Shown: positions 1 through 64,000 of the stretch, in pieces
Layout of the letters: every line of letters starts with the position of its first letter
How positions within the stretch are numbered: the first letter of the stretch is position 1
Virus record (IMG/VR): IMGVR_UViG_3300028833_000054
Location: 182,482-246,481 of that record
DNA: 64,000 bases
Direction: 5' to 3' (one strand)
From: a virus
Lineage: Duplodnaviria; Heunggongvirae; Uroviricota; Caudoviricetes
Made by a program: the position numbers and the translations under genes
Notes under the pieces: generated by a model
What the model was told of the DNA's origin: nothing
The model's input: only the letters and a program-made list of their open reading frames with translations
The model's database searches: none

Positions 1-104
1 CTATAAATCCTTACTCAACAGGTAGTCAAATATCTCCTTATAGTTCTGGACAAGGAGGAATGTTCAATCCGTATTCTTCTGGTACACCGATGACATATTC
101 ATCT

Positions 105-956
105 CTAATGAGATAAAAAAGAGGCCTCTTTTTTATTAACAATTTTGCTTAATTCCTCATTTGAAGCATCATATTTTGTAGCAACAGTTTCATAATGCAA
201 ATACGGAACTAAAAAATTACTGTCAAGACCTTGGCGGTAAATTCCGTCTTTTACGCTCCAAGGAGAAACTTCAAGATACTCACCATCTACTACAATTCCA
301 AGAAGTTCACCATCTTTTATTGATTTTGGTTTTCCTGTGATTTGTTTAGGAGGCCAGATTTCTGATCCTCTTGTAAACTTATGTTTTCTCTTTTTTGTTG
401 TTTCAACAATGCTTGTGCTAGCTGTGTCATTAACTGTTTGTTTTTCGCGTGTGCTTCTGCCAGCTCTTTCTGTGCTATTATCGCTGACTGCTTTATTTCT
501 TCTGTTTGTTCCTTTGTCAATATCACTTTTACTACGCTTGACAGGTTTGTCAGGTTTCTCTGCATGCTGTTTACTAGTGCTTGTATTTTTTGTAGAGGTT
601 TTAGAAGATTTTCTTGATTTTTCTGAAGAGTCAGATGTTCCTTTTGATTTTCTTCCTCCATCTTTTTTATCTTCTTTCTTAGCAGTATTTCTCTTGTTTC
701 TAATGCTATTACGTCCGCTAGAAGTATTCCCAGCAGTATCTTTATCCACATTTTTCTTTGCAGGTTTTGTTTCTTTCTTTGGTTTCTTATCCTCCTTTGG
801 AGAGGACTTAGTTTCCTTTGACGGTTTACTTGTCTTCTTCTTTATTTCCTTTTTGGCTGCCTTAGAAGTTTGTTTAGAGGCTTCCTGCTTTTTGATAGCA
901 GGAGCCTCATCATCAAACAATGCAACGCTGGCCAGTATTTCTTTTTTCTTTGCCAT
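105..956 (-). CDS. Lys/Ser-rich basic protein (histone-H1-like disordered N-terminal ~200 aa plus ~80-aa globular C-terminal domain)
   Basis: 283-aa ORF. N-terminal two thirds is K/S/T/E low-complexity (KKEIKKKTSKPSKETK...). C-terminal 80 aa has ordinary composition. Start overlaps the stop of the upstream gene by 1 nt. Confidence 0.5.
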   Translation of the reverse strand: MAKKKEILASVALFDDEAPAIKKQEASKQTSKAAKKEIKKKTSKPSKETKSSPKEDKKPKKETKPAKKNVDKDTAGNTSSGRNSIRNKRNTAKKEDKKDGGRKSKGTSDSSEKSRKSSKTSTKNTSTSKQHAEKPDKPVKRSKSDIDKGTNRRNKAVSDNSTERAGRSTREKQTVNDTASTSIVETTKKRKHKFTRGSEIWPPKQITGKPKSIKDGELLGIVVDGEYLEVSPWSVKDGIYRQGLDSNFLVPYLHYETVATKYDASNEELSKIVNKKEASFLSH

Positions 957-1828
957 TAAAATTCTATAATTTTAAGAAGATGATTCTTATGTTTTCTGTT
1001 GTAGATGTAATAATTGTCTTCATTAAAATGGTTGACATCATAAGAATTATATCTCATCATATCAAGACCGATAAATCTTACTGGCCAAAATCTTGCAATT
1101 TCATCATTCATTCTTGGACTGTTGTAAAGAATGTCATGATAATGACCATATACCCACAAACTAAGAGTATTCCTATTAGCACGGTAAAGAGTATATGCAC
1201 CCTTGCTAAGAGTTTCTCTTTCCTGCTTGATATCATCTTTAAGAGTCATATCTCTTAAATACCAACCCTCAAGATTAGAGTCATTGACAGGAAGACAAAA
1301 ATCTGGAGCAGAATGAGTACAAACACAATTGATTTCTTTATCAGTTGCAAATTCTCCAGGAAGTGGAGTAATCGCTTCACCATACCAATAGCTCTTAGTA
1401 GGAACTCTCATATTTCTGTCAATGCTGATAGCTCCTCCCCAAAGCAAAATCTTATATGGATATTTGTCATTGTCGTGTTCAACAATTGTAAAATCTTCTG
1501 CAATGATTACATTAGGATAATCAGAAGCAAACTCATCATCAATATACTCAAACCAAATTGGGTCATCATGATTACCGCGGAAGAAAATAACAAAGATATT
1601 TCTTGAAGAAAACATTGTTTGCATTCTCTGGAAAAACTCTTTAGTTTTTTCTCTTGAATAAAAACCAAGACCGATATCTCCGCAAACAATAACACAACAA
1701 TTCTTAACCTTGCAAGAATTTACAAGGTCATCTGCAAATGTAAGAAACTCTCCATGAATATCTCCTACACTATAGATAGTTTTAACTAAATCAGTTTTAA
1801 GTTTAATTATTTTGTTTTGATATCTCAT
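956..1828 (-). CDS. Calcineurin-like metallophosphoesterase (PPP/ApaH-like)
   Basis: Motifs VGDIHGE, CGDIGLG and RGNHDD in the canonical order and spacing of the MPP superfamily. Confidence 0.65.
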   Translation of the reverse strand: MRYQNKIIKLKTDLVKTIYSVGDIHGEFLTFADDLVNSCKVKNCCVIVCGDIGLGFYSREKTKEFFQRMQTMFSSRNIFVIFFRGNHDDPIWFEYIDDEFASDYPNVIIAEDFTIVEHDNDKYPYKILLWGGAISIDRNMRVPTKSYWYGEAITPLPGEFATDKEINCVCTHSAPDFCLPVNDSNLEGWYLRDMTLKDDIKQERETLSKGAYTLYRANRNTLSLWVYGHYHDILYNSPRMNDEIARFWPVRFIGLDMMRYNSYDVNHFNEDNYYIYNRKHKNHLLKIIEF

Positions 1829-1829
1829 A

Positions 1830-2723
1830 TCAATTAGATTTGATTTTTACACTTTCTCCCTCTAATAACTTCAAAAGTGCATTATTTGTAATTCCTAAAA
1901 CAAATGAATGATTTTTTGTGTGTATTTTAATATATGAATCTTCTTTCGTTTCTGAAAAATTTTCTCTAAGATCTTTAGCAGCTTCTTCTCTCATCTTACT
2001 GGTTACCAATCCATTATGATAACAGCTGATAAAGAAATTATTATTTCTCATCCAAGGTTTGTTTCCTTGATAAATCATATCACGGTCAATATTCTGTTCA
2101 TTCCTATAAATCTTATTCATAAATTTATAGTCATAATCTCTTGTATTCTCAAATCCGCCTATAGATAATAATGTATTCAAACGAATAACTAATTGGCTTG
2201 GGTCACAACTTGCACACGGATGAATAATTCTATATCCTTTGTTATTTCCTACTCCATCTATAAAGGCAAGACGGTCAGCATATCTAACAAAACGTTGAGA
2301 ACCAAATTCATCTACCATATTCATCCATAAAGGCCTTTCATTTCCAATGCAATATTCTTTAACAGTGTCAATAAAATTTGGATGAATAATATTGTCATCA
2401 TCAAGGACATAAACAAGAGGATTTGAATCTTTATATACTCTATTCTTCAAATCTTGCAGCGGGCCATTCATCAGCTCTCCACCATAATTGTCTTGTCCTT
2501 CCTTTCCTTGATAGTACATTACATATGATATGTCATTTTCTAAACAAACTACTTCTGCTCTTTTAATATTCAACGGAGACATATCTGAATTGTATTGGTC
2601 AAAACACAATACCCATACGGGATGAAGCTCTTTTTCATCTTTGAATCTTGTTGCAATATTTTTAGCAATAGGATACAAATTCTCTGTCCTTACTACTGCA
2701 GTAACTAACAATATGTCTGTCAT
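1830..2723 (-). CDS. Putative GT-A-fold glycosyltransferase (DxD-type)
   Basis: 297-aa ORF with YVLDDDNIIHPNF (hydrophobic beta-strand followed by a DDD metal/sugar-nucleotide-binding-type motif). No other family assignment is possible by eye. Confidence 0.35.
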   Translation of the reverse strand: MTDILLVTAVVRTENLYPIAKNIATRFKDEKELHPVWVLCFDQYNSDMSPLNIKRAEVVCLENDISYVMYYQGKEGQDNYGGELMNGPLQDLKNRVYKDSNPLVYVLDDDNIIHPNFIDTVKEYCIGNERPLWMNMVDEFGSQRFVRYADRLAFIDGVGNNKGYRIIHPCASCDPSQLVIRLNTLLSIGGFENTRDYDYKFMNKIYRNEQNIDRDMIYQGNKPWMRNNNFFISCYHNGLVTSKMREEAAKDLRENFSETKEDSYIKIHTKNHSFVLGITNNALLKLLEGESVKIKSN

Positions 2724-3787
2724 AATTGTACTATTTTGTTTTTATCAGGAATCATTTCTCCAAATACAAGATAAATGTTATTTTCCCATTCTACTGGTTC
2801 CAAAAGGCATTTCCTTTTAATAAGCTGCATATCAATTATTTTGCTATCATAATTTTTCAAACAGTCCTGTATTTTTTCACAAAGAGATGATATACCGTTA
2901 TCAGTGTATTTGTCAAATTTATATGAATTTGGAATAGGATAGTCATCAAATGTACTTGCACATCCTTCATTAGGAAGCAATAGCAAGCAATCTCTTATAG
3001 CAGCTTCTCTTGGACACATCTCCCTACCTTCATATTCATAAAAATCTACATATACTTTAGCCTTATCATATAAAGCTATCATTTCTTCTTTTGTCAAATA
3101 TTTTCCAGATTTGTCTGGGCCTAGGCCAACAAATTCAATATTTGGCAAACTACCTTTTACAAGTTCAATGTACTTTCTATTTACTTCTTTGCAAGCATTA
3201 TAAAGTACAATATCTTCTTTTGTACTATTTCTTTTACTGTAAAATGAAGGATAAAGACCATGTTGAAATTTAATTCTATTTGTTATTCCATAATACAACA
3301 AATCTCTTCCTATCATCTCATTTTCATACAAATGCAAACAACGGTCTTCAATAGATTTAAGCTTCAGCAATTGTCTTCTTCTTGATATTTTTACTGAGGT
3401 ATCATTATAATCAAATCCAGATGAAAGCCACCATATAATCAATTGCAAATGTTTAAAATTACAAAAGAAATCTAAATTTTTTGGATTCTCTATCATAATC
3501 TCAGGGATAAGAAGCACGGTGTTTTCATCATCTGTTACTTCTTTCCATGTACCGTAATTTATGTCATATAGATTTTTATAATAATCATTTTGTTCAAAAA
3601 TACCGTCAAATCTATAATTGAACATTTTTGCATTTACTCCAAGAGATTTAAGATGAGCAGCCAATTTTTGCAACACTTCAGCTCCTCCTGATTTAACTTC
3701 AGGAGTATTTCCCCAAATCATCAATTTAGAATCTTTTGTAATTTTAATCATTTTTGTATGGACCGAATCTTTTTTCATAAATCTCAA
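2720..3787 (-). CDS. Putative GT-B-fold (GT4-like) glycosyltransferase
   Basis: 355-aa ORF. The C-terminal region EGREMCPREAAIRDCLLLLPNEGCAST resembles the E-x7-E / EG...EA...G nucleotide-sugar-binding motif of retaining GT-B enzymes. The real start may be an internal Met (3751 or 3721), which would remove the 43-nt overlap with the pol fragment. Confidence 0.35.
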   Translation of the reverse strand: MRFMKKDSVHTKMIKITKDSKLMIWGNTPEVKSGGAEVLQKLAAHLKSLGVNAKMFNYRFDGIFEQNDYYKNLYDINYGTWKEVTDDENTVLLIPEIMIENPKNLDFFCNFKHLQLIIWWLSSGFDYNDTSVKISRRRQLLKLKSIEDRCLHLYENEMIGRDLLYYGITNRIKFQHGLYPSFYSKRNSTKEDIVLYNACKEVNRKYIELVKGSLPNIEFVGLGPDKSGKYLTKEEMIALYDKAKVYVDFYEYEGREMCPREAAIRDCLLLLPNEGCASTFDDYPIPNSYKFDKYTDNGISSLCEKIQDCLKNYDSKIIDMQLIKRKCLLEPVEWENNIYLVFGEMIPDKNKIVQL

Positions 3788-5228
3788 TCAGATGATATTT
3801 TTCATCAATTGCTGTCATCATCTCTTTCTTATATGCTTTTCTTTGCATATAGAAATCAGTACAAATCTTTGGAATAAATCCTGGTAGATTACGTTTGTAG
3901 ACAGCACCAGATGTACACATAATTTCATCTGCTTGTCTTCTATGATTTTTGTTTTTCTCTATGAATGTTTCAGGAGAAATATTAAACTGTCTGATTGTTG
4001 TAGGATAAAGTGAAGCAAAGTCAAGTGCAATAACATTCTTATAAATTCCTGCAATTGGTTGATACACAAATGCTCCTTCATATCCTTCATCATTTCCGTC
4101 TGCTTTTTTCTTTCCCTGGTTTGGCATTACTCTGCCTTCTTTGTAAAGATATTCAGACTGAACGATTTCAAGACTTCTCACTGGACTGAATGCAGTCAAT
4201 GCATCAACATGCATAAGATTTGCAAGACCTAAGAATGCAGAACTTGTTTTAATCTTGTTGTCAATTTCACGAACAAGAATACTATCAATTGCATTATAAA
4301 AAACATATTCTGCAGGCTTTTGCCTCCACAGTTCTTTGAATCCCAATTGATGTTCTACCTTCTTTGCACCAACTACTGTATGTGATACCCAGTCAAGTTT
4401 GTTTGATTCTTTGACTTCAACAGACCTATCCCATTTGATATAAATCTCCATATAGTCATACAACAACTTATGCTTTGGAAGACTAATCTTCACTCCTGCC
4501 TCTGCCTGCTGTGGAGTATAATTATACCAAGTTCCAGTCGGTGACAAATATGAAATATCAATACCTAAATTGCTTGCACGATTGAACAAATATGGATAGT
4601 CATATCCAAAGAAATTCCAACCTGTTGCACATGGAGCTGGGTAAAGAAAACTCCTGAAAAATGTTTGCAACAATTCAACTTCAGTATCAAATGACAAATA
4701 TGTAAACTTGTAATTGGTTTTGAATCCCTTACAATGTTCATCAATCTGTTCTTGAATCCATTTTATTTCTGTTTCACTAAGCTTTACTCTTCCAAGAACA
4801 TATGCTTGGTCATCTACAACCCATGAAATTGTATTTACAGGATTTTTTGCCAAACTAGCTTCAGGAAATCCATCATCATCTACATCAACCTCAATATCAC
4901 AGAATGAAGTTTTTGGCATGTACAACTTATTGATTTCTGCAATTTCAGGGTTTGCTGCAATCAAATCTAAAAGAATTTCATGAATTCTTTGTTCAGTTAA
5001 AAATCCATTTACTGGGTCTTTTACAACAGCTTTATAATCCCAAGACTTAAATGAACCATCTGGAACTTCTCCTCGTTTACAATATTTCCATTGATACAGT
5101 TGTGTCTGTGGAATAATATAAGTTAAATATGATATTCCACCTTCTTTATTGATATAAGACAGCACAAGCTGACGAGCTGGCTGTCCTTGTTCATTCAATA
5201 CATCTCGTATTTCTGTAGTAACTATCAT
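3744..5228 (-). CDS. Family-B DNA polymerase, N-terminal fragment (3'-5' exonuclease domain plus palm motif A), T4 gp43-like; C-terminal half missing from the window
   Basis: Exo I FCDIEVD, Exo II GWNFFGYDYPYL, Exo III YNAIDSILV, motif A IALDFASLYPTTIRQFNISPETF (compare T4 gp43 DLTSLYPSIIRQVNISPETI), then GFIPKICTDFYMQRKAYKKEMM (compare T4 GIIPKEIAKVFFQRKDWKKKMF). The ORF stops about 30 aa later, before motif B (KxxxNSxYG) and motif C (YGDTDS). Confidence 0.8.
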   Translation of the reverse strand: MIVTTEIRDVLNEQGQPARQLVLSYINKEGGISYLTYIIPQTQLYQWKYCKRGEVPDGSFKSWDYKAVVKDPVNGFLTEQRIHEILLDLIAANPEIAEINKLYMPKTSFCDIEVDVDDDGFPEASLAKNPVNTISWVVDDQAYVLGRVKLSETEIKWIQEQIDEHCKGFKTNYKFTYLSFDTEVELLQTFFRSFLYPAPCATGWNFFGYDYPYLFNRASNLGIDISYLSPTGTWYNYTPQQAEAGVKISLPKHKLLYDYMEIYIKWDRSVEVKESNKLDWVSHTVVGAKKVEHQLGFKELWRQKPAEYVFYNAIDSILVREIDNKIKTSSAFLGLANLMHVDALTAFSPVRSLEIVQSEYLYKEGRVMPNQGKKKADGNDEGYEGAFVYQPIAGIYKNVIALDFASLYPTTIRQFNISPETFIEKNKNHRRQADEIMCTSGAVYKRNLPGFIPKICTDFYMQRKAYKKEMMTAIDEKYHLIEIYEKRFGPYKND

Positions 5229-5242
5229 ATAAATTATATCTT

Positions 5243-5785
5243 TTACTGGCTTACATTACTACCGAATCCTTTTTCTCCTCTTTTACTTTCTGAATGATAC
5301 TCTTCAAATTCTTTGGCACTAATCAAATTAGGCTTGCTCAAAATAATTGGTGAATGAATAAACTGAACAAGCTTCTGTCCTGTTCTGATAATAGTTGCTT
5401 CATCTGTAAAGTTTGCAATACCAAGATGAACTTCACCAGAGTAATCAGAATCAACAATCTCCGCAGTATAAACAAGACCTTGCTTTGTTGAAACACCAGA
5501 CTTATTTGCAGCCATCAACATTGTTCCAGGAGCAATTGCAGTCTTAATTCCTGAAGGAATAAGAATCCTTGACCCAGGAAGAAGAGTAATCTCAAGAACA
5601 GTCTTATCTTCAATTTTGGTGATATTATATCTTACATGAGCGTTTGGATTTTTAGATATTAAATCATGCAAGAAATCTCTCCCATATTCAGGTACATAAA
5701 AATCAACACCAGCTGCTTCAGCAGTTCCTCTTGTCAAATCATGTACATTTCTAACTTTAATGTAATTAAATTCATCTAATTTCAT
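5243..5785 (-). CDS. dut: dUTPase / dCTPase-family (trimeric dUTPase fold) nucleotidohydrolase
   Basis: All five dUTPase motifs are present: AAGVD, KSGVSTKQG, IVDSDYSGE, GQKLVQ and RGEKGFGSN. In T4-like phages the homolog (gp56) is a dCTPase/dUTPase. Confidence 0.75.
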   Translation of the reverse strand: MKLDEFNYIKVRNVHDLTRGTAEAAGVDFYVPEYGRDFLHDLISKNPNAHVRYNITKIEDKTVLEITLLPGSRILIPSGIKTAIAPGTMLMAANKSGVSTKQGLVYTAEIVDSDYSGEVHLGIANFTDEATIIRTGQKLVQFIHSPIILSKPNLISAKEFEEYHSESKRGEKGFGSNVSQ

Positions 5786-5809
5786 AAATTCAATATTTCT
5801 TTAGTTTCT

Positions 5810-5817
5810 TATAAATA
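5810..5817 (+). promoter_or_regulatory. TATAAATA box (T4 late-promoter-like) upstream of the plus-strand gene at 5849
   Basis: Exact TATAAATA 32 nt upstream of the ATG. Similar (A/T)ATAAATA(T) elements precede other plus-strand genes (16114-16124, 23733-23741). Confidence 0.3.
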
Positions 5818-5848
5818 TTCTATAACAAATTGGATTGAAAGTTTAAGT

Positions 5849-6841
5849 ATGGCATTATTAAATACTGAATATTCTGAAGTAATGAATTTTATTGCTATTC
5901 GCAGGTATCTTGACCTTTCAAAGGGCATCATAAATACTTGTAACGGTTATATCAATAAAACTTTAATTACTTATGGTCAAGGTGACACAAAAGATGCAGA
6001 ACATTCAAATGAAGATATTTTGAAATCAAAAATAGGTGATTTTGTCGAAAAGATAAAAAGATACACAAACATTGTAACAACTCTTACTAAACACATAGGA
6101 GAGTTGACTGAATTGATGAAATATTGTGTAGACCATATAAAGTATTATAGTGCTAAATATCTTATAAAAGAAATTCAATTATTGGGTTTAAGAATAAAAG
6201 CAATTGTAGTCAATATTAAAATAAAGATTGCACAAGCTTTAAGACAAGTTCTTGTAAATATTCTTCACGGAAAAGCAGCAGCTATCACAAATGCACTTGT
6301 AGCTGCAATCATATTAAAAGTACAAGTTATAGGACAATTAATTGGTGTAGCATTGGCAGCTATTGATAGTTTATTAAATATGCTTCCTCCTATGATAACT
6401 GTAAAACCTCATACTATGGCATTCTTCCCAACTCCTAAGAGTATGTCAAAGGTTGACCTTGTTCCAATCAATACAAATAGAAGTATCTGTGAAAGACTTC
6501 CTGAACCTGTGAATGTAGCTATAAGAGAAGCAGTAAAGATTACTGACAAATTGAATGTACCTATAAAACTAGCAATTGTAGCTGCTTGTGCTGCAAGTGG
6601 AATTGCTCAGGCTTCAAGCAAGAGTCATGAATTTAATATTATCGGTTGTAAACGTATAAACTTAATAGACCCAAAGAAGATAATAAAAGCTATAGAATTT
6701 ATTGTTGCATTAATTCCTATACCGCAAGCACTACCAAAGTATGAAAAAATTTCAATAATCAATCTTGGTTATCTTGCTTGGTTATTAACTACATTTGAAT
6801 TTGGCGGAAAGCGGTCATTTGGAATGATGGGCATGCCATAA
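5849..6841 (+). CDS. Hypothetical protein (Ile/Ala/Lys-rich, partly hydrophobic)
   Basis: 330-aa plus-strand ORF, flanked by a TATAAATA box (5810-5817) and a downstream hairpin terminator. No recognisable motifs. Confidence 0.4.
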   Translation: MALLNTEYSEVMNFIAIRRYLDLSKGIINTCNGYINKTLITYGQGDTKDAEHSNEDILKSKIGDFVEKIKRYTNIVTTLTKHIGELTELMKYCVDHIKYYSAKYLIKEIQLLGLRIKAIVVNIKIKIAQALRQVLVNILHGKAAAITNALVAAIILKVQVIGQLIGVALAAIDSLLNMLPPMITVKPHTMAFFPTPKSMSKVDLVPINTNRSICERLPEPVNVAIREAVKITDKLNVPIKLAIVAACAASGIAQASSKSHEFNIIGCKRINLIDPKKIIKAIEFIVALIPIPQALPKYEKISIINLGYLAWLLTTFEFGGKRSFGMMGMP

Positions 6842-6846
6842 ACAAA

Positions 6847-6876
6847 AGAGGAAATCATTTTGATTTCCTCTCTTTG
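6847..6876 (+). terminator. Rho-independent terminator-like hairpin
   Basis: agaggaaatc / gatttcctct 10-bp stem with a 5-nt loop, followed by a T-rich tract, immediately after the stop of the 5849-6841 gene. Confidence 0.5.
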
Positions 6877-7000
6877 TATTCTTTACAAACATGTTTCGGA
6901 GCTGGTAAAAATCCATCTGCAGTCAATTCAGTCTCTGTATATACTTTAGGCTTTAGATGTTTTCTTTTTCTATTAGAAATCCATTTTCTAATGAAATACA

Positions 7001-7432
7001 TTAATGTTTTTCTTTTGGGATTGGAATTGGTCTGCATTCTATAATCTTAGTTTTTTTGAATGTAGGGAAAAATATTATTTCATCAAAAAATGAATAATAT
7101 GCTTTAAGCTTAGGAGTGTCATAATCATCAAGCAAAGTTATTTCTTCAACTTGTGACTTTGTAATATCAGTCAAAGATTTCTTTATACCCATTATTACAT
7201 CACAATTAAGCTTGCTGTTGATATAAATAACTCCTGTATATCTTTTTGACTTAGCACCAGCAGCAATGAGTCTTTCAATTTCAGTATTGACAATGAACCT
7301 ATGGGTAGGTTTTGTAATATCCAACCCAGAATCTGCTATAAGTGTATCAATATCAATAATGTAAAAAGTATTGAGATTTGTAAATACATTCTTAAGTTTT
7401 CTATACGGTTCTATTGTAATATAAAACTTCAT
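7001..7432 (-). CDS. Hypothetical protein
   Basis: 143-aa ORF in the minus-strand gene string. Confidence 0.4.
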   Translation of the reverse strand: MKFYITIEPYRKLKNVFTNLNTFYIIDIDTLIADSGLDITKPTHRFIVNTEIERLIAAGAKSKRYTGVIYINSKLNCDVIMGIKKSLTDITKSQVEEITLLDDYDTPKLKAYYSFFDEIIFFPTFKKTKIIECRPIPIPKEKH

Positions 7433-7484
7433 TAAAAGAGACTTATTTTTCTTCTACTGTGTATTTATTCATTAAAATACAACA

Positions 7485-8264
7485 TTACTCTTCTTCGTAA
7501 GACATTCTAAGAGCGTCAGAAATGCTCTTAACTATTTCATTTACATCCATTTGTTCAACCAAACAGTCAACAAATTTCTCACCACCATTATCAAATTCAG
7601 CCTTTGCAATATTGTAAATTGATTTGCTAGGAAGATTGATTGTCAATGACAATGATACCTCAGTTGGATGCTTCTTGCAGGTCTTAGCCAAAATCTTTAC
7701 AGGGTCTGACTCTGCAACACCTGAGATTGATACAGGTTTGTTAACTACTGTAGGAGCAACAACAGTTGGCTCTATATAAGCAGGTTCTGGACGTCTTGTT
7801 GGAATTCTTGTAGGAGTTATATCTTCAACATAGTCTCCATTGTATTCATCATAAGATGGAAGAGGAAGCATATTACCTCTATATTTAGGAGGAGTATATC
7901 TTTTTTCTCCAATCTTTGACCTATCAATATTCAAACTATTTCCATTACCAGATGCACCTGTAATATCTTCAAGAGGTGGAACATCAACAGTCTGCTCACC
8001 TGCTGCTGGGTCCATATATGTATATTTTCCCATTTTGATAGTTTCAAATTTCCAAGTGTCAGAAGGATTTACAATTTCAACCATTACTTTTCCTTTAAGG
8101 TCTGCTGCATTTCTTGTCATTTGTGAAATAAATCTCTGATTACAAGCTTCTCCGCTTTTGAAATTGAAGAAATATTCTCCATCTGTACAAGTAATATTGT
8201 CAAGCGTTTCTACCTGACCTGCATTTTCACCATCTAACCACTGGAAATATCTTCTCTGTCTCAT
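7485..8264 (-). CDS. Hypothetical protein
   Basis: 259-aa ORF. Pro/Thr-rich linker in the middle. Confidence 0.45.
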   Translation of the reverse strand: MRQRRYFQWLDGENAGQVETLDNITCTDGEYFFNFKSGEACNQRFISQMTRNAADLKGKVMVEIVNPSDTWKFETIKMGKYTYMDPAAGEQTVDVPPLEDITGASGNGNSLNIDRSKIGEKRYTPPKYRGNMLPLPSYDEYNGDYVEDITPTRIPTRRPEPAYIEPTVVAPTVVNKPVSISGVAESDPVKILAKTCKKHPTEVSLSLTINLPSKSIYNIAKAEFDNGGEKFVDCLVEQMDVNEIVKSISDALRMSYEEE

Positions 8265-8297
8265 TATTCTTTAATATTAATTTTATTTACTTTTATA

Positions 8298-8660
8298 TTA
8301 GTTATTTGTACTTTTTGGCAAGATGAATCTTCCGTATTGCTGTTGGTATTCTTTGACCCAGGGGGTTTGCTCCCATCCTGGGGTTTCAAACCAGGAGAGG
8401 TAGTCTTCTCTGAAGTTTTCAAGAGCTTCTGTAAAATGCGCTTTATAATTTGCATGAGATATTACATTCAGTCTTCTTTCATAAATTGTAAAAGTGTGTC
8501 GTGTACCTTGTACTCTCCACACAACAGATAGCATTGGATCATATTTACTTACTTGTGCTTCAGAATATTCAATCGTAATTGGTCCTCTCCATCCCTTTGG
8601 ATTTATTTCTACTGTTTTAATTTCTGATATACAATTAGAAAAATCAAAATTGTTTGGCAT
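8298..8660 (-). CDS. Hypothetical protein
   Basis: 120-aa ORF. Confidence 0.4.
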   Translation of the reverse strand: MPNNFDFSNCISEIKTVEINPKGWRGPITIEYSEAQVSKYDPMLSVVWRVQGTRHTFTIYERRLNVISHANYKAHFTEALENFREDYLSWFETPGWEQTPWVKEYQQQYGRFILPKSTNN

Positions 8661-8662
8661 AA

Positions 8663-9088
8663 TTAAGCATCTACCTCCTCTTCTTCAGGATTACCTTGTG
8701 TGTAATTTGCACTTGCATCTGCATAAAACATTTTTCTGCGAACAATCTTTTCATCTCTTTCCTCTTTAGCTTCAATTGCTTCTTCTACCATCTTGATAAC
8801 ATCAGCATTTGACCGTCTATTTGCAAGAGCTCCAGAAATCTTTCTTGTTCCAAGCAAAGCAGAACCAATACCAAGGATAACGATTACTTTATCAACAAAC
8901 TCTAATATATTTCCTGCCTCGTCCTGATTTACAAGATAAAATACAAACAATCCAAGAAAAACAAGAATAGCAGTAAATGTTAAAATAACTCCGCAAAATC
9001 CAGTAGCTGAAGTTTCACCTGTCATTCCAGATGTAACCATTTCTTTGAATGACACTGTAATTTTGCCTGTTTCTTTATTTCTGCACAT
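8663..9088 (-). CDS. Small membrane protein (two predicted TM helices)
   Basis: 141-aa ORF with hydrophobic stretches GFCGVILTFTAILVFLGLFVFYLV and VIVILGIGSALLG. Confidence 0.45.
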   Translation of the reverse strand: MCRNKETGKITVSFKEMVTSGMTGETSATGFCGVILTFTAILVFLGLFVFYLVNQDEAGNILEFVDKVIVILGIGSALLGTRKISGALANRRSNADVIKMVEEAIEAKEERDEKIVRRKMFYADASANYTQGNPEEEEVDA

Positions 9089-9120
9089 TTCTCACCTACA
9101 TTTATTTAATATTATATATG

Positions 9121-9150
9121 AGAAAAAGAGTTAAGATTTCTCTTAACTCT
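9121..9150 (-). terminator. Rho-independent terminator-like hairpin
   Basis: agagttaaga/tcttaactct 10-bp stem with a 4-nt loop. The A-run on the plus side gives a U-run after the hairpin on the minus-strand transcript, just downstream of the 9190 stop. Confidence 0.5.
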
Positions 9151-9189
9151 CCCTAAAAATATGTTCAACAAAAATGATAAGTAAAGGAA

Positions 9190-9432
9190 TTAATCCTTTT
9201 TAGCGTCTAAAATATCATCGAGCTTCTCTGCTTTGACTGATACGATACTCCACTCATCCATGCAATGCTCGAACTCTTTCTCAACTCTGTCTGCAGCTTC
9301 CTGAGGAGAACCACAATTAGTAACCAAATATGTTTCTCTTGATTTCTTGATTTTAGGTTCACCCTGCTTGTTGACGATACCGGTATCTTCTTCAATAGAT
9401 ACTGTAACTTTGTAATACTCTGTAACTTTCAT
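9190..9432 (-). CDS. Hypothetical protein
   Basis: 80-aa ORF. Confidence 0.4.
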   Translation of the reverse strand: MKVTEYYKVTVSIEEDTGIVNKQGEPKIKKSRETYLVTNCGSPQEAADRVEKEFEHCMDEWSIVSVKAEKLDDILDAKKD

Positions 9433-9435
9433 TGT

Positions 9436-9720
9436 TTATTTAATTAAAATTGAACTTTCTTCTTTCTTTTCTTCTGTTTCACCAAGGATTTCCTTAGCAG
9501 CTGATTTGCTTACAAATTCATCAGGAATTGTACCACATTTATCGCAAACATAAACAGGAATAGGATACAATTCTTCTTTGCCAGTAGGACTAACAAGAGC
9601 TGACAATTTCTTAAGAATAATAGCTTCTCTAAAAACTTTGCTTCCACATTTCGGACAAACAACATTAGGAGATTTATAAATCGCCTTTGCTGTATTCAAC
9701 ATTTGTAAATTATCTGCCAT
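9436..9720 (-). CDS. Zinc-ribbon protein
   Basis: Two CxxC pairs: CPKCGSK ... CDKCGT. Confidence 0.45.
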   Translation of the reverse strand: MADNLQMLNTAKAIYKSPNVVCPKCGSKVFREAIILKKLSALVSPTGKEELYPIPVYVCDKCGTIPDEFVSKSAAKEILGETEEKKEESSILIK

Positions 9721-9735
9721 GATTATATAAATTAT

Positions 9736-10437
9736 TTATGCATTGATTTCTGGGTCATCTTTATGAATATACTGTTCAATAAACTTGAAATGCCTCTCAT
9801 AAATATGAATACTTCCACATGAAAAAATTATTTCAGGATAAAAATCAACATCAATATTGTTGTCTCTTAAATCCTTTACCAATTTGTTTGCAACATACTG
9901 ATGCCAAGCTAAATCATTCCTGAATCCAAATATTGCATCACAGCTTCTTTGATAAACAATGTAAACAAGCTTTTTATTTCTGACAAACTGATGTGTATAA
10001 CAAGTACACATAAAATCTGACATTCCATTCTTGTTATATTCATACTGCATTTCAGGACGAGTATAAATCATAACAGCTCTTCTTGTATAAGGGTCATCAA
10101 TAAGTTGTCTCAAACAATTTCTGTATTGATTTTTATTCTCTTCACTAAAAATACACCAACCATAATTTGAATTGATGAACCCGTCTTTGTCAGCAACTTG
10201 TTTCCAAACTTCTGGAACTTTACCAGGAATATCATATACATTCAAAGACTGTGACAAATACCAACTAAGTTCTCTTTCAACATAATCTTGATTTACTTGA
10301 TGAAATATTGTATTGTCAGTAGCAATGAAATTCTCACCGACAATTTCAACTGTCTTCCTTCCTTGACTGTCTACTGTAAACTCACCATTCTGATATTTCT
10401 TTGCAAACTCGTGTCTAATATCTTCTACTGTCTTCAT
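9736..10437 (-). CDS. ThyA-fold pyrimidine hydroxymethylase, dCMP-hydroxymethylase type (T4 gp42-like)
   Basis: Strong similarity along its length to the thymidylate synthase/dCMP hydroxymethylase fold: KTVEIVGENFIATD, INSNYGWCIFSEEN, RRAVMIYTRPEMQYEYNKNGMSDFMCT (catalytic Cys), YQRSCDAIFGFRNDLAW. The FGFRND position carries Asp (cytosine-specific dCH type) rather than the Asn of ThyA. Length 233 aa, like gp42 and unlike 264-aa ThyA. Confidence 0.7.
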   Translation of the reverse strand: MKTVEDIRHEFAKKYQNGEFTVDSQGRKTVEIVGENFIATDNTIFHQVNQDYVERELSWYLSQSLNVYDIPGKVPEVWKQVADKDGFINSNYGWCIFSEENKNQYRNCLRQLIDDPYTRRAVMIYTRPEMQYEYNKNGMSDFMCTCYTHQFVRNKKLVYIVYQRSCDAIFGFRNDLAWHQYVANKLVKDLRDNNIDVDFYPEIIFSCGSIHIYERHFKFIEQYIHKDDPEINA

Positions 10438-11057
10438 ATCAATTCTACATTCATTTCTTTTAACTTAGAGAGGATTTCATTACAGATATCATCAATATTA
10501 CGGTAATTACCATCTACTGTCTCTACATTGATTTTCATATAGTATCTCGGATGCAACCTATCCATAATTTCATTAAACAATTTAACCTCTCTTGTAACTG
10601 TCTTCAATCTTTTTTCTGGGTCATATTTTGATGTAAAAGACTTGTCATCATCATGAGATATAACAAATTCTGGACTAGCATCGAGATGAATTACAACTGG
10701 AGTAAAATACAAATTTTTGTTATGAATATCTCTTATCATTTCAAAAATTTTATCTGGGTCACCATTTCTGTAAATTTGTCCATACACATATTCACCAATA
10801 TGACTTCTGTCCATAAATGCGATTGTTTTATTACATCTCTTAAGAACATATTCTTGCATTGCCATTGTACTGCATTTTACAACTGCTTGCTTGAATGTTT
10901 CTCTTTGAACTTCATTTTGGTCTTCACCTTCTTCACATTTCGGCCCAGTAGCATGCATAAGAAAAATATCTGCAACGTTCTTATACTTATCTGCTAATTT
11001 GTTAATGATTGTGCTTTTACCAAGGTTGTCAGCTCCTTCAAATATCAATGTTACCAT
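10434..11057 (-). CDS. Thymidylate-kinase-family dNMP kinase
   Basis: P-loop IFEGADNLGKST and DRS motif (FMDRSHIGEYVYG). 207 aa. Overlaps the hydroxymethylase gene by 4 nt. Confidence 0.65.
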   Translation of the reverse strand: MVTLIFEGADNLGKSTIINKLADKYKNVADIFLMHATGPKCEEGEDQNEVQRETFKQAVVKCSTMAMQEYVLKRCNKTIAFMDRSHIGEYVYGQIYRNGDPDKIFEMIRDIHNKNLYFTPVVIHLDASPEFVISHDDDKSFTSKYDPEKRLKTVTREVKLFNEIMDRLHPRYYMKINVETVDGNYRNIDDICNEILSKLKEMNVELI

Positions 11058-11104
11058 ACTTTACAATTTTCTTGAAAATTATATCAGCACAGCTTTTAAG
11101 ATAT

Positions 11105-11131
11105 TAAAAAAGAGGAGCAAAAGCTCCTCTT
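11105..11131 (-). terminator. Rho-independent terminator-like hairpin
   Basis: aagaggagc/gctcctctt 9-bp stem with a 4-nt loop, flanked by an A-run (a U-run on the minus transcript), 14 nt downstream of the 11145 stop. Confidence 0.55.
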
Positions 11132-11144
11132 AATTGTGTAGTAA

Positions 11145-12206
11145 TTACTCTTCTTCTTTGTTAGGAAGATTGACCTTCTGCAAAGTGTCAGACAAAACAA
11201 TTCTGTACTTGCCGTTGTTTTCGAGAATGTCTGAGATGAATGCACGCATTTCATCATTGACTCTAAATTCGTGATGGTCAAATCTCTCTTCGAAATCCTT
11301 GCTCATTACACTGCGGTGAATAAGACCGCTGAAGATCCATTCTCCTGCATTGTCCTTGAATTGGACAAATACGCCATTCTTTGAAGAACCAGTAACTTTA
11401 CAGCTGACCTCTTGTCCAATTGTAAGTTCTTGTTCAATCTTGGAAGGAAGAATAATTTCGAGATACTTCTTGTAGCTGACAACAAATCCAGAGAAAGGAA
11501 GATAGTTGACAATCATAACAGGAATTGTCTTTCCAAGAAGAGCTTCAAAATCAGTAAGAATTCCAGCAGCTGCAAGTGAACCAGGCAAGAAGCACTTAAT
11601 TCCTTGGATATCAACGATATAACCACCGTTATTGATTTCCTTTACAGTTGCATAGTAAGCAGAAGTAGGATTCTTAATCTGTGCAACAAACTCTGCTTCA
11701 ATCTTAGCAAGATGACCGTCCCAAAGTGATACACGACCATTGTCCATAACCTTAGCATTAAGGTTGCTTTCAATAAGTGACTTCTTGAAATCAGGACGAG
11801 TCTTTACAGCAGCAACAAACAAATCGACAGACCTGCAGTTGAGAGTATCAAGATACTGTTTCTCCTTATTGAGGTCAATGACAGCTGACATTCCATTGAC
11901 AGTATCAATTGAAATCTCATGGTCAGAAACTGCTCTGACATCAGTAACAGAATAAACTGTTCCCTTCAATGCGTCCTTAGGATTGAACTTGTTGCTTCCA
12001 TCCATGTGTGCCTCATACATATCATACAACTCTTGTGCATAAGGCTCATGACAATAAACTTTGTCGTTTTGTGATTTTACCTTGACTGATTTGTTGACGA
12101 CAAGAGAATTACCTCCCTTATAACCGTTGTCATACAATGACCAATCAAAATTGTCATCTGACTTGGCAAGTATTTTACCAGTTAAAACAGTCTTTGTTTT
12201 TCCCAT
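11145..12206 (-). CDS. S1-domain RNA-binding protein (at least two S1/OB repeats)
   Basis: GTVYSVTDVRAVSDHEISIDTVNGMSAVIDLNKE and GQEVSCKVTGSSKNGVFVQFKDNAGEWIFSGLIHRSVMS...KYRIVLS fit the S1 pattern G.V.G.V....G.FV.....GL.H.S ... LS. Confidence 0.5.
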   Translation of the reverse strand: MGKTKTVLTGKILAKSDDNFDWSLYDNGYKGGNSLVVNKSVKVKSQNDKVYCHEPYAQELYDMYEAHMDGSNKFNPKDALKGTVYSVTDVRAVSDHEISIDTVNGMSAVIDLNKEKQYLDTLNCRSVDLFVAAVKTRPDFKKSLIESNLNAKVMDNGRVSLWDGHLAKIEAEFVAQIKNPTSAYYATVKEINNGGYIVDIQGIKCFLPGSLAAAGILTDFEALLGKTIPVMIVNYLPFSGFVVSYKKYLEIILPSKIEQELTIGQEVSCKVTGSSKNGVFVQFKDNAGEWIFSGLIHRSVMSKDFEERFDHHEFRVNDEMRAFISDILENNGKYRIVLSDTLQKVNLPNKEEE

Positions 12207-12208
12207 AC

Positions 12209-13096
12209 TTAACCTTCATTAATAATAGAAATAACAACCTTTGTGGTGGTAGTAGTAGAATCAAACAAAATTCTATCTACAACATAATCACCAGATGGAG
12301 TAGGACGGCGACCAAGAATAATTTTGTAAGTTTCATCAGTCTTATCCATCATATCAATGAACTTTGCTCTGAAGATAGATGCCTTGATTGCATAATCAGG
12401 AGCAGTTTCAAGCTCACCAATCTTATATACAAAGTTAGAAGGCTTATCCTTTGCAATATAGTCCTTGACGTAAACGTCCTTTCCTTCAACATAGAAAACC
12501 AATGCATCCTTTCTGTCATCAACCTTGATAATATCAGAGGTCTTAATGATTGAAGAAATAGTTGCAGCAGAAAGTTCTAGTGAAACGGGGTCCTGTACGG
12601 AGAAAACTGCATTATTGAACTTCTCATCAGACAAATACTGAAGTTCAGAAATTCTGAATCCGTCCATCTTCATCTTGAGGATGTCAGAAACAAACGAGAT
12701 AGATGTTGTCACATAATCTTCTGTGCCGTCTTGATTCTTCAAAACGTCATAAGCAATGACAATATCGAAATTAGAGTTACCCTTATCATCAACAGAAGCA
12801 CCAAAGCGCTCTACAATTTTGATAAGTTTTGGAAGTTGAATAAGAATGCCGGCCTTAATTCGATTCTCGCCGAGCTCCTTTTCCCCATCATGTTCAACAA
12901 CTGTCATATGACAGTCATCGAATGTAATCGATGAGAATCTCACACTGCCGCGGTCTTCAGAAAATGTTTTCGCGACAAATGCTTTGAGATTTGTGTCGAT
13001 TTCTATCAACAAACTTGGACGAATCTTTGCAAAATTCTTCAAGTAGTTGACAAACGGATCAACACTACCGTTAAGATTTAATTTTAACTGCATCAA
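12209..13096 (-). CDS. Hypothetical protein; possible gp45-like sliding clamp
   Basis: 295-aa ORF. N-terminal LKNFAKI resembles T4 gp45 LLKNFATI. The position in the replication module fits. Otherwise weak. Confidence 0.3.
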   Translation of the reverse strand: MMQLKLNLNGSVDPFVNYLKNFAKIRPSLLIEIDTNLKAFVAKTFSEDRGSVRFSSITFDDCHMTVVEHDGEKELGENRIKAGILIQLPKLIKIVERFGASVDDKGNSNFDIVIAYDVLKNQDGTEDYVTTSISFVSDILKMKMDGFRISELQYLSDEKFNNAVFSVQDPVSLELSAATISSIIKTSDIIKVDDRKDALVFYVEGKDVYVKDYIAKDKPSNFVYKIGELETAPDYAIKASIFRAKFIDMMDKTDETYKIILGRRPTPSGDYVVDRILFDSTTTTTKVVISIINEG

Positions 13097-13158
13097 GCAA
13101 AGTGTTTTAAAAGATTAAACATAATTCAAGCATTTAAAATGCTTTGAAATAATATATG

Positions 13159-13185
13159 AAAAAAGCAAGAATGATTAATTCTTGC
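13159..13185 (-). terminator. Terminator-like hairpin overlapping the 3' end of the tail-fibre gene
   Basis: gcaagaat/attcttgc 8-bp stem around the stop codon, with a 6-nt A-run on the plus side (U6 on the minus transcript). A second hairpin, aagcat/atgctt, lies at 13128-13144. Confidence 0.45.
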
Positions 13186-14161
13186 TTGATTTCAAAGTTT
13201 CAATTTGTGCTTCTAATTCTGTTATTCTCTCATGTAGTTTATCAATTGCGGCAAGAGCAATAACAGAAAGTTTAGAATAATCTACTGCTAAATGACCGTC
13301 TGTAGATGTTACAATTTCTGGATATAATGCTTCAACAGTTTGAGCAGAAACACCAATATTTGAAATCTTATCAGGGTCTGATCTCCAATAGAATATACCC
13401 TTTTTAATTGTTGCAAGATTATCTAAATTTATATCAATATTTCCAGTAAATGTCTTAAGAGTCTCATCTGAAGCGTGATATAAATTTCCAGCTCTGAAAT
13501 AAATTCTTTGGTCATAATATAATTTACTTGGAGCTGTATCATTGTCATATACTGTATTATTTGCAACTAAATAATAATTAGTAGTATTATCATCAATATT
13601 TGCTTTTGAAAGCATTGCTCCTGCCGCACCCCAAGTTATAGCTCCACTAGAATTCAAAATAAGTGCTTGATTGTATGCTTTTTGTTCTGGAACTTCATAA
13701 TAAACTGTATTTTGTTCACCGGTTCCAGTAATTGACAAAATAGGAACATATTTTGACTGAGGTGTAACAGTTCCAGCATTGTATAATGAATCTGCATATT
13801 TTACCCTTGAGTGAAACTGTCCATCTCCTCCAAAAACAGTAGTTGCTACATCACCCGCTGAACTTCCACCTGTGCCTTCATTCTTTGCAAGAACTTTGAA
13901 CTTTCCTGCAGCATTGTTACTATCACTGTTATCCCATATCAAAAGATATTGATTATCTGATATTTTACTTTCTGCGTTTTGAGAAGTGTTAAAAATATCA
14001 GTATTCATCTTTTCATATATCAAATTCATTCCTGCAGTCTCTTTGTCCTTTTCACATATACAATCAAGCAATGTAAAAGGTGCTAATGTATTAGCAGCAT
14101 AATCTACCAATGTTTGCGGAGTATAAGAACCACTTTGGAATTTTATATTGTTGTCTGCCAT
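13175..14161 (-). CDS. Tail fibre/spike protein with C-terminal intramolecular-chaperone (peptidase S74-like) domain
   Basis: The C-terminal ~110 aa, ASDETLK...ISNIGVSAQTVEALYPEIVTSTDGHLAVDYSKLSVIALAAIDKLHERITELEAQ, matches the auto-cleaving chaperone domain of endosialidase-type fibres (Ser-Lys dyad, GFIAQE-like, VDY motif). Confidence 0.6.
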   Translation of the reverse strand: MADNNIKFQSGSYTPQTLVDYAANTLAPFTLLDCICEKDKETAGMNLIYEKMNTDIFNTSQNAESKISDNQYLLIWDNSDSNNAAGKFKVLAKNEGTGGSSAGDVATTVFGGDGQFHSRVKYADSLYNAGTVTPQSKYVPILSITGTGEQNTVYYEVPEQKAYNQALILNSSGAITWGAAGAMLSKANIDDNTTNYYLVANNTVYDNDTAPSKLYYDQRIYFRAGNLYHASDETLKTFTGNIDINLDNLATIKKGIFYWRSDPDKISNIGVSAQTVEALYPEIVTSTDGHLAVDYSKLSVIALAAIDKLHERITELEAQIETLKSSKN

Positions 14162-14199
14162 GTTATAGTATTTCTCTTTAATTATTTATTTTAGATATA

Positions 14200-16053
14200 T
14201 TAAGACCTTCCTCTCAAGGTAATGTTTATTGGTCCTACAAGAGAATCCAATGATGTTCCATATTCAATTCCTTGTGATGAAGTAAATCCTCCTCTGAATA
14301 TAGGTTGTAAATCATTTATTTCTACAATATTTCCTAATTTGTCTTTTACCAATCTTGTAAGAACAATATCACCGTATTCATCTATTCCGTAATTTCCTTC
14401 ACCATAATAATATGAATTGTTCTTATCAGCATCAAAGAATATTGAAACAGAGTCAACACCTGCAACAGATTCTACTATTCTTACTAAATCAGAAACTGGA
14501 AGTCTGTCACGTCTTGTATTCTTAATAAAGTAATTTGACAATACAGTAATTATAGCACTTTTAACAGCATTGAAATTATAATTAGCCCAAATTTGAACAA
14601 AGATATTAACTGCAAAGTTTACAAATATAGGGTCAAGAATTCTGTTTTCTACTGTTATAATCTTTTGTCCTGAGTCATCAATAAGATTGATAATTCCTTG
14701 TTTCTCATCTTCTGTCAATAAGAATCTATCCTTTGAACAAGTGAAATAATTTTCACCAGTATTTATACGTTTGCTTATGTCAGGAACAAGATACAAATAA
14801 ACAATATTGTCATCTAACTTGGAATCATCATATTTCTCTTTAAGAATATCATACTCATTCTGTGCTTCAATCATTTGGTCATAAGCTTCTTCTGCTGCTT
14901 CAGAATTCTTTCCTGTGAGATTAACTTGTGCCATATAAGTTTCTTTTGTATACTCATACTTGTTCTTTGCTGTCAAATATTCTTTTTCAATCTTTGAATC
15001 TTCAACAGTATCAAATCCGCTGAATGCATCAATAATTGAGAACATATTCAATTTTGTTAAGAAATATCTGTAATTAATAGCATTTGCAAGAACAAAGCTT
15101 CTTGAAACATGAGGTGCAAGTTGTCTTGTTATTTCTATTGCTTCTTTTTCTGCACCAAACAATACTTCAGATGCAGATGAAAGAGTATATATACTGTTCA
15201 AATCAATTATATTTCCTTCAACATCATAACCACCTTCATCAAATGTCCAATAATTAACATCATCATTTTCAAGAATATTTCCAAGTGGACCAGCAGAAAC
15301 AATATATTCACAAAGAATTGATGCTCCCTTTTCAGGAACTGCACCAGAATTTCCTGTTCCAAAGAATACATCTATTCCTCCGTTAAAGGCAGGTTTGACA
15401 ATGCATGCTTTTTGCTCATATCCCATATCTAATAATGATGGAACTGCCATCCAAAGTTCTCCATTAACATAAATATTAACAAAGAAATTATCAACAAGTT
15501 CATTTGCTTTATTTGCAAAATTGAAAGATTGCAAAGCATAACCAGTTCCAGTAGCTTGTTGATACTTCAATTCACCTTGAATAATAGGAATTTCTATCTT
15601 ATTGTCATGAGCACCAACAGTAAGTCTCATATGTTTTCCAGGAAAAACTGCCATATAAGTCAAACCGTTTGAAGTATTTCTAATTTTTGTGAAATTGTTT
15701 ATTCTTATTGTTTGACCTGCTAAATCACTGCTATTATTGTATGTCATATACAATGCACCTCTTGCAGCAAGACCGGTTGAAGGAGTGTGACCTGCAAGAG
15801 AAGCAAGACCTCTGATAGATCTCTCGTGGAATGCTGTAGCGATATTAAGTTCAGTTATAGATGTTTCAATATAATACAATATCATTCTTCCGAGATGAAG
15901 AACAACATTTATAAGTTGAGCAAAAGGTGAAGCGATTGTAAATTCTTGATTGTTTAACTTATAAACATTTCTCAAATATTCATATACATCATCACGAAGC
16001 TCATTGAATCTTAATCTATTCGCTTTAAATATTTTAAATTCAGGAGTCATCAA
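14200..16053 (-). CDS. Hypothetical large protein (possible virion/baseplate component)
   Basis: 617-aa ORF adjacent to the fibre gene. No clear motifs. Confidence 0.45.
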   Translation of the reverse strand: MMTPEFKIFKANRLRFNELRDDVYEYLRNVYKLNNQEFTIASPFAQLINVVLHLGRMILYYIETSITELNIATAFHERSIRGLASLAGHTPSTGLAARGALYMTYNNSSDLAGQTIRINNFTKIRNTSNGLTYMAVFPGKHMRLTVGAHDNKIEIPIIQGELKYQQATGTGYALQSFNFANKANELVDNFFVNIYVNGELWMAVPSLLDMGYEQKACIVKPAFNGGIDVFFGTGNSGAVPEKGASILCEYIVSAGPLGNILENDDVNYWTFDEGGYDVEGNIIDLNSIYTLSSASEVLFGAEKEAIEITRQLAPHVSRSFVLANAINYRYFLTKLNMFSIIDAFSGFDTVEDSKIEKEYLTAKNKYEYTKETYMAQVNLTGKNSEAAEEAYDQMIEAQNEYDILKEKYDDSKLDDNIVYLYLVPDISKRINTGENYFTCSKDRFLLTEDEKQGIINLIDDSGQKIITVENRILDPIFVNFAVNIFVQIWANYNFNAVKSAIITVLSNYFIKNTRRDRLPVSDLVRIVESVAGVDSVSIFFDADKNNSYYYGEGNYGIDEYGDIVLTRLVKDKLGNIVEINDLQPIFRGGFTSSQGIEYGTSLDSLVGPINITLRGRS

Positions 16054-16133
16054 TAACTAATATCATTTGAATATTTATCTTGCTAATTTGTATACCAAAA
16101 ATCTCATACAACCAATAAATATACAAATATAAC

Positions 16134-16520
16134 TTGATTTGTATGAAGAAACTATTTGCTTTATTAGTTGCAGTTTCATTATTATCAGGATGTGGTCTTA
16201 TTCAAAAGATTTCACATAAGGACCAAAATAACACTGATGTAGAAAATACTCTCGGTGTTTCTTATATGAGATTTACTATGAACAAAGTTCTTGGTATTTC
16301 CCAGGTAGATTCTATGATTGTTGCAGACCATCTTACTCCTCTTAATGAATGGCTTTATGCCCCAATTGTTGGAGAAGATAAGAAGGCAATTTCTCAGTAC
16401 ATGTATATAAAATCTCTTGAAGAGGACAATGAATTGATTTATGTAGTAACTCAGACAAAAGTTGATACTTTGTTTAAATGTACAAAGAGAATAACAGAAA
16501 AAGTAATGCTTGATGAATAA
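16134..16520 (+). CDS. Lipoprotein (signal peptide plus lipobox)
   Basis: MKKLFALLVAVSLLSGCGL. The likely true start is at 16143 (MKKLF). Confidence 0.55.
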   Translation: MICMKKLFALLVAVSLLSGCGLIQKISHKDQNNTDVENTLGVSYMRFTMNKVLGISQVDSMIVADHLTPLNEWLYAPIVGEDKKAISQYMYIKSLEEDNELIYVVTQTKVDTLFKCTKRITEKVMLDE

Positions 16521-17196
16521 TATGAAAGAGATGGTATTCGGTTTTGTTCCAACACAATTTGATGGTACTGAATATGTAATTACTGAGGAGAATCTTGGTA
16601 CACTTCCTCTCCCTAATGCATATTCATATCTTCCATTTATGTCTCCTATTATGGACCAAGGCAGTGCTTCTACTTGTGTTCCTCACTCTATCAGTGCAGT
16701 ATATGATTATTATATTGCAATGAATCATCCTGAACTTACAAATAATGGTAAATTTGCAAACTCTGGTATTTCAATCCAACAAATTTATAAAAGCAGAACA
16801 AATTACGGTGATGGAATGTCATACAAAGAAGCATTTAAGTTCTGTCTTCACAAAGGTGTAGTATCAGAGCAGGATTACAAAAACAAGAAGTTTGACAATC
16901 CTATGAAGATTTACATGTACGGCCGTGTAATGTCAATTGGTGTTCTTAAAAGAGCAATTGTTGCAAACGGTCCTTGTCCTATTGCTACAATGGTAAGAAG
17001 TCTTGATAGAGATGATTTCTGGAACGGCAGTGGAAACTATGGCGGCCATGCAACTTGTTTGATTGGATATTCTGACAAGAAAGAAGCTTTTATACTTAGA
17101 AATTCTTGGGGAAGGTCATTTGGTTCTGGCGGATATGTTTGGTTCCCTTATTCTGATTTTGAGAAGATTCTTGAAGCTTGGACTGTGTTAATATAA
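16510..17196 (+). CDS. Papain-like cysteine peptidase (C1 family)
   Basis: QGSASTCVPHSISAV (Q-G-x-x-x-x-C...S, catalytic Cys), GGHATCLIGYSD (His) and FILRNSWGRSFGSGGYVWFPY (Asn-Ser-Trp-Gly), in papain order and spacing. Confidence 0.7.
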   Translation: MMNNMKEMVFGFVPTQFDGTEYVITEENLGTLPLPNAYSYLPFMSPIMDQGSASTCVPHSISAVYDYYIAMNHPELTNNGKFANSGISIQQIYKSRTNYGDGMSYKEAFKFCLHKGVVSEQDYKNKKFDNPMKIYMYGRVMSIGVLKRAIVANGPCPIATMVRSLDRDDFWNGSGNYGGHATCLIGYSDKKEAFILRNSWGRSFGSGGYVWFPYSDFEKILEAWTVLI

Positions 17197-17223
17197 AAAA
17201 TCCTATATAAAAAATTTCCTATA

Positions 17224-17246
17224 AGAGAGGCTAAGCCTCTCTTTTG
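17224..17246 (+). terminator. Rho-independent terminator-like hairpin
   Basis: agagaggc/gcctctct 8-bp stem with a 3-nt loop, followed by tttgcatttt. Confidence 0.55.
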
Positions 17247-17293
17247 CATTTTATATATTGACCAATAAATAATAAAATAGAAATTTTCACTCA

Positions 17294-17545
17294 ATGATTA
17301 AGAGAAATAAAGTGAATGCAAGGTATATCTCTGAACACGCACAAGATGTTTATACTGATTTGGGATTTGACTATAGAGGAAAATTGTTTGCACGAACATC
17401 TTCCCCTATAATATTCCGAAATATAAACAACTTTTATTTCATTGGTCAAATAGATAAGATGATATCATTACTAGTAGATATGACAAAACAGATAAAGTTG
17501 CAGTATATGATTTCATTACATAAAAATGATAGAAACGTAAATTAA
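17294..17545 (+). CDS. Hypothetical protein
   Basis: 83-aa ORF immediately upstream of the giant gene, separated from it by 1 nt. Confidence 0.35.
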   Translation: MIKRNKVNARYISEHAQDVYTDLGFDYRGKLFARTSSPIIFRNINNFYFIGQIDKMISLLVDMTKQIKLQYMISLHKNDRNVN

Positions 17546-17546
17546 T

Positions 17547-20500
17547 ATGAGCCAATTCAATTATACTAACTTGCATTTCTTTGATAAGCATGGAATAGAA
17601 CTTCCAATAACTTACAGCTCAAATTACATCGCAGAAATAATAAATGAAAGCGGTGATAATGCTGTATTCTATGGTTTGAAGGACTGTTCTACCGGAGAAT
17701 TTGAATTCATAAAGAAAAAAGCAGGAAATCGTTTTTCAGATAAAAGTGAAGAGGTTTGCCATTTAACAGTAGGAAACACTACATATGAAACTACTGCAAC
17801 CGTTGTCAAAGAAGATACTCCTGCATTTATTGGAGGAGAACAAACTACAGTAAAATATGTAAATGAAATTTCAGATATTGTTGTAAGTGATGATATTCAA
17901 GCAAAGATAGATGCTCTTCCTTTTCCTACTATAACTTTATCAAGTTCATTGTCTCTTCCTCCTGTATCTGTAGATTTGGTAGAGACACAATCAATTTATG
18001 TATTATGTGAATACAATAATGCTTTTGCAAAATTAGCAGAAGTTACAGGTGAAGATATTATTGATTTCAAAAATCATTATAAGATTCTTTTTTATCTTGA
18101 CAATAGAAGCCAAAAGGATTTCAGATTTTTCAGTGTAGATAATTCTGAATTGAAGTGGTCTGACAGAGCTATATTAAATTTCAACAAAGGAGATTTCAAA
18201 GTAAATATTGGTTTCTGTGGAGCAGAAGAAGGAATATATGAACAGATAATGTATGTTTGTATCCTTAAAGATTATAAAGAGTCTGACCCAACTTCTGGTG
18301 AAATTTATCCTATTGGTTCTATCAAATTAGAAGCAGAAGCAATAGGAGAAGATGAAAGATATAGAACATTATTCTCAAACTTCGGTATTCCAGACCCTAT
18401 CCATTATCAAGAAGTTTTTGCAAATACTTCTCTTGATGAGGGAAAAATGGACTACATGAAGCTTAACGAGAATTCTAAGAAATTATTCTTATCATATTCT
18501 GAAATATTCTCTTACATTGGTTCTTATAAAGCATTGATGAATGCAGTCAATGTGTTAGGTTATCATGATATTTTCTTCAAAGAATGGTATAAAGAAACTG
18601 GAAAAAATATAGTTTCAAAGGGTTATGTTACATATGATATGAGTTATAAATCAGATGCAAATGCTAACATAATTGACAATATTCCAATTGAAGAAAGAAT
18701 ATCATTGAAGAAGCTAAATTGGCTTTCAATGGTTTATAGAATAAACAAAGAGTTGTTAGATGAAGCAGAAGACCAATGGGGTTTCCCACAAATCATTGAA
18801 ATATATGACTATAACAATGAAGAGATAATAACAAAATTGTATAGTTTAAAGAAATGGTTGGAGAAATATATCATTGGATTAAACTGCAAAATCATTGATG
18901 TTTCAGGCGAAGGAATATATTTTGAGAGATATAAGCTTGATACTTACGGAATGTATCAGCAAGTGTTTGATTGGAACAACTCAAACAATCTTATTCCTAC
19001 TGTTGTAACTTCAGATGAAAATGGTCCTCTTGATTATTATCTTATTGACTCATCTGCATATTTGAATGTAGATATTGGACTATACAATGCTGCAACAATT
19101 GAAGATTATAAAAACTATACATTAGAGCAGTTCTGTGATGGTTATATTGGTACTGATAATATATATCATCAGAGAATGCCTGATGATGAGGAGGCCGCTT
19201 CTGTATATGTTGGAAGAACATTTGAATGCCTTAACAGATTTGAAGATTATGAATTGAAAGCAACATCATACGGTGAAGATTTCTTATTTGGAAAAGAATA
19301 TCTTGCAAAAGATAGTGCAGGAATTAGAATCCATGACAATGAAATCTATTTCAATCCATTTGAACTTCTTGAAAAAGAGCAACAAGCTGCATTTACTCTT
19401 CTTCCATTCATTCAACTTGAAAAGGCAAATATAAGAAAGAAAGAGACTAATTGGAACAATTCAGTAAAATACAGAATTAATCCTGAATTGACTGATGATT
19501 CATTAGAATCATATACAATAAAGAATTTGGAAACAGGAGATACATATTCAAGCACTGATTATATCATGCTTATTCCTCCTACATATTCTGAAATGGATGA
19601 TGTTGTCACAATAACTAGTTTCTCTGGGACAGAAATAGAAAAAGATGTGTATTATGTTCCAGAATTTCAAGAAGATGACTCTTCACTTTCAACAATAGTC
19701 AAGCACAATCAAACTATTAGAACATACGGTTTAAGATATTCAGCAATCAATAAGATGAATATGCCATTATTCTCTATTGCTGGATATGAAGTTGATGGAA
19801 AATCTGATTTCATTGATTTGCAAGAAGAATATTACATTGAAATCCTTGATGGAAAAATGTTGTTCAATGATGTTGAACATGATAGAAAAATATTCTTGAA
19901 TTTCAATTTTGATAAAGAAACAAATGAACAAGAAGTAAAGATAAGCATTATCTATACATCTGACAATTTCAAAATTGAATCATATGAAGATGAAGACTAT
20001 ATTCCTGCATTTATTCCTGGAAATGAATATTCTACATTTGTTGATAATTATGAAAATGATATAGACAATGCAATAATATATGACAATGTTCATTCTATAA
20101 AAGTAATGAACACCGGAGAATTCACTATAGATGTATATGCAAAAGATTTGCAAAACAATATATTTGCAAAGAATTGCGAAAATACAGTAAATGTATATCT
20201 TCCTAATTTCTCAATAAGCACTTATACGAATTCAAGCAATTCCGGTGAAGAACATAATTCAATTGCAGAATATATTTCAGAAGAAGAAAGAACATTCTTG
20301 AGAGATAACTATACAGATTTCTGTATTTACAACAATGCTTATATGATTAATGGATTTGTTAAAACAATTAATGACAGTAACAAAGAATTATCAATACAAT
20401 ATCCATCTTATAGTTATAGTATGCATAACCCAAAGGGTGGTGATTACTTGCATTTCATGAATATATCAGACAGATATTATACAGATGCTGTAGAATTTGA

Positions 20501-23500
20501 AGTAAACTCTACTCTTGATAAGACATACACAGGATATTTTATGGTCCTCGAAAAGAATGGTATCAATGCTTATACGAGAGTTATTGAAGAAAGTGATTCT
20601 CCTGCTTTGCTTGCAATAAGTAATGATATTATAACAGATGAAGTATATTCTGCTGCATCTTATATGTCTGCATTGTATAGTGCTGATAGTAATTTAGATT
20701 ATACAGATGTAAATTTAATATTGTATAACAATCTTGGAAATTATCCTATAATGCAAACATATGCATCTATGGTTAATGCAAATGCTATTCCTTACAGTGA
20801 TATCATTGAAGGATATACAGATGGAAAATATCGTTTGCTTATAGGTGAATATTCAGAACGTTCTTATATCTGGGCTTCACTTCTTGAACATATTGAACAA
20901 GATATTCCAAAGATTATAAATCATTATATTGATGATGCATCAAGTGAGATGATTATTATTCCTGATGATTCATCTTTCAATGATGATGAAGAAGAGTCAC
21001 AAGAAGATGAAGTTGTAATAGAAGAACCAACAGAAGAAGATGTTATCAATGACTGGTATTATATAGAACCACAACCTAGTGATTTTCTTGATGTTGTAGT
21101 AGATTTTGTTGAAAATCTTAAAACTGTAAATATAACAGTTCCTGCAAGTAAAATAGAAGAAGAGGAATTAGAAAATACTCTTGCTGATTTCAAAGAATCA
21201 TTAGAGAATATAATTGATTCTTCTGCAGAATTATATACTTATGAAGATGAAACTTTGTTTGATACTTCAACAGAAGTAATTGATTATATCAAATCTAAAG
21301 TAAATGATTTGTATTATACTATAGGAGATGTTTCTTCTAATTTGTATGTAGATACTAAATCATGTGTATGTTTGAACAATTATGAAACATATGATGTATT
21401 GATGAATATCTATCTCAAAAATATTTTGATAAATGAAGATGATACTGATACTTATGGAATAAAATACATATTAGGAGAACATAATGATTTGTATTCTGGT
21501 ACAGTAGGAGAACAAATATATGCAAAATATAAAGAAGATACAAATCTTGCTATGATGATGTCAAATGCAAAGATAACAGATGATATAATAAAGCAAGTTT
21601 GTTCATCTATTACAAATGCATTAAAAGTCAGAGGAAACAATATAGCAGAAATGCATAGAACATTTATAGAAGATTTTTATTCTAATTATGGAAATATAAC
21701 ATCTGCTTTTACCTCTGCTGTTGAAGTAGAATATTATGAAGAAGATGAGCTTACATCAGCATATTCAATTCTTTTTGAATCTGGTACAAGTAAAAATGAG
21801 TTGAGAAGCTCTGCACAAAAGATAATACTTCATACATTGGAAAGATTAGAAACTTATCCAGATGAAGATATTATACAATTGCAGTCATTTATTCCTCAAT
21901 ATTCTAAAATCTTGTTTGCAATATGTGTTTACATAGCTGATTGTACATTCTACAATATGCAAGATATTGTCGACTACAAAGATACTGCACTTAATTGTCT
22001 TTATGCTGAATATTTAGGAACTTATAGAGATGATGTGATTGTATTGTCATATGAAAATACATTAAAGGTTGCAGGAGGATTATACAATACATTCTTTACA
22101 GATAACGGAAAATTAGATGTAAATTCTGCATTGATTGAAGAATATGATATGACTAATGCAAGTGAATTTAAATTGTATGAAAAAATATTGTATAATTTAA
22201 CATCTCTTACTGCTAAGTTCTTGTCTGATAAATGGGTAACAAAGAACAATCCTAAGAATGAGTATGATGTCCTATATGCAGTTGCAGGAATTATTGCAAG
22301 TGAAGAAGAGGAAGAAACAGAAAATTCTGAATCTAATGAGGAGGAAACCTTTGTAGACAATCCTACTCCTGTATCTGAAAACGAAGAAGAGTCTGAAGAT
22401 GAAGAGACAGCATCATTGTACTACGTAAAGCCAAAAGGAAATGTATATGAAGGTCTATTATATACAAATCCTGTAAATACTGTTACTGCTTCAGGAAGAC
22501 CTATCAGCAAGGTAAACAACAAAAATGTTCTTCCTGATATTACAGCATTAATTCAAAAGCCTTACGTATCAGTATATATTCAGCCTACATGGAAAGCACA
22601 AGTAAGTATATCATTGATAACTCCTGAAAATGCTATTAAACTTGGATTTATACAAAATGAAGATGAATATGAAGAGATTGAAAACAAATATCTTTGTATA
22701 ATGTATTCTAATTCAGATTTCATGTGGCACTTCAGAAAAGGTGAAATGATTAAACTTATATTTGAATCTTTGACAAACAAAGAATATATTGGTCAATCAT
22801 CTTATGAAGTTGTTGGATATGATACTGAAGAACAAGTTGTAATAGTTAAAGGTGCTATCAATGCTGCATATGCTAGAAAAGAGAAACGTGAAGTTTGGGC
22901 AGAATTGCTTATCGATGACCCTAAATTCCCCCAAGCAGATATTGATAAATTGAAGGAATTTGCTAATGCTACAAATGTAGATGAAAGAAAGGTAGAACCA
23001 TTGATAAGAACATATAGATATATGATAGGAAATGATTCTCCTGCAGAAACTACTTACCGCTTGCCTATTAAGAAGTTAAATGGTACTTGGTATTATAAAG
23101 TATTCTATTTCGTCAATGGTATTCCTAGACCAATTGAAACTGTTAAAATTGACCCTCAAGAAAAGGTTAATATGTATATAAGTTATGCTCACAATGCATT
23201 TGTTGATTATACTATGACTGCTAACAAGTCAAAAGAAAACAGTAATGGAACTACTGATTTGTCAATTGATTACAACATATTGAACTGCAGAAAAATGCAA
23301 TTTATAGATGATACCTTTGTAGTATATGCTAAAGAATTTGACATCAATGAAGGCCTTGCAGCATGGATGAACAGTACAGTTCTTGATGAGCAAACAGTAG
23401 GAGAAATCTCAAAGAAGACTATTTACAAATATCGCTCTGAGAACGGATTTGTTCCTATCAAGATTTCTCCAGATTCTCCAAATGTTGCATTTACAGTAAA

Positions 23501-23726
23501 CTTTGAAGATATGGGTATTGATTTTGAAGAATCATATGTACAGTGGAAAGTTTACAGAAAACTTCCAACTAATAATGAAAGAGAATACATGTTTGAGTCA
23601 TTCAATAAAGTATTGTATTTAGATTATGTAGAGCCAGGAATATATGATATTGAGGCAAATGTATTTGATAAATACGGAAACACAGCAACAAAAGTATTCA
23701 AAGGTGCATATAAAGTAACAATTTAA
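17547..23726 (+). CDS. Giant acidic protein (2059 aa), function unknown; possible virion-associated or host-interaction protein
   Basis: Uninterrupted 6.2-kb ORF. D/E/Y/N/I-rich, with poly-acidic tracts (EEEEETENSESNEEE, DDEEESQEDE). No polymerase-type DxDGD or other catalytic motif seen. Confidence 0.6.
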   Translation: MSQFNYTNLHFFDKHGIELPITYSSNYIAEIINESGDNAVFYGLKDCSTGEFEFIKKKAGNRFSDKSEEVCHLTVGNTTYETTATVVKEDTPAFIGGEQTTVKYVNEISDIVVSDDIQAKIDALPFPTITLSSSLSLPPVSVDLVETQSIYVLCEYNNAFAKLAEVTGEDIIDFKNHYKILFYLDNRSQKDFRFFSVDNSELKWSDRAILNFNKGDFKVNIGFCGAEEGIYEQIMYVCILKDYKESDPTSGEIYPIGSIKLEAEAIGEDERYRTLFSNFGIPDPIHYQEVFANTSLDEGKMDYMKLNENSKKLFLSYSEIFSYIGSYKALMNAVNVLGYHDIFFKEWYKETGKNIVSKGYVTYDMSYKSDANANIIDNIPIEERISLKKLNWLSMVYRINKELLDEAEDQWGFPQIIEIYDYNNEEIITKLYSLKKWLEKYIIGLNCKIIDVSGEGIYFERYKLDTYGMYQQVFDWNNSNNLIPTVVTSDENGPLDYYLIDSSAYLNVDIGLYNAATIEDYKNYTLEQFCDGYIGTDNIYHQRMPDDEEAASVYVGRTFECLNRFEDYELKATSYGEDFLFGKEYLAKDSAGIRIHDNEIYFNPFELLEKEQQAAFTLLPFIQLEKANIRKKETNWNNSVKYRINPELTDDSLESYTIKNLETGDTYSSTDYIMLIPPTYSEMDDVVTITSFSGTEIEKDVYYVPEFQEDDSSLSTIVKHNQTIRTYGLRYSAINKMNMPLFSIAGYEVDGKSDFIDLQEEYYIEILDGKMLFNDVEHDRKIFLNFNFDKETNEQEVKISIIYTSDNFKIESYEDEDYIPAFIPGNEYSTFVDNYENDIDNAIIYDNVHSIKVMNTGEFTIDVYAKDLQNNIFAKNCENTVNVYLPNFSISTYTNSSNSGEEHNSIAEYISEEERTFLRDNYTDFCIYNNAYMINGFVKTINDSNKELSIQYPSYSYSMHNPKGGDYLHFMNISDRYYTDAVEFEVNSTLDKTYTGYFMVLEKNGINAYTRVIEESDSPALLAISNDIITDEVYSAASYMSALYSADSNLDYTDVNLILYNNLGNYPIMQTYASMVNANAIPYSDIIEGYTDGKYRLLIGEYSERSYIWASLLEHIEQDIPKIINHYIDDASSEMIIIPDDSSFNDDEEESQEDEVVIEEPTEEDVINDWYYIEPQPSDFLDVVVDFVENLKTVNITVPASKIEEEELENTLADFKESLENIIDSSAELYTYEDETLFDTSTEVIDYIKSKVNDLYYTIGDVSSNLYVDTKSCVCLNNYETYDVLMNIYLKNILINEDDTDTYGIKYILGEHNDLYSGTVGEQIYAKYKEDTNLAMMMSNAKITDDIIKQVCSSITNALKVRGNNIAEMHRTFIEDFYSNYGNITSAFTSAVEVEYYEEDELTSAYSILFESGTSKNELRSSAQKIILHTLERLETYPDEDIIQLQSFIPQYSKILFAICVYIADCTFYNMQDIVDYKDTALNCLYAEYLGTYRDDVIVLSYENTLKVAGGLYNTFFTDNGKLDVNSALIEEYDMTNASEFKLYEKILYNLTSLTAKFLSDKWVTKNNPKNEYDVLYAVAGIIASEEEEETENSESNEEETFVDNPTPVSENEEESEDEETASLYYVKPKGNVYEGLLYTNPVNTVTASGRPISKVNNKNVLPDITALIQKPYVSVYIQPTWKAQVSISLITPENAIKLGFIQNEDEYEEIENKYLCIMYSNSDFMWHFRKGEMIKLIFESLTNKEYIGQSSYEVVGYDTEEQVVIVKGAINAAYARKEKREVWAELLIDDPKFPQADIDKLKEFANATNVDERKVEPLIRTYRYMIGNDSPAETTYRLPIKKLNGTWYYKVFYFVNGIPRPIETVKIDPQEKVNMYISYAHNAFVDYTMTANKSKENSNGTTDLSIDYNILNCRKMQFIDDTFVVYAKEFDINEGLAAWMNSTVLDEQTVGEISKKTIYKYRSENGFVPIKISPDSPNVAFTVNFEDMGIDFEESYVQWKVYRKLPTNNEREYMFESFNKVLYLDYVEPGIYDIEANVFDKYGNTATKVFKGAYKVTI

Positions 23727-23761
23727 AAGTAGATAAATATTTAAAGAAAATTTGATTAAAC

Positions 23762-24103
23762 ATGAGCTATCGTTCTGGTTATACTGGACCACAAGTAAGT
23801 AAAGCCGTTAAATATATGACACATCCTAATGTTGGAACTGTGTTAACATTTGATACATCTGCAAATTTTCCTCCTAGAACAGGCGGAGATGATGCATTAG
23901 ATGGTCCTTATTTTGGTGGAAATGCTGAGAAGTTCTTATTTGTTGATGCAGCAAACAATATGATGTATAGATGGAGACACCTTACCCAAGAACAGTGGTT
24001 AGAAACACACGACAATTTAGATGATTATCCTGAAGACGGATATTCTTATGTACTTTGTTCTGGTGCTGGTTCTGGAGATTTAGTTTGGACTCCACTTGAA
24101 TAA
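23762..24103 (+). CDS. Hypothetical protein
   Basis: 113-aa ORF, followed by a hairpin terminator. Confidence 0.4.
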   Translation: MSYRSGYTGPQVSKAVKYMTHPNVGTVLTFDTSANFPPRTGGDDALDGPYFGGNAEKFLFVDAANNMMYRWRHLTQEQWLETHDNLDDYPEDGYSYVLCSGAGSGDLVWTPLE

Positions 24104-24107
24104 AAAA

Positions 24108-24134
24108 GAGGGATTGCAATTGCAATCCCTTTTA
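24108..24134 (+). terminator. Rho-independent terminator-like hairpin
   Basis: agggattgca/tgcaatccct stem followed by tttaattt. Ends the plus-strand block. Confidence 0.55.
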
Positions 24135-24419
24135 ATTTATCAAATAAAGCAAACACAACAAATAATGCAGTATTTGATCTTGTGCGTAAGTAAGTTTATG
24201 ATATCTTGCCTTTAATGCATCAATTGGAAAATGCGCAATAGTTATTACTCCTAATTGCCAACACCACCCAAATATAAGATAAAAAGGAAGACCATAAAGA
24301 ATACAGTGGATAAACAAATGATACCAATTGTTTCCTTTAGTTTCTGCCAAAAATGGAGTCTGAAGTAAATAATCTCCAATCAAATGACAGATAAGCAGTT
24401 TAACAAATATTTCTATCAT
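24132..24419 (-). CDS. Small integral membrane protein
   Basis: 95-aa ORF with two to three hydrophobic helices. Confidence 0.4.
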   Translation of the reverse strand: MIEIFVKLLICHLIGDYLLQTPFLAETKGNNWYHLFIHCILYGLPFYLIFGWCWQLGVITIAHFPIDALKARYHKLTYAQDQILHYLLCLLYLIN

Positions 24420-24639
24420 ATTCCATTATTAAATCTTTCAATTCTCTAAGCGCATTTACAGAAAGAACTTCTGACCAATTTCCGTGTACAAATCTAATAC
24501 CTCCGTTATATCTCGTATTGTATCTACTCCATACAGCTGCAATCTCATTAATATTGATTACAATTGTATCTTCAGGTTCGAAATTATCTACAATTTCAAC
24601 CCAAGGCCAATTAACTCTTTTTATATACTTGTACTCCAT
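24400..24639 (-). CDS. Hypothetical protein
   Basis: 79-aa ORF. Confidence 0.35.
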   Translation of the reverse strand: MEYKYIKRVNWPWVEIVDNFEPEDTIVININEIAAVWSRYNTRYNGGIRFVHGNWSEVLSVNALRELKDLIMEYDRNIC

Positions 24640-24640
24640 A

Positions 24641-25297
24641 TTAAATTATAGTTTCTTGTTTATTATAAACATTCTGCATATATTGTGCAAGTGAAATATC
24701 ACCTGCTTTGTGAAGCATATATTCATATATCTCATCAAATGAGAGAATCTTCATGTATCCAAGTTTTGCATCAACTCCAACATCTACTCTTAAATCAGGA
24801 GACTGTTCATTGAACTCATCCATAGAACCATGAACATGACCGTGAAGCATGATGCTTCCTCTTCCCTTTTGAGGCCAAGACAATGCAGGATAGTGAGACA
24901 TATAAATCAATTGGTCAGTTCCGTTAATCTTGCTTTTGCAGCGGATAAAATCTGCTCTTTCACAAGAGTGAAAACAACCGAAGTTAGAGCCAGTCTTTCC
25001 ATCTGCAGTCTTCTCCTTGTCGTGGTTTCCAAGAACAATACAAATTTTGCCATGAAGCTCTTTGTTCATTGACTTCAAGCGTTCAGCATTGGAACCCCAA
25101 AGAACATCACCAAGAATAAACACATAATCATCTGGACCAACCTTTGAGTTCCAGTCCTTCTTAAAATGCTCCCACATCTCATCACAATTTTCAAATGGAC
25201 GTTTGTTCATCCATAAGATATTGTCATGATAAAGATGCAAATCTGCAGTAAAGAAGACTTTGTGTTTATCAAGGTCTATTTCAGTGTTCCACTTCAT
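24641..25297 (-). CDS. Metallophosphoesterase (MPP superfamily)
   Basis: FFTADLHLYHD, ILGDVLWG, LGNHDKE and LHGHVHG are the metal-ligand motifs of calcineurin-like phosphoesterases. Confidence 0.65.
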   Translation of the reverse strand: MKWNTEIDLDKHKVFFTADLHLYHDNILWMNKRPFENCDEMWEHFKKDWNSKVGPDDYVFILGDVLWGSNAERLKSMNKELHGKICIVLGNHDKEKTADGKTGSNFGCFHSCERADFIRCKSKINGTDQLIYMSHYPALSWPQKGRGSIMLHGHVHGSMDEFNEQSPDLRVDVGVDAKLGYMKILSFDEIYEYMLHKAGDISLAQYMQNVYNKQETII

Positions 25298-25300
25298 ATA

Positions 25301-25747
25301 TTATTCTTTAATTTTTACAGGTACAAAAACATCATAACCACTTCCGTCATCATCTTGAAAATGATTGATGTCTTCATCATAAGTATATCCGAACTTAGTT
25401 CGCTTGTAAACAAACTTTTTACCGTTCCATACTGCTTCTGATGCATTTCTACATGTGCCAAAATATGTTTTTCCTTCAATCAGTTTATCCTTTGGAATTG
25501 CACCACAACGGATAAAGTTAGGAATTACATATTTTTCATACAGCTCTTTGTCAAGAACTGGTGGCTCTGGAATGCTATCCAAATTATCAACGTCGAACGG
25601 TTCCATTTCTTCCATCCACTTGATGATTCTTGGAACTCTTTCCTCTCGTTGCTTTTTCAATTTTTCTATTATATCTTCTTTCATATACTTAAATATATGA
25701 ATTTTTCTTAATATTAAAAAAGGAGATTGTTCAATCTCCTCTTTCAA
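25301..25747 (-). CDS. Hypothetical protein
   Basis: 148-aa ORF. Confidence 0.4.
   Translation of the reverse strand: MKEEIEQSPFLILRKIHIFKYMKEDIIEKLKKQREERVPRIIKWMEEMEPFDVDNLDSIPEPPVLDKELYEKYVIPNFIRCGAIPKDKLIEGKTYFGTCRNASEAVWNGKKFVYKRTKFGYTYDEDINHFQDDDGSGYDVFVPVKIKE
25714..25743 (-). terminator. Terminator-like hairpin
   Basis: aggagattg/caatctcct 9-bp stem with a 2-nt loop, flanked by an A-run, just below the 25748 stop. Confidence 0.45.
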
Positions 25748-26389
25748 TTATTCTGCGGCAGGTTCTGCAGTTTCAGCAGAATTATCCTGTGCTGCAGCTT
25801 CATCTGTAAATACAAGAAAATAACCCTGAGCAAGCATTCCCCAGCGCTGCTTCAAACGCTCACACATCTTAGCTTCTTTGTTGTACCATTCAACATGGTC
25901 ACGGAGAGTGTCATAAATAGGAACATACTCATCCCACATTTCAGCCATCTTCTTAGCAGCCTCAAGACCGAAACCTGCATAGTTTTCAAACATCAACATA
26001 CAGAACTGAAGAGGACCGTATTCCATAACAAGGTCTTTCTCTTCCTTTTCACACTCTGCAATAAACTTGTCAATATACTCTGCAAAGTTGATAACTCCAA
26101 CAAAGTATCTCTGAGCCCAGAAACCGTTCTCAATAAAATTCTTGATGAACTTTGCAACACGAAGAGCATTAGGCTTGTCAGCGACAAGATAATCATTCTT
26201 CTCCTGAAGAGCCTTAGTCCTGTCTTCAAACTCCTTCTTTGCTTGTGCTACCTCTTCTTCAGTAGGAACATGATTAGGGTCAATCCAAGACTCACCCATG
26301 TTATTAACATTGTACTCGCGAATAGCAGCCAATCTCTGTTCTGCTTGCTTTGCTACTTCATCAACTTCTTTAACTTTCTTTTTAGCCAT
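25748..26389 (-). CDS. Hypothetical protein (noticeably higher GC than neighbours)
   Basis: 213-aa ORF. Ala/Glu-rich termini. Confidence 0.45.
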   Translation of the reverse strand: MAKKKVKEVDEVAKQAEQRLAAIREYNVNNMGESWIDPNHVPTEEEVAQAKKEFEDRTKALQEKNDYLVADKPNALRVAKFIKNFIENGFWAQRYFVGVINFAEYIDKFIAECEKEEKDLVMEYGPLQFCMLMFENYAGFGLEAAKKMAEMWDEYVPIYDTLRDHVEWYNKEAKMCERLKQRWGMLAQGYFLVFTDEAAAQDNSAETAEPAAE

Positions 26390-26419
26390 ATAAATTCTTA
26401 TATTTGTTTGTATATTATA

Positions 26420-26647
26420 TTATAAAATCCTTTGTAAGTTTTTCCATTCTGAGAAATTACACTCACAATCCATATATAAATCCTTATCATTGTCAAAATT
26501 TTTAGGAAGAGCTGATACATCACAATATATCTTTCCTCTGTACATCAATGTTTTTCTTCCTGTAAGCTTTTGATAAGGAAATCTCTTGTATCCTTTTACA
26601 TAAATATCTCTATAGATTTTTATCCCAAAAAATGACATAATGCCCAA
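26420..26647 (-). CDS. Hypothetical small protein
   Basis: 75-aa ORF. Confidence 0.3.
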   Translation of the reverse strand: MGIMSFFGIKIYRDIYVKGYKRFPYQKLTGRKTLMYRGKIYCDVSALPKNFDNDKDLYMDCECNFSEWKNLQRIL

Positions 26648-27072
26648 ATTCCTCCACCAAGTAGTCCAAGTGTTACAAGAATATTGATAATTGCTTTGGT
26701 GAAAGTAAGTCTGTAACCACTAAAAACAAACAATACTCCAAATGACAATGAAGGATTTCCATCTTCATCTACAAAGTTTGAAATTTGAGGAGTAAGATAA
26801 TCACCCCAACCAAGTTCAGAACTAAGATATGTAACAATTGGGCTGAGTTTCATTTTAAGCATTGTTTCAGAATCATAATTTGCATTCATCAAATCTTCAT
26901 CTGAACAATCAATTTGAACATAAACAACATTTCCAAGCCAATTTTTCTGAAGCTTATATTTGTTGAATAGAGAATCTCTTCTCTGAATTTCTCTTTTTAT
27001 GTCCTTCTTAAATTTTCTAAAATTGGATAAGTCCTTGATGCATTGAACAAACCCTATTTCATAAATATCCAT
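26620..27072 (-). CDS. Hypothetical membrane-anchored protein (C-terminal TM helix)
   Basis: 150-aa ORF ending INILVTLGLLGGGIWALCHFLG. Confidence 0.35.
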   Translation of the reverse strand: MDIYEIGFVQCIKDLSNFRKFKKDIKREIQRRDSLFNKYKLQKNWLGNVVYVQIDCSDEDLMNANYDSETMLKMKLSPIVTYLSSELGWGDYLTPQISNFVDEDGNPSLSFGVLFVFSGYRLTFTKAIINILVTLGLLGGGIWALCHFLG

Positions 27073-27074
27073 AA

Positions 27075-27821
27075 TTAAGCACTTGCTCCTACTTCCATGT
27101 ACATATCATACAATGTAGGATAATTATTTTTTATTATACTTTGAAGTTCTGTCTTTCCTTTTCTAAGCCAGTTCTTCACACTTGATACAGGAATATTGTT
27201 ATCAAGAGCAATATCATCAATCTTCTTCTGATTGATAAGACGGTCATGCATAACAACTCTTAAATTATCAGGCAATCTGTCAATGCTCTTCAATGAAGCA
27301 TCATAGAATTCTGCAATAATTCTTTCCTTATCATATGCTTCATATGTTCCATTTGTATAAACGAGATTTACATCTCCAGAAACAGAATAAGATTCTGCAG
27401 CAGTATTCTGGTCAGCATCAGCTCCAATTGTTGAGTCATACAAATCACTAAAATCTACGCCAATCCTGTTTGAATACTTATCTTTTTCTTGGATATATTT
27501 CAATGCATTGTTTCTTGCAATTCTATACATCCATGTTGAAAATTGTGCAATCTTTGGGTCAAACTGGTCTCTTTTGAAATAAATGTTTTCAAGAGTCTTT
27601 GTAATGACCTCAGTTGTTGCATCATCGTCATTGACGATTTTGAAAATATAAGAACGAAGTCCCCAGTTAATTCTTTCACAAAGAAGACCAAAATTCTTGT
27701 CAGATGGGTCTTCAATGAATTGAACTGCTAATTTTTGAATACTCTTTTCCTTTTTAGGTTTTGCAACCTTTATTGCTTCTTTTGTGGTGAATAATTTCTC
27801 TGCTTTCGTCTTCTTACTCAT
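27075..27821 (-). CDS. Sigma-70-family RNA polymerase sigma factor (region 2 plus region 4)
   Basis: Region-2-like FSTWMYRIARNNALKYI and region-4 HTH LINQKKIDDIALDNNIPVSSVKNWLRKGKTEL. Confidence 0.6.
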   Translation of the reverse strand: MSKKTKAEKLFTTKEAIKVAKPKKEKSIQKLAVQFIEDPSDKNFGLLCERINWGLRSYIFKIVNDDDATTEVITKTLENIYFKRDQFDPKIAQFSTWMYRIARNNALKYIQEKDKYSNRIGVDFSDLYDSTIGADADQNTAAESYSVSGDVNLVYTNGTYEAYDKERIIAEFYDASLKSIDRLPDNLRVVMHDRLINQKKIDDIALDNNIPVSSVKNWLRKGKTELQSIIKNNYPTLYDMYMEVGASA

Positions 27822-27829
27822 AGTGAAAA

Positions 27830-28159
27830 TTATTTTTGTTCTTGCTTATTTTCAATTAATGTAAAATACTTTCCGAAGTTGTCTTTGTTAGAGATACTTC
27901 TCATCAACGGTTCAACATATTTATACGGCAAATTCCCAAGAGCTCTAATATATTCATTGAGAGCTGCGGCAGGAATTCCTTGTGGATACATATTTATTCC
28001 ATCAATGAAACGAGCTGCATCAGCATACGGAAGTTCTTTAAGAACAGTAGTCAAATCGTTCTTAAACAAGTCAGTAACATTGTAAGTTTTATCGTAAGAG
28101 AAAATTTGAGGAGTAGGCATATCAGAAGTACCTACATTTGCATTAGGATTATCTTGCAT
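27830..28159 (-). CDS. Hypothetical protein
   Basis: 109-aa ORF. Confidence 0.35.
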   Translation of the reverse strand: MQDNPNANVGTSDMPTPQIFSYDKTYNVTDLFKNDLTTVLKELPYADAARFIDGINMYPQGIPAAALNEYIRALGNLPYKYVEPLMRSISNKDNFGKYFTLIENKQEQK

Positions 28160-28192
28160 ATCGGTGATGATTTTTGATTTGATTATTTATTA

Positions 28193-29983
28193 TCAATATA
28201 ATAAAGTTGAACTTGGAATAATTTGTATTCTATCAATGAATTCTTGAGGAAACATACTTCTGCTGCTTGACAACAAATTATTGAAACATCCGTCAAGAAT
28301 AAAAGTTACACACCAATCTCTTTCACTTCTTACTCCTCGGCCTACACCTTGAAGAACAGAAATTGTTGTAGTGTCAGAGTACCATTGTGGGTTGAAATCC
28401 CTCTTTGCAGAAATGAATTTATCAGCCAAAGAAGGATAAGGAACCTTCATTATGATTTGGAATCGGCAGAGGTCATCATTTAGAGACAGACCTTCAACAA
28501 GACTCGGTCCTATCAATATTTTATCTGTCGAGTATTTGAAAACCTCTAGGTTGTCCTGTTTTCCTGCAGAGTCCTCATACAAAAGAACTCTTTTTTGTAT
28601 ATCATCAGGTAAAGCTTCTTTAAGTTGCTTTGCAAATGAATAACTTCCTGTCTGAACAATACCTCTTTTTCCTTTATACATATTAATAATATTTCCTATC
28701 ATCTTTGTTATATAAGGAAAACTTGTGTCTTTTTCCTTATATGACATCTTATAATCAGGAACATAGAATATTGGAGATTTTGAATAGTCAAATACTATTG
28801 GAAGTTTATAATACTTATAATTTTTAAAAGCTGTTTCTGTTGCAAATTTATCTGGGTCACCTATTGTTGCTGACATATACAAACGTTTCTTACAATTAGC
28901 ATGAAACGTTCTGTTCATAAGATATGACTCATTAATACAATTGAAAGATATGTCATCTTTCTCTTTGTCATTCTTTACAAGATATATAGTTCCTATTCGG
29001 TCAATGATATTGATATAGTCTTCAAATTTGCAATTGCAGTCAGTAACAAATTCGCAGTCATACAAAAGAGTTCTTGCAGCCTTCGTCAATTTTTCCTGCT
29101 CTTTATCATTACTTCCTCTGCCCAGATCTGACTTTATATATTCTGCCTCTTTTGCAAGTTTACTAATATAAGTGAAATAGTTTCGTAACAATTCTAACAA
29201 CTTGTCTTTATCATTTTCAAGATAGACCTTTTCTCTTATCTCTTCTATCTCGTCAATGAACTTTCCCTTATCTGTCAATCTTGAACCGTCAATAACATTT
29301 CTAAATTTTGTAATATCATTCTTACCAAATCTCGGACTAAAATGATTTTGAACAATATTTACAAGTTTATGTGCTTCATCGCATATAACAAAATCTCTAG
29401 AGTCAAACGGAACTACTGTACTTCCATTTGCTCTCAACTGAGGATTGACATAATTCTGTTGCAACAACCAATGAGTATACGTACAACAAGTTACTGGAGC
29501 TTTGATTGCTTTTTCTCGCTCTACCATATACTCACAAAACGGAGCACACTCTGTATAAAATGATTGTATTTCACCATAGCTTCTTGCTCCTTGCAATTTG
29601 CAAACACCAACTTTGAAATTAAGTCCATTAATCAAACAAGTGTAAGTTTGCTGTCCGCGTATTACACCCCAATTCGGAAGATAAATTTGTATATCATTTT
29701 GATACTGCTCTAACAATGACAAATCAGAGATTAGTATATATCCTCGCATATCAAAATACTCAGACAATACTCCTCCAATTGTCATTGCTATTACAGATTT
29801 TCCAGAACCTGTCGGCGCATCAAGAATAACATTGTCAGTGTCATTCAACCAATTAAGAATAATTCCGATTGCTGTTTCCTTCTGTTTTGGGCGATATTTG
29901 AAAGTTGGTCCAAATGTGTTCTTTGCCCATTCATCAACAAGTTCAGTAAGTTTTTCTTTAGTTATATTCTTGTCGTACTTCAT
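28193..29983 (-). CDS. SF2 DNA helicase, Rad3/XPD/DinG-like with putative Fe-S cluster domain
   Basis: Walker A DAPTGSGKS. Four Cys between Walker A and B (TCLING...VCKL...TECAPFCEY). DEAH box VICDEAHKL. Motif VI QGVGRGVRS. Confidence 0.65.
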   Translation of the reverse strand: MKYDKNITKEKLTELVDEWAKNTFGPTFKYRPKQKETAIGIILNWLNDTDNVILDAPTGSGKSVIAMTIGGVLSEYFDMRGYILISDLSLLEQYQNDIQIYLPNWGVIRGQQTYTCLINGLNFKVGVCKLQGARSYGEIQSFYTECAPFCEYMVEREKAIKAPVTCCTYTHWLLQQNYVNPQLRANGSTVVPFDSRDFVICDEAHKLVNIVQNHFSPRFGKNDITKFRNVIDGSRLTDKGKFIDEIEEIREKVYLENDKDKLLELLRNYFTYISKLAKEAEYIKSDLGRGSNDKEQEKLTKAARTLLYDCEFVTDCNCKFEDYINIIDRIGTIYLVKNDKEKDDISFNCINESYLMNRTFHANCKKRLYMSATIGDPDKFATETAFKNYKYYKLPIVFDYSKSPIFYVPDYKMSYKEKDTSFPYITKMIGNIINMYKGKRGIVQTGSYSFAKQLKEALPDDIQKRVLLYEDSAGKQDNLEVFKYSTDKILIGPSLVEGLSLNDDLCRFQIIMKVPYPSLADKFISAKRDFNPQWYSDTTTISVLQGVGRGVRSERDWCVTFILDGCFNNLLSSSRSMFPQEFIDRIQIIPSSTLLY

Positions 29984-30015
29984 TATGATATTATATCACA
30001 AGTAACAAATTAAGA

Positions 30016-30567
30016 TTACTTTTTAATCCAATATCCGTAAATTGAATAATTGCCGCAATCCCAAATATCATAATACTTGCCGTCCCTTGATGAGGAATAG
30101 TGTCCAGAGAGGCTCAATACTGCCGGATTAGTATTCTGTTTAGCAAACTCAGAAACCTTTGGACGCGTCATTCCTTTGCTTACCTTGACAGGAACCCAAA
30201 CAAATCCCTCATCAGTAAGATATTTGTCAACCACTTCACGTTCAGCTGGCATCAACTGCATCTTCCTTCCGATTTCACAGAGCTTATCATATACAGTATA
30301 CCAAGATTTTCCAAGAGCCTTTGCAACTGCTCTTACAGAACAGTCACCACAAACATGGTCATTAGGTTGAAAATACTCGAAATTGTCGTGATAAATTCTT
30401 ACTTTCTTTCTGCCGATTTTGATAATTTTCTGCAGAGTAATTGGTATAGAATATCCCATATTAAATATCATTAAATCCCATGCACTCTCTATTGAACTGT
30501 ATAATAGGATTATTTGTTGAAACATATCCTCTATAGATAGTATCTCTAATCTGTTCAATCGGATCAA
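30016..30567 (-). CDS. Hypothetical protein; possible papain-fold (C39-like) cysteine peptidase
   Basis: QPNDHVCGDCSVRAVAKALGKSW resembles the Q...DCGxA...G active-site region of C39-type peptidases, with a downstream His (SGHYS). Weak. Confidence 0.3.
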   Translation of the reverse strand: MIRLNRLEILSIEDMFQQIILLYSSIESAWDLMIFNMGYSIPITLQKIIKIGRKKVRIYHDNFEYFQPNDHVCGDCSVRAVAKALGKSWYTVYDKLCEIGRKMQLMPAEREVVDKYLTDEGFVWVPVKVSKGMTRPKVSEFAKQNTNPAVLSLSGHYSSSRDGKYYDIWDCGNYSIYGYWIKK

Positions 30568-31003
30568 AAATACATCTGCTCAATATATTGCACATTAAAA
30601 TATTTGAACTGTCTATAAGATTCTGGTCCTCAGGAAGATTGTATCGTCTTGCCTCGCTAAGCTCTGATACAAACATACCAGTTGCAAAAGCATTCAAATC
30701 ATACTTCTCTGCAAAGATATTGGCATTGCACCAGAAACAAATGCACTCCTTGTCTCTGAAGAACTGCAAATCTCTTGAAGTAACCAAATACCTCCAATCA
30801 TATCTCATATCAAGAAGACCGAGCTCAGTGCCGTGACCAAGAAATACAATTCTGTCATGGGTTCGAAGAGCATCTGTAAGTACATTCCTTGATATATGAT
30901 TTCCTGTAATAAGAGTAACATTGTCCCACCGCAAATAGTCCTGGTAAATTGCAGAACAAAATGCAGTAGAAGGGTCAGTTGGATGAATGAACAATGTTCT
31001 CAT
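30461..31003 (-). CDS. Hypothetical protein
   Basis: 180-aa ORF. Its 3' end overlaps the 30016-30567 ORF by 107 nt, so one of the two may use a later start. Confidence 0.35.
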   Translation of the reverse strand: MRTLFIHPTDPSTAFCSAIYQDYLRWDNVTLITGNHISRNVLTDALRTHDRIVFLGHGTELGLLDMRYDWRYLVTSRDLQFFRDKECICFWCNANIFAEKYDLNAFATGMFVSELSEARRYNLPEDQNLIDSSNILMCNILSRCIFDPIEQIRDTIYRGYVSTNNPIIQFNRECMGFNDI

Positions 31004-31054
31004 ATTATACTTTATTTAATACAAATATATGTACTTTTTTGTAAAAAAGAAAAT

Positions 31055-31074
31055 GGAGAGTATTTCTACTCTCC
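31055..31074 (-). terminator. Terminator-like hairpin
   Basis: ggagagta/tactctcc 8-bp stem with a 4-nt loop, flanked by an A7 run, downstream of the flotillin gene stop (31097). Confidence 0.45.
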
Positions 31075-31096
31075 ATCATATTGACAGGCAAGAGGT

Positions 31097-32881
31097 TTAG
31101 TCGTTGAGCGGCTGCTGCGGCTGTTCTTCAGCGGGCTGCTGTCCGTTCAGACCCTGGCCCATACCCGCACCGAGGGCGGCGCCAGCGAGAAGGCCGGCAG
31201 CATTCTTGAACCAGTTTCCACTCTGACCGGGGAGAGGAATGCTGTCCACAGCACCGATGGTAGGGGCGACAGTCTGAACCATGTTCTTCATGAAGTTGGC
31301 AGCGGTCTTACCATCTCCGGAGTCGTAGATGTTGATGTTGCCAAGGTTCATCTTCTCGAAGGCAGCGGCCTGAGCCTTAGCCATATCGGTGTAATTAATC
31401 TTTTCAACAATCTTGAACTGGATTGCAATTTCAGGGTGAGCCTCAGAGGCCTCAAGCATCTGCTTGTACGCTTCAGCTTCAGCGAGCAAGGACTGTTTCT
31501 TACCTTCAGCTTCAGCAAGCAACTTAGCCTGACTTGCCTTAGCCTCAGCCTCACCTCTCATGCGGGTAGCCTCAGCATCAGCCTTAGCTCTGGCAAGAGT
31601 AGCGGCAGAATAACCATCAGCTTCCTTCTTGAGCTTCTCCGCTTCAGCCTCAGCCTTAATGACGGTCTCCTTCTTGGCCATTTCAGCAGGAATAACCTTT
31701 TCCGCCTGGAGCTGCTGTTCAACCTTAGCAGCCTTGGCAGCTTCAACCTCACGTTCCTTTTCCTGACGCTTGATAGCAACCTGGGTCTCAGCATCAACCT
31801 GAGCTTCACCAGCAAGACGCTTAGCCTCTGCCTTCTTCACCTCAAGTTCAGCCTCAGACTGGGCAACTTCCTGCTTAGCAAGGTTAGTAGCAACCTGAGC
31901 CTTCTTGTCAGCATTGGCCTGACGGATGTCACGGTCAGCCTCAGCTTCAGCGACCTTTGCTTCCTTGTCAGCATTGGCCTTAGCCACATTGGTCTCCTTG
32001 TCAGCGTTGGCCTGAGCAACACTGGTCTCCTTCTCCGCGATAGCGCGAGCGACGTTGGTCTCCTTTTCAGCCTTAGCCTGCTCAACACCAGTGATACGTT
32101 CCTTTTCGGCCTGAGCAATAGCAAGGTCACGAGTCTTATTGGCATCAGCAACCTTAGACTTCTCTTCAGCATCTGCCTTAGCAATTGCAATCTCCTTCTC
32201 CTTGTTCTCACCAGCAATCCTGGACTTACCGAGTTTCTCCTGCTCAGCGATGCGGAACAGAGCTTCATTCTCCGTACGGGCAGCAGCTTCCTTACCCATA
32301 TTGACAATGATGTTGGCAGCATCCTGAATGTTGATGATGTTGATGTTCATCAGCTTCAGACCGTACTTCTTAAGTTCGTTGGTCACGTTCTCCGTAATCA
32401 TCTGCTGGAACTTCTCACGGTCAGTATTCATTTCAGAAATAGTCAACCGCGCGATGACGATACGCATCTGACCGTAAATAACCTCAGAGACAAGTTTTTC
32501 AATATCTCGCGGTTCCATTCCGAGCAAACGTTCTGCAGCAGTCTGCATCATAGCATCATCAGTATCAATTGCCACAGTAAGGTTGGTAGGAACATCAACA
32601 CGAATGTTCTCAGCAGAAAGAGCTCCCTTGAAATCAAGGTTCATCTGAATAGGCTGCAAGGACATAGTGGCATAACCCTGGACGATAGGCCACACAAAAG
32701 TACCCTTACCGTGAACAATCTTTGCAGAACGAATAGAACCTGCCTTTCCGGTCTTACCGTACTTGATAAGGATTTCATTAGGCTTACACTTCACATAATG
32801 TTTGATGACAACAAAGACGGAAGCGATGAGGACGGCGACGAGGACGCCAATCAAGATAGCAGCATTAACACTAATACTCAT
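31097..32881 (-). CDS. Flotillin-like SPFH/band-7 protein (YqiK/FloT-like) with long Ala/Glu/Lys coiled-coil and Gly-rich C-terminus
   Basis: N-terminal TM helix, SPFH domain (KPNEILIKYGKTGKAG...IVQGYATMSLQPIQ), then ~300 aa of AEAEA/KAEAE heptad-like repeats including five 12-aa KANADKETNVA repeats. Very high GC (about 55-60%) compared with the rest of the window. Confidence 0.75.
   Translation of the reverse strand: MSISVNAAILIGVLVAVLIASVFVVIKHYVKCKPNEILIKYGKTGKAGSIRSAKIVHGKGTFVWPIVQGYATMSLQPIQMNLDFKGALSAENIRVDVPTNLTVAIDTDDAMMQTAAERLLGMEPRDIEKLVSEVIYGQMRIVIARLTISEMNTDREKFQQMITENVTNELKKYGLKLMNINIINIQDAANIIVNMGKEAAARTENEALFRIAEQEKLGKSRIAGENKEKEIAIAKADAEEKSKVADANKTRDLAIAQAEKERITGVEQAKAEKETNVARAIAEKETSVAQANADKETNVAKANADKEAKVAEAEADRDIRQANADKKAQVATNLAKQEVAQSEAELEVKKAEAKRLAGEAQVDAETQVAIKRQEKEREVEAAKAAKVEQQLQAEKVIPAEMAKKETVIKAEAEAEKLKKEADGYSAATLARAKADAEATRMRGEAEAKASQAKLLAEAEGKKQSLLAEAEAYKQMLEASEAHPEIAIQFKIVEKINYTDMAKAQAAAFEKMNLGNINIYDSGDGKTAANFMKNMVQTVAPTIGAVDSIPLPGQSGNWFKNAAGLLAGAALGAGMGQGLNGQQPAEEQPQQPLND
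31890..32085 (-). repeat. Imperfect tandem DNA repeats (~36-39 bp unit, ~5 copies) encoding the KANADKETNVA coiled-coil repeats
   Basis: Recurring cttgtcagcattggcct / ggtctccttgtcagcgttggcctgagc units. Confidence 0.6.
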
Positions 32882-32917
32882 AATAAATTGTATTGTTAAA
32901 AATTAGTAAATAATTGA

Positions 32918-33544
32918 TTAAGCTTTGGAAGTACTTTCCGAGTCAGGAGTAGAACAAGGAGTACAGTAAATAGTAGTATTAACTTCAGATGTACTGTGAA
33001 CCCTTGAAATGTATGCATAGTCACCAGTCTTAAAATCGTCTGCAATATATCCGGTGTCAGGATGTGCAATAATTTCATTGATACGACCGTCCTGCTCAAT
33101 CTGCAGAATGACAATACCATTGCCTACAGTATACACCTGTCCATGCCGTCCAACAAGATCAGTCGGTTTTTCATGTACAATTGTTCCTTCAAGTTTCATA
33201 CATGCTCGGTAAGCAAGTAGCAGCAAGAAGAACATAACAATGCCGACAAAAACAGCAAGAACAGCATTCCAACCTTCAAGGCCAAACAACGCCCAAGAAC
33301 AAGAAAAACCTACACCAAAATTGATAAATCCCTTAAGAGAGAAAACATCAGATACTGAAAATCCGTATCCATCAACATTGGCATCAGCATCAGGAGTGCC
33401 ATCACCATCAAAATCAATGTCTCCATCGGCATCAACATCTCCGCCAGCAAGGGCAAGAATGACCTTAACGACAAAGAAAAGAAGGAAAAACAAAGCAACC
33501 CAACCACCAGTAGGATCTTTGATAATACTAATAAGAGGAATCAT
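32918..33544 (-). CDS. NfeD-like membrane protein (YqiJ-type partner of flotillin)
   Basis: Multi-TM N-terminal half plus C-terminal OB-fold beta-barrel (GRHGQVYTVGNGIVILQIEQDGRINEIIAHPD). Sits immediately upstream of the SPFH gene, as in bacterial nfeD-flotillin operons. Elevated GC. Confidence 0.6.
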   Translation of the reverse strand: MIPLISIIKDPTGGWVALFFLLFFVVKVILALAGGDVDADGDIDFDGDGTPDADANVDGYGFSVSDVFSLKGFINFGVGFSCSWALFGLEGWNAVLAVFVGIVMFFLLLLAYRACMKLEGTIVHEKPTDLVGRHGQVYTVGNGIVILQIEQDGRINEIIAHPDTGYIADDFKTGDYAYISRVHSTSEVNTTIYCTPCSTPDSESTSKA

Positions 33545-33607
33545 ATAATTATTACTTTAAAATTTACAATATAAATATATGTAATTTAGTTGATACTAAA
33601 AAATATT

Positions 33608-33811
33608 TTAGGAAATTATATTCTTATTATCATTTCCTTCTTTGAGTCCGTGTGCAAATCCATATTCATATACTTCATCAAGAACCTCAGTAATAGTTTT
33701 TGTTGAATACATTATATCTGAATATGCTTCTCTAATAATTTCTTTTTTTGTTTTCATTTTATGCTTCTGGAATTTCATCTGAAAATGGAGCAGGAGACGG
33801 TTTGATTGCAA
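33608..33811 (-). CDS. Hypothetical small protein
   Basis: 67-aa ORF. Confidence 0.3.
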   Translation of the reverse strand: MQSNRLLLHFQMKFQKHKMKTKKEIIREAYSDIMYSTKTITEVLDEVYEYGFAHGLKEGNDNKNIIS

Positions 33812-34064
33812 CTAAACCGCTATCTGCTTCAAGTTGATTTTTGTATTCTTTTGCTTTGTTCAAATACCAGTCTTCCTTCTTAAGGTCTTGTTCAATAGGA
33901 GTTTCTGGCTTCTCGCCAAGACGCAACCTATATTTAAATGCAGTCATTTCACACCAAAGAGCTGTTGCTGCAGTTCCAAAAACTCTTCTCAAAATCTCAA
34001 TTGCCTCAATATCATACTTGTTGTAATGAGACGGATGGTTCACCATTTCGTAATCTTTTGCCAT
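33759..34064 (-). CDS. Hypothetical protein
   Basis: 101-aa ORF. Overlaps the previous ORF by 53 nt. Confidence 0.35.
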   Translation of the reverse strand: MAKDYEMVNHPSHYNKYDIEAIEILRRVFGTAATALWCEMTAFKYRLRLGEKPETPIEQDLKKEDWYLNKAKEYKNQLEADSGLVAIKPSPAPFSDEIPEA

Positions 34065-34348
34065 ATTCTATAAAATATATTCTTTTTCTTTTTATTGATA
34101 TCTTTAATAATACTTCTTACTACTTCTCCGTAGCACTGACTAGGAGATAAAGGATCTGAGAAATAGAAATCATCGCCATAATATGCTTTAATCAGTTCTA
34201 CTGAAATTTTATTGTATATAGCCAATTGATTTCTATAAGCATGATATTCATATTCTTCTATAAGCATTAATTTGTCACCACGCTCTGCTTGCTCAAATTC
34301 TATATTATCAAACCACTTACCAAATATATCATAATCACCATCACCCAT
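34040..34348 (-). CDS. Hypothetical protein
   Basis: 102-aa ORF. Confidence 0.35.
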   Translation of the reverse strand: MGDGDYDIFGKWFDNIEFEQAERGDKLMLIEEYEYHAYRNQLAIYNKISVELIKAYYGDDFYFSDPLSPSQCYGEVVRSIIKDINKKKKNIFYRIWQKITKW

Positions 34349-34349
34349 A

Positions 34350-35153
34350 TCACTTAATCATATTGAGATATTCATCTTCAGTGAACTTAGAAATTCCTAA
34401 CTCATTGGCTTTCTTAATCTTAGCAGCACCTGCTTTGTCACCAACAATAAGAAATGTCAATCCTCTGGATATTCCAGATGCATATGTACCACCATTTGCA
34501 ATAACAGATTCTTTGATTTCATCTCTAGAGAAGTTCTTTAAAGTACCTGTTGCAAGAATAGTCATTCCGAACAATTTGTTACCAGTTGTCATAGGCTTAT
34601 CAAACTTTGTATTAAAATATTTGTAAACATTCTGAAGTTCTTCCTTTTCAGATGCCATGTAATTATGTACATTATTTCCTGCAACTTCACCAAGAACACC
34701 AACAACATCATCTAATGATGCCTTTTCTATTTCTTCAATAGAACCAAATCTCTCAAGAAGTTTCTTAGCATTTACTTTTCCAATACCTGCAATACCAAGA
34801 GACATCAAAACATTTTCTGCCTTTGCTTTGTTTCTTGAATTCATCAATTCATCAACAATATTTCTTGCAACAACTGGTCCACAACCTGCATGCTGCAATT
34901 GTTCTGCAGTAAGATTATATAAATCCCACCAGTTTCTGATATTAAGTGCAGGAACAATCTTTCGGAGAGTCTTTTCAGACAATCCATCAATATTCATACA
35001 CTCCTTAGTTACAAAATAATTTAATTTTGCAATTCTTCTTTCTTCACAATCAGGATTGCTACAATAAAGATGAGCACCATCTTCAAGGAGTCTTACTATC
35101 GGAGCTCCACAAAACGGACAAACAGTCGGTTCTTCAATTTTAATAGCTTTCAT
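34350..35153 (-). CDS. ligA: NAD-dependent DNA ligase, C-terminal fragment (Zn-finger, HhH and BRCT domains)
   Basis: CPFCGAPIVRLLEDGAHLYCSNPDC (Cys4 Zn finger), HhH region, and BRCT GMTILATGTLKNFSRDEIKESVIANGGTYASGISRGLTFLIVGDKAGAAKIKKANELGISKFTEDEYLNMI. The start codon overlaps the stop of the inserted GT2 gene (TAATG). Confidence 0.8.
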   Translation of the reverse strand: MKAIKIEEPTVCPFCGAPIVRLLEDGAHLYCSNPDCEERRIAKLNYFVTKECMNIDGLSEKTLRKIVPALNIRNWWDLYNLTAEQLQHAGCGPVVARNIVDELMNSRNKAKAENVLMSLGIAGIGKVNAKKLLERFGSIEEIEKASLDDVVGVLGEVAGNNVHNYMASEKEELQNVYKYFNTKFDKPMTTGNKLFGMTILATGTLKNFSRDEIKESVIANGGTYASGISRGLTFLIVGDKAGAAKIKKANELGISKFTEDEYLNMIK

Positions 35154-36406
35154 TAATTAGCAGGAGTATATATGTTACACAATGTTTTTAATTTTTCCTT
35201 TTCAAAAGGTTTACTCATATCAGTGCATTGATATTCTTCATTCCACAAAGGGTCATCAGAACCAAGTTCAAGAATTCTATTATGAATTTGTTCATCATAT
35301 TTTTTTCTCAAAAGAGAATTGGTTCTTTGTATTTCATCAAACCTATGTGATTGAGCAGTAGTTCCATCCCTTCTTGTTGTATTGTTTCCTTCATGTTGAA
35401 TATACAAAACTTTATCAACAATAGAAATTTTTCCATACAGAAATGTGCGAATCAACAAATCCATATCATCAAGAACTGATAACTCTATATTATGACCGCC
35501 AATCTTATGATAAAATTCTTTTTTCCAACATCTAACATGATTAGGAAGAGCATGAATTCCTCTGACAGAAACTGCATTAACAAGTGCAGTCAATGCAATA
35601 TTTCGTTCTTGGCCCATTACAAATACTTTTCTGTATTCGCCAAGACCATAAGCAAAATTCTCAGAATAATAAATTTCATGTCCATTTACTTCTTCCATTG
35701 CATGAGAATAAACAAAATCACTGTCAGGATATGCAGCAAAAGTATTATTCAGTTGTTCAAGACAATCTGGAAGAAGTTCATCATCATGGTCTACTTCAAC
35801 AAGATAATCTCCATCACAAGCAGAAGCAATCATATGCTTGTTGAAACCAATATTTCCATGATTAGTGATATTCTTGACTACTACAATTCTTGGGTCATGG
35901 AAATGTTCAATCATTTCAGAAGTAGCAGGAGAAGTACTATCATCAAGAATATACCAATTCCAATTGTGATAAGTTTGATTTAGCAAAGACTCATACAGTC
36001 TTACAAACATCTTTTTTGGAGTATTGAATGTACAAGTGAAAATTGAAAACAACTTTACTTCTTGTGGACGTTCTCTATTAATATTATTAAGAAATACTCC
36101 AATAATTGCTCTTGCTAAAGTATCAGGTTCAAAAGTATCTTTGTGAATCCATTTCTTTCTGAACTCAAATGACATTTCATTAAGAGGTTTGAAATCAATA
36201 TTTTCACCTACTGTAATAATACAATCAAATCCTTTTGCTTTATTGAGTTCAGACAAAAGATTGTTAGTATTTTTAACTATATGAAAATCAAACCCTTTCT
36301 CACCATAATACCACTTATACTCTGGGTCAGTTGAAGTAGTGACCAAAGAGTAATCATGTTCATCGGCGAGAGGGTCAATGATAAATGCTGAAATTCTATT
36401 CTTCAT
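35153..36406 (-). CDS. GT2-family (GT-A fold) glycosyltransferase inserted between the two halves of ligA
   Basis: FSIFTCTFNTPKKMFVRLYESLLNQTYHNWNWYILDDSTSPAT (classic GT2 N-terminus) and DxD motif VEVDHDDELLPD. Extra ~130-aa N-terminal domain of unknown function. Both ends overlap the ligA fragments by 1 nt. Confidence 0.7.
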   Translation of the reverse strand: MKNRISAFIIDPLADEHDYSLVTTSTDPEYKWYYGEKGFDFHIVKNTNNLLSELNKAKGFDCIITVGENIDFKPLNEMSFEFRKKWIHKDTFEPDTLARAIIGVFLNNINRERPQEVKLFSIFTCTFNTPKKMFVRLYESLLNQTYHNWNWYILDDSTSPATSEMIEHFHDPRIVVVKNITNHGNIGFNKHMIASACDGDYLVEVDHDDELLPDCLEQLNNTFAAYPDSDFVYSHAMEEVNGHEIYYSENFAYGLGEYRKVFVMGQERNIALTALVNAVSVRGIHALPNHVRCWKKEFYHKIGGHNIELSVLDDMDLLIRTFLYGKISIVDKVLYIQHEGNNTTRRDGTTAQSHRFDEIQRTNSLLRKKYDEQIHNRILELGSDDPLWNEEYQCTDMSKPFEKEKLKTLCNIYTPAN

Positions 36407-37680
36407 TATTCTAATTCTATATTTTCAGTAAGGCAGCGTTCATAGTCAACTCCAGTGACTTTCGGAATGACAGCTCCTCCTTTCTCTACAAAGACGTAAG
36501 CACCTATCTGTAGATTCAATTGATTGATATAATCAATGTTGTTCAAAGAGGCTTTAGATACAGTAGAACCGTCAATCTCAACAGGTTCAAGGATTCCTAC
36601 TGGAGTAAGCTTGCCAGTTCTACCCATCTGCCACTCAACACTAAGAAGCTTAGTAGAAGCAGATTCTTGTTTGAACTTGAAAGCCTTGGCCCATTTAGGT
36701 ACCTTCTGTGTATAACCCATCTGAAGTTGTTTCTCAATTGAGTCAAATTTGATCACACAACCGTCCATGCAGTAATCCTGCTTCTTCAAAAATCTATCTT
36801 CAAATTCTTTGATGAATGTAAGAACAGTATGTTGGTCAAGCGCAAGCCAATAATTAGGTGCATTGAAACCAAAAATATTTGCTACGGTAAGAGCCTTTGC
36901 TTGGCTGTCAAGATAAAGTTTATTGAATAAATCGTCATCATCAACAAATACTGCAAACGGCATAAACAAAAGCTTACGACTAGCTGTAACTTTCGGGTCA
37001 AGTTGTTTAATAGAGCCGGCAGCACAATTTCTCTCATTCGCAAACAAAGGAAGACCTTGCTCTTCACGTTCTTTATTGATTCTTTTGAATTCTGCTTTTG
37101 ACATCAGAATCTCACCGCGGATTTCAACATACTTAGGAACATAAATCTCCCAAAAATGATAGTCATTGACTACATCTGGATATATCATTCCATTTTCGTT
37201 TTTGTTTCCGTTAATTTTTAACTTCAAAGGAATAGACCTGATAGTCTTTACATTCTCAAGAATATTGTCACCTTTAAGACCAGAACCTCTAGTAGAAGCA
37301 GAAACAAGAACACCATCAACATAGATAAGAGAACAAGAAACTCCATCATATTTAGGCTCAACTATCCATGTATTGTATCCGTCATCTACAGATTCCATCC
37401 AAGACTTAAGCTCTTCCATATCATAGCAATTTGCAATAGAGCCCATGATACGTTTTCTTTCAACCGTAGTGAAGCCATCTTGCAAATCAGAACCTACACG
37501 TTGAGTCGGAGAATAAGGAAGAATGTAACCAGTCTCAGCCTCGAGTTCTTCCAACTGTTTCATTTTCATATCAAACATATAGTCTGACATGGTAGGTTCA
37601 CACTTTACATAATAATCATAATTTGCCTGGTTGAGTTCTTCAACAAGGTCTTCAATCAAACCATTTTTACTAATATCCAT
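36406..37680 (-). CDS. ligA: NAD-dependent DNA ligase, N-terminal fragment (Ia, adenylation/NTase and OB domains)
   Basis: SPTQRVG, adenylation motif EPKYDGVSCSLIY (KxDG), TRGSG, NERNCAAGS, AFKFK, MGRTGKLTPVGILEPV, collinear with E. coli LigA residues 1-~405. Ends exactly at the OB/Zn-finger boundary. Confidence 0.8.
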   Translation of the reverse strand: MDISKNGLIEDLVEELNQANYDYYVKCEPTMSDYMFDMKMKQLEELEAETGYILPYSPTQRVGSDLQDGFTTVERKRIMGSIANCYDMEELKSWMESVDDGYNTWIVEPKYDGVSCSLIYVDGVLVSASTRGSGLKGDNILENVKTIRSIPLKLKINGNKNENGMIYPDVVNDYHFWEIYVPKYVEIRGEILMSKAEFKRINKEREEQGLPLFANERNCAAGSIKQLDPKVTASRKLLFMPFAVFVDDDDLFNKLYLDSQAKALTVANIFGFNAPNYWLALDQHTVLTFIKEFEDRFLKKQDYCMDGCVIKFDSIEKQLQMGYTQKVPKWAKAFKFKQESASTKLLSVEWQMGRTGKLTPVGILEPVEIDGSTVSKASLNNIDYINQLNLQIGAYVFVEKGGAVIPKVTGVDYERCLTENIELE

Positions 37681-37710
37681 AACAAATATTGTATATTAGA
37701 ATATTATTAG

Positions 37711-38454
37711 TTATTTTACAAAAGTTCCGTCTTTGACAATCCAGCCACCTTCATCTTCAAACATCTCATAAAGGTCTTTCTTTGTATTCCAGTCTTCTGC
37801 CGTTTTCAGATATTCAGGAATTTTGTCGCAACATTCAAACACATTGAAACGATAATCTTTTGTCTTAATTACATAAGCATTCTTGACAGTTTTCTGAAGA
37901 GACTCATCTTCACAATATTTCTTAAATTCCTGTTCAATTGTATCATATTTGTCGAGTCTCGTCTTAAAACAAACATGATTTCCACCGTAATCTTCAATAA
38001 AGAAAATATAATGGTCTACAGTAGCAGAAACATTTTCATCAAGTTTAAGTTTATCTTTGAATACATCTGAAATCTTCAAATCAAATCCTTTTCTTTCAAG
38101 AATAACATTGATAGTATTCATCTTAGACATAAATACTCTATCATGTGCAATCTCGTGTGAACATCTTTTATAGCGTTCTTCAGAAACATGAGAGTCTTGC
38201 CACAAATGAATCATCTCATGAATAAGAATTTCCTGAATCTGTCGCTCAGTAAATACAAAATACCTGCAGAAAGCAATATCATGAATATTACCGTTCTTCG
38301 TTGGCTTATCACGATGACGAGAAAATCCTGCAGCATAAGCAAGACGATGAAGCATGAAATTTATTTTGTTTGCTCTTGGAAGAGAATTATTAAAGAGCAA
38401 AGCATTAAATAATTCATAATTTGATTTGATATTTTCAAGGTCTTTCTTATTCAT
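37711..38454 (-). CDS. HExxH zinc-metallopeptidase-like protein (SprT/WLM-like)
   Basis: ILIHEMIHLWQDSH ... CSHEIAH motif arrangement. 247 aa. Confidence 0.4.
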   Translation of the reverse strand: MNKKDLENIKSNYELFNALLFNNSLPRANKINFMLHRLAYAAGFSRHRDKPTKNGNIHDIAFCRYFVFTERQIQEILIHEMIHLWQDSHVSEERYKRCSHEIAHDRVFMSKMNTINVILERKGFDLKISDVFKDKLKLDENVSATVDHYIFFIEDYGGNHVCFKTRLDKYDTIEQEFKKYCEDESLQKTVKNAYVIKTKDYRFNVFECCDKIPEYLKTAEDWNTKKDLYEMFEDEGGWIVKDGTFVK

Positions 38455-39109
38455 AATTGTAAATATACTTAAATTTTGTTAAATCTATTTGTACATGATA
38501 TTCTTTTTCCTTTGTGGTACTAAACACTTCAGAAGAAACCAATACTGTGTCTTTACCAGAATAAACTAAAAATTTATTAGCATCAGAAATATATTGATAG
38601 TAAGAACAATAATCTTTAACAAATGGAAGAAAATAATCTCTCCATCTTTCAAGAAGTTCATCTGCTGCGCTTCTTGATATTTCTGCAAAAACTTTTTGAA
38701 AATTAGAAGAGATATATATTTTTTCTAAAAATACAAATGGATATACGGGATTAAAAATAAAACTATTGAAATCTTTTAAATTTCTCATATATGTCGGACT
38801 GGGTGCATACGGATATATCAAGCTTTTTTGAAATTTTACTGCGTATGATGGATTTTTACTAGCATAATCTTGTTGCAGTGTCATTGGCTTTCTTTCATAA
38901 ATACCAAATTCACCATAAGCAAAACCTTGTCCTTGTGTTCTAAGTATATTTTTTATATAATCATAATATTCTTCCTTTGTATAAATAACAGTATTGTTTG
39001 AAGAAAATCTCTTACCTAAGAAAATATCTTCAAACAATATCTTATCTTCTTCAGAAGCAATATTTTCAATATAATTTTTAAATATATCTACTAAATTCAG
39101 TACTTCCAT
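38447..39109 (-). CDS. Hypothetical protein
   Basis: 220-aa ORF. Confidence 0.4.
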   Translation of the reverse strand: MEVLNLVDIFKNYIENIASEEDKILFEDIFLGKRFSSNNTVIYTKEEYYDYIKNILRTQGQGFAYGEFGIYERKPMTLQQDYASKNPSYAVKFQKSLIYPYAPSPTYMRNLKDFNSFIFNPVYPFVFLEKIYISSNFQKVFAEISRSAADELLERWRDYFLPFVKDYCSYYQYISDANKFLVYSGKDTVLVSSEVFSTTKEKEYHVQIDLTKFKYIYNYE

Positions 39110-39200
39110 ATACTTTTGGTTTAAACAAATATATGAAAAATCTCAGACAATAAAAAATTTTATTGCCTGAGAACAAAGAATATATAGAGATAGAAACCTT

Positions 39201-39440
39201 TTACTTAGTGGAATTTTTACCACCTATGGTAGTTGTTTGCCACTCGCCTTCCAATCCCTTAGTCGTATACCCTGGTACAAATCCCGGGAAAGCTGTACCA
39301 CGAGTAGTTACTTTACCCATGTGCGCGTTATCAAGTGCCTTCCGCATACCGGCATATGATGCTGGATGATCAGATAAATTACCTTGAGGAATCAGACGTG
39401 GTGCGCCAACATCTACAGGTTTCATGTGTTCATTACTCAT
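39201..39440 (-). CDS. Hypothetical small protein in a GC-rich patch
   Basis: 79-aa ORF. A plus-strand 68-aa ORF (39163-39369) overlaps it. The coding strand is uncertain. Confidence 0.25.
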   Translation of the reverse strand: MSNEHMKPVDVGAPRLIPQGNLSDHPASYAGMRKALDNAHMGKVTTRGTAFPGFVPGYTTKGLEGEWQTTTIGGKNSTK

Positions 39441-39491
39441 AATATTATATACATAACTTTTTATATTTATTACAAAAATAAAAATAAAAGT

Positions 39492-40112
39492 TTATCGTCT
39501 TCCTCCACGGTGTTGATTTCCATTAGGTCTGTGATTTTCACTAGGTCTTGAACCAGGTTGTGGCTTTGGTGGAGGTGGTGTAGGACGATACCTTGGAAGA
39601 GGCATTGGTCTTGGACGATAATATAGTCTTGTATGATTATATGGAATAATTGTTCTTTCATAATAAAAATCATAAATTCTTCTATAAAGAACATGATTTC
39701 TAATTACTCCTGTATCTTTATCAACATACTTGTAAATACCTGTAATATCAATTACACCATTTAAATACATTTGATATAACTCAGGAAAATGATTCTTCAA
39801 TACTTCCATCATTTCAGAATGATTTCTGTAATAGTACTTCATAAAATGATACTTGACTTTGTAATCAACTGTACCATCTTCAAGTACAACTTCTTTCATT
39901 GAGTCAACATCCAAAACTCCTTCCATATAATATGTATAAAGTTGAGGATAATGATTTGCAAGAACATAAGAAATCTCGTCCATCTCTTTGACTCTTCTTT
40001 GATTTGCATAAGATGCTGTTGCACAAGATATGAAAATCATTGATGAAATCAATACGAGTAATAAACTAAATTTTTTCATAGTTAACGATCTTTGTAATTT
40101 TTCTCTAGCCAA
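39492..40112 (-). CDS. Secreted/lipoprotein with two ~45-aa internal repeats and a Pro-rich basic C-terminal tail
   Basis: Signal peptide MKKFSLLLVLISSMIFISCATA (the likely start is the internal Met at ~40079). Repeats LKNHFPELYQMY / LANHYPQLYTYYM. C-terminal PRPMPLPRYRPTPPPPKPQPGSRP. Confidence 0.45.
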   Translation of the reverse strand: MAREKLQRSLTMKKFSLLLVLISSMIFISCATASYANQRRVKEMDEISYVLANHYPQLYTYYMEGVLDVDSMKEVVLEDGTVDYKVKYHFMKYYYRNHSEMMEVLKNHFPELYQMYLNGVIDITGIYKYVDKDTGVIRNHVLYRRIYDFYYERTIIPYNHTRLYYRPRPMPLPRYRPTPPPPKPQPGSRPSENHRPNGNQHRGGRR

Positions 40113-41185
40113 GTTTGATATGTTCCAGAAATAACATTGTTCAACCAGTCTTCATTGTCTAAATACCATTTGACAGTTTTTTCAATTCCGGTGTCAAATG
40201 TTTCTTCTGGCTTCCAACCAAGTTCATTCTGCAATTTACTTGAGTCAATAGCATATCTCAAATCATGGCCTTTTCTATCTGTTACAAATTGTATGCTAGA
40301 CTCATAAGTTCTAACCCACAACGGCTCAGGATTTGTAATATATTTTTTATTGCTTCTAAGTTGTTTTTCATGTGCAAATACTTTAATAATCTTCTTGATT
40401 ATATCAATATTGCTCATTTCGTGGTTTCCTCCAACATTGTAAGTTTCACCAGACTTTCCATTGTGAAAAATAACATCAATTGCTGCTGCATGGTCTTCAA
40501 CATATAACCAATCTCTTACATTTTCACCTGTTCCATAAACTGGTATTTCTTCATGATTCTTCAACTTGTTTATTACAAGCGGAATAAGTTTTTCTGGAAA
40601 TTGATTTGGTCCGTAATTGTTACTGCAATTGCTAATTGTAACATTCAATCCATAAGTATCATGATAAGCTTTTACAATATGGTCTGAACTTGCTTTACTT
40701 GCAGAATACGGAGAATGAGGATTATATGGAGTAGTTTCAGTAAACTTATTCTCTGGATTCATATCAAGTGCACCATAAACTTCATCAGTTGAAACATGAT
40801 GAAATCTATGAATTGCAAGATTATCTTTCCACTTGTTAAGTGCAACTTCTAACAATCTGTATGTTCCAACAATATTAGTATTGATAAACTCACCCGGGTC
40901 AAGAATACTTCTGTCAACGTGACTTTCTGCAGCAAGATTGATTATATCCGTAACATTGTATAAATCAAATGCGTTTTCAACATCTGCTTTATTTGCAATA
41001 TCACCACAGAAAAACTTGTAATTCTTACTTTCTTCAATATCTTTCAAGTTTTCAAGGTTTCCCGCATAAGTAAGTTTGTCAAAATTAATAATCAAATAAT
41101 TAGGATAGTTTTTAACGAATCTCCTAACAACGTGACTACCGATGAAGCCTGCTCCACCGGTAATCATTATAACTTTCTCAAACAT
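40082..41185 (-). CDS. rmlB: dTDP-glucose 4,6-dehydratase
   Basis: ITGGAGFIGSHVVRRFVKNYPNYLIINFDKLTYAGNLENL N-terminus. SDR YxxxK (YSASKASSDH). Full-length colinearity with RfbB. Confidence 0.85.
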   Translation of the reverse strand: MFEKVIMITGGAGFIGSHVVRRFVKNYPNYLIINFDKLTYAGNLENLKDIEESKNYKFFCGDIANKADVENAFDLYNVTDIINLAAESHVDRSILDPGEFINTNIVGTYRLLEVALNKWKDNLAIHRFHHVSTDEVYGALDMNPENKFTETTPYNPHSPYSASKASSDHIVKAYHDTYGLNVTISNCSNNYGPNQFPEKLIPLVINKLKNHEEIPVYGTGENVRDWLYVEDHAAAIDVIFHNGKSGETYNVGGNHEMSNIDIIKKIIKVFAHEKQLRSNKKYITNPEPLWVRTYESSIQFVTDRKGHDLRYAIDSSKLQNELGWKPEETFDTGIEKTVKWYLDNEDWLNNVISGTYQTWLEKNYKDR

Positions 41186-42107
41186 AAAATCTAAATACTT
41201 TTTCTACTACTCTATCAACAGAAGTTGCCCACTGTGGAATAAAAGCATTATAAATGTTAATAACTTTGTCTTTTGATAACAAACCAAACTTAGGTCTCTC
41301 GACATTGGTAGGATAGTCTGATGTCTTACAAGGTTTGATTACTCCTCCAAAGAACATTGACCTCTTAGCAGCTTCTCTCTTATATGCAGCGAGAACCTCA
41401 CAAGCAAAATCATACCAAGTTGTATAACCTAAATTTGAAAAATGATAAATTCCTGATGTAAATGGTACAGTATTAGATGAATCACCAACAATGACATCAG
41501 TAACAATGAATTTTGCCAAATCACCAGCATAAGTAGGAGTTCCGAACTGGTCATCAACAACATTCATATCCTTGTTGTCCTTCATATTCTGAAGAGTAGT
41601 CAATACGAAATTCTTTCCGTATTCAGAATACAACCAAGATGTTCTGATAATCATATACTCAAGGTCTCCGCGTTTTGCAATATTCTGAATCTCTGTCTCA
41701 CCAAGAAGTTTTGTTCTTCCATAAGTGTTGAGAGGACCAGTAGGAGAATCTTCAGTCTTCAAATCAGGACTTCCGTCAAATACATAATCAGTTGAAATAT
41801 GGATAAGACGAATTTTTGACTTCTCGCAAGCTTCAGCAAGAAGCTTAGGACCATATCCATTTGCAAGGATAGCTGCATCTTCATTGTCAGTACAACCACC
41901 AACATTTGTATATGCAGCACAATTGATTACATAATCATAATCGCCGTCTTCGACATATTTCTTTACATGAGTAGAATCCGAAATATTCATTTCAGGCAAA
42001 TCTACTGCATCATATTCAAAAGAATCTCCGTAATTCTTTATAGCATCAATAATACACTTGCCAAGTTGACCATTGGCACCAGTGATAAGAATTTTAGTTT
42101 TCTGCAT
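41178..42107 (-). CDS. rmlD: dTDP-4-dehydrorhamnose reductase
   Basis: KILITGANGQLGKCI Rossmann start and YGRTKLLGE (YxxxK). About 300 aa. Confidence 0.8.
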   Translation of the reverse strand: MQKTKILITGANGQLGKCIIDAIKNYGDSFEYDAVDLPEMNISDSTHVKKYVEDGDYDYVINCAAYTNVGGCTDNEDAAILANGYGPKLLAEACEKSKIRLIHISTDYVFDGSPDLKTEDSPTGPLNTYGRTKLLGETEIQNIAKRGDLEYMIIRTSWLYSEYGKNFVLTTLQNMKDNKDMNVVDDQFGTPTYAGDLAKFIVTDVIVGDSSNTVPFTSGIYHFSNLGYTTWYDFACEVLAAYKREAAKRSMFFGGVIKPCKTSDYPTNVERPKFGLLSKDKVINIYNAFIPQWATSVDRVVEKVFRFYV

Positions 42108-42675
42108 AATAATCTATATTATAATCAAATAAATTGTTTTCATCTATATCTCCCCAAGTAGGGTGGCAGCAATCCTTCTTAGATAAAATAATAGCTCCAT
42201 CATATACCTTTCCCCAATCAATTCCCACAGAATTCCAGTCAAGTGCTGCTTCAGATTCTTTATCATAAGGATTATCACACTTGTATTGGAAGATTGTATC
42301 ATCTTTCAATGCAATAAATCCGTGGGCAAATCCACGAGGAATGAAAAATTGTTTATGATTGTCTTCAGTAAGAAATACACCGACAAATTTTCCAAAGGTA
42401 GGAGAACCTTTTCTAATATCTACTGCAACATCATAGACTGCACCTTTTACTACTCTAACGAGTTTTGACTGTGCAAATGGTGGTTTCTGCCAGTGAAGAC
42501 CTCTGATAACTCCAGCTCTTGATTTACTTTCATTATCTTGAACGAAAGTTGTGTTGCAAACTAATTCTCTAAACTGTTTGTCATTAAACGATTCAAAAAA
42601 ATGACCTCTGTCATCTTTAAAAATATCTGGGTCAATCACATAGACACCAGGAATTTCTTGTTCTGTTACTTTCAT
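42094..42675 (-). CDS. rmlC: dTDP-4-dehydrorhamnose 3,5-epimerase
   Basis: Cupin signature FVQDNESKSRAGVIRGLHWQ...KLVRVVKGAVYDVAVDIRKGSPTFGKF...PRGFAHGF. Confidence 0.8.
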   Translation of the reverse strand: MKVTEQEIPGVYVIDPDIFKDDRGHFFESFNDKQFRELVCNTTFVQDNESKSRAGVIRGLHWQKPPFAQSKLVRVVKGAVYDVAVDIRKGSPTFGKFVGVFLTEDNHKQFFIPRGFAHGFIALKDDTIFQYKCDNPYDKESEAALDWNSVGIDWGKVYDGAIILSKKDCCHPTWGDIDENNLFDYNIDYYAEN

Positions 42676-42739
42676 ACAATTATAACTATACTATTCTTTA
42701 AAATTGTATAAAATATATGAACAAAATATTAAACAAAAA

Positions 42740-42767
42740 AGGAATCTTTTTCAGATTCCTTTCTTTT
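42740..42767 (-). terminator. Bidirectional terminator-like hairpin downstream of the portal gene
   Basis: aggaatct/agattcct 8-bp stem with a 5-nt loop, between an A6 run and a T-rich run. Confidence 0.5.
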
Positions 42768-44577
42768 ACATTCCAAGGTCAGGTGGTGGAGCTTGTGGTA
42801 ATTCTCCTGTACCTGCTCCCATATCTGGTGCTTCTTCTGGGCCGCCACCTGCTTCTTCTGGGCCTCCGCCCATATCCATGCCGCCACCCATGTCAGGACC
42901 GCCCATATCCATTCCACCGCCGAGGTCCATGCCTCCCATATCTCCGCCAGGACCTCCAGGACCGGCACCTGCTTGAGCTTCCTTCTGAGCTTTTTCTGCT
43001 TTCTTCTTCTCATCTTCAAGCATCTTTTGATTGAGTGCCCAGTCATCATCAGTAAAACTTAAATATCTCTGAAGCAAGAACTTCATACTGAATACTGGAG
43101 ATTGGTCTGGATTTTGAAGTTGTGCCAATGTTTGGACTATACCTGTTCCTTGCTCCAGGATAGCCTTTTCCTTTGCTAAAGCGAATACATTCTCTTCAAC
43201 AAACTCTAATCCTAAGGCATTTTTTAGAATATTACTTGATGCAAATTCAGGATATTTCAAGCAGAACTGGTTCCACATTGGCTTCAAAAGAAGTTCCTTG
43301 ATAATATCACGGATTCTTCCAATGAACAAGCTATATTTGTATTCTTCCCTTGTCATATTGCTGTTATCAGGAACAACAGAAACTTCTTGTCCATCAAACA
43401 ACATATTGAATCTATCCTTAGGCAATCTTGTTTCAATCATGAATCTCTGCCAGAACCATTTCAAAGTTTCAGTAGAATTCAAATCATGACCTTCAACACC
43501 AAGTTCTGAAATTTCAGTTTGCTGACCATCTTTACTTGGAAATACAAAGTTCTTTGCAAATGCAAATTTAGGTTGACCATTGACAGTAATTTCACCAGAC
43601 ATGTTGTCAATGTTAATATCTTCTTTGTACCTTGACTCAAGCTCACGAAGTCTTGTCTTAATTCTTTGTTCTGATTGAGTTCCTACAGGAACAACAATTT
43701 TAATTCTCTTCTGTGCATTCTGAATATTCCAAATAATATGAGAATTTTCAAGAGTACGAAGCATATTAAAAGAGTGAATAAGTCTTTCACAATATGACAA
43801 ATGAGATACAAAACTGTTCTTTGCCCATGAAATATAGATAACATTAGTATCAGGAAGAATTCTTTCCTTTACACTGTCACCTTTATACTGAATCCAAACT
43901 TTATACTCATTTCCATAAGCATCTGTTTTAATTTCAGGTTGCAATGTAATAGGATCAAGTTCTTGGAAACCAACTATATCAGTAGCCTTTGTTCCTTCTT
44001 TATTGGATGAATAAATTATTTCAAATGCAAGAAAACCGTCAATCAAGAATTTCTTAACATAAGACCAAGCATCATTTCCTTCATTAAAATGGAATAAATG
44101 ATATACTCTTCTGTATGCTAAATTGATACCATCTACAATTTCTTTACCATTCTCTTTCTTAAGAATTGATTTCAATTGTTTTGTATTCGGATATGCGAAG
44201 TAATGCATATCATCATTAACAATGGTCTCATCAGCAATTGTTTCAAGAACATAGTTGATTTCACCTTGAAGTGCAAACTTTCTAAGGAAATCACGACGCA
44301 TCTGATAAGATTGGTCATAATATGCAATATAGTCATTTTGACCTGCAATATTAGCATGCTTTCTGTATTCCTCATTGTCATATATCATTTGGTTGGTGAG
44401 ATTGTCATTCATGGCAGTCTCATCAGCACCAATACCTCTCATCTGTTTGATAAGAGAACTATTCCATTTAATGCCAATTGCAGACAAATTAAGAAGATTA
44501 GACTCTAGCCTTCTTCTTGCATTTCCGTCAGTATCATTCTTATTGTCTAAGGTTTTTAATATGTATCTCTTAGGCAT
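42766..44577 (-). CDS. Portal protein (T4 gp20-like) with C-terminal Gly/Met/Asp-rich repetitive tail
   Basis: Core resembles gp20 (ERLIHSFNMLRTLENSHIIWNI..., TETLKWFWQRFMIETRLPKDRF compared with T4 [22 protein letters not shown]). C-terminal ~70 aa GPGGPGGDMGGMDLGGGMDMGGPDMGGGMDMGGGPEEAGGGPEEAP. Confidence 0.6.
   Translation of the reverse strand: MPKRYILKTLDNKNDTDGNARRRLESNLLNLSAIGIKWNSSLIKQMRGIGADETAMNDNLTNQMIYDNEEYRKHANIAGQNDYIAYYDQSYQMRRDFLRKFALQGEINYVLETIADETIVNDDMHYFAYPNTKQLKSILKKENGKEIVDGINLAYRRVYHLFHFNEGNDAWSYVKKFLIDGFLAFEIIYSSNKEGTKATDIVGFQELDPITLQPEIKTDAYGNEYKVWIQYKGDSVKERILPDTNVIYISWAKNSFVSHLSYCERLIHSFNMLRTLENSHIIWNIQNAQKRIKIVVPVGTQSEQRIKTRLRELESRYKEDINIDNMSGEITVNGQPKFAFAKNFVFPSKDGQQTEISELGVEGHDLNSTETLKWFWQRFMIETRLPKDRFNMLFDGQEVSVVPDNSNMTREEYKYSLFIGRIRDIIKELLLKPMWNQFCLKYPEFASSNILKNALGLEFVEENVFALAKEKAILEQGTGIVQTLAQLQNPDQSPVFSMKFLLQRYLSFTDDDWALNQKMLEDEKKKAEKAQKEAQAGAGPGGPGGDMGGMDLGGGMDMGGPDMGGGMDMGGGPEEAGGGPEEAPDMGAGTGELPQAPPPDLGM
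42790..42960 (-). repeat. Short tandem coding repeats (GGMDMGG units) at the portal C-terminus
   Basis: Repeated ccatatccat gcc(a/g)cc(a/g)cc units. Generates spurious ORFs in other frames. Confidence 0.55.
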
Positions 44578-44601
44578 TATAATACAATTTCATTTTTATA
44601 T

Positions 44602-45246
44602 TTATTTGTCCTTTCTTATGATAGACTCTTGCACTACAGCTAAATTTGCACCTCTAATTGAATCTGTAAATACTAAATAAGGAATATATTCCCAAACGTC
44701 ATATTCAATGAGACGGATATTTTCAATTGCACTCTTCTTATATTTTCTATATGCTTTTGATATTGGAACTCCACACATGCCGTCAAATACCTTAAGCAAT
44801 TCCTTTCTTCTTGTCTCATCAACTAAGTTCATCATCAAAGAATTACTGAGTTGCAGTCCTTCATTATAAATTCCATAAGAATAAAAATCAGGATTTGATT
44901 TTGCAATTATATCAAGCAATCTACCTCTTACATCATTAGGAAGAAGATTAAAATTTATTCCATATATATACTTGTCATCAACATTTGTACAGAATATAAC
45001 AGGAACATAATCTCTAAATTCATATTTTCCTTCTTTGTCAATATGTTCAGAATTATACTTAAATGTATAAATTAAAGACGGCAATACATCCTTTGTGTAA
45101 TCTTCCATATGTAATCCTGTAACCTGCTTTGATTTATATGGCCCTCTTAAATTTTTATCAAGTGTGTCTGTTACAAGATATTCAAATGCCAACTTTTCAA
45201 GAGTTCGTTTGTCAGAATTATTTCTATAACTATCGTAAAATCCCAT
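44602..45246 (-). CDS. Hypothetical protein
   Basis: 214-aa ORF between the portal and gp4-like genes. Confidence 0.4.
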   Translation of the reverse strand: MGFYDSYRNNSDKRTLEKLAFEYLVTDTLDKNLRGPYKSKQVTGLHMEDYTKDVLPSLIYTFKYNSEHIDKEGKYEFRDYVPVIFCTNVDDKYIYGINFNLLPNDVRGRLLDIIAKSNPDFYSYGIYNEGLQLSNSLMMNLVDETRRKELLKVFDGMCGVPISKAYRKYKKSAIENIRLIEYDVWEYIPYLVFTDSIRGANLAVVQESIIRKDK

Positions 45247-45247
45247 A

Positions 45248-45832
45248 TTAAATTATTCCCATTTTTTGAAGAGTAACCTCTGTAAATACTCTAAATTCAA
45301 TTCCTCTTTCTTCACACCAAGCAACTGCTGCTTTCCACTTTGCATTATTCTGCAAATAAGTTCTTGCAGCTTCATTAAATCTTTTCTGCTCTTGTAATTT
45401 TGCACCAACAGGAGGAGGAACAGGTCTCTCTGTTTGATGTTTCGGTTTTATTTCAATGAACATCTTTTTTGTCTTTGTTCCATCTTCATCATCATCTGCT
45501 CTAATCTCAAGATAAAAATCTGGATAATAATTGTTTATTGGCCAATTTGCTGGGTCAAGAGGAGAAGAATTATATTTTCTGCAAGCATCTAAGTCAACAG
45601 CTGCAGGATTCTTATATTGAATTGAAGCAGTCTCACAGCCCCACTCAATAACAGCAGGATTGTCATCACACCAACGAGCAAATGCCATTTCCCAAGCTGA
45701 ACGGTAAATAACTTCACCTCCAACTACTTTACTTGGATTTTTTGGAACATAGACACCTTGATGCGGTTTTCCCGATTTCTCCTCATTCATTATGTTTGGT
45801 CTATGAGATTTTTTATATGCTAAGGTACTCAT
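45248..45832 (-). CDS. Head completion protein (T4 gp4-like, nuclease fold)
   Basis: GVYVPKNPSKVVGGEVIYRSAWEMAF...VIEWGCETASIQYKNP and C-terminal AKWKAAVAWCEERGIEFRVFTE parallel gp4 (KWVPKNPQKY..., AKWEAAERYANKLGVKF). PD-(D/E)xK-like YPDFYLEI...FIEIKP. Confidence 0.55.
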   Translation of the reverse strand: MSTLAYKKSHRPNIMNEEKSGKPHQGVYVPKNPSKVVGGEVIYRSAWEMAFARWCDDNPAVIEWGCETASIQYKNPAAVDLDACRKYNSSPLDPANWPINNYYPDFYLEIRADDDEDGTKTKKMFIEIKPKHQTERPVPPPVGAKLQEQKRFNEAARTYLQNNAKWKAAVAWCEERGIEFRVFTEVTLQKMGII

Positions 45833-46716
45833 TGTTGTAATTCTTCTTTTTTAATTAAATTTTCAAAGTATCTTACTGTATTTTCAAATACTCTGATTTT
45901 TGCAGCGTCTTCTGGTTTATTCTCTATTTTCAACAATCTAACTTTTGCTTTTGCTAAATCCAATTCAAAATAGTAATTAACTTTAAACCAGCTTCCAGTA
46001 TGTGAAATAGAATCTTTATGTATTCTATATATCAATAATTTATCTTTAAGCTTGTATGCAGTTCCTCCAAAAGAAAAGAATTCTGTCCAAAACATATAAT
46101 CTCCATAACTCGAATATTTGAATTTCAATTTATATTTAAGCAAAATATCTCTTCTTATACAAGAGCATTGATTACACCAAGATAATGGATGAAATACATG
46201 TTCTAAAGCAGGAGATTCATTAAATTTATCTGTTGCTTCATCATTAGGAAATACATCAAACCATCTTCTCTTCAAATCTGGCCATACTTCTTTTGACTCC
46301 TCTGGATTCTCCAATTGTCCAGTTAAGCTATTAGACCATTTCGGAATAACTGTACTACAACACGCATCATATTCATGATGATTATCCATAAATTCTACAT
46401 ACTTTTCAATCAATGTTTTATCAGGTATATCATCACCATCTAAACGAATAATATATTCTGTATCACAAAGTTGATATGATAAATTGTGTGCATCAATATA
46501 TGGCTTTGTCTTGTCTGTGCAATTTATATATAACTTAAATCTTTCATCTTGTTTACAAAACATTTCATAAATAATCTGAATGCTGTTGTCAGTTGACCAG
46601 TCATCAACAATATAGCACACAAAATCTTTGTAAGTTTGTGACTGAATAGCTTTGAGTGTAGGAATTATAAAATTTTCTACATTATGTACGGCCATTGCGA
46701 TTCCAACTTTCATCAT
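45829..46716 (-). CDS. GT2-family glycosyltransferase (paralog A)
   Basis: VGIAMAVHNVENFIIPTLKAIQSQTYKDFVCYIVDDWSTDNS, ERFKLYIN, YIDAHNLSY, DGDD. Confidence 0.75.
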   Translation of the reverse strand: MMKVGIAMAVHNVENFIIPTLKAIQSQTYKDFVCYIVDDWSTDNSIQIIYEMFCKQDERFKLYINCTDKTKPYIDAHNLSYQLCDTEYIIRLDGDDIPDKTLIEKYVEFMDNHHEYDACCSTVIPKWSNSLTGQLENPEESKEVWPDLKRRWFDVFPNDEATDKFNESPALEHVFHPLSWCNQCSCIRRDILLKYKLKFKYSSYGDYMFWTEFFSFGGTAYKLKDKLLIYRIHKDSISHTGSWFKVNYYFELDLAKAKVRLLKIENKPEDAAKIRVFENTVRYFENLIKKEELQQ

Positions 46717-47876
46717 CTCAAATCCATTATAAAATATGTTTCACCTACACCGTTGTTATATTTTAAGTATGCTCTCCAAACCTCATCTTGATTTCTTGCA
46801 TAAACAACATGATTTCCAGTCTGTATTGCATATTCCAAAAATATAGCAAACATTGTATCATCTATATGCTCTTCAGTAAATACAAAAGTATGTCCTTTAA
46901 CACAATTCATAACAGATATAACCTGTGTCATCAGAGCATATACTTGTTTAGTAGAATTGTTAAATTGAATAACATTATATGAATTAAGTATATCTTTCCA
47001 TTTTTCTCCTATCTTATGCATATCTTGTGAATTGATAAAGAATGCATTGATATACTTTTCTATAGAAAAATTAGATTCATTTTCACATAGAAAATAATTT
47101 GATGTGTTCAAAGTAGGAGTTCCATCAGGCCAACCTCTGCTTGCTTTCTTAATCCATTCATCAAATGATTTTGTATAATAATGTTTCACATAACCGCATC
47201 TATATTTAGGAGGAAAATGAGTATGTGATTGATAATCAACTACATGTAATCCTCCAATATTGTATTTAACTGGATTTGAACACATTGGAATATGTGAACC
47301 GTTAAACCAACAATTTTGAAATCTATCATATCCTCCTCTCAATATTGATTTGACAAATACATTTTCTTTGAACATCAATATTGGTTTAACAGGCTCTGGA
47401 AATCTTTCTTGTACTGAACCCTCTTCTTTATGATATTTTCCATTACTTCCATATACAATCCAATTAAAAGATATTGCATCTTCTTGAATCGTATCCAAAA
47501 ATTCCTTTATGTTACTATATACTCCTAATTCAAGAAATTCGTCAGCGTCAAAATATCCACACCATTTGTAATTTCCTTCATGCGCAAACATAGAATATAT
47601 CTGAACTTGAAAAGAGTCAAATCCTCTACAATCAAATATTTCTACTGTTTTATTTTCAATATAGTCTTTCAACAAAGTTTCTACAGAAGCATCATCATTA
47701 TTATCACATATAATAACTTTGTCAAATCCTAAATTAAGATAATGATCTACATATTCTATTAAATAATCATTTTCTCCTTTTGCACATGTAAATACAAGAT
47801 ACTTTTCTGCATCATCTGGGTCTTTATGATAGTATCTATCTATTTTATCTGTATGAAAATGATACACTTCGTTCAT
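46713..47876 (-). CDS. Putative GT-A-fold glycosyltransferase (DUF23/GT92-like)
   Basis: YLVFTCAKGENDYLIEYVDHYLNLGFDKVIICDNNDD and FDADEFLE (DxD). Confidence 0.45.
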   Translation of the reverse strand: MNEVYHFHTDKIDRYYHKDPDDAEKYLVFTCAKGENDYLIEYVDHYLNLGFDKVIICDNNDDASVETLLKDYIENKTVEIFDCRGFDSFQVQIYSMFAHEGNYKWCGYFDADEFLELGVYSNIKEFLDTIQEDAISFNWIVYGSNGKYHKEEGSVQERFPEPVKPILMFKENVFVKSILRGGYDRFQNCWFNGSHIPMCSNPVKYNIGGLHVVDYQSHTHFPPKYRCGYVKHYYTKSFDEWIKKASRGWPDGTPTLNTSNYFLCENESNFSIEKYINAFFINSQDMHKIGEKWKDILNSYNVIQFNNSTKQVYALMTQVISVMNCVKGHTFVFTEEHIDDTMFAIFLEYAIQTGNHVVYARNQDEVWRAYLKYNNGVGETYFIMDLR

Positions 47877-48325
47877 TACTTTTTAATTTGATTTATCAAT
47901 TCCTCAATTCTTATTCTATTATTTATAGCATAAATAATTGAGTCAATTGTTTTTATAGTTTCCAACATATACTTTGCATGTTGGTCTAGAAGTTCAATTT
48001 GATATTTTTCATCTTTTAAATCAGCATCAATTTGTGCATTGATTGCAGCCTCAGAAGAATATCTAATTTGTGCTTGTGTTTTATAATAGTTGTATTTTTG
48101 TGAATACTTAAATTTATATTCTCTGCTCAAGTATGAAATTTTAGACAACAACCCAAAATAATAATCAAGAGAATCTTGTCTTCTTGAATATATGACATTT
48201 TGCAGGTCTGGTAGATCTGCAAAATTTTTCATTTTTCCATTGAGTTCAGTAATCAAACTTGACCATTTCTGCTGATGCTCAAGAATATAATCTTCTAAAG
48301 TTTGTGGTTTCTGCTCTTCCATCAA
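47876..48325 (-). CDS. Hypothetical protein (coiled-coil-like)
   Basis: 149-aa ORF. Confidence 0.4.
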   Translation of the reverse strand: MMEEQKPQTLEDYILEHQQKWSSLITELNGKMKNFADLPDLQNVIYSRRQDSLDYYFGLLSKISYLSREYKFKYSQKYNYYKTQAQIRYSSEAAINAQIDADLKDEKYQIELLDQHAKYMLETIKTIDSIIYAINNRIRIEELINQIKK

Positions 48326-49146
48326 TCACAAAGATTTTTATATTTTATCTTTTCTTCTTTATACTTTTTTACTTGTTCATAATCTTTTTGCAAAGCAAAT
48401 CTTGTTTCTTTAAATTCTGACAATTTTGCCATAATATTATAGGGCACAAAGTAAAAATCAGAAGTAGAAGATGCATTTGTTTTATAATCACAATGAATAG
48501 ATTTTTCTACATTTGATTTATATAATCTTCCTCCACAGGCAAGTACATTCCACCAAAAAATATAATCACCTAATCCGTATGATATATACTTTGGATGATA
48601 TTTATCATAAAATGATTTTCTTATAGATGAAGAAGGATTTGACCAAATAACAGTATTTCCGCAATATGAATAGGCATTGTTTTTGTTGAACCAATCTAAT
48701 TCTTCTTTGCTGTGTGCATCTGCAAAGTCTTTGTCTTCTTCATATGTCAATTCAATTATTTCTCCATTTACAGCTTTGCATCTTTTCATTTTTGTTGAAA
48801 ATGCATCTATATTTGGATGTGTATTTAAGAATTCGACATGAAACTTTAAGTAATCTTCATATAAAATATCATCTGCATCTATTCTGAACAAATATTCTCC
48901 ATTTGCATATTCATAAGATAAATTGTGTGAATCAATATACTTGTCTGCTGTTATATTTACAAACAACTTAAATCTATTATCTTTCAAACAATACTCTTCA
49001 AGAATAATTTTTGCAGTATTATCTGTAGAATGATCATCTACTATAATAACTTCAAAATCAGTATATGTCTGTTTGATAATAGAATCTAATGTTTTTCGTA
49101 TACTTAATTCATTGTTATATGTTCCTATGCAAATACTAACTAACAT
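48322..49146 (-). CDS. GT2-family glycosyltransferase (paralog B)
   Basis: VSICIGTYNNELSIRKTLDSIIKQTYTDFEVIIVDDHSTDNT, NRFKLFVN, YIDSHNLSYEYA, DADD. Confidence 0.75.
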   Translation of the reverse strand: MLVSICIGTYNNELSIRKTLDSIIKQTYTDFEVIIVDDHSTDNTAKIILEEYCLKDNRFKLFVNITADKYIDSHNLSYEYANGEYLFRIDADDILYEDYLKFHVEFLNTHPNIDAFSTKMKRCKAVNGEIIELTYEEDKDFADAHSKEELDWFNKNNAYSYCGNTVIWSNPSSSIRKSFYDKYHPKYISYGLGDYIFWWNVLACGGRLYKSNVEKSIHCDYKTNASSTSDFYFVPYNIMAKLSEFKETRFALQKDYEQVKKYKEEKIKYKNLCD

Positions 49147-50387
49147 TATTCTGCAGTATCACTTTCAAGGAATTCATCAATGTCAGATGCAGCATCTTGT
49201 GAAGGAAGTTCAAATGAAGGACGAATTATAGTTTCATCAAGATTATGAAGTACTTCATCAGTCAATACTTTACTTGTCCACAATTCTGTAATAGGAAGTT
49301 CTTCTCCAAGGTGTTTAACGATAATCTTCCTACTCTTCTGTGTTGCACCAATCTTAGGAAAAGCATATTTTGTTTCACCGTTGAACTCGAATATCTTAAC
49401 AATTTCTTTGTCCTTATCACTAAGCTTATCATATTCTTTTTGAGTCAATAAAATTCCTTCCATAATTCCAGAATTCTCCCATGTCAAATATGCTTCAAGA
49501 CCAACATAAGGATTAGGTGCTTTGAAAAAAGGAATATTAAACTTAACCTTCTGCGGAATAGTAAATCTTGATTTCTCAGGTTTTGCAGTAACAATAACAC
49601 CAGTCTTTGTAAAATCACCAATTTTCTTCTCTGCAATCTTATCAGATTCTTTATCATCAAGCTTTGCGGTTGAAAGCATCAAAGTGACTGAAGAATTGTA
49701 TTGAATACCAGAGCCGCCAGAAACTACACTCTTAGAGAACAAATCCTGTGTCTGATAAATGTGGGAGCAAACAATCATTGGTGCTTGAGCCCTTGCAAGA
49801 GCAGTAGCATTTGTTCTGAACAAAGCTTTAATCTCTTGCTGTTTTGTCATATCTCTCTTTTGATTAGCTTCAAGAGTATCTGTCAATTCTTTTGTAGAGG
49901 TGAGGTTTCCAAGTGAGTCAAGGACAAATATCAATTTCGGCCTAGAGTCCTCAGGTTGGTCATTTACCTTCTTCAGGAGGTTTGCCATAAAAGTACTTAC
50001 CTCTGAAATAGTAGTAACTTGTTTAATAACAAACTTTGTCGCGTCACAACCAAGTCTCTCAATAAAGTCTTTGTCAATTGCTCCTTCAGAATCCATATAA
50101 ACTGGTGTATATCCTTTCTTCTGTGCTTCACGACAAGCAGAAACTGCAAGATAAGATTTACCTGCACCTGGAGCACCTGCAAGAGTTGTAACTCTGCCAG
50201 ACGGAATTCCTTTGAACAAAGAACCTGTCATACAAGCATTAAGAATATAACTTCCTGAATTGATATATTCTTTGATAACAGCTGTCTTACTTTCAGAAAG
50301 AATTTCTGCAGAATTATCAACAGAACTAATTAAATCAAACACTGACATTTCTTTATCAGTAGTTGTTATAGATGATTTCTTTGCCAT
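49146..50387 (-). CDS. uvsX: UvsX-like (RecA/Rad51 superfamily) recombinase
   Basis: Walker A LAGAPGAGKS. FVLDSLGNLTSTKE and DMTKQQEIKALFR compare with T4 UvsX VFIDSLGNLASKKE and DMTRAKTMKSLFR. Confidence 0.8.
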   Translation of the reverse strand: MAKKSSITTTDKEMSVFDLISSVDNSAEILSESKTAVIKEYINSGSYILNACMTGSLFKGIPSGRVTTLAGAPGAGKSYLAVSACREAQKKGYTPVYMDSEGAIDKDFIERLGCDATKFVIKQVTTISEVSTFMANLLKKVNDQPEDSRPKLIFVLDSLGNLTSTKELTDTLEANQKRDMTKQQEIKALFRTNATALARAQAPMIVCSHIYQTQDLFSKSVVSGGSGIQYNSSVTLMLSTAKLDDKESDKIAEKKIGDFTKTGVIVTAKPEKSRFTIPQKVKFNIPFFKAPNPYVGLEAYLTWENSGIMEGILLTQKEYDKLSDKDKEIVKIFEFNGETKYAFPKIGATQKSRKIIVKHLGEELPITELWTSKVLTDEVLHNLDETIIRPSFELPSQDAASDIDEFLESDTAE

Positions 50388-50442
50388 AAACTAATAATTA
50401 ACAATTTAATATTTTATCAAAAAAATAAGAAGTATATTTCTT

Positions 50443-51273
50443 TTATGAAATAACTTCTTCATAAAGGTATTCATTTTCCTTTATTTTTCTTTTTACCACT
50501 TCATCTGCATCAATTTTAACAAAACACAACCCAGGAGGAGATGGTAAAAAATCAACTATACCACTTTCTGCTACAAAAATATTTGGAACAAATTGTATTG
50601 ATGTATCAATTCCTGCATAATATTCATACAAAGCTTTATTCAAATAAGATTCTTCATTTACTTTTGGTATATAGTGATGGTCTTTAAGGTCTTTACCTAT
50701 CAAATATTCTATTTTTGTACACAACTTATTAAATTCTTTTGGTGCAGCGGCACAGAAACAAGCACCTATCCATAAAAATTCAGAATAAGGAATGTATGAA
50801 GCCTTTGTATTATCTGTTTCTTGTAAAGTTTGAATACATTTTATATCATAATATGGATTTTGACCGGGTATATAAATTTCATCATGAATCGCTTTAGTAT
50901 ACATAATATGATATGATATAAGAACCTTTCCTGTATAAAAATGATTACTTATATTTGTCCAAAAGTCGGCAGGTCTTTCAATAAAAGAACTGTCAGCATC
51001 AACAAATATAGTAGCATCTGCATCATAGTCTAAAACTCCTTTAATATATGAAAACTTCATATAATTTACTATTGGATACGGAAGTTGATATATTTTATGT
51101 ACATTGAACTTCAAAAATGAATCATTTCTAAATTTCTCGAAATACTCCAAATTATCAGTAAGTATATCTATTATCTTCTGTGACCCAGGAAATAAATTAT
51201 CTAACGATGCAAAAAGCTTATCTGCAAAGATGCAATAAACACTTGTTGCTATATAAACTAATTGTATAGTCAT
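50443..51273 (-). CDS. Hypothetical protein; possible nucleotide-sugar transferase (GT-A-like)
   Basis: IFVDADSSFIE DxD-like motif after a hydrophobic strand. Weak. Confidence 0.3.
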   Translation of the reverse strand: MTIQLVYIATSVYCIFADKLFASLDNLFPGSQKIIDILTDNLEYFEKFRNDSFLKFNVHKIYQLPYPIVNYMKFSYIKGVLDYDADATIFVDADSSFIERPADFWTNISNHFYTGKVLISYHIMYTKAIHDEIYIPGQNPYYDIKCIQTLQETDNTKASYIPYSEFLWIGACFCAAAPKEFNKLCTKIEYLIGKDLKDHHYIPKVNEESYLNKALYEYYAGIDTSIQFVPNIFVAESGIVDFLPSPPGLCFVKIDADEVVKRKIKENEYLYEEVIS

Positions 51274-51275
51274 AA

Positions 51276-52142
51276 TTACTTAAATTCTATTAAGTTTTCT
51301 TTTATGTAGTCAACAAAATTAAAAAAGTTTTTAAGGTCTTCAGGAAGATACAAATAGGAAATTATATGTCTGTAATTAGCATAGAAATCGTTTTCAGGGT
51401 CTTCATAATCTCTAAAGTCATCGAAGAAGAATTCAGACATTCCTTTTGCTCTTTGTTGAACAATAGATGAAGTTTTCAACGGAAGATAATTTCCTGGAAA
51501 ATCCTCTGCATAAAATCTATTATGCATTACAGGAAGAGGTCTCCGCAAAGATTCTTCATACAAGGCAGGAACATTAATCCAATAAAATGAACCAGGGTAT
51601 TGCCAACGATATTTTGAACAAGTTAATCGTTCAGAATAATATGCAAAATGACCACAAAGTATTTGTCTATTGACACGTATCAATCTATTTTTTAATTCTT
51701 CAATATCATGCAAATTGAAATAATACATAGATAATACCCAATCTATTGTAGAGTCATTTAAAGAATTTGTTGCTCCTTTACTATGTGCAAAAAATACAAT
51801 TGATTTTTCTGCTGACATCTTATCAAATACTCTTGTTTTAAGAGTTTCTCCTTCTCTGTAGTCAATATTATTTTGTACTACATTAAATGTAACATTTTTA
51901 TAAATTCCTATATTGAAAAATCTTTCCTCCCAAGTTCTTATAAGTTTTTCATCATTTGTATCAGAAACAGAAAATGTTATATCATATTCATCAAATACAT
52001 TTGCAAACTCCTTTAAGCACGTAAAATGATATTTGTATATCTCAGGAATTTCACCATCTGGGATATACAAATGATAAACTAATTTGAATTTTGGAGTTTC
52101 CATATTATTTCCAATAAGAATAAAGTCCTTTATTAATTTCAT
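51276..52142 (-). CDS. Hypothetical protein
   Basis: 288-aa ORF within the glycosyltransferase cluster. Confidence 0.35.
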   Translation of the reverse strand: MKLIKDFILIGNNMETPKFKLVYHLYIPDGEIPEIYKYHFTCLKEFANVFDEYDITFSVSDTNDEKLIRTWEERFFNIGIYKNVTFNVVQNNIDYREGETLKTRVFDKMSAEKSIVFFAHSKGATNSLNDSTIDWVLSMYYFNLHDIEELKNRLIRVNRQILCGHFAYYSERLTCSKYRWQYPGSFYWINVPALYEESLRRPLPVMHNRFYAEDFPGNYLPLKTSSIVQQRAKGMSEFFFDDFRDYEDPENDFYANYRHIISYLYLPEDLKNFFNFVDYIKENLIEFK

Positions 52143-53124
52143 ATTCAGGCCACTTAAACCTGTCTCTCATCTTAAGAGTCTTTGCCCAATTCCACATCTT
52201 TCTCAATCCTATTTCAAGACCATGATTGTCTGCATAATCAAGCAAGTCAATTGATTTTTGATATGAAGGAACTGCATGCTTAACTTCATATCTTGCCTCC
52301 TTGTAAACAACTTCAGCATCCCAACCAAATACTTCGAGCATCATTTCTTTAGCTTCATTGATTGTGCAAGCCTTTGTACCGCCAACATTTATAATCTGTT
52401 TACTTGCTTCTTTATATGTTGCTGCAGCCCACAAACAAGGTGTTGTATCATCAATATAGCTGAATGCTCTTGTCTGTTCACCAGAACCATACACTGTAAG
52501 TGGTTCACCATTAAGATGTTGATACATCCAAATACCTAATACATTTCTATATCTGTCAAAAATATTCTGACCGATTCCATAAACATTGTGAGGTCTGATT
52601 ATACACCAATCAAGACCGTGTTGTAATCCTGCAGATTGTATATCAAGTTCACAAGCATATTTTGATATTGCATAAGGGTCAAGAGGATGAGGAGTAAGTG
52701 TTTCATCAAATAATTCACCTTTTATTCCATCACCGTAAACACTCATTGATGATGTGTAAACAAGACGCTTAACATCATATTCAATACAACAATTGATTAT
52801 ATTAGCAGTTGAAATAGAGTTGTTACTCCAATTGAATCTTCTAATAAATGGTGACAATCCTTCTGCGGCATAAGCAGCAAGATGAAAAACATAAGTAGGA
52901 CGGTACTTGTCAAAAATTTCCATCAACTTGACATCTTCAACATCAGATTTTATAAAAACAAAATTCTTATAATTCTCTGTCAGTCCATCAAGATTCTCTT
53001 GCAACCCACCAAACAAGTTGTCAATTCCAACGACAGTATATTCAGGAAATCTTCTTAAAATATAATCTGCTAAATTAGAACCTAATAAACCAGCTACTCC
53101 TGTGATAATTATTGATTTTCCCAT
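52105..53124 (-). CDS. NAD-dependent sugar epimerase/dehydratase (extended SDR)
   Basis: Rossmann ITGVAGLLGSNLADYIL, catalytic SMSVYG and YAISKYACE (YxxxK). Confidence 0.7.
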   Translation of the reverse strand: MGKSIIITGVAGLLGSNLADYILRRFPEYTVVGIDNLFGGLQENLDGLTENYKNFVFIKSDVEDVKLMEIFDKYRPTYVFHLAAYAAEGLSPFIRRFNWSNNSISTANIINCCIEYDVKRLVYTSSMSVYGDGIKGELFDETLTPHPLDPYAISKYACELDIQSAGLQHGLDWCIIRPHNVYGIGQNIFDRYRNVLGIWMYQHLNGEPLTVYGSGEQTRAFSYIDDTTPCLWAAATYKEASKQIINVGGTKACTINEAKEMMLEVFGWDAEVVYKEARYEVKHAVPSYQKSIDLLDYADNHGLEIGLRKMWNWAKTLKMRDRFKWPEYEINKGLYSYWK

Positions 53125-53591
53125 TCTCGTAAATGAATTATTCTTTGGTTTGAACTTCCTCTAAAAGGAAGACTCAAATCCCGTTGAGCATATCTATATG
53201 GACCATCAACAAGTATATCACATTTTTTAAGTATTGCTTTCTTCAACGGGTGTTTAATAAGATTTTCATATACATCTCCACTATAAACCCAAATATCTTT
53301 ATCAGGAAATTTTGTTTTTATTTCACAAATAAGAAAGTACAACTCAATTAAACTCTTTAAATTCTGGTCTAAAGGGTCTCCTCCTGACAGTGTAATTCCT
53401 TTGATATAAGATTTATCAAGTTTGGTAAAAAGGTCCTTCTTAATTTCTCTAAGAGCCTTCCCTTGTTTGTAATTCCATGTTTCTGGATTATGACAACCTT
53501 TACAATGATGAGAACAACCTGCTACCCAGAGCGTTACCCTAAATCCTTCTCCATTATTTACATCTGGCGATGTTATATTCAAATATCTCAT
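53109..53591 (-). CDS. nrdG: Anaerobic ribonucleotide reductase activating protein (radical SAM)
   Basis: VAGCSHHCKGCHNPETW (Cx3Cx2C) plus glycine-rich SAM motif GITLSGGDPL. 160 aa. Confidence 0.7.
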   Translation of the reverse strand: MRYLNITSPDVNNGEGFRVTLWVAGCSHHCKGCHNPETWNYKQGKALREIKKDLFTKLDKSYIKGITLSGGDPLDQNLKSLIELYFLICEIKTKFPDKDIWVYSGDVYENLIKHPLKKAILKKCDILVDGPYRYAQRDLSLPFRGSSNQRIIHLREWENQ

Positions 53592-53594
53592 ATA

Positions 53595-54551
53595 TTATAT
53601 AATATTCTCTATCTTATATTTTTCTATAACTTTATCATAATTGCCTTCTTCGACAAGACAGTCTTTAAAATACATTGCAGTATTAAACATCACTTCTTTA
53701 ACATTTGCAACGGTAACATCATTCTTTACTATATGTTTGTCATCATATAGAGTTAAAGCAATATAAGTAAAATATGCAATATAGTAGTATTGTAAATTGC
53801 TATATTTTTGATAACATGCTGGTTCTTCTACTTCCTTTTCATAATCCCATGTTGAAGAAGCATTTGGACCTGTATATATAATTTTATACTCATCTACTAT
53901 ATGAAGTTTTCCACCTAATGCCATTACTTGTAACCAAAATATAGTATCACCTGCCATATAATGAATACATTTTGGATGATGTTTGTCATAAAATGATTTT
54001 CTTAAACAAGACCCAGGATTGTGATACAAATATACATCATCACAATATCCTGCCAAATGAGATATTGCTGGAGGACAATTATTAAAATATGAAACCCACT
54101 CATCATAATTTTTAATAATATGTGGTTCATATCTGCTTTTATCAATATTATTGATATCTATTATCCTCGTATTTTCATAAAATATCAATTTTCCGCTACA
54201 TCCATCTATATCAGGATGTGCATCCATATAATTAACAAAGCACTCTAAAAAGTCTGGAAGCAATACATCGTCATGGTCAAGTCTAAAAAGCAATTCGCCG
54301 GAAGCATATTCATATGATTTGTTGAAAGAATCAATATATGGCCATTTACAATTTGTAGTATTTACAAATAATTTAAACCTCTTGTCTCTTACACAATATT
54401 CATTTGAAACAATATTTACCGTATTGTCTGTAGAATAATCATCTACTATAATTACCTCATAATCATTGAAAGTTTGAGACAATACAGAATCTAATGTCCG
54501 GCGAATTGTTTTTTCAGAGTTATATGTTGTTACACATATACTTACTTTCAT
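53595..54551 (-). CDS. GT2-family glycosyltransferase (paralog C) between nrdD and nrdG
   Basis: VSICVTTYNSEKTIRRTLDSVLSQTFNDYEVIIVDDYSTDNT, KRFKLFVN, YIDSFNKSYEYA, DHDDVLLPDFLE. Confidence 0.75.
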   Translation of the reverse strand: MKVSICVTTYNSEKTIRRTLDSVLSQTFNDYEVIIVDDYSTDNTVNIVSNEYCVRDKRFKLFVNTTNCKWPYIDSFNKSYEYASGELLFRLDHDDVLLPDFLECFVNYMDAHPDIDGCSGKLIFYENTRIIDINNIDKSRYEPHIIKNYDEWVSYFNNCPPAISHLAGYCDDVYLYHNPGSCLRKSFYDKHHPKCIHYMAGDTIFWLQVMALGGKLHIVDEYKIIYTGPNASSTWDYEKEVEEPACYQKYSNLQYYYIAYFTYIALTLYDDKHIVKNDVTVANVKEVMFNTAMYFKDCLVEEGNYDKVIEKYKIENII

Positions 54552-54554
54552 ATA

Positions 54555-56297
54555 TTAATTTTTAATATGTTTTACTCTATCTTTTGTTTCTGCAATTTTA
54601 CCGTTGTTAAAAGCAGTAGTATAATTACCTGTAAGATAACCAGTTACACGACGAAGTCTTGTAATATTGTCACTTCCACACTTTGGACATTTTTCACCAA
54701 TCTCATCTTGATAACCGCAATCCTCACAGCAGTCAAGAGGAAGGTTGACAGCAAAATAAGGAATATCCTTGTCCATTGCATAATTGACAAGAGTTTCAAG
54801 AGCATCAATGTTGTTCTTTACTGTAGAAGGAAGCTCAACATAAGTAATTGTTCCTGCATTTCCCTTGTTTGCCCACTGTGACTCAATATCGATCTTCTGG
54901 AAGGGGTCCATCTCTTTCCAAACAGGAACGTGGATAGAGTTGGTGAAATAATCTCTGTCAGAAACTCCTTCAATGATTCCGTATTTCTTTCTGAAGTTCT
55001 TCAATGCAGTGTAGCAAAGATTCTCTGCAGGTGTGAAATAAACACCGAAATTAAGTTTGTATTCCTCCTTATACTTCTTGCAAGTATCACCATACAACTT
55101 AACTATTTCATCTGTGAGTTCCTTTCCTATACCAACAAAATGGTCACAGCCAAACAAAGCGTGAGAAGTCTCATTCATACCGAGAAGGCCGATGGTCAAA
55201 GTTCCGTGCTTGAGAGCCGATACAATTCCTTCTTCAGGAATATAACCAGCCATTGTGTGATTTTCATACATAAACTTTGCTGACTCCATAGGTTGTTTGC
55301 AAATCCAGTTGAAACGCTCAATCAACATATCCTTTGCTTCTTCCAACTTTGTCTTCATCATCTCAATGAAATATCTCTTCAACATTTCATCGGTATACAT
55401 ATTGTTGGTCTCTGCAATACATTTCTCCTTAGCTTCCATTGCAATTGTAGGAAGAATAATTGTAACAGGACAAATGTTTCCTCTACCGTCTTTCTGCTGT
55501 CCGAGACCATTAATATCAAATCCATTAACAGTTCTGCAACCCATTGTAGCATAATATGTTAAAGGATTATTTCTATCCCAACCAGCATTCATTGTAGTAT
55601 CACAGTTACAGTAGTTAGGATAAATTCTCTGCGCAGTTGACTTCAATGCAAGGCGGAACAAATCGTAGTTAGGTGAATCAGGTTCGCGGTTTACTCCCTT
55701 CATACATTGGAAAATTCCACAAGGGAAGATTGAAGTTCTGCCAAATTTACCAAGACCTTCAATTGAAACTTCAAGAAGAGCCTTAGTAATCATTCTTCCT
55801 TCATCAGAAGTACAGGTACCGTAGTTGATACTTGTAAAAGGAAGTTGATTTCCTGAACGTGACTGAAGAGTATTCAAATTATGATACATTCCTTCAACTG
55901 CCTGATGGATTTCTTTCTTAAGCATATCCATTGCATAATTGTAAACCTTAGCAGTGCAAGTTGCATAGAATTGGTCATTGATTGAAAGATTTTTCAACTC
56001 TTCTCTTGTCTTATTATCAATATCTTTCTCATCAATATATTTTGCTCCATCTTTAAAATGCTTGTAAAAACTCATTCTAACATAAGGAACCATTGTCCAA
56101 TCAAGATGGCTAGCTGAAACACCACCAAACTGTTGGAGTGACTGAAGTTGGAAAATAACAGCAACGAGCTGCATAGCAGTATTGACTGAACTTGCAGGAC
56201 GTACATCTGTCTGACGGGTATTGAAACCCTTATCTAGTAAATCATCAAAAGGAATAGTTAAACAGTTATGCATTCCTGTTGCATATGAATCTAAATC
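54555..56297 (-). CDS. nrdD: Anaerobic ribonucleoside-triphosphate reductase, exon 2
   Basis: Colinear with the NrdD body (NCLTIPFDDLLDKGF... matches E. coli NCMLIDLKGMLTQGF...). C-terminal Zn ribbon CCEDCGYQDEIGEKCPKCGS and glycyl-radical motif RLRRVTGYL. The in-frame extension upstream of the annotated Met gives ...DLDSYATGMHNC, matching NrdD HDLDYSPFFPMFNC. Confidence 0.8.
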   Translation of the reverse strand, partial: DLDSYATGMHNCLTIPFDDLLDKGFNTRQTDVRPASSVNTAMQLVAVIFQLQSLQQFGGVSASHLDWTMVPYVRMSFYKHFKDGAKYIDEKDIDNKTREELKNLSINDQFYATCTAKVYNYAMDMLKKEIHQAVEGMYHNLNTLQSRSGNQLPFTSINYGTCTSDEGRMITKALLEVSIEGLGKFGRTSIFPCGIFQCMKGVNREPDSPNYDLFRLALKSTAQRIYPNYCNCDTTMNAGWDRNNPLTYYATMGCRTVNGFDINGLGQQKDGRGNICPVTIILPTIAMEAKEKCIAETNNMYTDEMLKRYFIEMMKTKLEEAKDMLIERFNWICKQPMESAKFMYENHTMAGYIPEEGIVSALKHGTLTIGLLGMNETSHALFGCDHFVGIGKELTDEIVKLYGDTCKKYKEEYKLNFGVYFTPAENLCYTALKNFRKKYGIIEGVSDRDYFTNSIHVPVWKEMDPFQKIDIESQWANKGNAGTITYVELPSTVKNNIDALETLVNYAMDKDIPYFAVNLPLDCCEDCGYQDEIGEKCPKCGSDNITRLRRVTGYLTGNYTTAFNNGKIAETKDRVKHIKN

Positions 56298-56381
56298 CGT
56301 TTACTTCTATATTTTCATATAAAAACTGACTATATCATCAACCGTTTGGTTGTTGCGCACTTCGAATAGTTCTGCATTACT

Positions 56382-56690
56382 CTATTCTACATCCTTACAC
56401 TCATCAGGATTAGTCGATACACTGTTATGAGTTCTTTTTTCTCTTCTAATTTTAAGAGATTTTAAGTGCATATGTTTTTGAAATTTTGGTTCCCAAGAAT
56501 TTTTCAGAAGTTGTTCAATTATAGTTCTTGAAATATTAAAATTATCTTTACAATACTTATATAATTTCGTATGACCTAAACAAGTATAAACTAAAATGTC
56601 ATTATAATATACAAAATATTCATAAGGACAATCTCTGTCCATCATTTTGTTATAAGCATCTTCTGATAATTTTTTTTCCTTTATTTGCAA
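56382..56690 (-). CDS. Hypothetical ORF inside the intron (possible detached/frameshifted C-terminal DNA-binding part of the homing endonuclease)
   Basis: 102-aa ORF overlapping the 3' end of the GIY-YIG ORF by 41 nt in another frame. Confidence 0.3.
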   Translation of the reverse strand: MQIKEKKLSEDAYNKMMDRDCPYEYFVYYNDILVYTCLGHTKLYKYCKDNFNISRTIIEQLLKNSWEPKFQKHMHLKSLKIRREKRTHNSVSTNPDECKDVE

Positions 56691-57210
56691 TACTTAATTT
56701 TCTTAATTCTTCTTCTGTTTTTATTCTTCCTGTATTTGCTGCAATTAATTTAGAAATATGTTCAGGAGAAAGATGCTTTCCTTTATTGATTTCACTTAAT
56801 TTTTTTCTCGTTTCTAAAGAATGTGTTTTTCCATACATCGGATTTAATTCTCCAATACGAGTTGATGCAAATTTACTAAGTTTATCATGGCGTTGAGGAC
56901 TATCATAATTTCCAGTATTTCCTCCACATCCTCCTTCATGAAAATTAGCTTTACATTCTCCTTTATCCCAGTATTCTTTTATAAGTTGTCTTTCTAAATC
57001 AAATGCTGCAGATTCTTCCAAATTTTCAAAGAGCAATTTTACATCTACATCTGTAGGATATTTAGAAATAATATTTTTGAAATAGTCATTTCTACTATGA
57101 ACAGTATCTAAATATCTATTTCCTGTTCCTTTTCCTATATAAAATATCTCATCAGTTGATTTGAAGAAATATGCGTAAATATAAAATTTTTTCATATGCA
57201 TTGAACTCAA
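56650..57210 (-). CDS. GIY-YIG homing endonuclease with NUMOD3 repeats
   Basis: YIYAYFFKSTDEIFYIGKGTGNRY (GIY...YIG), downstream Arg/Glu/Asn catalytic residues, and two NUMOD3-like repeats MYGKTHSLETRKKLSEINKGK and HLSPEHISKLIAANTGR. Confidence 0.75.
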   Translation of the reverse strand: MSSMHMKKFYIYAYFFKSTDEIFYIGKGTGNRYLDTVHSRNDYFKNIISKYPTDVDVKLLFENLEESAAFDLERQLIKEYWDKGECKANFHEGGCGGNTGNYDSPQRHDKLSKFASTRIGELNPMYGKTHSLETRKKLSEINKGKHLSPEHISKLIAANTGRIKTEEELRKLSIANKGKKIIRRCL

Positions 57211-57404
57211 TTTAGCTCGGTATTTCCAGCTATCCAGAATCTGGACCTTAGGTTCTCTTAGTCAGTGTATTCGTGAGTGATTCAATCTCCTTATTTAACT
57301 GATACCGATAGCAAACAAATATTATTTTAATATTTATTCACACCCCAGCAGTTGGGTTCACGCAATTTTCAAAATCTGTTCCCAGATTAGGCCACAATTA
57401 ATTT

Positions 57405-57902
57405 ATGGATATAAATTTCATTGTTCAAATGATTGTTTCTTGCCATTTCTGACATGCAATTCCACAAAGCAAAGTCTTTTGTAATGACTCTTGTTGCTTC
57501 ACCGACTCGGCCACCGAATGATTTCTCATCTACATTAGCATTCTGATTCTGAACATTCTTTGCTTCAAGCTTTTCCTTGATACCTTTCATTATCTTGGAT
57601 TTCTGTTCACGAACTCTTGTTCTTTTGTCTCTGTAAAGAATAAAAGCTTTTGCAACTTCAAACTTATTTTTCTTAATCAAAAACTTCTCAATGACATCTT
57701 GAATGTCTTCAATTGACGCTGTTCCTTCAGCAGAATCTTCAAACTTTGCAAGGTCTTCATCAAGAAGTTCCAAAAATTTTGGAGTGCATTCTTGCTTGCA
57801 GGAACTGAATGCTTGACCTACGGCCTTGTGTGCTTTTTCACGATTGTAAACTTCCTGTTTACCGTCTCTTTTGATTACTTTTTCTAGCATATATTTTACC
57901 AA
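57405..57902 (-). CDS. nrdD: Anaerobic ribonucleoside-triphosphate reductase, exon 1 (ATP-cone plus N-terminal region)
   Basis: ATP-cone VIKRDGKQEVYNREKAHKAV. Ends ...NNHLNNEIYIH, aligned with NrdD ...GDIHYH. The ORF reads 5 further codons (KLIVA) into the intron before a stop at 57387-57389. Confidence 0.75.
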
Positions 57903-57948
57903 TTTTTTATTTTTCTGTGAATATATTTATTGAGCCAAGAGCTCAAAT

Positions 57949-59832
57949 TCACAAGATGATATCCTTCAATTTGTTATCTAAATCTGTCCTTTCGTCACCC
58001 TGGCCAGGATTATTTTCGAGATGAAATTTTACTGAATCATAAACATATTTGAACGGAATCTCATCCTTTCTTGACTCTTCATCTTTCAAGAATTGTTGTA
58101 AATTATATATAGAAAAGTTGAAATAATTAGGAGTCCATCCACCCTTTAGTTCTGGCATATCTTTACAAGATTCAGTTATAATTCTAGAGGATTCATTCAT
58201 TATATCTTTATAACTTTCCCACCATTTTTCAGTAAAATTCAAATTTCCAAAATTAGAATCTCCTTCATTGTAATTCATTACACTAAATAGATATTTTAAT
58301 CCTATTACCGGTAAGACCATATGATGATTGATATTCAATATATTTAGAAGATGATTATCTTCAGGGAATTTATGCATTATAGCAGGAGTCATATATTTGT
58401 CAAAGTTCTCAAAAAATCCAGGAGTATACAATGTACAATATCCGCAGAACGGATAACCTCCTTGACAGAAACAATTTGCAAATGAAGATATTGCATATTT
58501 TCTTCCATAATAGTTATATGATTTAATCATTGTTTCAACAAATACAGGAGAATACAAAATATCATCATCAATGCATATAATAACATCATCTTTTGAGAAA
58601 TGTTGTATTACATACAAATGCTTTTTCCATGATTTCAATTCAGCATCATCATACCAATGAATTTGAATATTAAGATTTGATTTAATCAATTCTATGAGTT
58701 CTTGAGGAAACAGCTTATACTCTTCAAGATATTTCAAATCTTTATTATAATCAGGAATAGGAAAATCAGATTTTGCTAAATTAAGAACAATAATATCAGG
58801 AACAATACTATTTTCAAGAATAGTTTTCAATACAAGAGCAACATTGTTTATTCTATTTTTCCAACTTGATATTGTAACTATAAGTTTATTGTTTCCAATA
58901 TATTTTGTTTTATCTGAAGTTCTTTCTATATCAAGTCCTAAAGCAGGAAAATCTACTGGAGTGTTAGCAGTCAATGCATGCTTTTTATTGTTCTCATATA
59001 AAAATTTTAATGATGCTGGAGGGTCAACATAAGTGCTCTCTGAGACAGCTAATGTGTCATTAATAATATCCCAAAATCTTGGAATAAACTTCGATGGTCT
59101 GCCTCTAAAGTAGTGCCTCTGCAAAGAATCTTCCATAGATGGAAGTGTTGTTGCATACAAGTCTAATATAGGACTCTTGCTTTCTTCATGCCTGTCTGCT
59201 GCAGCTTTATCTGTCCACGCATTGACATCATTGAACAGCATTTTGCTATCTTCTGGCAAATGAAATATTTCAGGAAGAAGTATGCTTTTATTGATAGCAA
59301 ACAACACTCCTATAAAAATATCATCTACACATTTGTGTAAAACATCATCTGTCAAATACTTCTTGTAATTACCCCAGTCTTTCTTTCTGTACAATGTTGC
59401 AGGACCGTTGAAACACCACATATTGTGTGTCAATACTATCTTATTAAGAGTAACAGGATGCTGTTTACCATAAAAACAATATGAAACATACATGTTCTCT
59501 ATAAAATTCTCAGGATACAAATGGTCATCATCAACAGAAATTATAAGGTCATTGTCATCAACAATGTCAAGAGTATGAAGATGTTTCTTCCAAGCTTTAT
59601 AATTCTCAATAAACCAATAAAGCTCTATATATCCTTTGTGTTCATTTATGAGTGATAATAAATCATCGGGAAGGTCTTCCTCCATATTAGGAAAATCTTC
59701 TGTACACAAATTAAGAATTATTTTATAGGGCTTTATTGTTTGCTTTAATATAGTTTCAATAACAGGTTTTACATTATGGATTCTTTTGTACCAACTTGTC
59801 ATTGTAATATACAATTTCTCTGGTATAATCAT
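57949..59832 (-). CDS. Tandem-duplicated putative glycosyltransferase (two GT-A/DXD 'sugar-binding-region'-like modules)
   Basis: Two ~210-aa homologous halves: TSWYKRIHNVKPVIETILKQTIKPYKIILNL...WKKHLHTLDIVDDNDLIISVDDDHLYPENFIENMYVSYCFYG and SSWKNRINNVALVLKTILENSIVPDIIVLNL...WKKHLYVIQHFSKDDVIICIDDDILYSPVFVETMIKSYNYYG. Confidence 0.5.
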   Translation of the reverse strand: MIIPEKLYITMTSWYKRIHNVKPVIETILKQTIKPYKIILNLCTEDFPNMEEDLPDDLLSLINEHKGYIELYWFIENYKAWKKHLHTLDIVDDNDLIISVDDDHLYPENFIENMYVSYCFYGKQHPVTLNKIVLTHNMWCFNGPATLYRKKDWGNYKKYLTDDVLHKCVDDIFIGVLFAINKSILLPEIFHLPEDSKMLFNDVNAWTDKAAADRHEESKSPILDLYATTLPSMEDSLQRHYFRGRPSKFIPRFWDIINDTLAVSESTYVDPPASLKFLYENNKKHALTANTPVDFPALGLDIERTSDKTKYIGNNKLIVTISSWKNRINNVALVLKTILENSIVPDIIVLNLAKSDFPIPDYNKDLKYLEEYKLFPQELIELIKSNLNIQIHWYDDAELKSWKKHLYVIQHFSKDDVIICIDDDILYSPVFVETMIKSYNYYGRKYAISSFANCFCQGGYPFCGYCTLYTPGFFENFDKYMTPAIMHKFPEDNHLLNILNINHHMVLPVIGLKYLFSVMNYNEGDSNFGNLNFTEKWWESYKDIMNESSRIITESCKDMPELKGGWTPNYFNFSIYNLQQFLKDEESRKDEIPFKYVYDSVKFHLENNPGQGDERTDLDNKLKDIIL

Positions 59833-59891
59833 TTGTATAGAAAATATATTTAATATTATATCAGAGAAATTAAAGCTGTATTTATAACAAT

Positions 59892-59915
59892 AAAGGGAGG
59901 ATTTCTCCTCCCTTT
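59892..59915 (-). terminator. Terminator-like hairpin
   Basis: aaagggagga/tcctcccttt 10-bp stem with a 4-nt loop, just below the 59918 stop. Confidence 0.4.
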
Positions 59916-59917
59916 AT

Positions 59918-60145
59918 TTAATCAGATACATTGTATATCATATTTACACAATCCTTTGCAGTATCAATACATTCTCTAATAGTTCCTGCGAATAACAATG
60001 TTTTGCGGCCCTCAAAGTATTGATTAAGCTCATACAAATCATTTATTCTTTGCTCTATCTTGAATGTATTATCTCCAATTGTTGCAACTAAATTAGATGC
60101 TAACATTTTAGAAAATAGTACAAATTGCTTACGTGTCAGTGTCAT
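59918..60145 (-). CDS. Hypothetical small protein
   Basis: 75-aa ORF. Confidence 0.35.
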   Translation of the reverse strand: MTLTRKQFVLFSKMLASNLVATIGDNTFKIEQRINDLYELNQYFEGRKTLLFAGTIRECIDTAKDCVNMIYNVSD

Positions 60146-60157
60146 ATCAATTAATTT

Positions 60158-63100
60158 TTATTTTATATAATATTCAATATAATTGCTTCCAGGGCCAGTA
60201 GCAGGATATACCTTTGAATCATCTAATTTATCATACAATACTGGAGCAGAAACGTTGTTTATTACAGCATAACCAGGAACAATATCGTGAACAAGTTCGT
60301 TAATTCCGTTATAAATCTTCAACTCATAGAAGTACAAGTCTTGTGCTACATATGCAGTTGGATCTTCATATCTGTAATCAAGAGCATTATTCAAGAAGTA
60401 AGTGTAGTAGATTCTAAGTGGAAGATTTGAAGGAGTATTATTTTCATAACTCCAATTATCAACATTGAATATATTGAAGTTATTAGGATCACTCTGTCTG
60501 TAAATCTTTACCTTATTATCTTGAGTATGACAAATGTCAAGAACTATAATATCACTATTTCTTCCAATATCTCCTGAGAATACTGATGCTGGATTAGTAC
60601 CGTTTGTAGTAGCTACATTCCACTTTGTTGCGGGGCTTCCATTACGGTAAGTGAAGTATCCTGTAAAGATATTAGCTTTACCTGAATGTCCACTACCACC
60701 TCTGTGGAAGTCAGTAACTGAAGTTATTGTGCTCTCATCGTTTACATCATCTGCTGTTGCTGCACCAAACAAAGGTTGAACCTCATACCAGTCTGAGCTC
60801 TTGTTCTTAAAGATATATTCATATCTGTAATTTCCGCAAAGAGGAATTCCACCAAGCTCAAAGTAAGTCAATCCGTTTGCTCTTCCAGGATGGATGTATT
60901 TCAAAGGATTTACTCTTGCTGTTTGAGTGTATTCAGGAGTTGATGTGTTACCACCCCAGCTGTAAGGAATGCTGTCATAGTTTCCTGCTCTTACGCAACC
61001 TTCAAATGATTTCTGTGATTTGCTTGCAACTCTTACAGCGTCAGCAAAGCTACAACCGTAGAAGGTCTTCCAGAATCCAGGTACTCTTGAAATCAATGAT
61101 TCACAACCTGCGAACATTCTCTTAAGAGATACAATTTCAATGTCATCTGCTGGGTGCAAGAATGGAATATCTTCCTCTGAATTGATAGTAGAAAGAAGAG
61201 TACAATTTGCAAATGTTTCTTCGAATGAAACTGCCTTAGTGTTGTAAACGAAGAAGTTAGCAGGCAAAGTAGTTAAATTAGTATTCTTAAAGGTCTTGTT
61301 GAATGAAACAATTTCAACGCAGTTGTTAAACAATCCGCTAGTAGGAATCTGTTCAAGAGTAGTATTCTCAAACAAGCTATCTGCAGAAGTGCAATCTACA
61401 CAAGTCTTATAGATATTACCAACACTTATAAGCTTTGAGTAATCCTTATTGCTTATATTGAATCTTGGCATTGTTCTGAAGACTGCGGCACCGTTTGACT
61501 GGTATGCAACTAATCCACCAGGATTTTCAAGATTTCTAGGAACATCTGCCCAACTTGCAGGGAACAAATCTGAAGAAGTACCAGTACCGAAGCAAGGAAG
61601 TATACCTGAAACATTTCCTTCTGATATTACATGGAACCACTTAATATTCTGAGTATTAGAAGTTCTTTGTACACCATTGATTGTTCTCTCAATAGGAGTA
61701 ACTGTAATATCATATTCAGTATTAGCTGAACGGTAAGTATGGTAAATAACCTTTTCACCATCAGAATCACCAGTTATTGCATCAAGATGTGCATCAGAAG
61801 TTTGTTCTGCAGCATCACCCCAATCAATAATGATAGGTCCTACAACATTGTAGTAAAGTCTTACTGTTGTGTAGTTTCCACTGCCAGTTACTACTGTCAT
61901 GTGAAGTTCTGTTGCTTCATACTCTGTATAATTTCCTAAGTAGTCTCTTGAAATTGATATTGAGTAGTTGAAAGGATCTTCACCAGTTCCAGTAGTAATA
62001 GAACCAATATATTGGCTATATCTACCACCTCTTGTGACCTTGATATCAACATCATCTTCAAGTTCTGTGATAGTAATTTCATGCATTGTATTAGCAAGAA
62101 GCTTAACAGTTGCAGGATTATTAGAAGCAGTAACAATAACCTTGTTGAAAGGAGGTTCTGTCAAGTTTCTAATTGAAGTATTCTGCAAAGACTCAATCAA
62201 CAATCTCTTATCAGTAACCAACTTGTTAGAGTTAAGAACTGTAATATTAGCAGTAATAGGCTTGTAGAATGAAACAGTGTATTCATCATCCTTGCTTATC
62301 TCTGCAGGAAGCTCTTCCATTATGATAGGTGCTGGTTTATTGTAATAGTAACCAGGTTGTTCTGAGTAAGTAGATTCAACATTAACTACAAGACGTCTAA
62401 GACCGAAGCAACCATTTTCAGGGTCATAAACATTTGTTGGCATAGTAATTACACCGACATTTGAAGGTGAGGTCTTAATTCTGTAGATGTTAGAATCTCC
62501 ATCAACTTGAACATCTGCATAACCAGGAATTCTTTCATGCATTCCACGAGTCTCATCTTGCAAGTAAATTACACGAGAAACAATGTTGTAAACGTGGATA
62601 GGAATACTTCTGTTAATAGTAGGAAGATTCTTAGAAGAAATTCTTATTGCAGCTGCCTGAGTTCTTGAAACATCAGCACCAGTAATGCTAAGAGTTCTAG
62701 TAGTAGATGAGTATTCATATGCATTTGCACCGTAGTGAACAAGGTACTCAGGATTTGATACTACGAAATCAAGTTCATCATCTGTTGTATCAGAAGGAGT
62801 GAATACGATTGTGAATGATTGAGTTTCACCTTCATATAATGAAATTCCCTCATTGTAATCAATCTCATGATTAGTAGAATCCATAATCTGAATAGATTGA
62901 AGAGTTGCGCTAGGAGCAATTGAAAGTGATGCACTCATTGTGCTGTACTTGTTAGATACTGCTGAAATATCATAGTATCTTGTACCTGAAGTAGAACCTT
63001 CAAACATTACTTCAACTGAAGAAGATGTCATATTTCTGTATCTCAAATCAGGGTCAATTGTCCATGTAACTCCCTTGTCTGATGCAAGAACGAAGTCATC

Positions 63101-63943
63101 TGGCAAATATTTTACATTATATGTATACCACTTATTAGGAACAATATCTATAGGTCCGTCAATCTGGATTCCACTAAGACCAGTTGTAGAAGAAACGTTT
63201 ACAATAAGGTTGCAACCTACTTGTCTGAACATTGCTTCAATACCGTCCTTGTAACCGCTTGATACTGTGCAACCTGCTCCAATATTTACTACACCGGTAA
63301 GATAAGGGATATTAAGGCTGTAAGTAGTATCATCAGCAATGCCTCTCTTTGTAAGAAGAGTCTTCCAAGTATTGAACTCGGTCTGAGTTTGAATATTCCA
63401 GATGAATCCAGTCAAACGTACATTAGCAAGAACATTTCCAGTTGTTCCGATAATTCTTTCAAGAATAGTCCAAGTATTGATGTTAGGACAATTCTCAATC
63501 CACAAGGTTGAAAGGTTCTTGTAATTTACGAAGCTGATACCTGCATTTGTGATATAGTTCATATTAACAAGCTTAACAGTAGCGATTGAAGCAGGATATG
63601 CTACACTTCTAAGATTTGCACCAGTTGTTGAGAAGTCAATATTAGTGATAGCAGTATCAGTTGCCTTAACAGACTCAATAGTATTAATCTGCTGGAGACC
63701 GTTAAGCAAGCTAAGTTTCTTACAACCTCTAACATCAATGTTCTTCAATGAGGTATTAGTAGCAGATACTGTCAAGTTAGTCAAGTTCTCATTGTAGTAA
63801 GGAGAATCCCAACCAAGAAGAATATCTGTAATCTTAGTAGCATTACCAATTGCGACAGAGTCAGCGTACTTGTCAGCAAGTTGTCCGAATGAAAGTATAT
63901 ATGGAGCACCGTAGATAATAGTTTCAGTATTGTTGAATCTCAT
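60158..63943 (-). CDS. Large fibre/adhesin-like structural protein with N-terminal leucine-rich-repeat-like region
   Basis: 1261-aa ORF. N-terminal ~200 aa have LRR-like periodicity (LTNLTVSATNTSLKNIDVRGCKKLSLLNGLQQINTIESVKATDTAITNIDFS...LSTLWIENCPNINTW). Long beta-rich Ser/Thr/Asn/Tyr body typical of receptor-binding fibres. Confidence 0.5.
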   Translation of the reverse strand: MRFNNTETIIYGAPYILSFGQLADKYADSVAIGNATKITDILLGWDSPYYNENLTNLTVSATNTSLKNIDVRGCKKLSLLNGLQQINTIESVKATDTAITNIDFSTTGANLRSVAYPASIATVKLVNMNYITNAGISFVNYKNLSTLWIENCPNINTWTILERIIGTTGNVLANVRLTGFIWNIQTQTEFNTWKTLLTKRGIADDTTYSLNIPYLTGVVNIGAGCTVSSGYKDGIEAMFRQVGCNLIVNVSSTTGLSGIQIDGPIDIVPNKWYTYNVKYLPDDFVLASDKGVTWTIDPDLRYRNMTSSSVEVMFEGSTSGTRYYDISAVSNKYSTMSASLSIAPSATLQSIQIMDSTNHEIDYNEGISLYEGETQSFTIVFTPSDTTDDELDFVVSNPEYLVHYGANAYEYSSTTRTLSITGADVSRTQAAAIRISSKNLPTINRSIPIHVYNIVSRVIYLQDETRGMHERIPGYADVQVDGDSNIYRIKTSPSNVGVITMPTNVYDPENGCFGLRRLVVNVESTYSEQPGYYYNKPAPIIMEELPAEISKDDEYTVSFYKPITANITVLNSNKLVTDKRLLIESLQNTSIRNLTEPPFNKVIVTASNNPATVKLLANTMHEITITELEDDVDIKVTRGGRYSQYIGSITTGTGEDPFNYSISISRDYLGNYTEYEATELHMTVVTGSGNYTTVRLYYNVVGPIIIDWGDAAEQTSDAHLDAITGDSDGEKVIYHTYRSANTEYDITVTPIERTINGVQRTSNTQNIKWFHVISEGNVSGILPCFGTGTSSDLFPASWADVPRNLENPGGLVAYQSNGAAVFRTMPRFNISNKDYSKLISVGNIYKTCVDCTSADSLFENTTLEQIPTSGLFNNCVEIVSFNKTFKNTNLTTLPANFFVYNTKAVSFEETFANCTLLSTINSEEDIPFLHPADDIEIVSLKRMFAGCESLISRVPGFWKTFYGCSFADAVRVASKSQKSFEGCVRAGNYDSIPYSWGGNTSTPEYTQTARVNPLKYIHPGRANGLTYFELGGIPLCGNYRYEYIFKNKSSDWYEVQPLFGAATADDVNDESTITSVTDFHRGGSGHSGKANIFTGYFTYRNGSPATKWNVATTNGTNPASVFSGDIGRNSDIIVLDICHTQDNKVKIYRQSDPNNFNIFNVDNWSYENNTPSNLPLRIYYTYFLNNALDYRYEDPTAYVAQDLYFYELKIYNGINELVHDIVPGYAVINNVSAPVLYDKLDDSKVYPATGPGSNYIEYYIK

Positions 63944-64000
63944 GTTAGGAGGAGTTACCTTGTAAGGCTTATTCTTCTCTGCACGGACATAAGCATCAAC

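Follow-up and report, generated by a model that had tools for sequence, protein, structure and literature searches.

A family B DNA polymerase gene that stops soon after palm motif A could be a broken gene or one part of a working enzyme; which of the two lies at this locus? The question is raised by an ORF of 494 residues (positions 3744-5228, minus strand; start ATG, stop TAA) in the 64-kb stretch of phage DNA analyzed here, which we call the window. Based on our analyses, this ORF (hereafter 43A) is very probably the gp43A-type N-terminal subunit of a replicative family B polymerase that is encoded by two genes and broken at the tip of the fingers. Fingertip splits of this kind have been reported before in T4-like and jumbo phages, and the case described here is real but fairly ordinary.

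The polymerase ORF and its end point

The Pfam, PHROG and RB69 gp43 comparisons all identify 43A as the N-terminal half of a family B polymerase. In Pfam, it matched DNA_pol_B_exo1 and only positions 24-146 of the 453 positions of DNA_pol_B, and residues 113-492 of RB69 gp43 aligned with it at E=2.8e-33. The ORF spans an N-terminal domain, the 3'-5' exonuclease, the early part of the palm including motif A, and the first helix of the fingers. In the RB69 gp43 alignment, Exo I (DIE), Exo II (NxxxYD), Exo III (YNAID) and motif A (LDFASLYPT) are all intact, in agreement with the original prediction of a gp43-like protein carrying these motifs. At 3999-4022 and beyond, 43A has SLYPTTIRQFNISPETF as against SLYPSIIRQVNISPETI in T4-like enzymes, and it extends about 20 residues past the end of the RB69 gp43 alignment at residue 492.

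Mapped on T4 gp43, the stop falls at the tip of the fingers, at about residue 511, in the loop that joins the two long helices of the fingers, upstream of motif B (KxxxNSxYG). The distance to motif B, estimated earlier at about 60 residues, is about 40-50 on this map, and the estimate was approximately right. In T4 numbering, the last residue before the break is 511 both in the window and in a relative with a 71% identical 43A (P0136), 507 in Lak-A2 and 502 in Acj9; each of these positions is at the fingertip, ahead of motif B, and a concatenation of 43A with a C-terminal half (43B) is colinear with a complete family B polymerase. The TAA of 43A is overlapped by the ATG of the next gene, as ATGATTAA.

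Conservation of both halves and the search for the partner

The identical 43A protein is present on 6 contigs, the longest of 363,991 bp. The three that were shown come from independent assemblies, namely two Logan runs (SRR9006730 and SRR7634052) and one JGI sample (3300024342), and the sources of the cluster include ENA. 43A is under strong purifying selection: against a 91%-identical variant, dN/dS is 0.081 at dS 0.68, and over the last 54 codons it is 0.063. There are 487 homologues at E<=1e-10, and the best 120 of them (49-99% identity) are all 470-525 aa long with the same end point; motif A is present in every one of them, motifs B and C in none. Proteins corresponding to the C-terminal half number 891 at E<=1e-60 and are mostly 400-449 aa; motif B occurs in 115 of the best 120 of these and motif A in none. 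The stand-alone C-terminal halves that match 43A, of about 390-430 aa, carry KxxxNSxYG, YGDTDS and the thumb. Both stand-alone halves are conserved clade-wide.

Our searches for the partner in this genome agreed with the earlier claim that the downstream part of the window encodes neither motif B or C nor a thumb. A six-frame regex search of the 64 kb found neither motif B nor motif C in a polymerase context; a motif-B pattern at 23477-23503 (minus strand) and a motif-C pattern at 57295-57312 (plus strand) both adjoin stop codons and are chance matches. With five C-terminal halves as tblastn queries, including those of the closest available relatives (P0100 and P0120), the best match in the window had E=0.035, which is noise, and the 9.9 kb downstream (L003) likewise held no motif B, motif C or thumb. 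Of a contig of about 364 kb, the search covered the 64-kb window and a further 7 kb or so; any partner is no closer to 43A than 9.9 kb on the downstream side or 58.8 kb on the upstream side. No examined member of a 43B cluster had 363,991 bp as its listed longest contig, and the samples of the candidate 43B proteins that we looked up differ from the samples shown for the exact 43A of the window. Because its own second half was not retrieved, we infer the split, and with it a 43B of its own, for this genome. Judging by the synteny of its closest relatives, in which 43B is located between the genes for the major capsid and the tail sheath, this 43B probably occupies the same position.

The two halves could be linked in a range of relatives. 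On Logan contig SRR14637336_7423, a 43A that is 65% identical to that of the window lies 4.3 kb from a 43B on the same strand. P0136 keeps the synteny of the window (dUTPase, 43A, GT-B gene and 299-aa ORF), and it shares four samples with the 43B P0120, the longest contig being 224,524 bp for both; three further 43A/43B pairs are linked by longest contigs of identical length. Among complete genomes, the halves are separated by about 221 kb in Lak-A2, by 101-281 kb in the LR7565xx/LR745206 huge phages, and by 2.3-3.5 kb in MA9V-1 and MA9V-2, two cultured phages of Chryseobacterium. In the cultured Sphingomonas phage PAU, gp105 is a 487-aa half, too. Taking the break point, the clade-wide conservation and the 43B of relatives together, the proposal of a split polymerase whose second half lies outside the window is strongly supported.

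Might 43A be an autonomous enzyme that needs no 43B, such as a stand-alone 3'-5' exonuclease and proofreader or the partner of another polymerase? Its exonuclease domain is complete, the 43B of this genome was not found in the 64-kb window and the 9.9 kb downstream, and an additional minimal split Pol III alpha is described in this jumbo-phage group (Iyer et al., PMC7824862). However, selection constrains motif A and the first helix of the fingers as strongly as the exonuclease (dN/dS 0.06), which would be unexpected if the polymerase function had been lost, and 43B accompanied 43A in every relative where both halves were sought. We therefore consider an autonomous 43A quite improbable.

A single-chain polymerase could also arise if the halves were joined at the fingertip by a group I or II intron or a split intein. 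Introns and inteins are abundant in huge gut phages (PMC12880540), and inteins do occur in the polymerases of relatives: the 43B of Lak-A2 is broken at motif C by intein pieces, and PF14890 (intein) is present in many 43B homologues. These inteins lie at motif C within 43B, however, and not at the fingertip break, and the 43B of P0100 and P0120, which are closest to the clade of the window, is uninterrupted. The tail of 43A past the last aligned fingers residue is only about 10-20 aa, which leaves no room for intein blocks; the N-terminus of 43B in relatives, which begins about 38 residues ahead of motif B, is likewise too short for them. No Rfam intron was found in the window, and the stop codon of 43A overlaps the start of the GT-B gene. 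Moreover, in relatives with complete genomes 100-280 kb separates the halves, which are on opposite strands, and cis-splicing is therefore excluded there. An intron or intein at the junction, raised in the original prediction as a possibility, is unsupported, and we regard such joining as very unlikely.

The same prediction had considered a pseudogene, that is, a remnant decaying after a nonsense or frameshift mutation in a phage that relies on another polymerase. An ORF lacking motifs B, C and the thumb, with the second half absent from the window, would fit this idea. On the other hand, a dN/dS of 0.08 extends across the whole ORF including its C-terminal tail, the catalytic residues of the exonuclease and motif A are all intact, the stop position is common to all of the best 120 homologues down to 49% identity, the identical ORF recurs in independent assemblies, and viable cultured phages (PAU and MA9V-1/2) have the same half-gene. 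We reject decay as hardly credible. A sequencing or assembly frameshift near 3744 that interrupts a contiguous full-length polymerase, suggested by the truncation itself with nothing beyond it, is so improbable that we reject it: different runs and pipelines (Logan and JGI) gave the identical 494-aa ORF, no downstream frame encodes polymerase sequence even with close 43B proteins as tblastn queries, and what follows downstream is the gene of a complete GT-B protein that has its own N-terminus and a confidently predicted fold.

Genes beside the polymerase half

The gene that follows 43A (2720-3751, minus strand) is predicted to encode a GT-B fold, GT4-like glycosyltransferase of 343 aa when started at ATG 3751; the ORF list extends it to TTG 3787, and gene callers start it at ATG 3778. 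Its family has 1404 representatives. We are confident of this predicted assignment, which is in line with the GT-B-like ORF noticed originally: the AF2 model has a pLDDT of 94.4, the highest-ranking Foldseek matches are all enzymes of GT-B/GT4 type, the top 50 in PDB and BFVD being mainly GT-B glycosyltransferases, and the profile matches the glucosyltransferase PDB 8xsg at E=1e-5. The closest known proteins are the putative glycosyltransferase 3oy2 of PBCV NY2A, the Actinobacillus minor glucosyltransferase 8xsg/8xsh, TarM, PglA and MshA. With these GT4-like enzymes, the protein shares the two-Rossmann GT-B fold (Foldseek E 1e-9 to 1e-6, TM <=0.67) and the conserved N-terminal GG..E and C-terminal P-R-E-A motifs, but just 9-16% sequence identity. 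The gene adjoins 43A in the 71% and 91% identical relatives, too.

An alignment with GT-B hmC-glucosyltransferases had been proposed as a check. The hhalign comparison of a 53-sequence family profile with T4 beta-gt gave no similarity (probability 0.2%, E=0.32), and neither beta-gt nor alpha-gt was among the top 50 structural matches. The resemblance to the beta-gt/42/43 neighborhood of T4 therefore holds only loosely: a gp42 homologue is near and the next gene is a GT-B gene, but this gene is GT4-like and unrelated to beta-gt. The gp42 homologue is a dCMP hydroxymethylase of 233 aa (9736-10437, minus strand), 4.5 kb upstream of 43A, and the hydroxymethylase named earlier in this neighborhood is thereby confirmed; it matches PDB 1b49 at E=2.4e-71 as compared with 1e-7 or worse for thymidylate synthases, is 48% identical to T4-like gp42, and conserves the catalytic Cys and the Asp that specifies cytosine (DFMCT and RSxD). 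Since the window has at least 4 more GT2 genes together with sugar-nucleotide enzymes, a GT-B gene next to the polymerase does not point specifically to DNA glucosylation. The combination of a dCMP hydroxymethylase with many glycosyltransferases hints at modified DNA, possibly with glycosylated hmC.

The next ORF, of 297 aa (1830-2723, minus strand), is a candidate GT-A glycosyltransferase domain. The DDD motif reported for it stands, as a DxD-like VLDDDNI that is invariant in the family alignment; the GT-A assignment is only plausible from sequence. Three of its relatives have sub-threshold GT2 matches at the DxD region (E 0.006-0.008), and fusion to classical GT2 domains occurs in L038 and L045. 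The ORF itself had no significant match in Pfam, NCBIfam or PDB, its hhalign comparisons with the GT2 proteins of the window gave E 0.016 or worse, and its single-sequence model (pLDDT 34) is unusable. Downstream of it is a metallophosphoesterase-like protein of 290 aa (956-1828, minus strand), which bears out the metallophosphatase named earlier (phrog_1649, E=1.4e-15) and has a 30%-identical homologue in Lak-A2. A Lys/Ser-rich basic protein of 283 aa (105-956, minus strand) is encoded by the last gene before the convergent terminase module; in SRR14637336_7423, the interval from 43A to 43B contains a homologue of it (36% over 125 aa). Directly upstream of 43A is a dUTPase-family protein of 180 aa (5243-5785, minus strand; Pfam dUTPase 1.3e-14). 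This adjacency is kept in L026, L048, L055-L057 and PAU, although in PAU the dUTPase is downstream of 43A. The neighboring GT-B and DDD-motif genes are independent genes that belong to the large glycosylation repertoire of the phage, and are not parts of the polymerase.

Assembly, known counterparts and meaning of the split

We suggest the following as the most likely scheme for the two-gene polymerase. The N-terminal and proofreading exonuclease domains would come from 43A, together with the palm aspartate of motif A and the first of the two fingers helices. The second of these helices, which bears motif B, would come from a 43B of about 414 aa encoded elsewhere in the genome of about 364 kb, as would motif C of the palm (YGDTDS), the KKKY motif and the thumb. 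The two chains would then assemble non-covalently, with the fingers helices pairing in trans and the palm being built from both chains. Because the carboxylates of motifs A and C jointly bind the two catalytic metals, polymerization would need both subunits. That the halves would assemble without splicing is suggested by analogy with gp43A/B of Aeromonas phage 25 and with split Pfu polymerase: the fingertip-split gp43A and gp43B of T4-like phages, as in phage 25, co-purify and are active (PMC2988022), and Pfu polymerase with a fingertip split performs like the wild type (PMC3061061).

According to Petrov et al. (2006, 2010) as cited in PMC3061061 and PMC2988022, the gp43A/gp43B split occurs in Aeromonas phages 25, 31, 44RR and 65 and in Acinetobacter phages 133 and Acj9. 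Like these, the polymerase described here belongs to family B, breaks at the tip of the fingers before motif B into halves of about 500 and about 400 aa, and has no intein at the junction; the Acj9 halves measure 502 aa (43A) and 390 aa (43B), and the Acj9 break is within about 9 residues of that of the window (T4 residue 502 versus 511). In contrast, T4-like phages have their halves separated by 2 bp to 3 kb, and the split turns up sporadically among relatives that are otherwise unsplit, whereas in the clade of the window, which is large and deep (down to 49% identity and below), it is fixed; the window 43A and Acj9 43A are only 30% identical. The nearest relatives of the window's 43A in the phage collection are the "group 2.2" halves of Lak, huge and jumbo phages, at 37-38% over residues 1-487. 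These T4-core halves (PHROG 2062) include those of Prevotella phages Lak-A/B/C, LR7565xx, PAU gp105 and MA9V-1/2. The Lak and huge-phage halves end at the identical point and, as in Lak-A2, lie far apart; Lak-A2, however, lacks the neighbors of the window's 43A (the GT-B gene and the 297-aa ORF) and differs in its motif-C intein break. The phage of the window is a separate lineage, with a contig of about 364 kb, the standard code and no TAG-joined ORFs. Outside phages, the split family B polymerase of Methanothermobacter thermautotrophicus and split Pfu also reconstitute full activity non-covalently from two pieces (PMC3061061). Both enzymes are archaeal; the Pfu split is artificial and at the fingertip, as in the window, whereas the M. 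thermautotrophicus enzyme, with genes 85 kb apart, is divided within the palm at a point about 83 residues C-terminal of the fingertip (PMC3061061).

One further idea concerns the use of the split. 43A sits among nucleotide-metabolism genes (dUTPase and dCMP hydroxymethylase), and since 43B is on the capsid and sheath side in the closest relatives, expression of the second subunit could time or titrate replicase assembly. By analogy with the engineered fingertip split of Pfu, an open fingertip could also alter the selection of hydroxymethyl-dCTP or other modified dNTPs. That the halves of this lineage belong to different expression modules, and that the split is an adaptive device for regulation or substrate tuning and not a neutral scar of mobile-element insertion, seems to us unlikely.

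The split polymerase data reveal no new kind of system, and their main relevance is to annotation. A "DNA polymerase" of about 500 aa that ends after motif A in huge phages of the gut and rumen type is a genuine subunit and not a broken gene; completeness checks and polymerase phylogenies of such phages must seek the distant partner of about 400 aa and concatenate the two. A very large uncultured clade, the Lak megaphages included, has the fingertip split as a fixed trait, and the distance between 43A and 43B, from about 2 kb to about 280 kb, offers a natural series on how far the fission and dispersal of an essential gene are tolerated.

A half-length family B DNA polymerase gene

The 43A gene (494 aa; 3744-5228, minus strand), which starts with ATG and stops with TAA, encodes the N-terminal half of a family B DNA polymerase. 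The Pfam matches of its product comprise the exonuclease domain of family B polymerases and, from the 453-position polymerase domain, positions 24-146 alone. In our search of solved structures, residues 113-492 of RB69 gp43 aligned to 43A (E=2.8e-33), and this alignment showed that Exo I (DIE), Exo II, Exo III (YNAID) and motif A (LDFASLYPTTIRQFNISPET) are intact. The PHROGs match, phrog_2062 (E=2e-74; annotated "DNA polymerase"), spans 502 positions, and phrog_2062 is therefore itself a family of half-length proteins. A six-frame motif search of the 64-kb window found motif A once (3999-4022) and neither motif B nor motif C in a polymerase-like context; the single matches to motif B (23477-23503, minus strand) and motif C (57295-57312, plus strand) adjoin stop codons and are attributed to chance. 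When five C-terminal halves, including those of the closest available relatives, were used as tblastn queries against the window, only noise was returned (best E 0.035), and the second half is also absent from the 7 kb beyond the window start covered by an overlapping contig. Taking the domain and motif content together with the absence of a second half from the window and its 7-kb extension, the original prediction was correct that this polymerase lacks motif B, motif C and a thumb in the window.

An intron or intein at the junction had been offered as one explanation of the early stop, and our results speak against it. The TAA of 43A and the ATG of the gene after it overlap (ATGATTAA); the product of that gene is predicted to be a complete independent fold, and its homologues begin at the same residue. 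The window contains no Rfam family at the gathering threshold and no tRNA, and the 43A tail and the 43B N-termini of relatives are too short for intein blocks. In this polymerase family, inteins sit instead at motif C, inside 43B, and many homologues carry PF14890.

A frameshift, an assembly artefact or a pseudogene is excluded by several lines of evidence. The identical 494-aa protein was called on six contigs, the longest being 363,991 bp; of the three contigs shown (18, 9.9 and 2.6 kb), two were assembled from separate Logan runs and one from a JGI sample, ENA is listed as a further source, and the IMG/VR search gave the 9.9-kb contig alone. Against a 91%-identical variant (L055), dN/dS was 0.081 at dS 0.68 (Nei-Gojobori) and 0.063 over the last 54 codons, with the TAA stop at the same position in both. 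Among 487 homologues at E<=1e-10, the best 120 (49-99% identity) are all 470-525 aa long; motif A is present in every one of these 120, and motif B or DTDS in none. The same half-gene occurs in cultured phages, namely as gp105 of Sphingomonas phage PAU (487 aa) and as the "DNA polymerase II" of Chryseobacterium phage MA9V-2 (495 aa). Megablast of window positions 1-9000 against the phage collection gave no match. Lak phages are known to recode TAG; this has no bearing on the present gene, as 43A ends in TAA and nowhere in the window does a TAG connect a pair of long ORFs.

The second half in relatives

A tblastn search with the 43B of Acinetobacter phage Acj9 had not surfaced Lak matches, and the whole 541-kb Lak-A2 genome was searched locally. 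Its 43A is 37% identical to ours and stops at the same point, and its C-terminal half is encoded on the other strand, at a distance of ~221 kb. The Lak-A2 intein is broken into separate ORFs, with its boundaries at ...AGDTD|S... (L013:2466-3284) and ...ILAHN|SIYVEF... (L013:3628-4614). On this piece (L013, MK250019.1 343001-393000), AGDTD|S is followed by an intein N-part ending in a stop, an 84-aa ORF and an ORF that opens with the intein C-block; other Lak records have ORFs of 322-328 aa that combine intein-C and extein. The Lak-A2 43B is a "fractured gene" or a split-intein-like arrangement, and since this half is interrupted at motif C, the Lak polymerase may come from three genes.

Searches that used first the spliced Lak 43B and then P0120, the 43B of a relative, as query recovered hundreds of stand-alone 43B proteins, mostly of 389-433 aa. 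In the best 120 matches to P0120, KxxxNSxYG is present in 115, DTD in 116 and motif A in none; the stand-alone proteins also hold a KKKY motif and a thumb. P0120 shares four samples with P0136, the 43A of a 71%-identical relative, and the longest contig is 224,524 bp for both; in three further 43A/43B pairs the longest contigs of the two members are likewise identical in size. The P0136 locus has the same order as the window: a dCMP-hydroxymethylase-like gene, a dUTPase, 43A, a 355-aa gene, a 299-aa gene and a convergent terminase.

The distance between the halves varies widely. On a 36,338-bp Logan contig (SRR14637336_7423), 43B (85-1353) and a 43A 65% identical to ours (5663-7147) share a strand. 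The 4.3 kb between them is taken up by three ORFs: one of 532 aa that is endonuclease/Mom-like, one homologous to the 283-aa ORF of the window, and one of 182 aa. The 532-aa ORF (in the stretch at about 1400-5660) has a PD-(D/E)XK/DUF559-like "ELDFYIP...AIEINGLHYH" motif and a weak Mom-domain match. These 4.3 kb of ORFs look like a mobile-element insertion at the split. In the complete genomes of MA9V-1 and MA9V-2 the halves are 2.3-3.5 kb apart; in MA9V-2, a cultured phage, a gene for a TnpB-family RNA-guided endonuclease lies between them (OR513085.1 153006-154172). In the complete LR745206 and LR7565xx huge-phage genomes the distance is 101-281 kb. In the window's own subclade (L017, L030 and L033), 43B occupies an odd site for a replication gene, with the gp23-type major capsid gene to one side and the tail sheath gene to the other; genes for IMPDH, DUF488, UDP-glucose dehydrogenase and a metallophosphatase adjoin it. 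The window has none of the gp23, IMPDH, UDP-glucose dehydrogenase and sheath genes that flank 43B in these relatives.

The 43B of this genome was not found in the 64-kb window plus its 7-kb extension. The candidates P0120, P0110, P0370 and P0100, all 43B proteins of relatives, come from samples other than those of the exact 43A, and among the 43B members listed, sampled from clusters of 203 and 154, none is on a contig of 363,991 bp or in the samples of 43A. A metagenome-contig scan with P0100 gave two distant intein-type loci only, an IMG/VR scan with P0120 gave no match, and variants in the cluster of our 43A (P0360 and P0362) occur in yet other JGI samples. We strongly infer, rather than observe, a partner 43B gene in this genome; to judge by synteny with L017, L030 and L033, it would probably be found, as an ORF of about 414 aa or an intein-interrupted version of one, in the interval from the gp23-like capsid gene to the sheath gene.

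Glycosyltransferase-like neighbours and the hydroxymethylase

The gene after 43A (343 aa; 2720-3751) belongs to a family of 1404 representatives, whose profile matches the Actinobacillus minor glucosyltransferase 8xsg (E=1e-5). An alignment-based AlphaFold model reached a pLDDT of 94.4, and Foldseek returned mainly GT-B/GT4-type enzymes, from both the PDB and viral models, which confirms that a GT-B-like ORF stands beside the polymerase. At the profile level it does not resemble T4 beta-glucosyltransferase (hhalign probability 0.2%). The 297-aa ORF (1830-2723) has an invariant VLDDDNI motif and, in distant relatives, occurs as a fusion with classical GT2 domains. It has no match in Pfam, NCBIfam, PHROGs or phage tblastn; GT2 matches for its family are sub-threshold only, hhalign against the GT2 proteins of the window is not significant, and a single-sequence structure model was unusable. 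A GT-A fold is plausible for this protein, judging from its motif and its fused relatives. Farther downstream, the expected metallophosphatase is present (956-1828; PHROGs phage metallophosphoesterase family), followed by a 283-aa ORF (105-956, minus strand) with an extremely Lys/Ser/Thr-rich stretch in its first ~190 residues and a conserved C-terminal domain. Both GT-like genes are kept beside 43A in the 71%-identical relative, and in the 91%-identical variant 43A is again followed by the GT-B gene. Lak-A2 has neither.

A dCMP hydroxymethylase gene (9736-10437, minus strand) lies 4.5 kb upstream of 43A. Its product is 48% identical to T4 gp42 (PDB 1b49, E=2.4e-71) and keeps the catalytic DFMCT and the cytosine-specifying RSxD motifs; a P-loop (AAA_28) kinase-like gene (10434-11057, minus strand) overlaps it. 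The proposed analogy to the beta-gt/42/43 neighbourhood of T4 thus holds for the true gp42 homologue and the presence of a GT-B gene, but not for beta-gt itself. Since the window also encodes at least four GT2 proteins (35153-36406, 46713-47876, 53595-54551 and 57949-59832), a GDP-mannose 4,6-dehydratase (40082-41185) and an epimerase (52105-53124), the GT genes next to the polymerase belong to a large set of glycosylation genes. The hydroxymethylase and the many GT genes suggest that the phage DNA may contain hmC, possibly glycosylated.

Several other features of the window deserve mention. Glycosyltransferase and sugar-nucleotide genes are unusually dense for a phage, and T4-type portal, UvsX, NrdD and NAD-ligase genes stand among them; the glycosylation products may act on DNA, virion proteins or host glycans. 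The region 30000-34000 has a GC content of 40-44% against a background of ~32%, and holds a 594-aa SPFH/Band 7 protein (31097-32881, minus strand) and a long antisense ORF (31436-32899, plus strand). The region 16000-24000 is the sole plus-strand block, with GC skew reversed, and its 2059-aa ORF (17547-23726) has no Pfam match.

A polymerase split at the fingertip

For mapping of the break, each N-terminal half was concatenated with a C-terminal half and aligned to T4-type gp43. In our 43A and in the 71%-identical relative the break comes after T4 residue 511, in Lak-A2 after 507 and in gp43A/gp43B of Acj9 after 502. All three positions are in the fingers-tip loop between two long helices, roughly 40-50 residues ahead of motif B, and once joined, the halves run colinear with gp43, without gap or duplication. 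Splits in the T4-family phages 133, 44RR, 31, 25 and 65 fall in the same fingertip region, T4-family split products co-purify and are active, and a fingertip-split Pfu polymerase acts like the wild type (PMC2988022, PMC3061061).

43A supplies the exonuclease and motif A together with the first of the two fingers helices. In relatives, 43B contributes the other helix, which bears motif B, as well as motif C and the thumb. In family B polymerases, the aspartates of motifs A and C bind the catalytic metals together, which leaves neither half able to polymerize alone. By analogy with phage 25 and split Pfu, the halves would assemble non-covalently, and the two fingers helices would form their hairpin in trans. 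The arrangements in relatives, from which the direction is deduced, suggest a path in which the fingertip split came first, the insertion of a few genes (endonuclease or TnpB genes among them) next, and genome-wide dispersal later.

As far as its sequence can tell, 43A is a genuine and functional half of a family B polymerase that is split at the fingertip. Such splits were already known, and 43A belongs to a very large uncultured clade in which the split is fixed. The main value of the finding is therefore the correct annotation of this gene, with a possible hmC-based DNA modification as a side lead.

Follow-up and report, generated by a model that had tools for sequence, protein, structure and literature searches.

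The 64,000-nucleotide stretch of DNA analysed in this work (henceforth the window) derives from the ~364-kb genome of a phage that is uncultivated and was sampled from anaerobic gut or rumen. When the region was compared by megablast with the GenBank phages no match was obtained, thus the phage is not among the described ones. All genes discussed here are on the minus strand and their coordinates are those of the window. The gene at 9736..10437 encodes a 233-aa protein of the ThyA fold and overlaps by 4 nt, read directly from the sequence as ATGA, with the gene of a 207-aa kinase (10434..11057) located directly upstream. Both ORFs and their overlap had been described in an earlier note on this DNA and are confirmed here.

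Judged from its sequence, the 233-aa protein belongs to the folate-dependent dCMP hydroxymethylases of the T4 gp42 type (predicted 5hm-dCMP synthase activity), in agreement with what the earlier note had proposed. It matched PF00303 (Thymidylat_synt) with 60.4 bits (cut-off 24.3, E 2e-16) and phrog_160 with an E-value of 1.5e-46. In a phmmer search of the PDB the T4 dCMP hydroxymethylase (1b49) was found with an E-value of 2.4e-71, a match that rules out chance similarity, whereas true thymidylate synthases scored around 1e-7. BLASTP comparison with T4 gp42 showed 47% identity over 231 residues, and in a tblastn search of deposited phages the top matches were all gp42 proteins of Straboviridae, with identities up to 56%. 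Pfam annotation of the genes called in the window and tblastn revealed neither a second ThyA-family gene nor ThyX, which bears out the observation that there is no obvious thymidylate synthase in this region.

The active-site residues were compared in a MAFFT alignment with E. coli ThyA, T4 gp42 and RB69 gp48. The key residues of the 233-aa protein are Glu56, Asp141, Cys144, Asp167 and Asp175. The catalytic cysteine of the DFMCT motif (residues 141-145) is Cys144, aligned to Cys148 of T4 gp42 and C146 of E. coli ThyA, and the discriminating aspartate of the FGFRND motif (residues 170-175) is Asp175, aligned to Asp179 of gp42 and N177 of ThyA; the reading of these two motifs in the earlier note was thus correct. 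Asp141 occupies the position of E. coli L143, and Asp167 that of E. coli D169, where the Asp is kept. The window enzyme and gp42 share the residues E W Y D C D D H Y at positions 58/80/94/143/146/169/177/207/209 (E. coli numbering), the corresponding residues of RB69 gp48 being F A F E C N D H F. Alignment of the Asn/Asp position and of the folate-binding residues, which had been suggested as a check, thus yielded the gp42 pattern with Asp at the discriminating site. The same pattern was found in all 120 closest database homologues, apart from gaps at 207/209 in two sequences. In the ThyA family (E. coli numbering) N177D confers specificity for cytosine (dCMP), an acidic residue at L143 gives access to water and leads to a hydroxymethyl rather than a methyl product, and D169N is diagnostic of the O2/FMN-dependent 5-hydroxy-dCMP synthases of the RB69 gp48 type (PMC13326640).

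The 207-aa protein has the fold of thymidylate kinases (Tmk), and both the P-loop and the DR-type motif characteristic of the Tmk family are present. Its PF02223 score (17.7 bits) was below the cut-off of 27, several homologues carry a precomputed PF02223 match, and its profile weakly resembles PPK2 (E 3.6e-4). It is also weakly homologous to RB69 gp45; in the literature the family is called just "nucleotide kinase". No similarity to the T4 gp1 DNMK (PF21448) was found, hence it is not a gp1 homologue. The gene is translationally coupled to the hydroxymethylase gene and is a conserved partner of it. The suggestion that a Tmk-family kinase could phosphorylate hm-dCMP holds as far as the Tmk-like character, conservation and coupling are concerned; hm-dCMP would be a plausible substrate, and we propose the protein as an hm-dCMP kinase. 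The related phage LR756500 encodes a hydroxymethylase-type ThyA homologue in the absence of a kinase of this type, thus the kinase is not universally required.

A context gene at 5243..5785 codes for a 180-aa protein, which the earlier note assigned to a dUTPase/dCTPase family. It is a canonical trimeric dUTPase (PF00692, E 1.3e-14), and the dCTPase part of the assignment could not be maintained: T4 gp56 belongs to PF08761 (dimeric dUTPase_2), BLASTP returned no alignment between the two proteins, and tblastn of gp56 against the window found nothing. Homologues (~40% identical) occur in Lak phages and LR756500, as well as in Bacteroides phages. In LR756500 the dUTPase gene directly adjoins PolB-N and is far from the hydroxymethylase homologue of that genome; because the gene context differs in such relatives, the presence of the dUTPase is not tied to the hydroxymethylase. 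Neither a dCTPase (gp56/MazG type) nor a gp1-type dNMP kinase was detected in the window or ~10 kb beyond either side, and PHROG and Pfam scans of ~30 small neighbouring ORFs revealed no dCTPase, MazG or HD enzyme. The data therefore give no support for exclusion of dCTP or, as a consequence, for complete replacement of cytosine. Of the cytosine replacement predicted earlier, the hydroxymethylase type of the enzyme stands and complete substitution is an extrapolation. To speak of the classic T-even hmC nucleotide module was an overstatement, as the kinase is not gp1, the dUTPase is not gp56 and no dCTPase was found.

Next to the dUTPase gene, the ORF at 3744..5228 encodes the N-terminal half only (exonuclease domain and motif A) of a family-B DNA polymerase (PF03104, PF00136), which aligns with residues 114-492 of RB69 gp43. 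The anaerobic ribonucleotide reductase gene nrdD (54555..57902) is split by a NUMOD3 homing-endonuclease gene, the order of Pfam domains from the 57902 end being ATP-cone, NUMOD3 and NRDD; L009 carries an unsplit NrdD of 742 aa. Together with the NrdG activase (53109-53591; Pfam/NCBIfam), NrdD indicates, as judged from gene content, an anaerobic host.

The window contains at least six glycosyltransferase (GT) genes and one weaker GT-B-like candidate, as well as RmlB/C/D. Two of these proteins belong to families that are invisible to Pfam and PHROGs. One is a cryptic 297-aa GT of GT-A fold (1830..2723), a candidate DNA glycosyltransferase with an invariant LDDDN motif. The other (2720..3778, 352 aa), a probable GT-B-type enzyme and likewise a candidate DNA glycosyltransferase, gave no match with Pfam or PHROG; the profile of its family (1401 representatives) matched PDB 8xsg, a "putative glycosyltransferase", with an E-value of 1.4e-4, and a GG.E N-terminal motif and an E-x7-E-like motif can be recognised by eye. 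This ORF is not the C-terminal half of the polymerase, since it shows no similarity to residues 493-903 of RB69 gp43. Neither protein had a tblastn match in GenBank phages. An NAD-dependent DNA ligase is split into two halves, one comprising the adenylation/OB and the other the Zn/HhH/BRCT domains, and between them lies the gene of a 417-aa GT2 enzyme (35153..36406; PF00535, NCBIfam GT2 families). The genes of the dTDP-L-rhamnose pathway form a block (40082..42675), in which all three proteins exceeded the cut-offs of the NCBIfam equivalogs: RmlB (40082-41185; TIGR01181, 460.9 vs 365.1), RmlD (41178-42107; TIGR01214, 239.6 vs 224.05) and RmlC (42094-42675; TIGR01221, 222.1 vs 155.75). A further block (45829..49146), between gp4-like head-completion genes and UvsX/RecA, consists of a 148-aa ORF and three GT genes identified by Pfam, NCBIfam and PHROGs: a GT2 (45829-46716), a GT92-like (46713-47876) and another GT2 gene (48322-49146). 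Finally, Pfam and NCBIfam recognised an SDR-type NDP-sugar epimerase/dehydratase (52105-53124) and a GT2 enzyme (53595-54551). No homologue of alpha-gt or beta-gt was found in the window, and an IMG/VR search for close relatives of the GT2 genes returned the same phage species only. The whole genome of LR756500 has none of the GTs of the window; this phage proved uninformative as a hydroxymethylase-free control because it has its own hydroxymethylase-type homologue.

We consider it likely, judging from the gene content, that the gp42-type hydroxymethylase and the coupled kinase lead to 5hmC in the phage DNA. Homology, the active-site signature, the conserved gene coupling and the kinase fold are observed; the substrate of the kinase, incorporation into DNA and the extent of replacement we infer. 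In the proposed pathway Cys144 would attack C6 of dCMP and Asp175 would read the N3/N4 face of the cytosine. One carbon would come from methylene-tetrahydrofolate, and water, admitted by Asp141 in place of the bulky Leu of thymidylate synthase, would trap the exocyclic methylene to yield 5-hydroxymethyl-dCMP. The coupled Tmk-fold kinase would most likely convert hm-dCMP to hm-dCDP and the nucleoside-diphosphate kinase of the host would produce hm-dCTP, which the B-family polymerase of the phage would have to accept and incorporate. The phage DNA would then carry 5hmC for at least part of its cytosine.

Other activities are known in the same superfamily, and have to be weighed against this assignment. 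A flavin/O2-dependent 5-hydroxy-dCMP synthase of the RB69 gp48 or DLP3 gp80 type, giving DNA with (glycosylated) 5-hydroxycytosine, would share N177D and L143D/E, and the neighbouring Tmk-like kinase and the GT-rich genome are reminiscent of RB69, DLP3 and RL38J1. This reading is very improbable because Asp167 is retained, where that enzyme branch has Asn; RB69 gp48 shows the Asn in the same column, which validates the column. Moreover, the residues for folate binding and catalysis E58, W80 and Y94, which in RB69 gp48 are replaced by F, A and F, are kept, and the 47% identity of the window enzyme to T4 gp42 is to be compared with only 21-23% between RB69 gp48 and the T4-type homologue in L095-L098. 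NrdD and NrdG fit an anaerobic host, where the reaction leading to 5hoC would fail for want of O2 and a folate-dependent one would be possible. The names in the databases suggest an ordinary thymidylate synthase, or else a dUMP hydroxymethylase, producing T or hmU and leaving cytosine unmodified: Pfam and most labels of the homologues say "thymidylate synthase", and no other such enzyme is seen in the window. However, these names are automatic and T4 gp42 itself bears the same one, Asp stands at both the N177 and the L143 positions, and the PDB E-values are ~64 orders of magnitude nearer to gp42 than to any ThyA, so we give this explanation hardly any credence. It is in particular Asp175 that disfavours dUMP as substrate, and with it the 5-hmU product considered in the earlier note. 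A ThyA-family dCMP methyltransferase is found in Xanthomonas phage XP12, and the Asp at the N177 position would suit such an enzyme, making 5-methyl-dCMP, equally well; since the L143 position is occupied by Asp, as in gp42 and MilA, and not by a bulky hydrophobic residue, we regard this as a distant prospect.

It is more difficult to decide what the GTs do. A glycosyltransferase fold was found in genes linked to the hydroxymethylase gene, as is expected for phage DNA glycosyltransferases, and the GTs of the window could glycosylate hmC, a link that we hold less firmly than that between the hydroxymethylase and hmC. We lean slightly towards the view that the hydroxymethylase acts as proposed and that the GTs and RmlBCD have nothing to do with DNA but remodel the surface polysaccharide of the host (e.g. 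for superinfection exclusion) or glycosylate virion proteins, the hmC being bare or carrying another group. In jumbo phages, NDP-sugar/GT clusters of this kind have been interpreted by Iyer et al. (2021, PMC7824862) as systems that modify the capsule or the O-antigen, PHROGs label two of the GT2 proteins "GtrB-like O-antigen conversion", and all GTs of the window are acidic (pI 5.0-5.7). In addition, the GT and Rml genes recognised by Pfam (35-55 kb) are 25-45 kb from the hydroxymethylase gene, partly among head genes, and when 80 IMG/VR loci encoding homologues of the 352-aa GT were inspected, a ThyA homologue was nearby in only 4 and GT2 genes in 21. On the other hand, in phage metagenomes the neighbours of ThyA homologues commonly include DNA glycosyltransferases of the GT-A and GT-B types together with partner epimerases (Pyle et al., bioRxiv 10.1101/2023.12.21.572611). 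The two cryptic GT candidates share a conserved block with the polymerase, the dUTPase and the hydroxymethylase, other GT genes are scattered among those of ligase, UvsX and NrdD/G, and in one T4-like lineage a homologue of the 352-aa protein lies between gp43 and gp42. It is conceivable, but rather unlikely, that the phage follows a non-T4 route (gp42-type enzyme and Tmk-fold kinase, no gp56, no gp1), in which C is replaced by 5hmC and some of the about seven GTs then add an L-rhamnose (6-deoxyhexose) glycan made from the phage's dTDP-rhamnose. Rhamnosylated hmC is unreported as a DNA modification in the literature text search and in the glycan survey of Pyle et al.

That a new phage lineage should encode a gp42 homologue comes as no surprise, and the type of phage DNA modification concerned is a known one; the mining of metagenomes has already brought to light thousands of modification clusters linked to ThyS. 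Nothing specific to the present lineage emerged from a literature search on hmC in gut phages of the Lak, huge or jumbo type. If our assignment is true, pre-replicative cytosine modification as in T4 is used by large phages whose hosts are anaerobic bacteria of gut or rumen, and the chemistry of hmC extends to O2-free habitats, which are closed to the sister 5-hydroxycytosine pathway. There would be consequences for restriction and CRISPR targeting of the phage DNA, for the preparation of sequencing libraries from it and for methylation calling. The Tmk-fold kinase, which recurs beside ThyA homologues in the window phage, RB69, DLP3 and RL38J1, is an uncharacterised component of such pathways.

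It is instructive to compare the locus with the known systems. The window enzyme resembles T4 gp42 (PDB 1B49/1B5E) in fold, length class, overall identity, the catalytic Cys, the base-site and water-access Asp residues and the Glu/Trp/Tyr/His/Tyr set. It differs in that its Gln and Cys residues corresponding to E. coli 165 and 168 follow ThyA and not gp42, in its host genome, which is that of a large uncultivated gut/rumen phage rather than of a Straboviridae coliphage, and in its neighbourhood, which has the kinase directly upstream and lacks beta-gt and imm. With the T-even hmC pathway (gp56 dCTPase, gp42, gp1 dNMP kinase, alpha/beta-glucosyltransferases) the locus shares the logic of a hydroxymethylase combined with a phage NMP kinase and candidate GTs. 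The kinase is, however, of the Tmk fold instead of the gp1 family, the dUTPase comes from an unrelated trimeric family and a gp56-family dCTPase is missing from the window and its ~10-kb flanks, and the GT candidates are GT2/GT-A types and a novel GT-B-like family. The arabinosylation clusters of RB69 gp48 and DLP3 gp80 (PMC13326640) likewise combine a ThyA homologue having N177D and L143D/E with a Tmk-like kinase, several GTs and NDP-sugar synthesis, but their enzyme has D169N and has lost the folate-side residues kept here, and their sugar is UDP-arabinose, whereas dTDP-6-deoxyhexose (RmlBCD) is predicted for the window. In comparison with the metagenomic DNA glycosylation clusters of Pyle et al. 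(bioRxiv 10.1101/2023.12.21.572611), each a single compact cluster, the candidate GTs of the window are dispersed over >50 kb, and rhamnose or another deoxyhexose is not among the sugars reported by these authors. The two systems have in common a ThyS homologue, GT-A/GT-B enzymes and sugar epimerases among replication genes, and TarP, the top PDB match of their GT-A (TarP/JGT-like) DNA glycosyltransferases, is also among the structural neighbours of the 297-aa protein.

The earlier note had described two overlapping genes, a dCMP-hydroxymethylase-type ThyA homologue and a dNMP kinase, and both reading frames are present: a 233-aa protein at 9736-10437 (-) and a 207-aa protein at 10434-11057 (-). 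They overlap by 4 nt: in the junction ...GAA TTG ATA TGA AG..., ATGA contains both the TGA that ends the kinase gene and the ATG that opens the hydroxymethylase gene. The proposed identity of the 233-aa protein was borne out. It matched PF00303 with 60.4 bits (cut-off 24.3) and phrog_160 with an E value of 1.5e-46, and among all PDB sequences it was matched best, with an E value of 2.4e-71, by T4 deoxycytidylate hydroxymethylase (1b49), far ahead of the authentic thymidylate synthases (only ~1e-7). In BLASTP it was 47% identical to T4 gp42 (from NC_000866) over 231 residues. The strong matches among GenBank phages were all Straboviridae gp42 proteins, with at most 56% identity, found in Aeromonas T4-like phages.

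This family has two functional branches, folate-dependent 5hm-dCMP synthases such as T4 gp42 and FMN/O2-dependent 5-hydroxy-dCMP synthases such as RB69 gp48 and DLP3 gp80 (PMC13326640, 2026). Numbered as in E. coli ThyA, the diagnostic changes are N177D, which selects dCMP, L143D/E, which leads to a non-methyl product, and D169N, which marks the 5-hydroxy branch (PMC13326640). We aligned the window protein with E. coli ThyA, T4 gp42, RB69 gp48 (NC_004928) and the 120 closest database homologues; the alignment was validated by its RB69 gp48 row, which reproduced the published D169N. The motifs DFMCT (residues 141-145) and FGFRND (residues 170-175) had been read correctly as those of the catalytic Cys and the base-discriminating Asp, since alignment with E. 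coli ThyA, gp42 and gp48 gives C at 146 and D at 177. At E. coli positions 58/80/94/143/146/169/177/207/209 the window protein has E W Y D C D D H Y, the same as T4 gp42, and this pattern is found in all 120 homologues (two are gapped at 207/209), whereas RB69 gp48 has F A F E C N D H F. Because the diagnostic residues are identical to those of gp42, we assign the window enzyme as a predicted 5hm-dCMP synthase, i.e. a gp42-type dCMP hydroxymethylase, in agreement with all sequence criteria tested. The same residues make a thymidylate synthase, a dCMP methylase and a dUMP hydroxymethylase very unlikely, and with the last of these the alternative substrate dUMP, which would have yielded 5-hmU. 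A 5-hydroxy-dCMP synthase is ruled out by the D kept at 169, where RB69 gp48 has N. Furthermore, the window encodes the anaerobic ribonucleotide reductase NrdD/NrdG, which fits an anaerobic host, where the chemistry of the O2-dependent branch would in any case be impossible.

The 207-aa protein gave only sub-threshold Pfam matches (AAA_28, Guanylate_kin, Thymidylate_kin), and in PHROGs it matched phrog_761, 'thymidylate kinase' (3e-11). It is not a homologue of T4 gp1, to which BLASTP gave an E value of 10 and whose family, PF21448, it did not match. In three relatives whose hydroxymethylases share 74, 66 and 64% identity with that of the window, a kinase orthologue of 205-214 aa (54, 48 and 48% identical) lies immediately upstream, with the 4-nt overlap in two of the three, thus the gene pair is conserved. 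Kinase homologues of ~30% identity also occur near gp42 homologues in IMG/VR, adjacent in two loci (L019, L021) and ~3 kb away in a third (L032). There is weak homology (E 9e-5) to RB69 gp45, the Tmk-like 'nucleotide kinase' of the cytosine-modification clusters of RB69, DLP3 and RL38J1 (PMC13326640). Given the conserved pair, the homologues near gp42 and the likeness to RB69 gp45, phosphorylation of hm-dCMP would be the most economical role of the kinase.

A protein identical to the window enzyme is encoded on the 363,826-bp ENA contig ERZ27257202:k141_5984702, of which the window, by coordinate arithmetic, represents roughly 168.5-232.5 kb, and on shorter contigs from several other metagenomes. 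No nucleotide match to GenBank phages was found; some of its proteins are similar to proteins of the Lak Prevotella megaphages and of LR756500, a 462-kb uncultured phage. The phage, which has a T4-type portal, a gp4-like head-completion protein, a gp2-like protein, UvsX/RecA and a gp43-like polymerase, belongs to the T4-like assemblage as a very large and distant relative, and the sample names and the Lak similarity suggest a rumen or gut origin. LR756500.1 has a ThyA homologue (L150 1774-2481, ~151.8-152.5 kb) that shares 33% identity with the window enzyme and bears the hydroxymethylase signature (the Cys, and Asp at E. coli 143, 169 and 177), thus hmC-type enzymes occur in more than one huge-phage lineage. 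That genome has neither the Tmk-like kinase nor the GT families of the window.

Several genes of the phage are split. NrdD is in two ORFs, ATP-cone (57387-57902, -) and catalytic (54555-56273, -), between which lie a 102-aa ORF and a gene for a NUMOD3 homing endonuclease (56650-57210); as NrdD is intact (742 aa) in the related contig L009, the interruption arose recently, through a mobile element or an intron. The 494-aa B-family DNA polymerase (3744-5228, -) aligns to RB69 gp43 residues 114-492 and stops after motif A, and no C-terminal half is encoded anywhere in the window. Since equally short polymerases (492-495 aa) are kept in three relatives (L053-L055) and LR756500 has two polymerase halves ~13 kb apart, the polymerase appears, from these comparisons, to be naturally split.

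Some other features deserve mention. The gp4 homologue (phrog_218; 45248-45832, -) matches in its N-terminal region the Tn7 TnsA-like endonuclease N domain PF08722, and adjoins a gp2-like DNA-end protector (44602-45246). There are two giant ORFs: 17547-23726 (+; 2059 aa), without Pfam match, on the minority strand and kept in relatives, and 60158-64000 (-), where a gene for a 3898-aa protein containing a lamin-tail (LTD) domain begins before running off the window. G+C rises to 0.40-0.44 at 30000-34000 (~0.32 elsewhere), coinciding with a 594-aa Band_7/SPFH-domain gene (31097-32881) that may have been horizontally acquired; the 487-aa antisense ORF at 31436-32899 is probably a compositional artefact. 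A 248-aa protein (27075-27821, -) weakly matches sigma-70 region 2 and could be a sigma factor of the phage; one short ORF (27830-28159) separates its gene from that of a 596-aa ResIII/Helicase_C_2 helicase (28193-29983).

The earlier note did not mention glycosylation, for which the window encodes considerable capacity. A full complement of RmlB, RmlD and RmlC (40082-42675, -), each above its NCBIfam equivalog cut-off, would lead from dTDP-glucose to dTDP-L-rhamnose and directly adjoins the gene for the T4-type portal; RmlA was not seen among the genes of the window, and a further SDR epimerase/dehydratase is encoded. The recognised glycosyltransferases (GTs) comprise four GT2 genes and one GT92-like gene. 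One GT2 gene (417 aa) lies exactly between the halves of a split NAD-dependent DNA ligase (N half with Ia, adenylation and OB domains, 36406-37680, -; C half with Zn, HhH and BRCT, 34350-35153, -), with a 1-nt overlap at each junction, an arrangement that recurs unchanged in L011 and L012, two further contigs of this phage; others are beside UvsX and NrdD/NrdG. The 352-aa protein at 2720-3778 (-), rejected as the missing polymerase half, is a probable GT-B glycosyltransferase: the profile of its large, unannotated family (1401 representatives) matched the 'putative glycosyltransferase' structure 8xsg at 1.4e-4. Against a role of these genes in DNA modification, a hydroxymethylase was near genes of this family in only 4 of 80 IMG/VR loci, all of one T4-like lineage with the gene in a 10-kb gp43-gp42 insert, and GT2 genes in 21 of 80. 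The GTs are also acidic, and jumbo-phage GT/NDP-sugar clusters have been interpreted as surface-polysaccharide modifiers (PMC7824862). Large-scale mining (Pyle et al.) has already revealed DNA glycosyltransferases of the GT-A (TarP/JGT-like) and GT-B types, accompanied by epimerases, beside ThyS homologues, which makes glycosylated hmC plausible in this phage. That the window's own GT and sugar genes act on DNA seems possible, at somewhat less than an even chance, and a modification containing specifically rhamnose is unlikely. In a T4-like environmental phage (L096, IMGVR_UViG_3300025423_000009) a ~10-kb run of eight ORFs (5994-15756), one encoding a homologue of the 352-aa protein, lies between gp43 and a gp42 homologue (57% identical to T4 gp42); its position corresponds to that of the arabinosylation cluster in RB69, and it may be a new cluster for hmC hypermodification.

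Interest attaches to the lineage, since this is a huge phage whose hosts are probably anaerobes, to the recurrence of a kinase with the Tmk fold, and to a glycan that may contain deoxyhexose. The earlier note had seen in the hydroxymethylase, the kinase and a dUTPase/dCTPase-family enzyme a T-even module for cytosine replacement. The third protein (180 aa, 5243-5785, -) is a trimeric dUTPase (PF00692) with all five canonical motifs readable (AGVDF, NKSG, IVDSDYSGE, KLVQF, RGEKGFGS); T4 gp56 is a dimeric dUTPase_2 (PF08761), the pair gives no alignment, and nothing ties the window protein to dCTP removal. Its homologues (34-42% identical) are in Lak phages, small Bacteroides phages and LR756500, where the gene, as in the window, directly adjoins that of the N-terminal polymerase half, but lies far from the hydroxymethylase homologue. 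As no gp56-, MazG- or HD-type dCTPase candidate was found in the window or ~10 kb beyond each side, replacement of cytosine is not established. Compared with the T-even phages, the pathway is built of non-homologous parts with no dCTPase visible, but its core, a hydroxymethylase and a phage NMP kinase, follows the T-even logic.

Follow-up and report, generated by a model that had tools for sequence, protein, structure and literature searches.

The 64,000-nt stretch of phage DNA analysed here (the window) carries on its plus strand one giant open reading frame (ORF; 17547–23726, +) encoding a protein of 2059 aa (237.6 kDa, pI 4.35), and the question raised by this locus is what such a protein does. 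To our knowledge, the tail machinery of gut jumbo and mega phages, Lak included, is almost unannotated and their baseplates are uncharacterised. The giant most likely belongs to the virion structure of a jumbo phage with a contractile tail, and is on balance probably a hyper-expanded peripheral baseplate wedge protein that occupies the gp7/gpI position and carries host-facing modules.

The reading frame runs without interruption from an ATG start, which is supported by the N-terminal pattern kept in the family (MxxFNYxxLHxFDKxG). At ~30% G+C, stops make up roughly 8% of random codons, so that chance could not produce an open frame of 2060 codons; in addition, full-length collinear homologues of 2016–2149 aa (99% and 54–58% identity) were found in seven other assemblies, which argues against a frameshift artefact. 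The single 6.2-kb ORF described by the first-pass annotation is therefore intact, and the same homologues counter the broken frame that it had named as a refutation. Its description of the product as highly acidic, rich in Tyr, Asn and Ile and endowed with poly-Glu/Asp tracts also agrees with the composition (Glu 9.7%, Ile 9.0%, Tyr 8.0%, Asn 7.9%, Asp 7.6%; DDEEE at aa 1146–1150 and EEEEE at aa 1586–1590), and the reported absence of a catalytic motif was borne out, the protein matching no family in Pfam or PHROG. The further argument that the protein is too acidic for a tail fibre does not hold; acidity is not diagnostic here, given a median pI of 4.61 in the giant's own family, values of 4.86 and 4.74 for the neighbouring gp6-like and fibre proteins, and a median of 5.71 for the other proteins of the window.

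A profile search with the core of the protein recovered at least 791 clusters (50% identity), almost all of them 1200–3300 aa long, on phage contigs of up to 360 kb. The giant is a founding-type member of a large family without annotation, for which ‘hypothetical protein' is the sole source name listed and Pfam and PHROGs annotation is absent. Conservation, proposed earlier as a check, thus extends as far as Lak megaphages, the LR7565xx huge phages and Tenacibaculum jumbo phages, with lengths from 900 to 3300 aa and short members in pT24 (903 aa), LR756500 (998 aa) and PTm1 (1013 aa). The window protein itself reaches no PHROG; the family member of Tenacibaculum phage pT24 matches phrog_28177 (BPT24_246) end to end, a group without functional annotation, and BPT24_246 is remotely homologous to the window protein (28% identity across aa 258–502). 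The best matches in a structural search of BFVD were unnamed Myoviridae proteins and the homologue of PTm5.

Structure prediction, also suggested at first pass, revealed a protein built largely of Ig/FN3/PKD-like beta-sandwich domains, its monomer model comprising discrete sandwiches and a helical domain at high confidence. The conserved N-terminal region spans ~1100 aa, in which beta-sandwiches surround an alpha/beta core. Family-conserved beta-sandwich domains with the motif FNYxxLHxFDKxG form aa 1–265 (17547–18341, +) and are followed by the core itself (aa 266–475; 18342–18971, +), the most conserved part of the family, where the invariant columns cluster and which is kept out to the Lak, LR7565xx and Tenacibaculum phages. 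Despite this conservation, the core was modelled as a monomer at a pLDDT of only 36–64, as would be expected of an obligate hetero-oligomer interface, and we propose that it is the module attaching the giant to a gp6-like dimer. The beta-rich middle (aa 476–1110; 18972–20876, +) consists of Ig/FN3-like sandwiches with a pLDDT of up to 94 and then a less conserved alpha/beta part. Next comes an acidic all-alpha domain (aa 1111–1585; 20877–22301, +; pI 4.05), whose AlphaFold2 (AF2) helices reach a pLDDT of about 85–97 and which found no structural match in the PDB; it is tethered by a disordered poly-Glu/Asp linker (aa 1586–1625; 22302–22421, +; 47.5% D+E, no K/R, pLDDT below 50). The conserved C-terminal region (aa 1626–2059; 22422–23723, +) is a tandem array of FN3-like domains that ends in a PKD-like domain bearing the family motif GIYDIExxVYDKxGN, and its Foldseek matches include the tail tips of lambda (8iyk_F, E 2.4e-3) and T5 (7zn2_e) as well as the PKD domain of AAVR (7wqp_R, TMt 0.62).

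Across the relatives, exposed-surface modules are inserted at four sites. The acidic helical insert is confined to the seven closest relatives, and others hold different modules in its place; GDSL esterase, dockerin, PEGA, PKD and Ig-like modules, and also Flg_new_2, are exchanged at corresponding sites. A hot spot for insertion lies near aa 700, and one relative (P0042) has acquired a 1300-aa insert at query aa 690–726. P0042 and a second relative (P0044) contain the Pfam domain Head_fiber_dimeric, an accessory insert of few family members that the window protein lacks.

A link to a known wedge class came from weak sequence matches, the gp7-type hypothesis having been set down ahead of the weak-match Pfam scan. 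Tail_P2_I (PF09684), the family of P2 gpI, was the sole Pfam family matched by many members (8/19, best E 0.014), always through one segment against profile positions 73–117. These matches are sub-threshold, the best of the 19 scanned members scoring 15.7 bits against a gathering score of 20.6 bits; neither the window protein nor the distant members (Lak, LR7565xx and Tenacibaculum) matched PF09684, and a search of NCBIfam returned no tail_P2_I match. In the giant, the corresponding segment is aa 319–354 (EIFSYIGSYKALMNAVNVLGYHDIFFKEWYKETGKN; 18501–18608, +), which aligns to gpI 76–110. When compared with a diverse gpI alignment by hhalign, the whole core scored P 0.0014 and a sub-segment P 9.8e-5 (probability 58%); the observed score of 28.3 was reached by 0/200 column shuffles (maximum 21.9) and compares with 11.8 for the reversed control. 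The hallmark KGTxxAxxxxxxxLGYxxxxxEW(W/F) is present in 17/17 gpI sequences aligned, and P2 gpI and the giant share it as a helix-strand motif (hKGTxxAxxxxxxxLGYxxxxxEWW versus YIGSYKALMNAVNVLGYHDIFFKEWY). Since the match is short (about 35 residues), it is suggestive of homology rather than proof of it. The remote homology search envisaged at the outset thus yielded a gpI-type motif below the Pfam threshold.

The gene adjoining the plus-strand block, transcribed divergently from it, encodes a T4 gp6/P2 gpJ-like baseplate wedge protein (14200–16053, −; phrog_219 E 9.7e-19, phrog_6 E 2.7e-5). Directly downstream of this gene lies a tail fibre gene whose product ends in an S74 intramolecular chaperone domain (13175–14161, −; Pfam PF13884 E 2.3e-5; tail/fibre PHROGs account for 13/16 matches), a candidate for a fibre borne by the wedge. 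With a fibre gene already in the next position, the window has no other gpI candidate after the gp6-like gene. Immediately upstream of the giant, an 83-aa gene (17294–17545, +) ends 1 nt before its ATG; this partner precedes the giant in all relatives with upstream DNA examined, Tenacibaculum phages excepted, and its product may assist assembly or form a small subunit of the wedge.

Comparison of remote relatives brought out a linkage to the gp6/gpJ-like gene that the first-pass annotation had missed. The gp6-like gene and the giant are divergent neighbours in the window and on two further contigs (L001, 324 kb; L007, 318 kb), whereas in Lak-A1 the gp6-like gene, the 83-aa gene and the giant follow one another co-directionally. 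The 462-kb phage LR756500 has the series gp25-like, gp6-like, 83-aa gene and giant, co-directional from the gp6-like gene onward; the match of its first ORF to GPW_gp25 is near-full-length and weak (E 0.13), and on this assignment the locus would show the canonical P2 order W-J-I, which was present in 10/10 P2-type loci fetched. In the Tenacibaculum phages pT24 and PTm1, a gp6-like gene lies at most three genes from the giant homologue. Linkage to the wedge gene thus recurs in five independent lineages and linkage to capsid genes does not; on two contigs (L008 and L009), no gp6-like gene occurs within 10 kb of the giant, which together with the 83-aa gene forms an island amid replication and nucleotide-metabolism genes. 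Taken together, the gp6/gpJ-like linkage and the gpI-type motif, which had also escaped the first-pass annotation, favour a peripheral wedge protein integral to the baseplate over a free decoration.

The gp7/TssG-class fold joins two gp6/TssF chains in a core bundle and a trifurcation unit. As the gpI gene does in P2, the giant gene follows a gp6/gpJ-like gene in Lak-A1 and LR756500, and proximity to fibre genes is a further shared trait; however, neither end of the giant's core aligns with gpI, the likeness covering ~35 residues, and an additional 83-aa gene separates the J-like gene from the giant. The sizes also differ, gpI measuring 176–256 aa against 2059 aa for the giant and 900 to 3300 aa for its family. 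T4 gp7 (1032 aa) is, like the giant, a large multi-domain wedge-class protein encoded beside gp6, and it has the size of the short family members (903–1013 aa); the giant is twice as long and contains FN3/PKD modules and the acidic helical insert. By analogy with gp7, the giant may share a peripheral location and a role in holding fibres or the periphery, yet hhalign detected no similarity between gp7 and the family profiles (P 0.27 and 0.39). Likewise, the baseplate proteins Alg12, Pvc12 and Afp12 of eCIS, compared for their gp7-like part, gave neither a sequence nor a fold match to the giant, and the gp6-like protein of the window is instead encoded by a separate gene. The gp7-like part of baseplates has been described as laterally exposed, fibre-binding and a hot spot for re-engineering (PMC8894135), and Tail_P2_I proteins as TssG-like adaptors for fibres (PMC12923769).

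Alternatively, the giant could be the receptor-binding fibre or adhesin itself, anchored to the baseplate by the conserved N-terminal region and not an integral wedge subunit. The C-terminal FN3/PKD domains, the GDSL esterase, dockerin, PEGA and Flg_new_2 modules of relatives, and the best Foldseek matches in the PDB, tail-tip proteins of lambda and T5 that bear FN3 domains, are consistent with this, and so is gene order; because a fibre gene (H) follows I in P2-type loci, position alone cannot tell I from H where small genes intervene. We nevertheless consider this unlikely, as Pfam and PHROG reveal no fibre repeats, collar, beta-helix or S74 domain in the giant, its monomer model has discrete globular domains at high confidence and not an intertwined trimer, its conservation peaks in an alpha/beta core with a gpI-type motif, and the locus already has an S74 fibre in a gene of its own after the gp6-like gene.

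Among the roles proposed at first pass, a decorative or host-binding protein comes closest, in view of the Ig/FN3/PKD domains and the swapped adhesin and carbohydrate modules, although an integral wedge protein is likelier than a free decoration. A Hoc-type capsid decoration or head-fibre protein with an array of Ig-like domains would fit an acidic protein rich in Ig-like and FN3-like domains, the Head_fiber_dimeric domains of P0042 and P0044, and the ninth BFVD match (Synechococcus phage S-SCSM1, E 1.6e-8), which bears the name ‘outer capsid protein'; the homologue-bearing Tenacibaculum phage PTm1 reportedly displays head-fibre-like appendages. The recurrent linkage to the gp6-like wedge gene in five lineages, and not to capsid genes, together with the gpI-type motif and the lack of Head_fiber_dimeric in the window protein, makes this quite improbable. 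We rate even lower the chance that the giant is ejected or housed inside the virion, acts as an assembly scaffold or is no virion protein at all, readings for which the very large size, the acidity, the missing catalytic motif and the genomic setting in L008 and L009 could be cited. The Ig/FN3/PKD domains and the esterase, dockerin and PEGA modules are typical of exposed proteins, and within the window the giant is unlinked to portal, protease or capsid genes, the portal gene lying 19 kb away. Nothing supports the scaffold or the ejected protein put forward at first pass, as the giant sits in no prohead-type gene context, has domains of exposed types and does not share the helical, basic character of a tape measure; a secreted, non-virion adhesin would be argued against by the N-terminus (MSQFNYTNLHFFDKHG), which, judged by eye, is unlike a signal peptide.

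For the peripheral wedge protein that we favour, we infer location, binding to the gp6-like protein, copy number and host contact as follows. The core, with its gpI-type motif, would dock on a gp6/gpJ-like dimer, encoded by the neighbouring gene, to make one of six wedges, with the product of the 83-aa gene as a putative assembly partner. The beta-sandwich domains flanking the core would then form the outer rim of the baseplate, and the C-terminal FN3/PKD-like domains would point outward, as would a lineage-specific cassette, here the acidic all-helical domain on its poly-Glu tether and elsewhere in the family a GDSL esterase, dockerin, PEGA, PKD or Ig-like module. Such projections could touch host surface polymers, hold the S74-type fibre encoded beside the gp6-like gene, or both, and receptor contact might thereby be relayed to the wedge ring, which triggers sheath contraction.

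More tentatively, the family may supply the missing gp7/TssG equivalent in Lak-type megaphages and in jumbo phages of Bacteroidota, a wedge adaptor turned into a giant modular display platform; we regard this as possible, if doubtful. If true, cassettes (esterase, dockerin, Ig/PKD arrays and the fold-orphan acidic helical domain) would be swapped at four fixed sites, and host-range evolution would take place inside an integral baseplate subunit and not in detachable fibres. The favoured wedge assignment offers a testable structural role for a family of at least 791 clusters, makes the four exchange sites obvious candidates for host-range determinants and engineering, and suggests the 83-aa gene and the conserved core as a compact marker with which to find the baseplate module in genomes of uncultured huge phages.

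The transcriptional layout of the locus is consistent with the first-pass description of a single sizeable plus-strand block (16134–24103), since GC skew is positive only over 16–24 kb of the window, in agreement with the ORF list. The hairpin terminators said to bound this block were found at one end only. At the right end, between convergent genes, a GC-rich hairpin (24109–24130; AGGGATTGCAATTGCAATCCCT) forms a perfect palindrome that is terminator-like on the minus strand, the plus-strand sequence after it being TTTTAATTTA; the left edge (16054–16133) is a divergent intergenic region with no hairpin. Another terminator-like hairpin (17223–17243, +) lies inside the block, after the peptidase gene and before the 83-aa gene, and parts a lipoprotein/peptidase pair from the unit formed by the 83-aa gene, the giant and a 113-aa ORF (23762–24103, +). 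The latter, 3' of the giant, is the final gene of the plus-strand unit, and L001 has a 181-aa ORF in its place. Elsewhere in the window, one further plus-strand ORF stands alone at 5849–6841.

The 2059-aa giant protein is encoded by a plus-strand ORF (17547-23726) that starts with ATG and runs through 2059 amino-acid codons without interruption. The acidic composition described in the first-pass annotation was confirmed, with a pI of 4.35 at 237.6 kDa, high proportions of Glu (9.7%), Ile (9.0%), Tyr (8.0%), Asn (7.9%) and Asp (7.6%), acid runs at aa 1146-1150 and aa 1586-1590, and a combined Asp and Glu content of 47.5% in the linker at aa 1586-1625. A near-identical copy (99% identity, 2059 aa) was found in an independent assembly, and independent assemblies also supplied six homologues of full length (54-58% identity, 2016-2149 aa); alignments of the giant with its full-length homologues were collinear end to end, and its N-terminus is kept throughout the family. 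Because of this collinearity and the shared N-terminus, the comparison argues that the gene is real and that a sequencing frameshift, the artefact envisaged in the first-pass annotation, is unlikely.

The giant protein had no family match in Pfam or PHROGs. A first homology search retrieved 179 proteins, on contigs of up to 360 kb, whose only name in any source was 'hypothetical protein'. An exhaustive search of 1.84 billion cluster representatives with a profile of the core (aa 266-475) gave 791 clusters at E ≤1e-3 and 294 at E ≤1e-30, revealing a large family that is annotated by no database and confirming the conservation in related phages that the first-pass annotation had proposed to check. 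Nearly all matches listed were 1200-3300 aa long, and no short protein bridging to gpI, the P2 baseplate protein, was present among the 150 matches listed. A word-indexed search aimed at named distant relatives, run with the core profile, yielded only 13 fragments; searches of PDB sequences (phmmer and profile searches with the giant, the family profile and the core profile) gave nothing or a chance match (E 0.16); and megablast detected no close DNA relative of the locus among 50,697 phage records. Distant homologues were found by tblastn in cultured or curated genomes, namely Prevotella Lak megaphages, the phages LR756500-504 (462-735 kb) and the Tenacibaculum jumbo phages pT24 (903 aa) and PTm1 (1013 aa). 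The Lak homologue measures ~1805 aa when TAG is a sense codon; in Lak-A1 its frame (5074-10491) is open over ~1805 codons only under this reading, in line with the alternative coding that PMC8346664 reports for Lak phages.

The domain layout was derived from homologue coverage of the query together with two AlphaFold2 models (aa 1-1150, mean pLDDT 75; aa 1100-2059, mean pLDDT 82), so that the segment-wise prediction suggested earlier resolved sandwiches and a helical domain. Beta-sandwich domains (aa 1-265) precede the alpha/beta core (aa 266-475), which holds most of the family-invariant residues at a pLDDT of only 36-64, and are followed by more beta-rich domains (aa 476-1110; pLDDT up to 94), an acidic all-helical domain confined to the seven closest relatives (aa 1111-1585), the disordered poly-Glu/Asp linker (aa 1586-1625) and conserved FN3-like domains with a PKD-like domain at the end (aa 1626-2059). 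Foldseek comparison of the C-terminal model with the PDB returned weak and generic FN3 strings only, with lambda and T5 tail-tip proteins at the top, as well as a match to the AAVR PKD domain (TMt 0.62) and no fold for the acidic helical insert; the BFVD fold search returned unnamed homologues only. Relatives hold different modules at four sites (the N-terminus, near aa 700, aa 1110-1620 and the C-terminus), among them a GDSL esterase, four dockerins, PEGA, Head_fiber_dimeric, Flg_new_2 and PKD, which are types of exposed, glycan- or surface-contacting proteins.

The divergent neighbour on the minus strand (14200-16053) is a baseplate wedge gene like those of T4 gp6 and P2 gpJ (phrog_219, E 9.7e-19), and the gene after it encodes a fibre with an S74 chaperone domain. 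The same divergent arrangement was found in two relative contigs of 324 kb (L001) and 318 kb (L007), and in Lak-A1 and LR756500 the gp6-like gene, an 83-aa gene and the giant gene are adjacent and co-directional. Upstream of the gp6-like gene of LR756500, a 119-aa ORF (3148-3507) matched GPW_gp25 weakly but over nearly the full length (E 0.13), giving an order of gp25-like (on this weak match), gp6-like, 83-aa gene and giant that is the W-J-I order of P2, which each of the ten P2-type control loci also showed. A homing-endonuclease-like ORF of the GIY-YIG/NUMOD3 type (9285-10511) is the second gene downstream of the LR756500 homologue. In pT24 and PTm1, the giant homologue lies no more than three genes from an annotated baseplate wedge gene. 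Two further relative contigs, L008 and L009, carry no gp6-like gene within 10 kb of the giant; in both, replication genes surround a plus-strand island made up of the giant and its 83-aa partner, and the right flank of this island matches that of the window.

The 83-aa gene (17294-17545, plus strand) was present upstream of the giant in all relatives checked except the Tenacibaculum phages, is kept from gut jumbo-phage contigs to Lak-A1 and LR756500, and always ends 1-2 nt before the start codon of the giant. Its product, which ends in N-x-N before the stop codon, matched function-less PHROGs only (best E 1.7e-4) and had no Pfam match. Its identification as a split-off N-terminal part of gpI was rejected (hhalign P 0.22).

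A gp7-type wedge role was predicted from the gene context and written down before the core was scanned against Pfam. In a permissive per-member scan, PF09684 (Tail_P2_I, the gpI family) was the sole Pfam family matched by many core members, with matches in 8 of 19 (best E 0.014), all under the Pfam threshold and all on a constant segment (query aa ~321-368 against profile positions 73-117). When 50 core sequences were made into a profile and compared with an alignment of 17 diverse gpI proteins, hhalign gave P 0.0014 over 35 columns, and P 9.8e-5 (probability 58%) for the sub-segment aa 309-369; none of 200 column-shuffled gpI alignments reached the observed score of 28.3 (maximum 21.9, median 12.0). 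Strengthening of the signal required the diverse gpI alignment; P2 gpI alone or with close relatives marked the right region at a non-significant P of ~0.09-0.11. The element common to core and gpI is the hallmark hKGTxxAxxxxxxxLGYxxxxxEWW, modelled in the giant as a helix (aa 324-336) and then a strand (aa 342-350), whereas the N- and C-terminal flanks of the core did not align with gpI. Scanning the core against NCBIfam produced no tail_P2_I match, Pfam detected no Tail_P2_I in the cores of the Lak, LR7565xx and Tenacibaculum members, and hhalign against the single T4 gp7 sequence found no similarity. Because the motif is short and sub-threshold and these comparisons were negative, homology to gpI is suggestive, not established; the remote homology search proposed in the first-pass annotation led to a family of hypothetical proteins and a sub-threshold gpI motif and to no Pfam or PHROG family. 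An 'IGLN' likeness between P2 gpI and the core C-terminus was rejected as P2-clade-specific and not significant (P 0.12), and Afp12 was dropped as a Tail_P2_I carrier since the literature treats the two as alternatives.

Gene context and this short motif point, with a probability that we place slightly above even, to a hyper-expanded wedge protein at the baseplate periphery that takes the gp7/gpI position. This assignment fits best because the gp6-like linkage recurs, the gene holds the I position in the W-J-I order, the gpI-type motif falls in the most conserved segment, the core does not fold confidently alone, the sandwiches are exposed, the cassettes are swappable and the short family members are similar in size to T4 gp7. 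In published structures, the gp7-like part of contractile baseplates is exposed laterally, is dynamic, binds fibres and has been a preferred target of evolutionary re-engineering (PMC8894135); Tail_P2_I proteins are TssG-like fibre adaptors (PMC12923769). That the giant is instead a stand-alone adhesin or fibre seems unlikely, as it bears no fibre signature, its monomer models are globular and the S74 fibre is already encoded by a separate gene. The acidity held against a tail fibre in the first-pass annotation does not discriminate among the readings, because members of the family have a median pI of 4.61 and the gp6-like and fibre proteins encoded nearby are acidic too. A Hoc-like head decoration would accord with the Ig-like content, the head-fibre domain that a few relatives carry as an accessory and the name of one BFVD match, but is improbable in what is a baseplate gene context, and the internal (or ejected) and scaffold candidates proposed earlier, like a non-virion role, drew no positive support and are very improbable.

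As a peripheral wedge protein, the giant would dock through its core on the gp6-like dimer and point its periphery and cassettes to the host, so that host contact would be coupled to the wedge ring. Read in this way, it is an expanded version of a known baseplate wedge or periphery part and not a new kind of system, and the family would be useful for annotating huge-phage tails and would help to locate probable host-range cassettes.

GC skew was positive only over ~16-24 kb of the window, coinciding with the plus-strand block; the rest is mostly minus-strand coding. This block, described at first as the only sizeable one and as bounded by hairpin terminators, is the largest but not the sole plus-strand coding region, because a 330-aa ORF without PHROG match (5849-6841), where GC skew climbs to about zero, is also on the plus strand; a perfect palindromic hairpin (24109-24130) does close its right end, but its left end is a divergent intergenic region (16054-16133) without a hairpin. 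Inside the block, another terminator-like hairpin (17223-17243) sets a lipoprotein/peptidase pair apart from a three-gene unit, which holds the 83-aa gene, the giant and a 113-aa ORF. The pair consists of a 128-aa ORF (16134-16520, plus strand), whose first residues, MKKLFALLVAVSLLSGC, resemble a lipoprotein signal peptide with lipobox, and a papain-like C1 cysteine peptidase gene (16510-17196, plus strand; Pfam E 3.8e-9), the start of which is overlapped by the 128-aa ORF; the pair is kept beside the giant in L001 and L007, is missing in L008 and L009, and could have a lysis or host-surface role. The exact 11-mer ACCAATAAATA occurs twice in the window (16111-16121 and 17261-17271, plus strand), in each case ~12-22 nt before the first codon of one of the two plus-strand transcription units, against 0.08 copies expected and with at least two copies in 1 of 100 shuffles; it is a candidate shared promoter element and was not present in the related loci fetched.

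The third gene downstream of the gp6-like gene, a 353-aa ORF (11145-12206, minus strand), showed an S1 RNA-binding-domain match (Pfam E 4.2e-8) that spans only 28 residues and is unusual inside a tail-fibre cluster; its L001 homologue gave the same faint match. A second very large ORF (60158-63943, minus strand; 1261 aa, pI 4.87) matched solely phrog_9915, of unknown function (E 2.2e-10, aa 843-960). Beside its family member, L007 encodes further giants, a 2564-aa LRR protein and a 3022-aa protein without domain match (L007 1-1512 and 14597-23660); in these phages, giant surface proteins apparently tend to be encoded close together.
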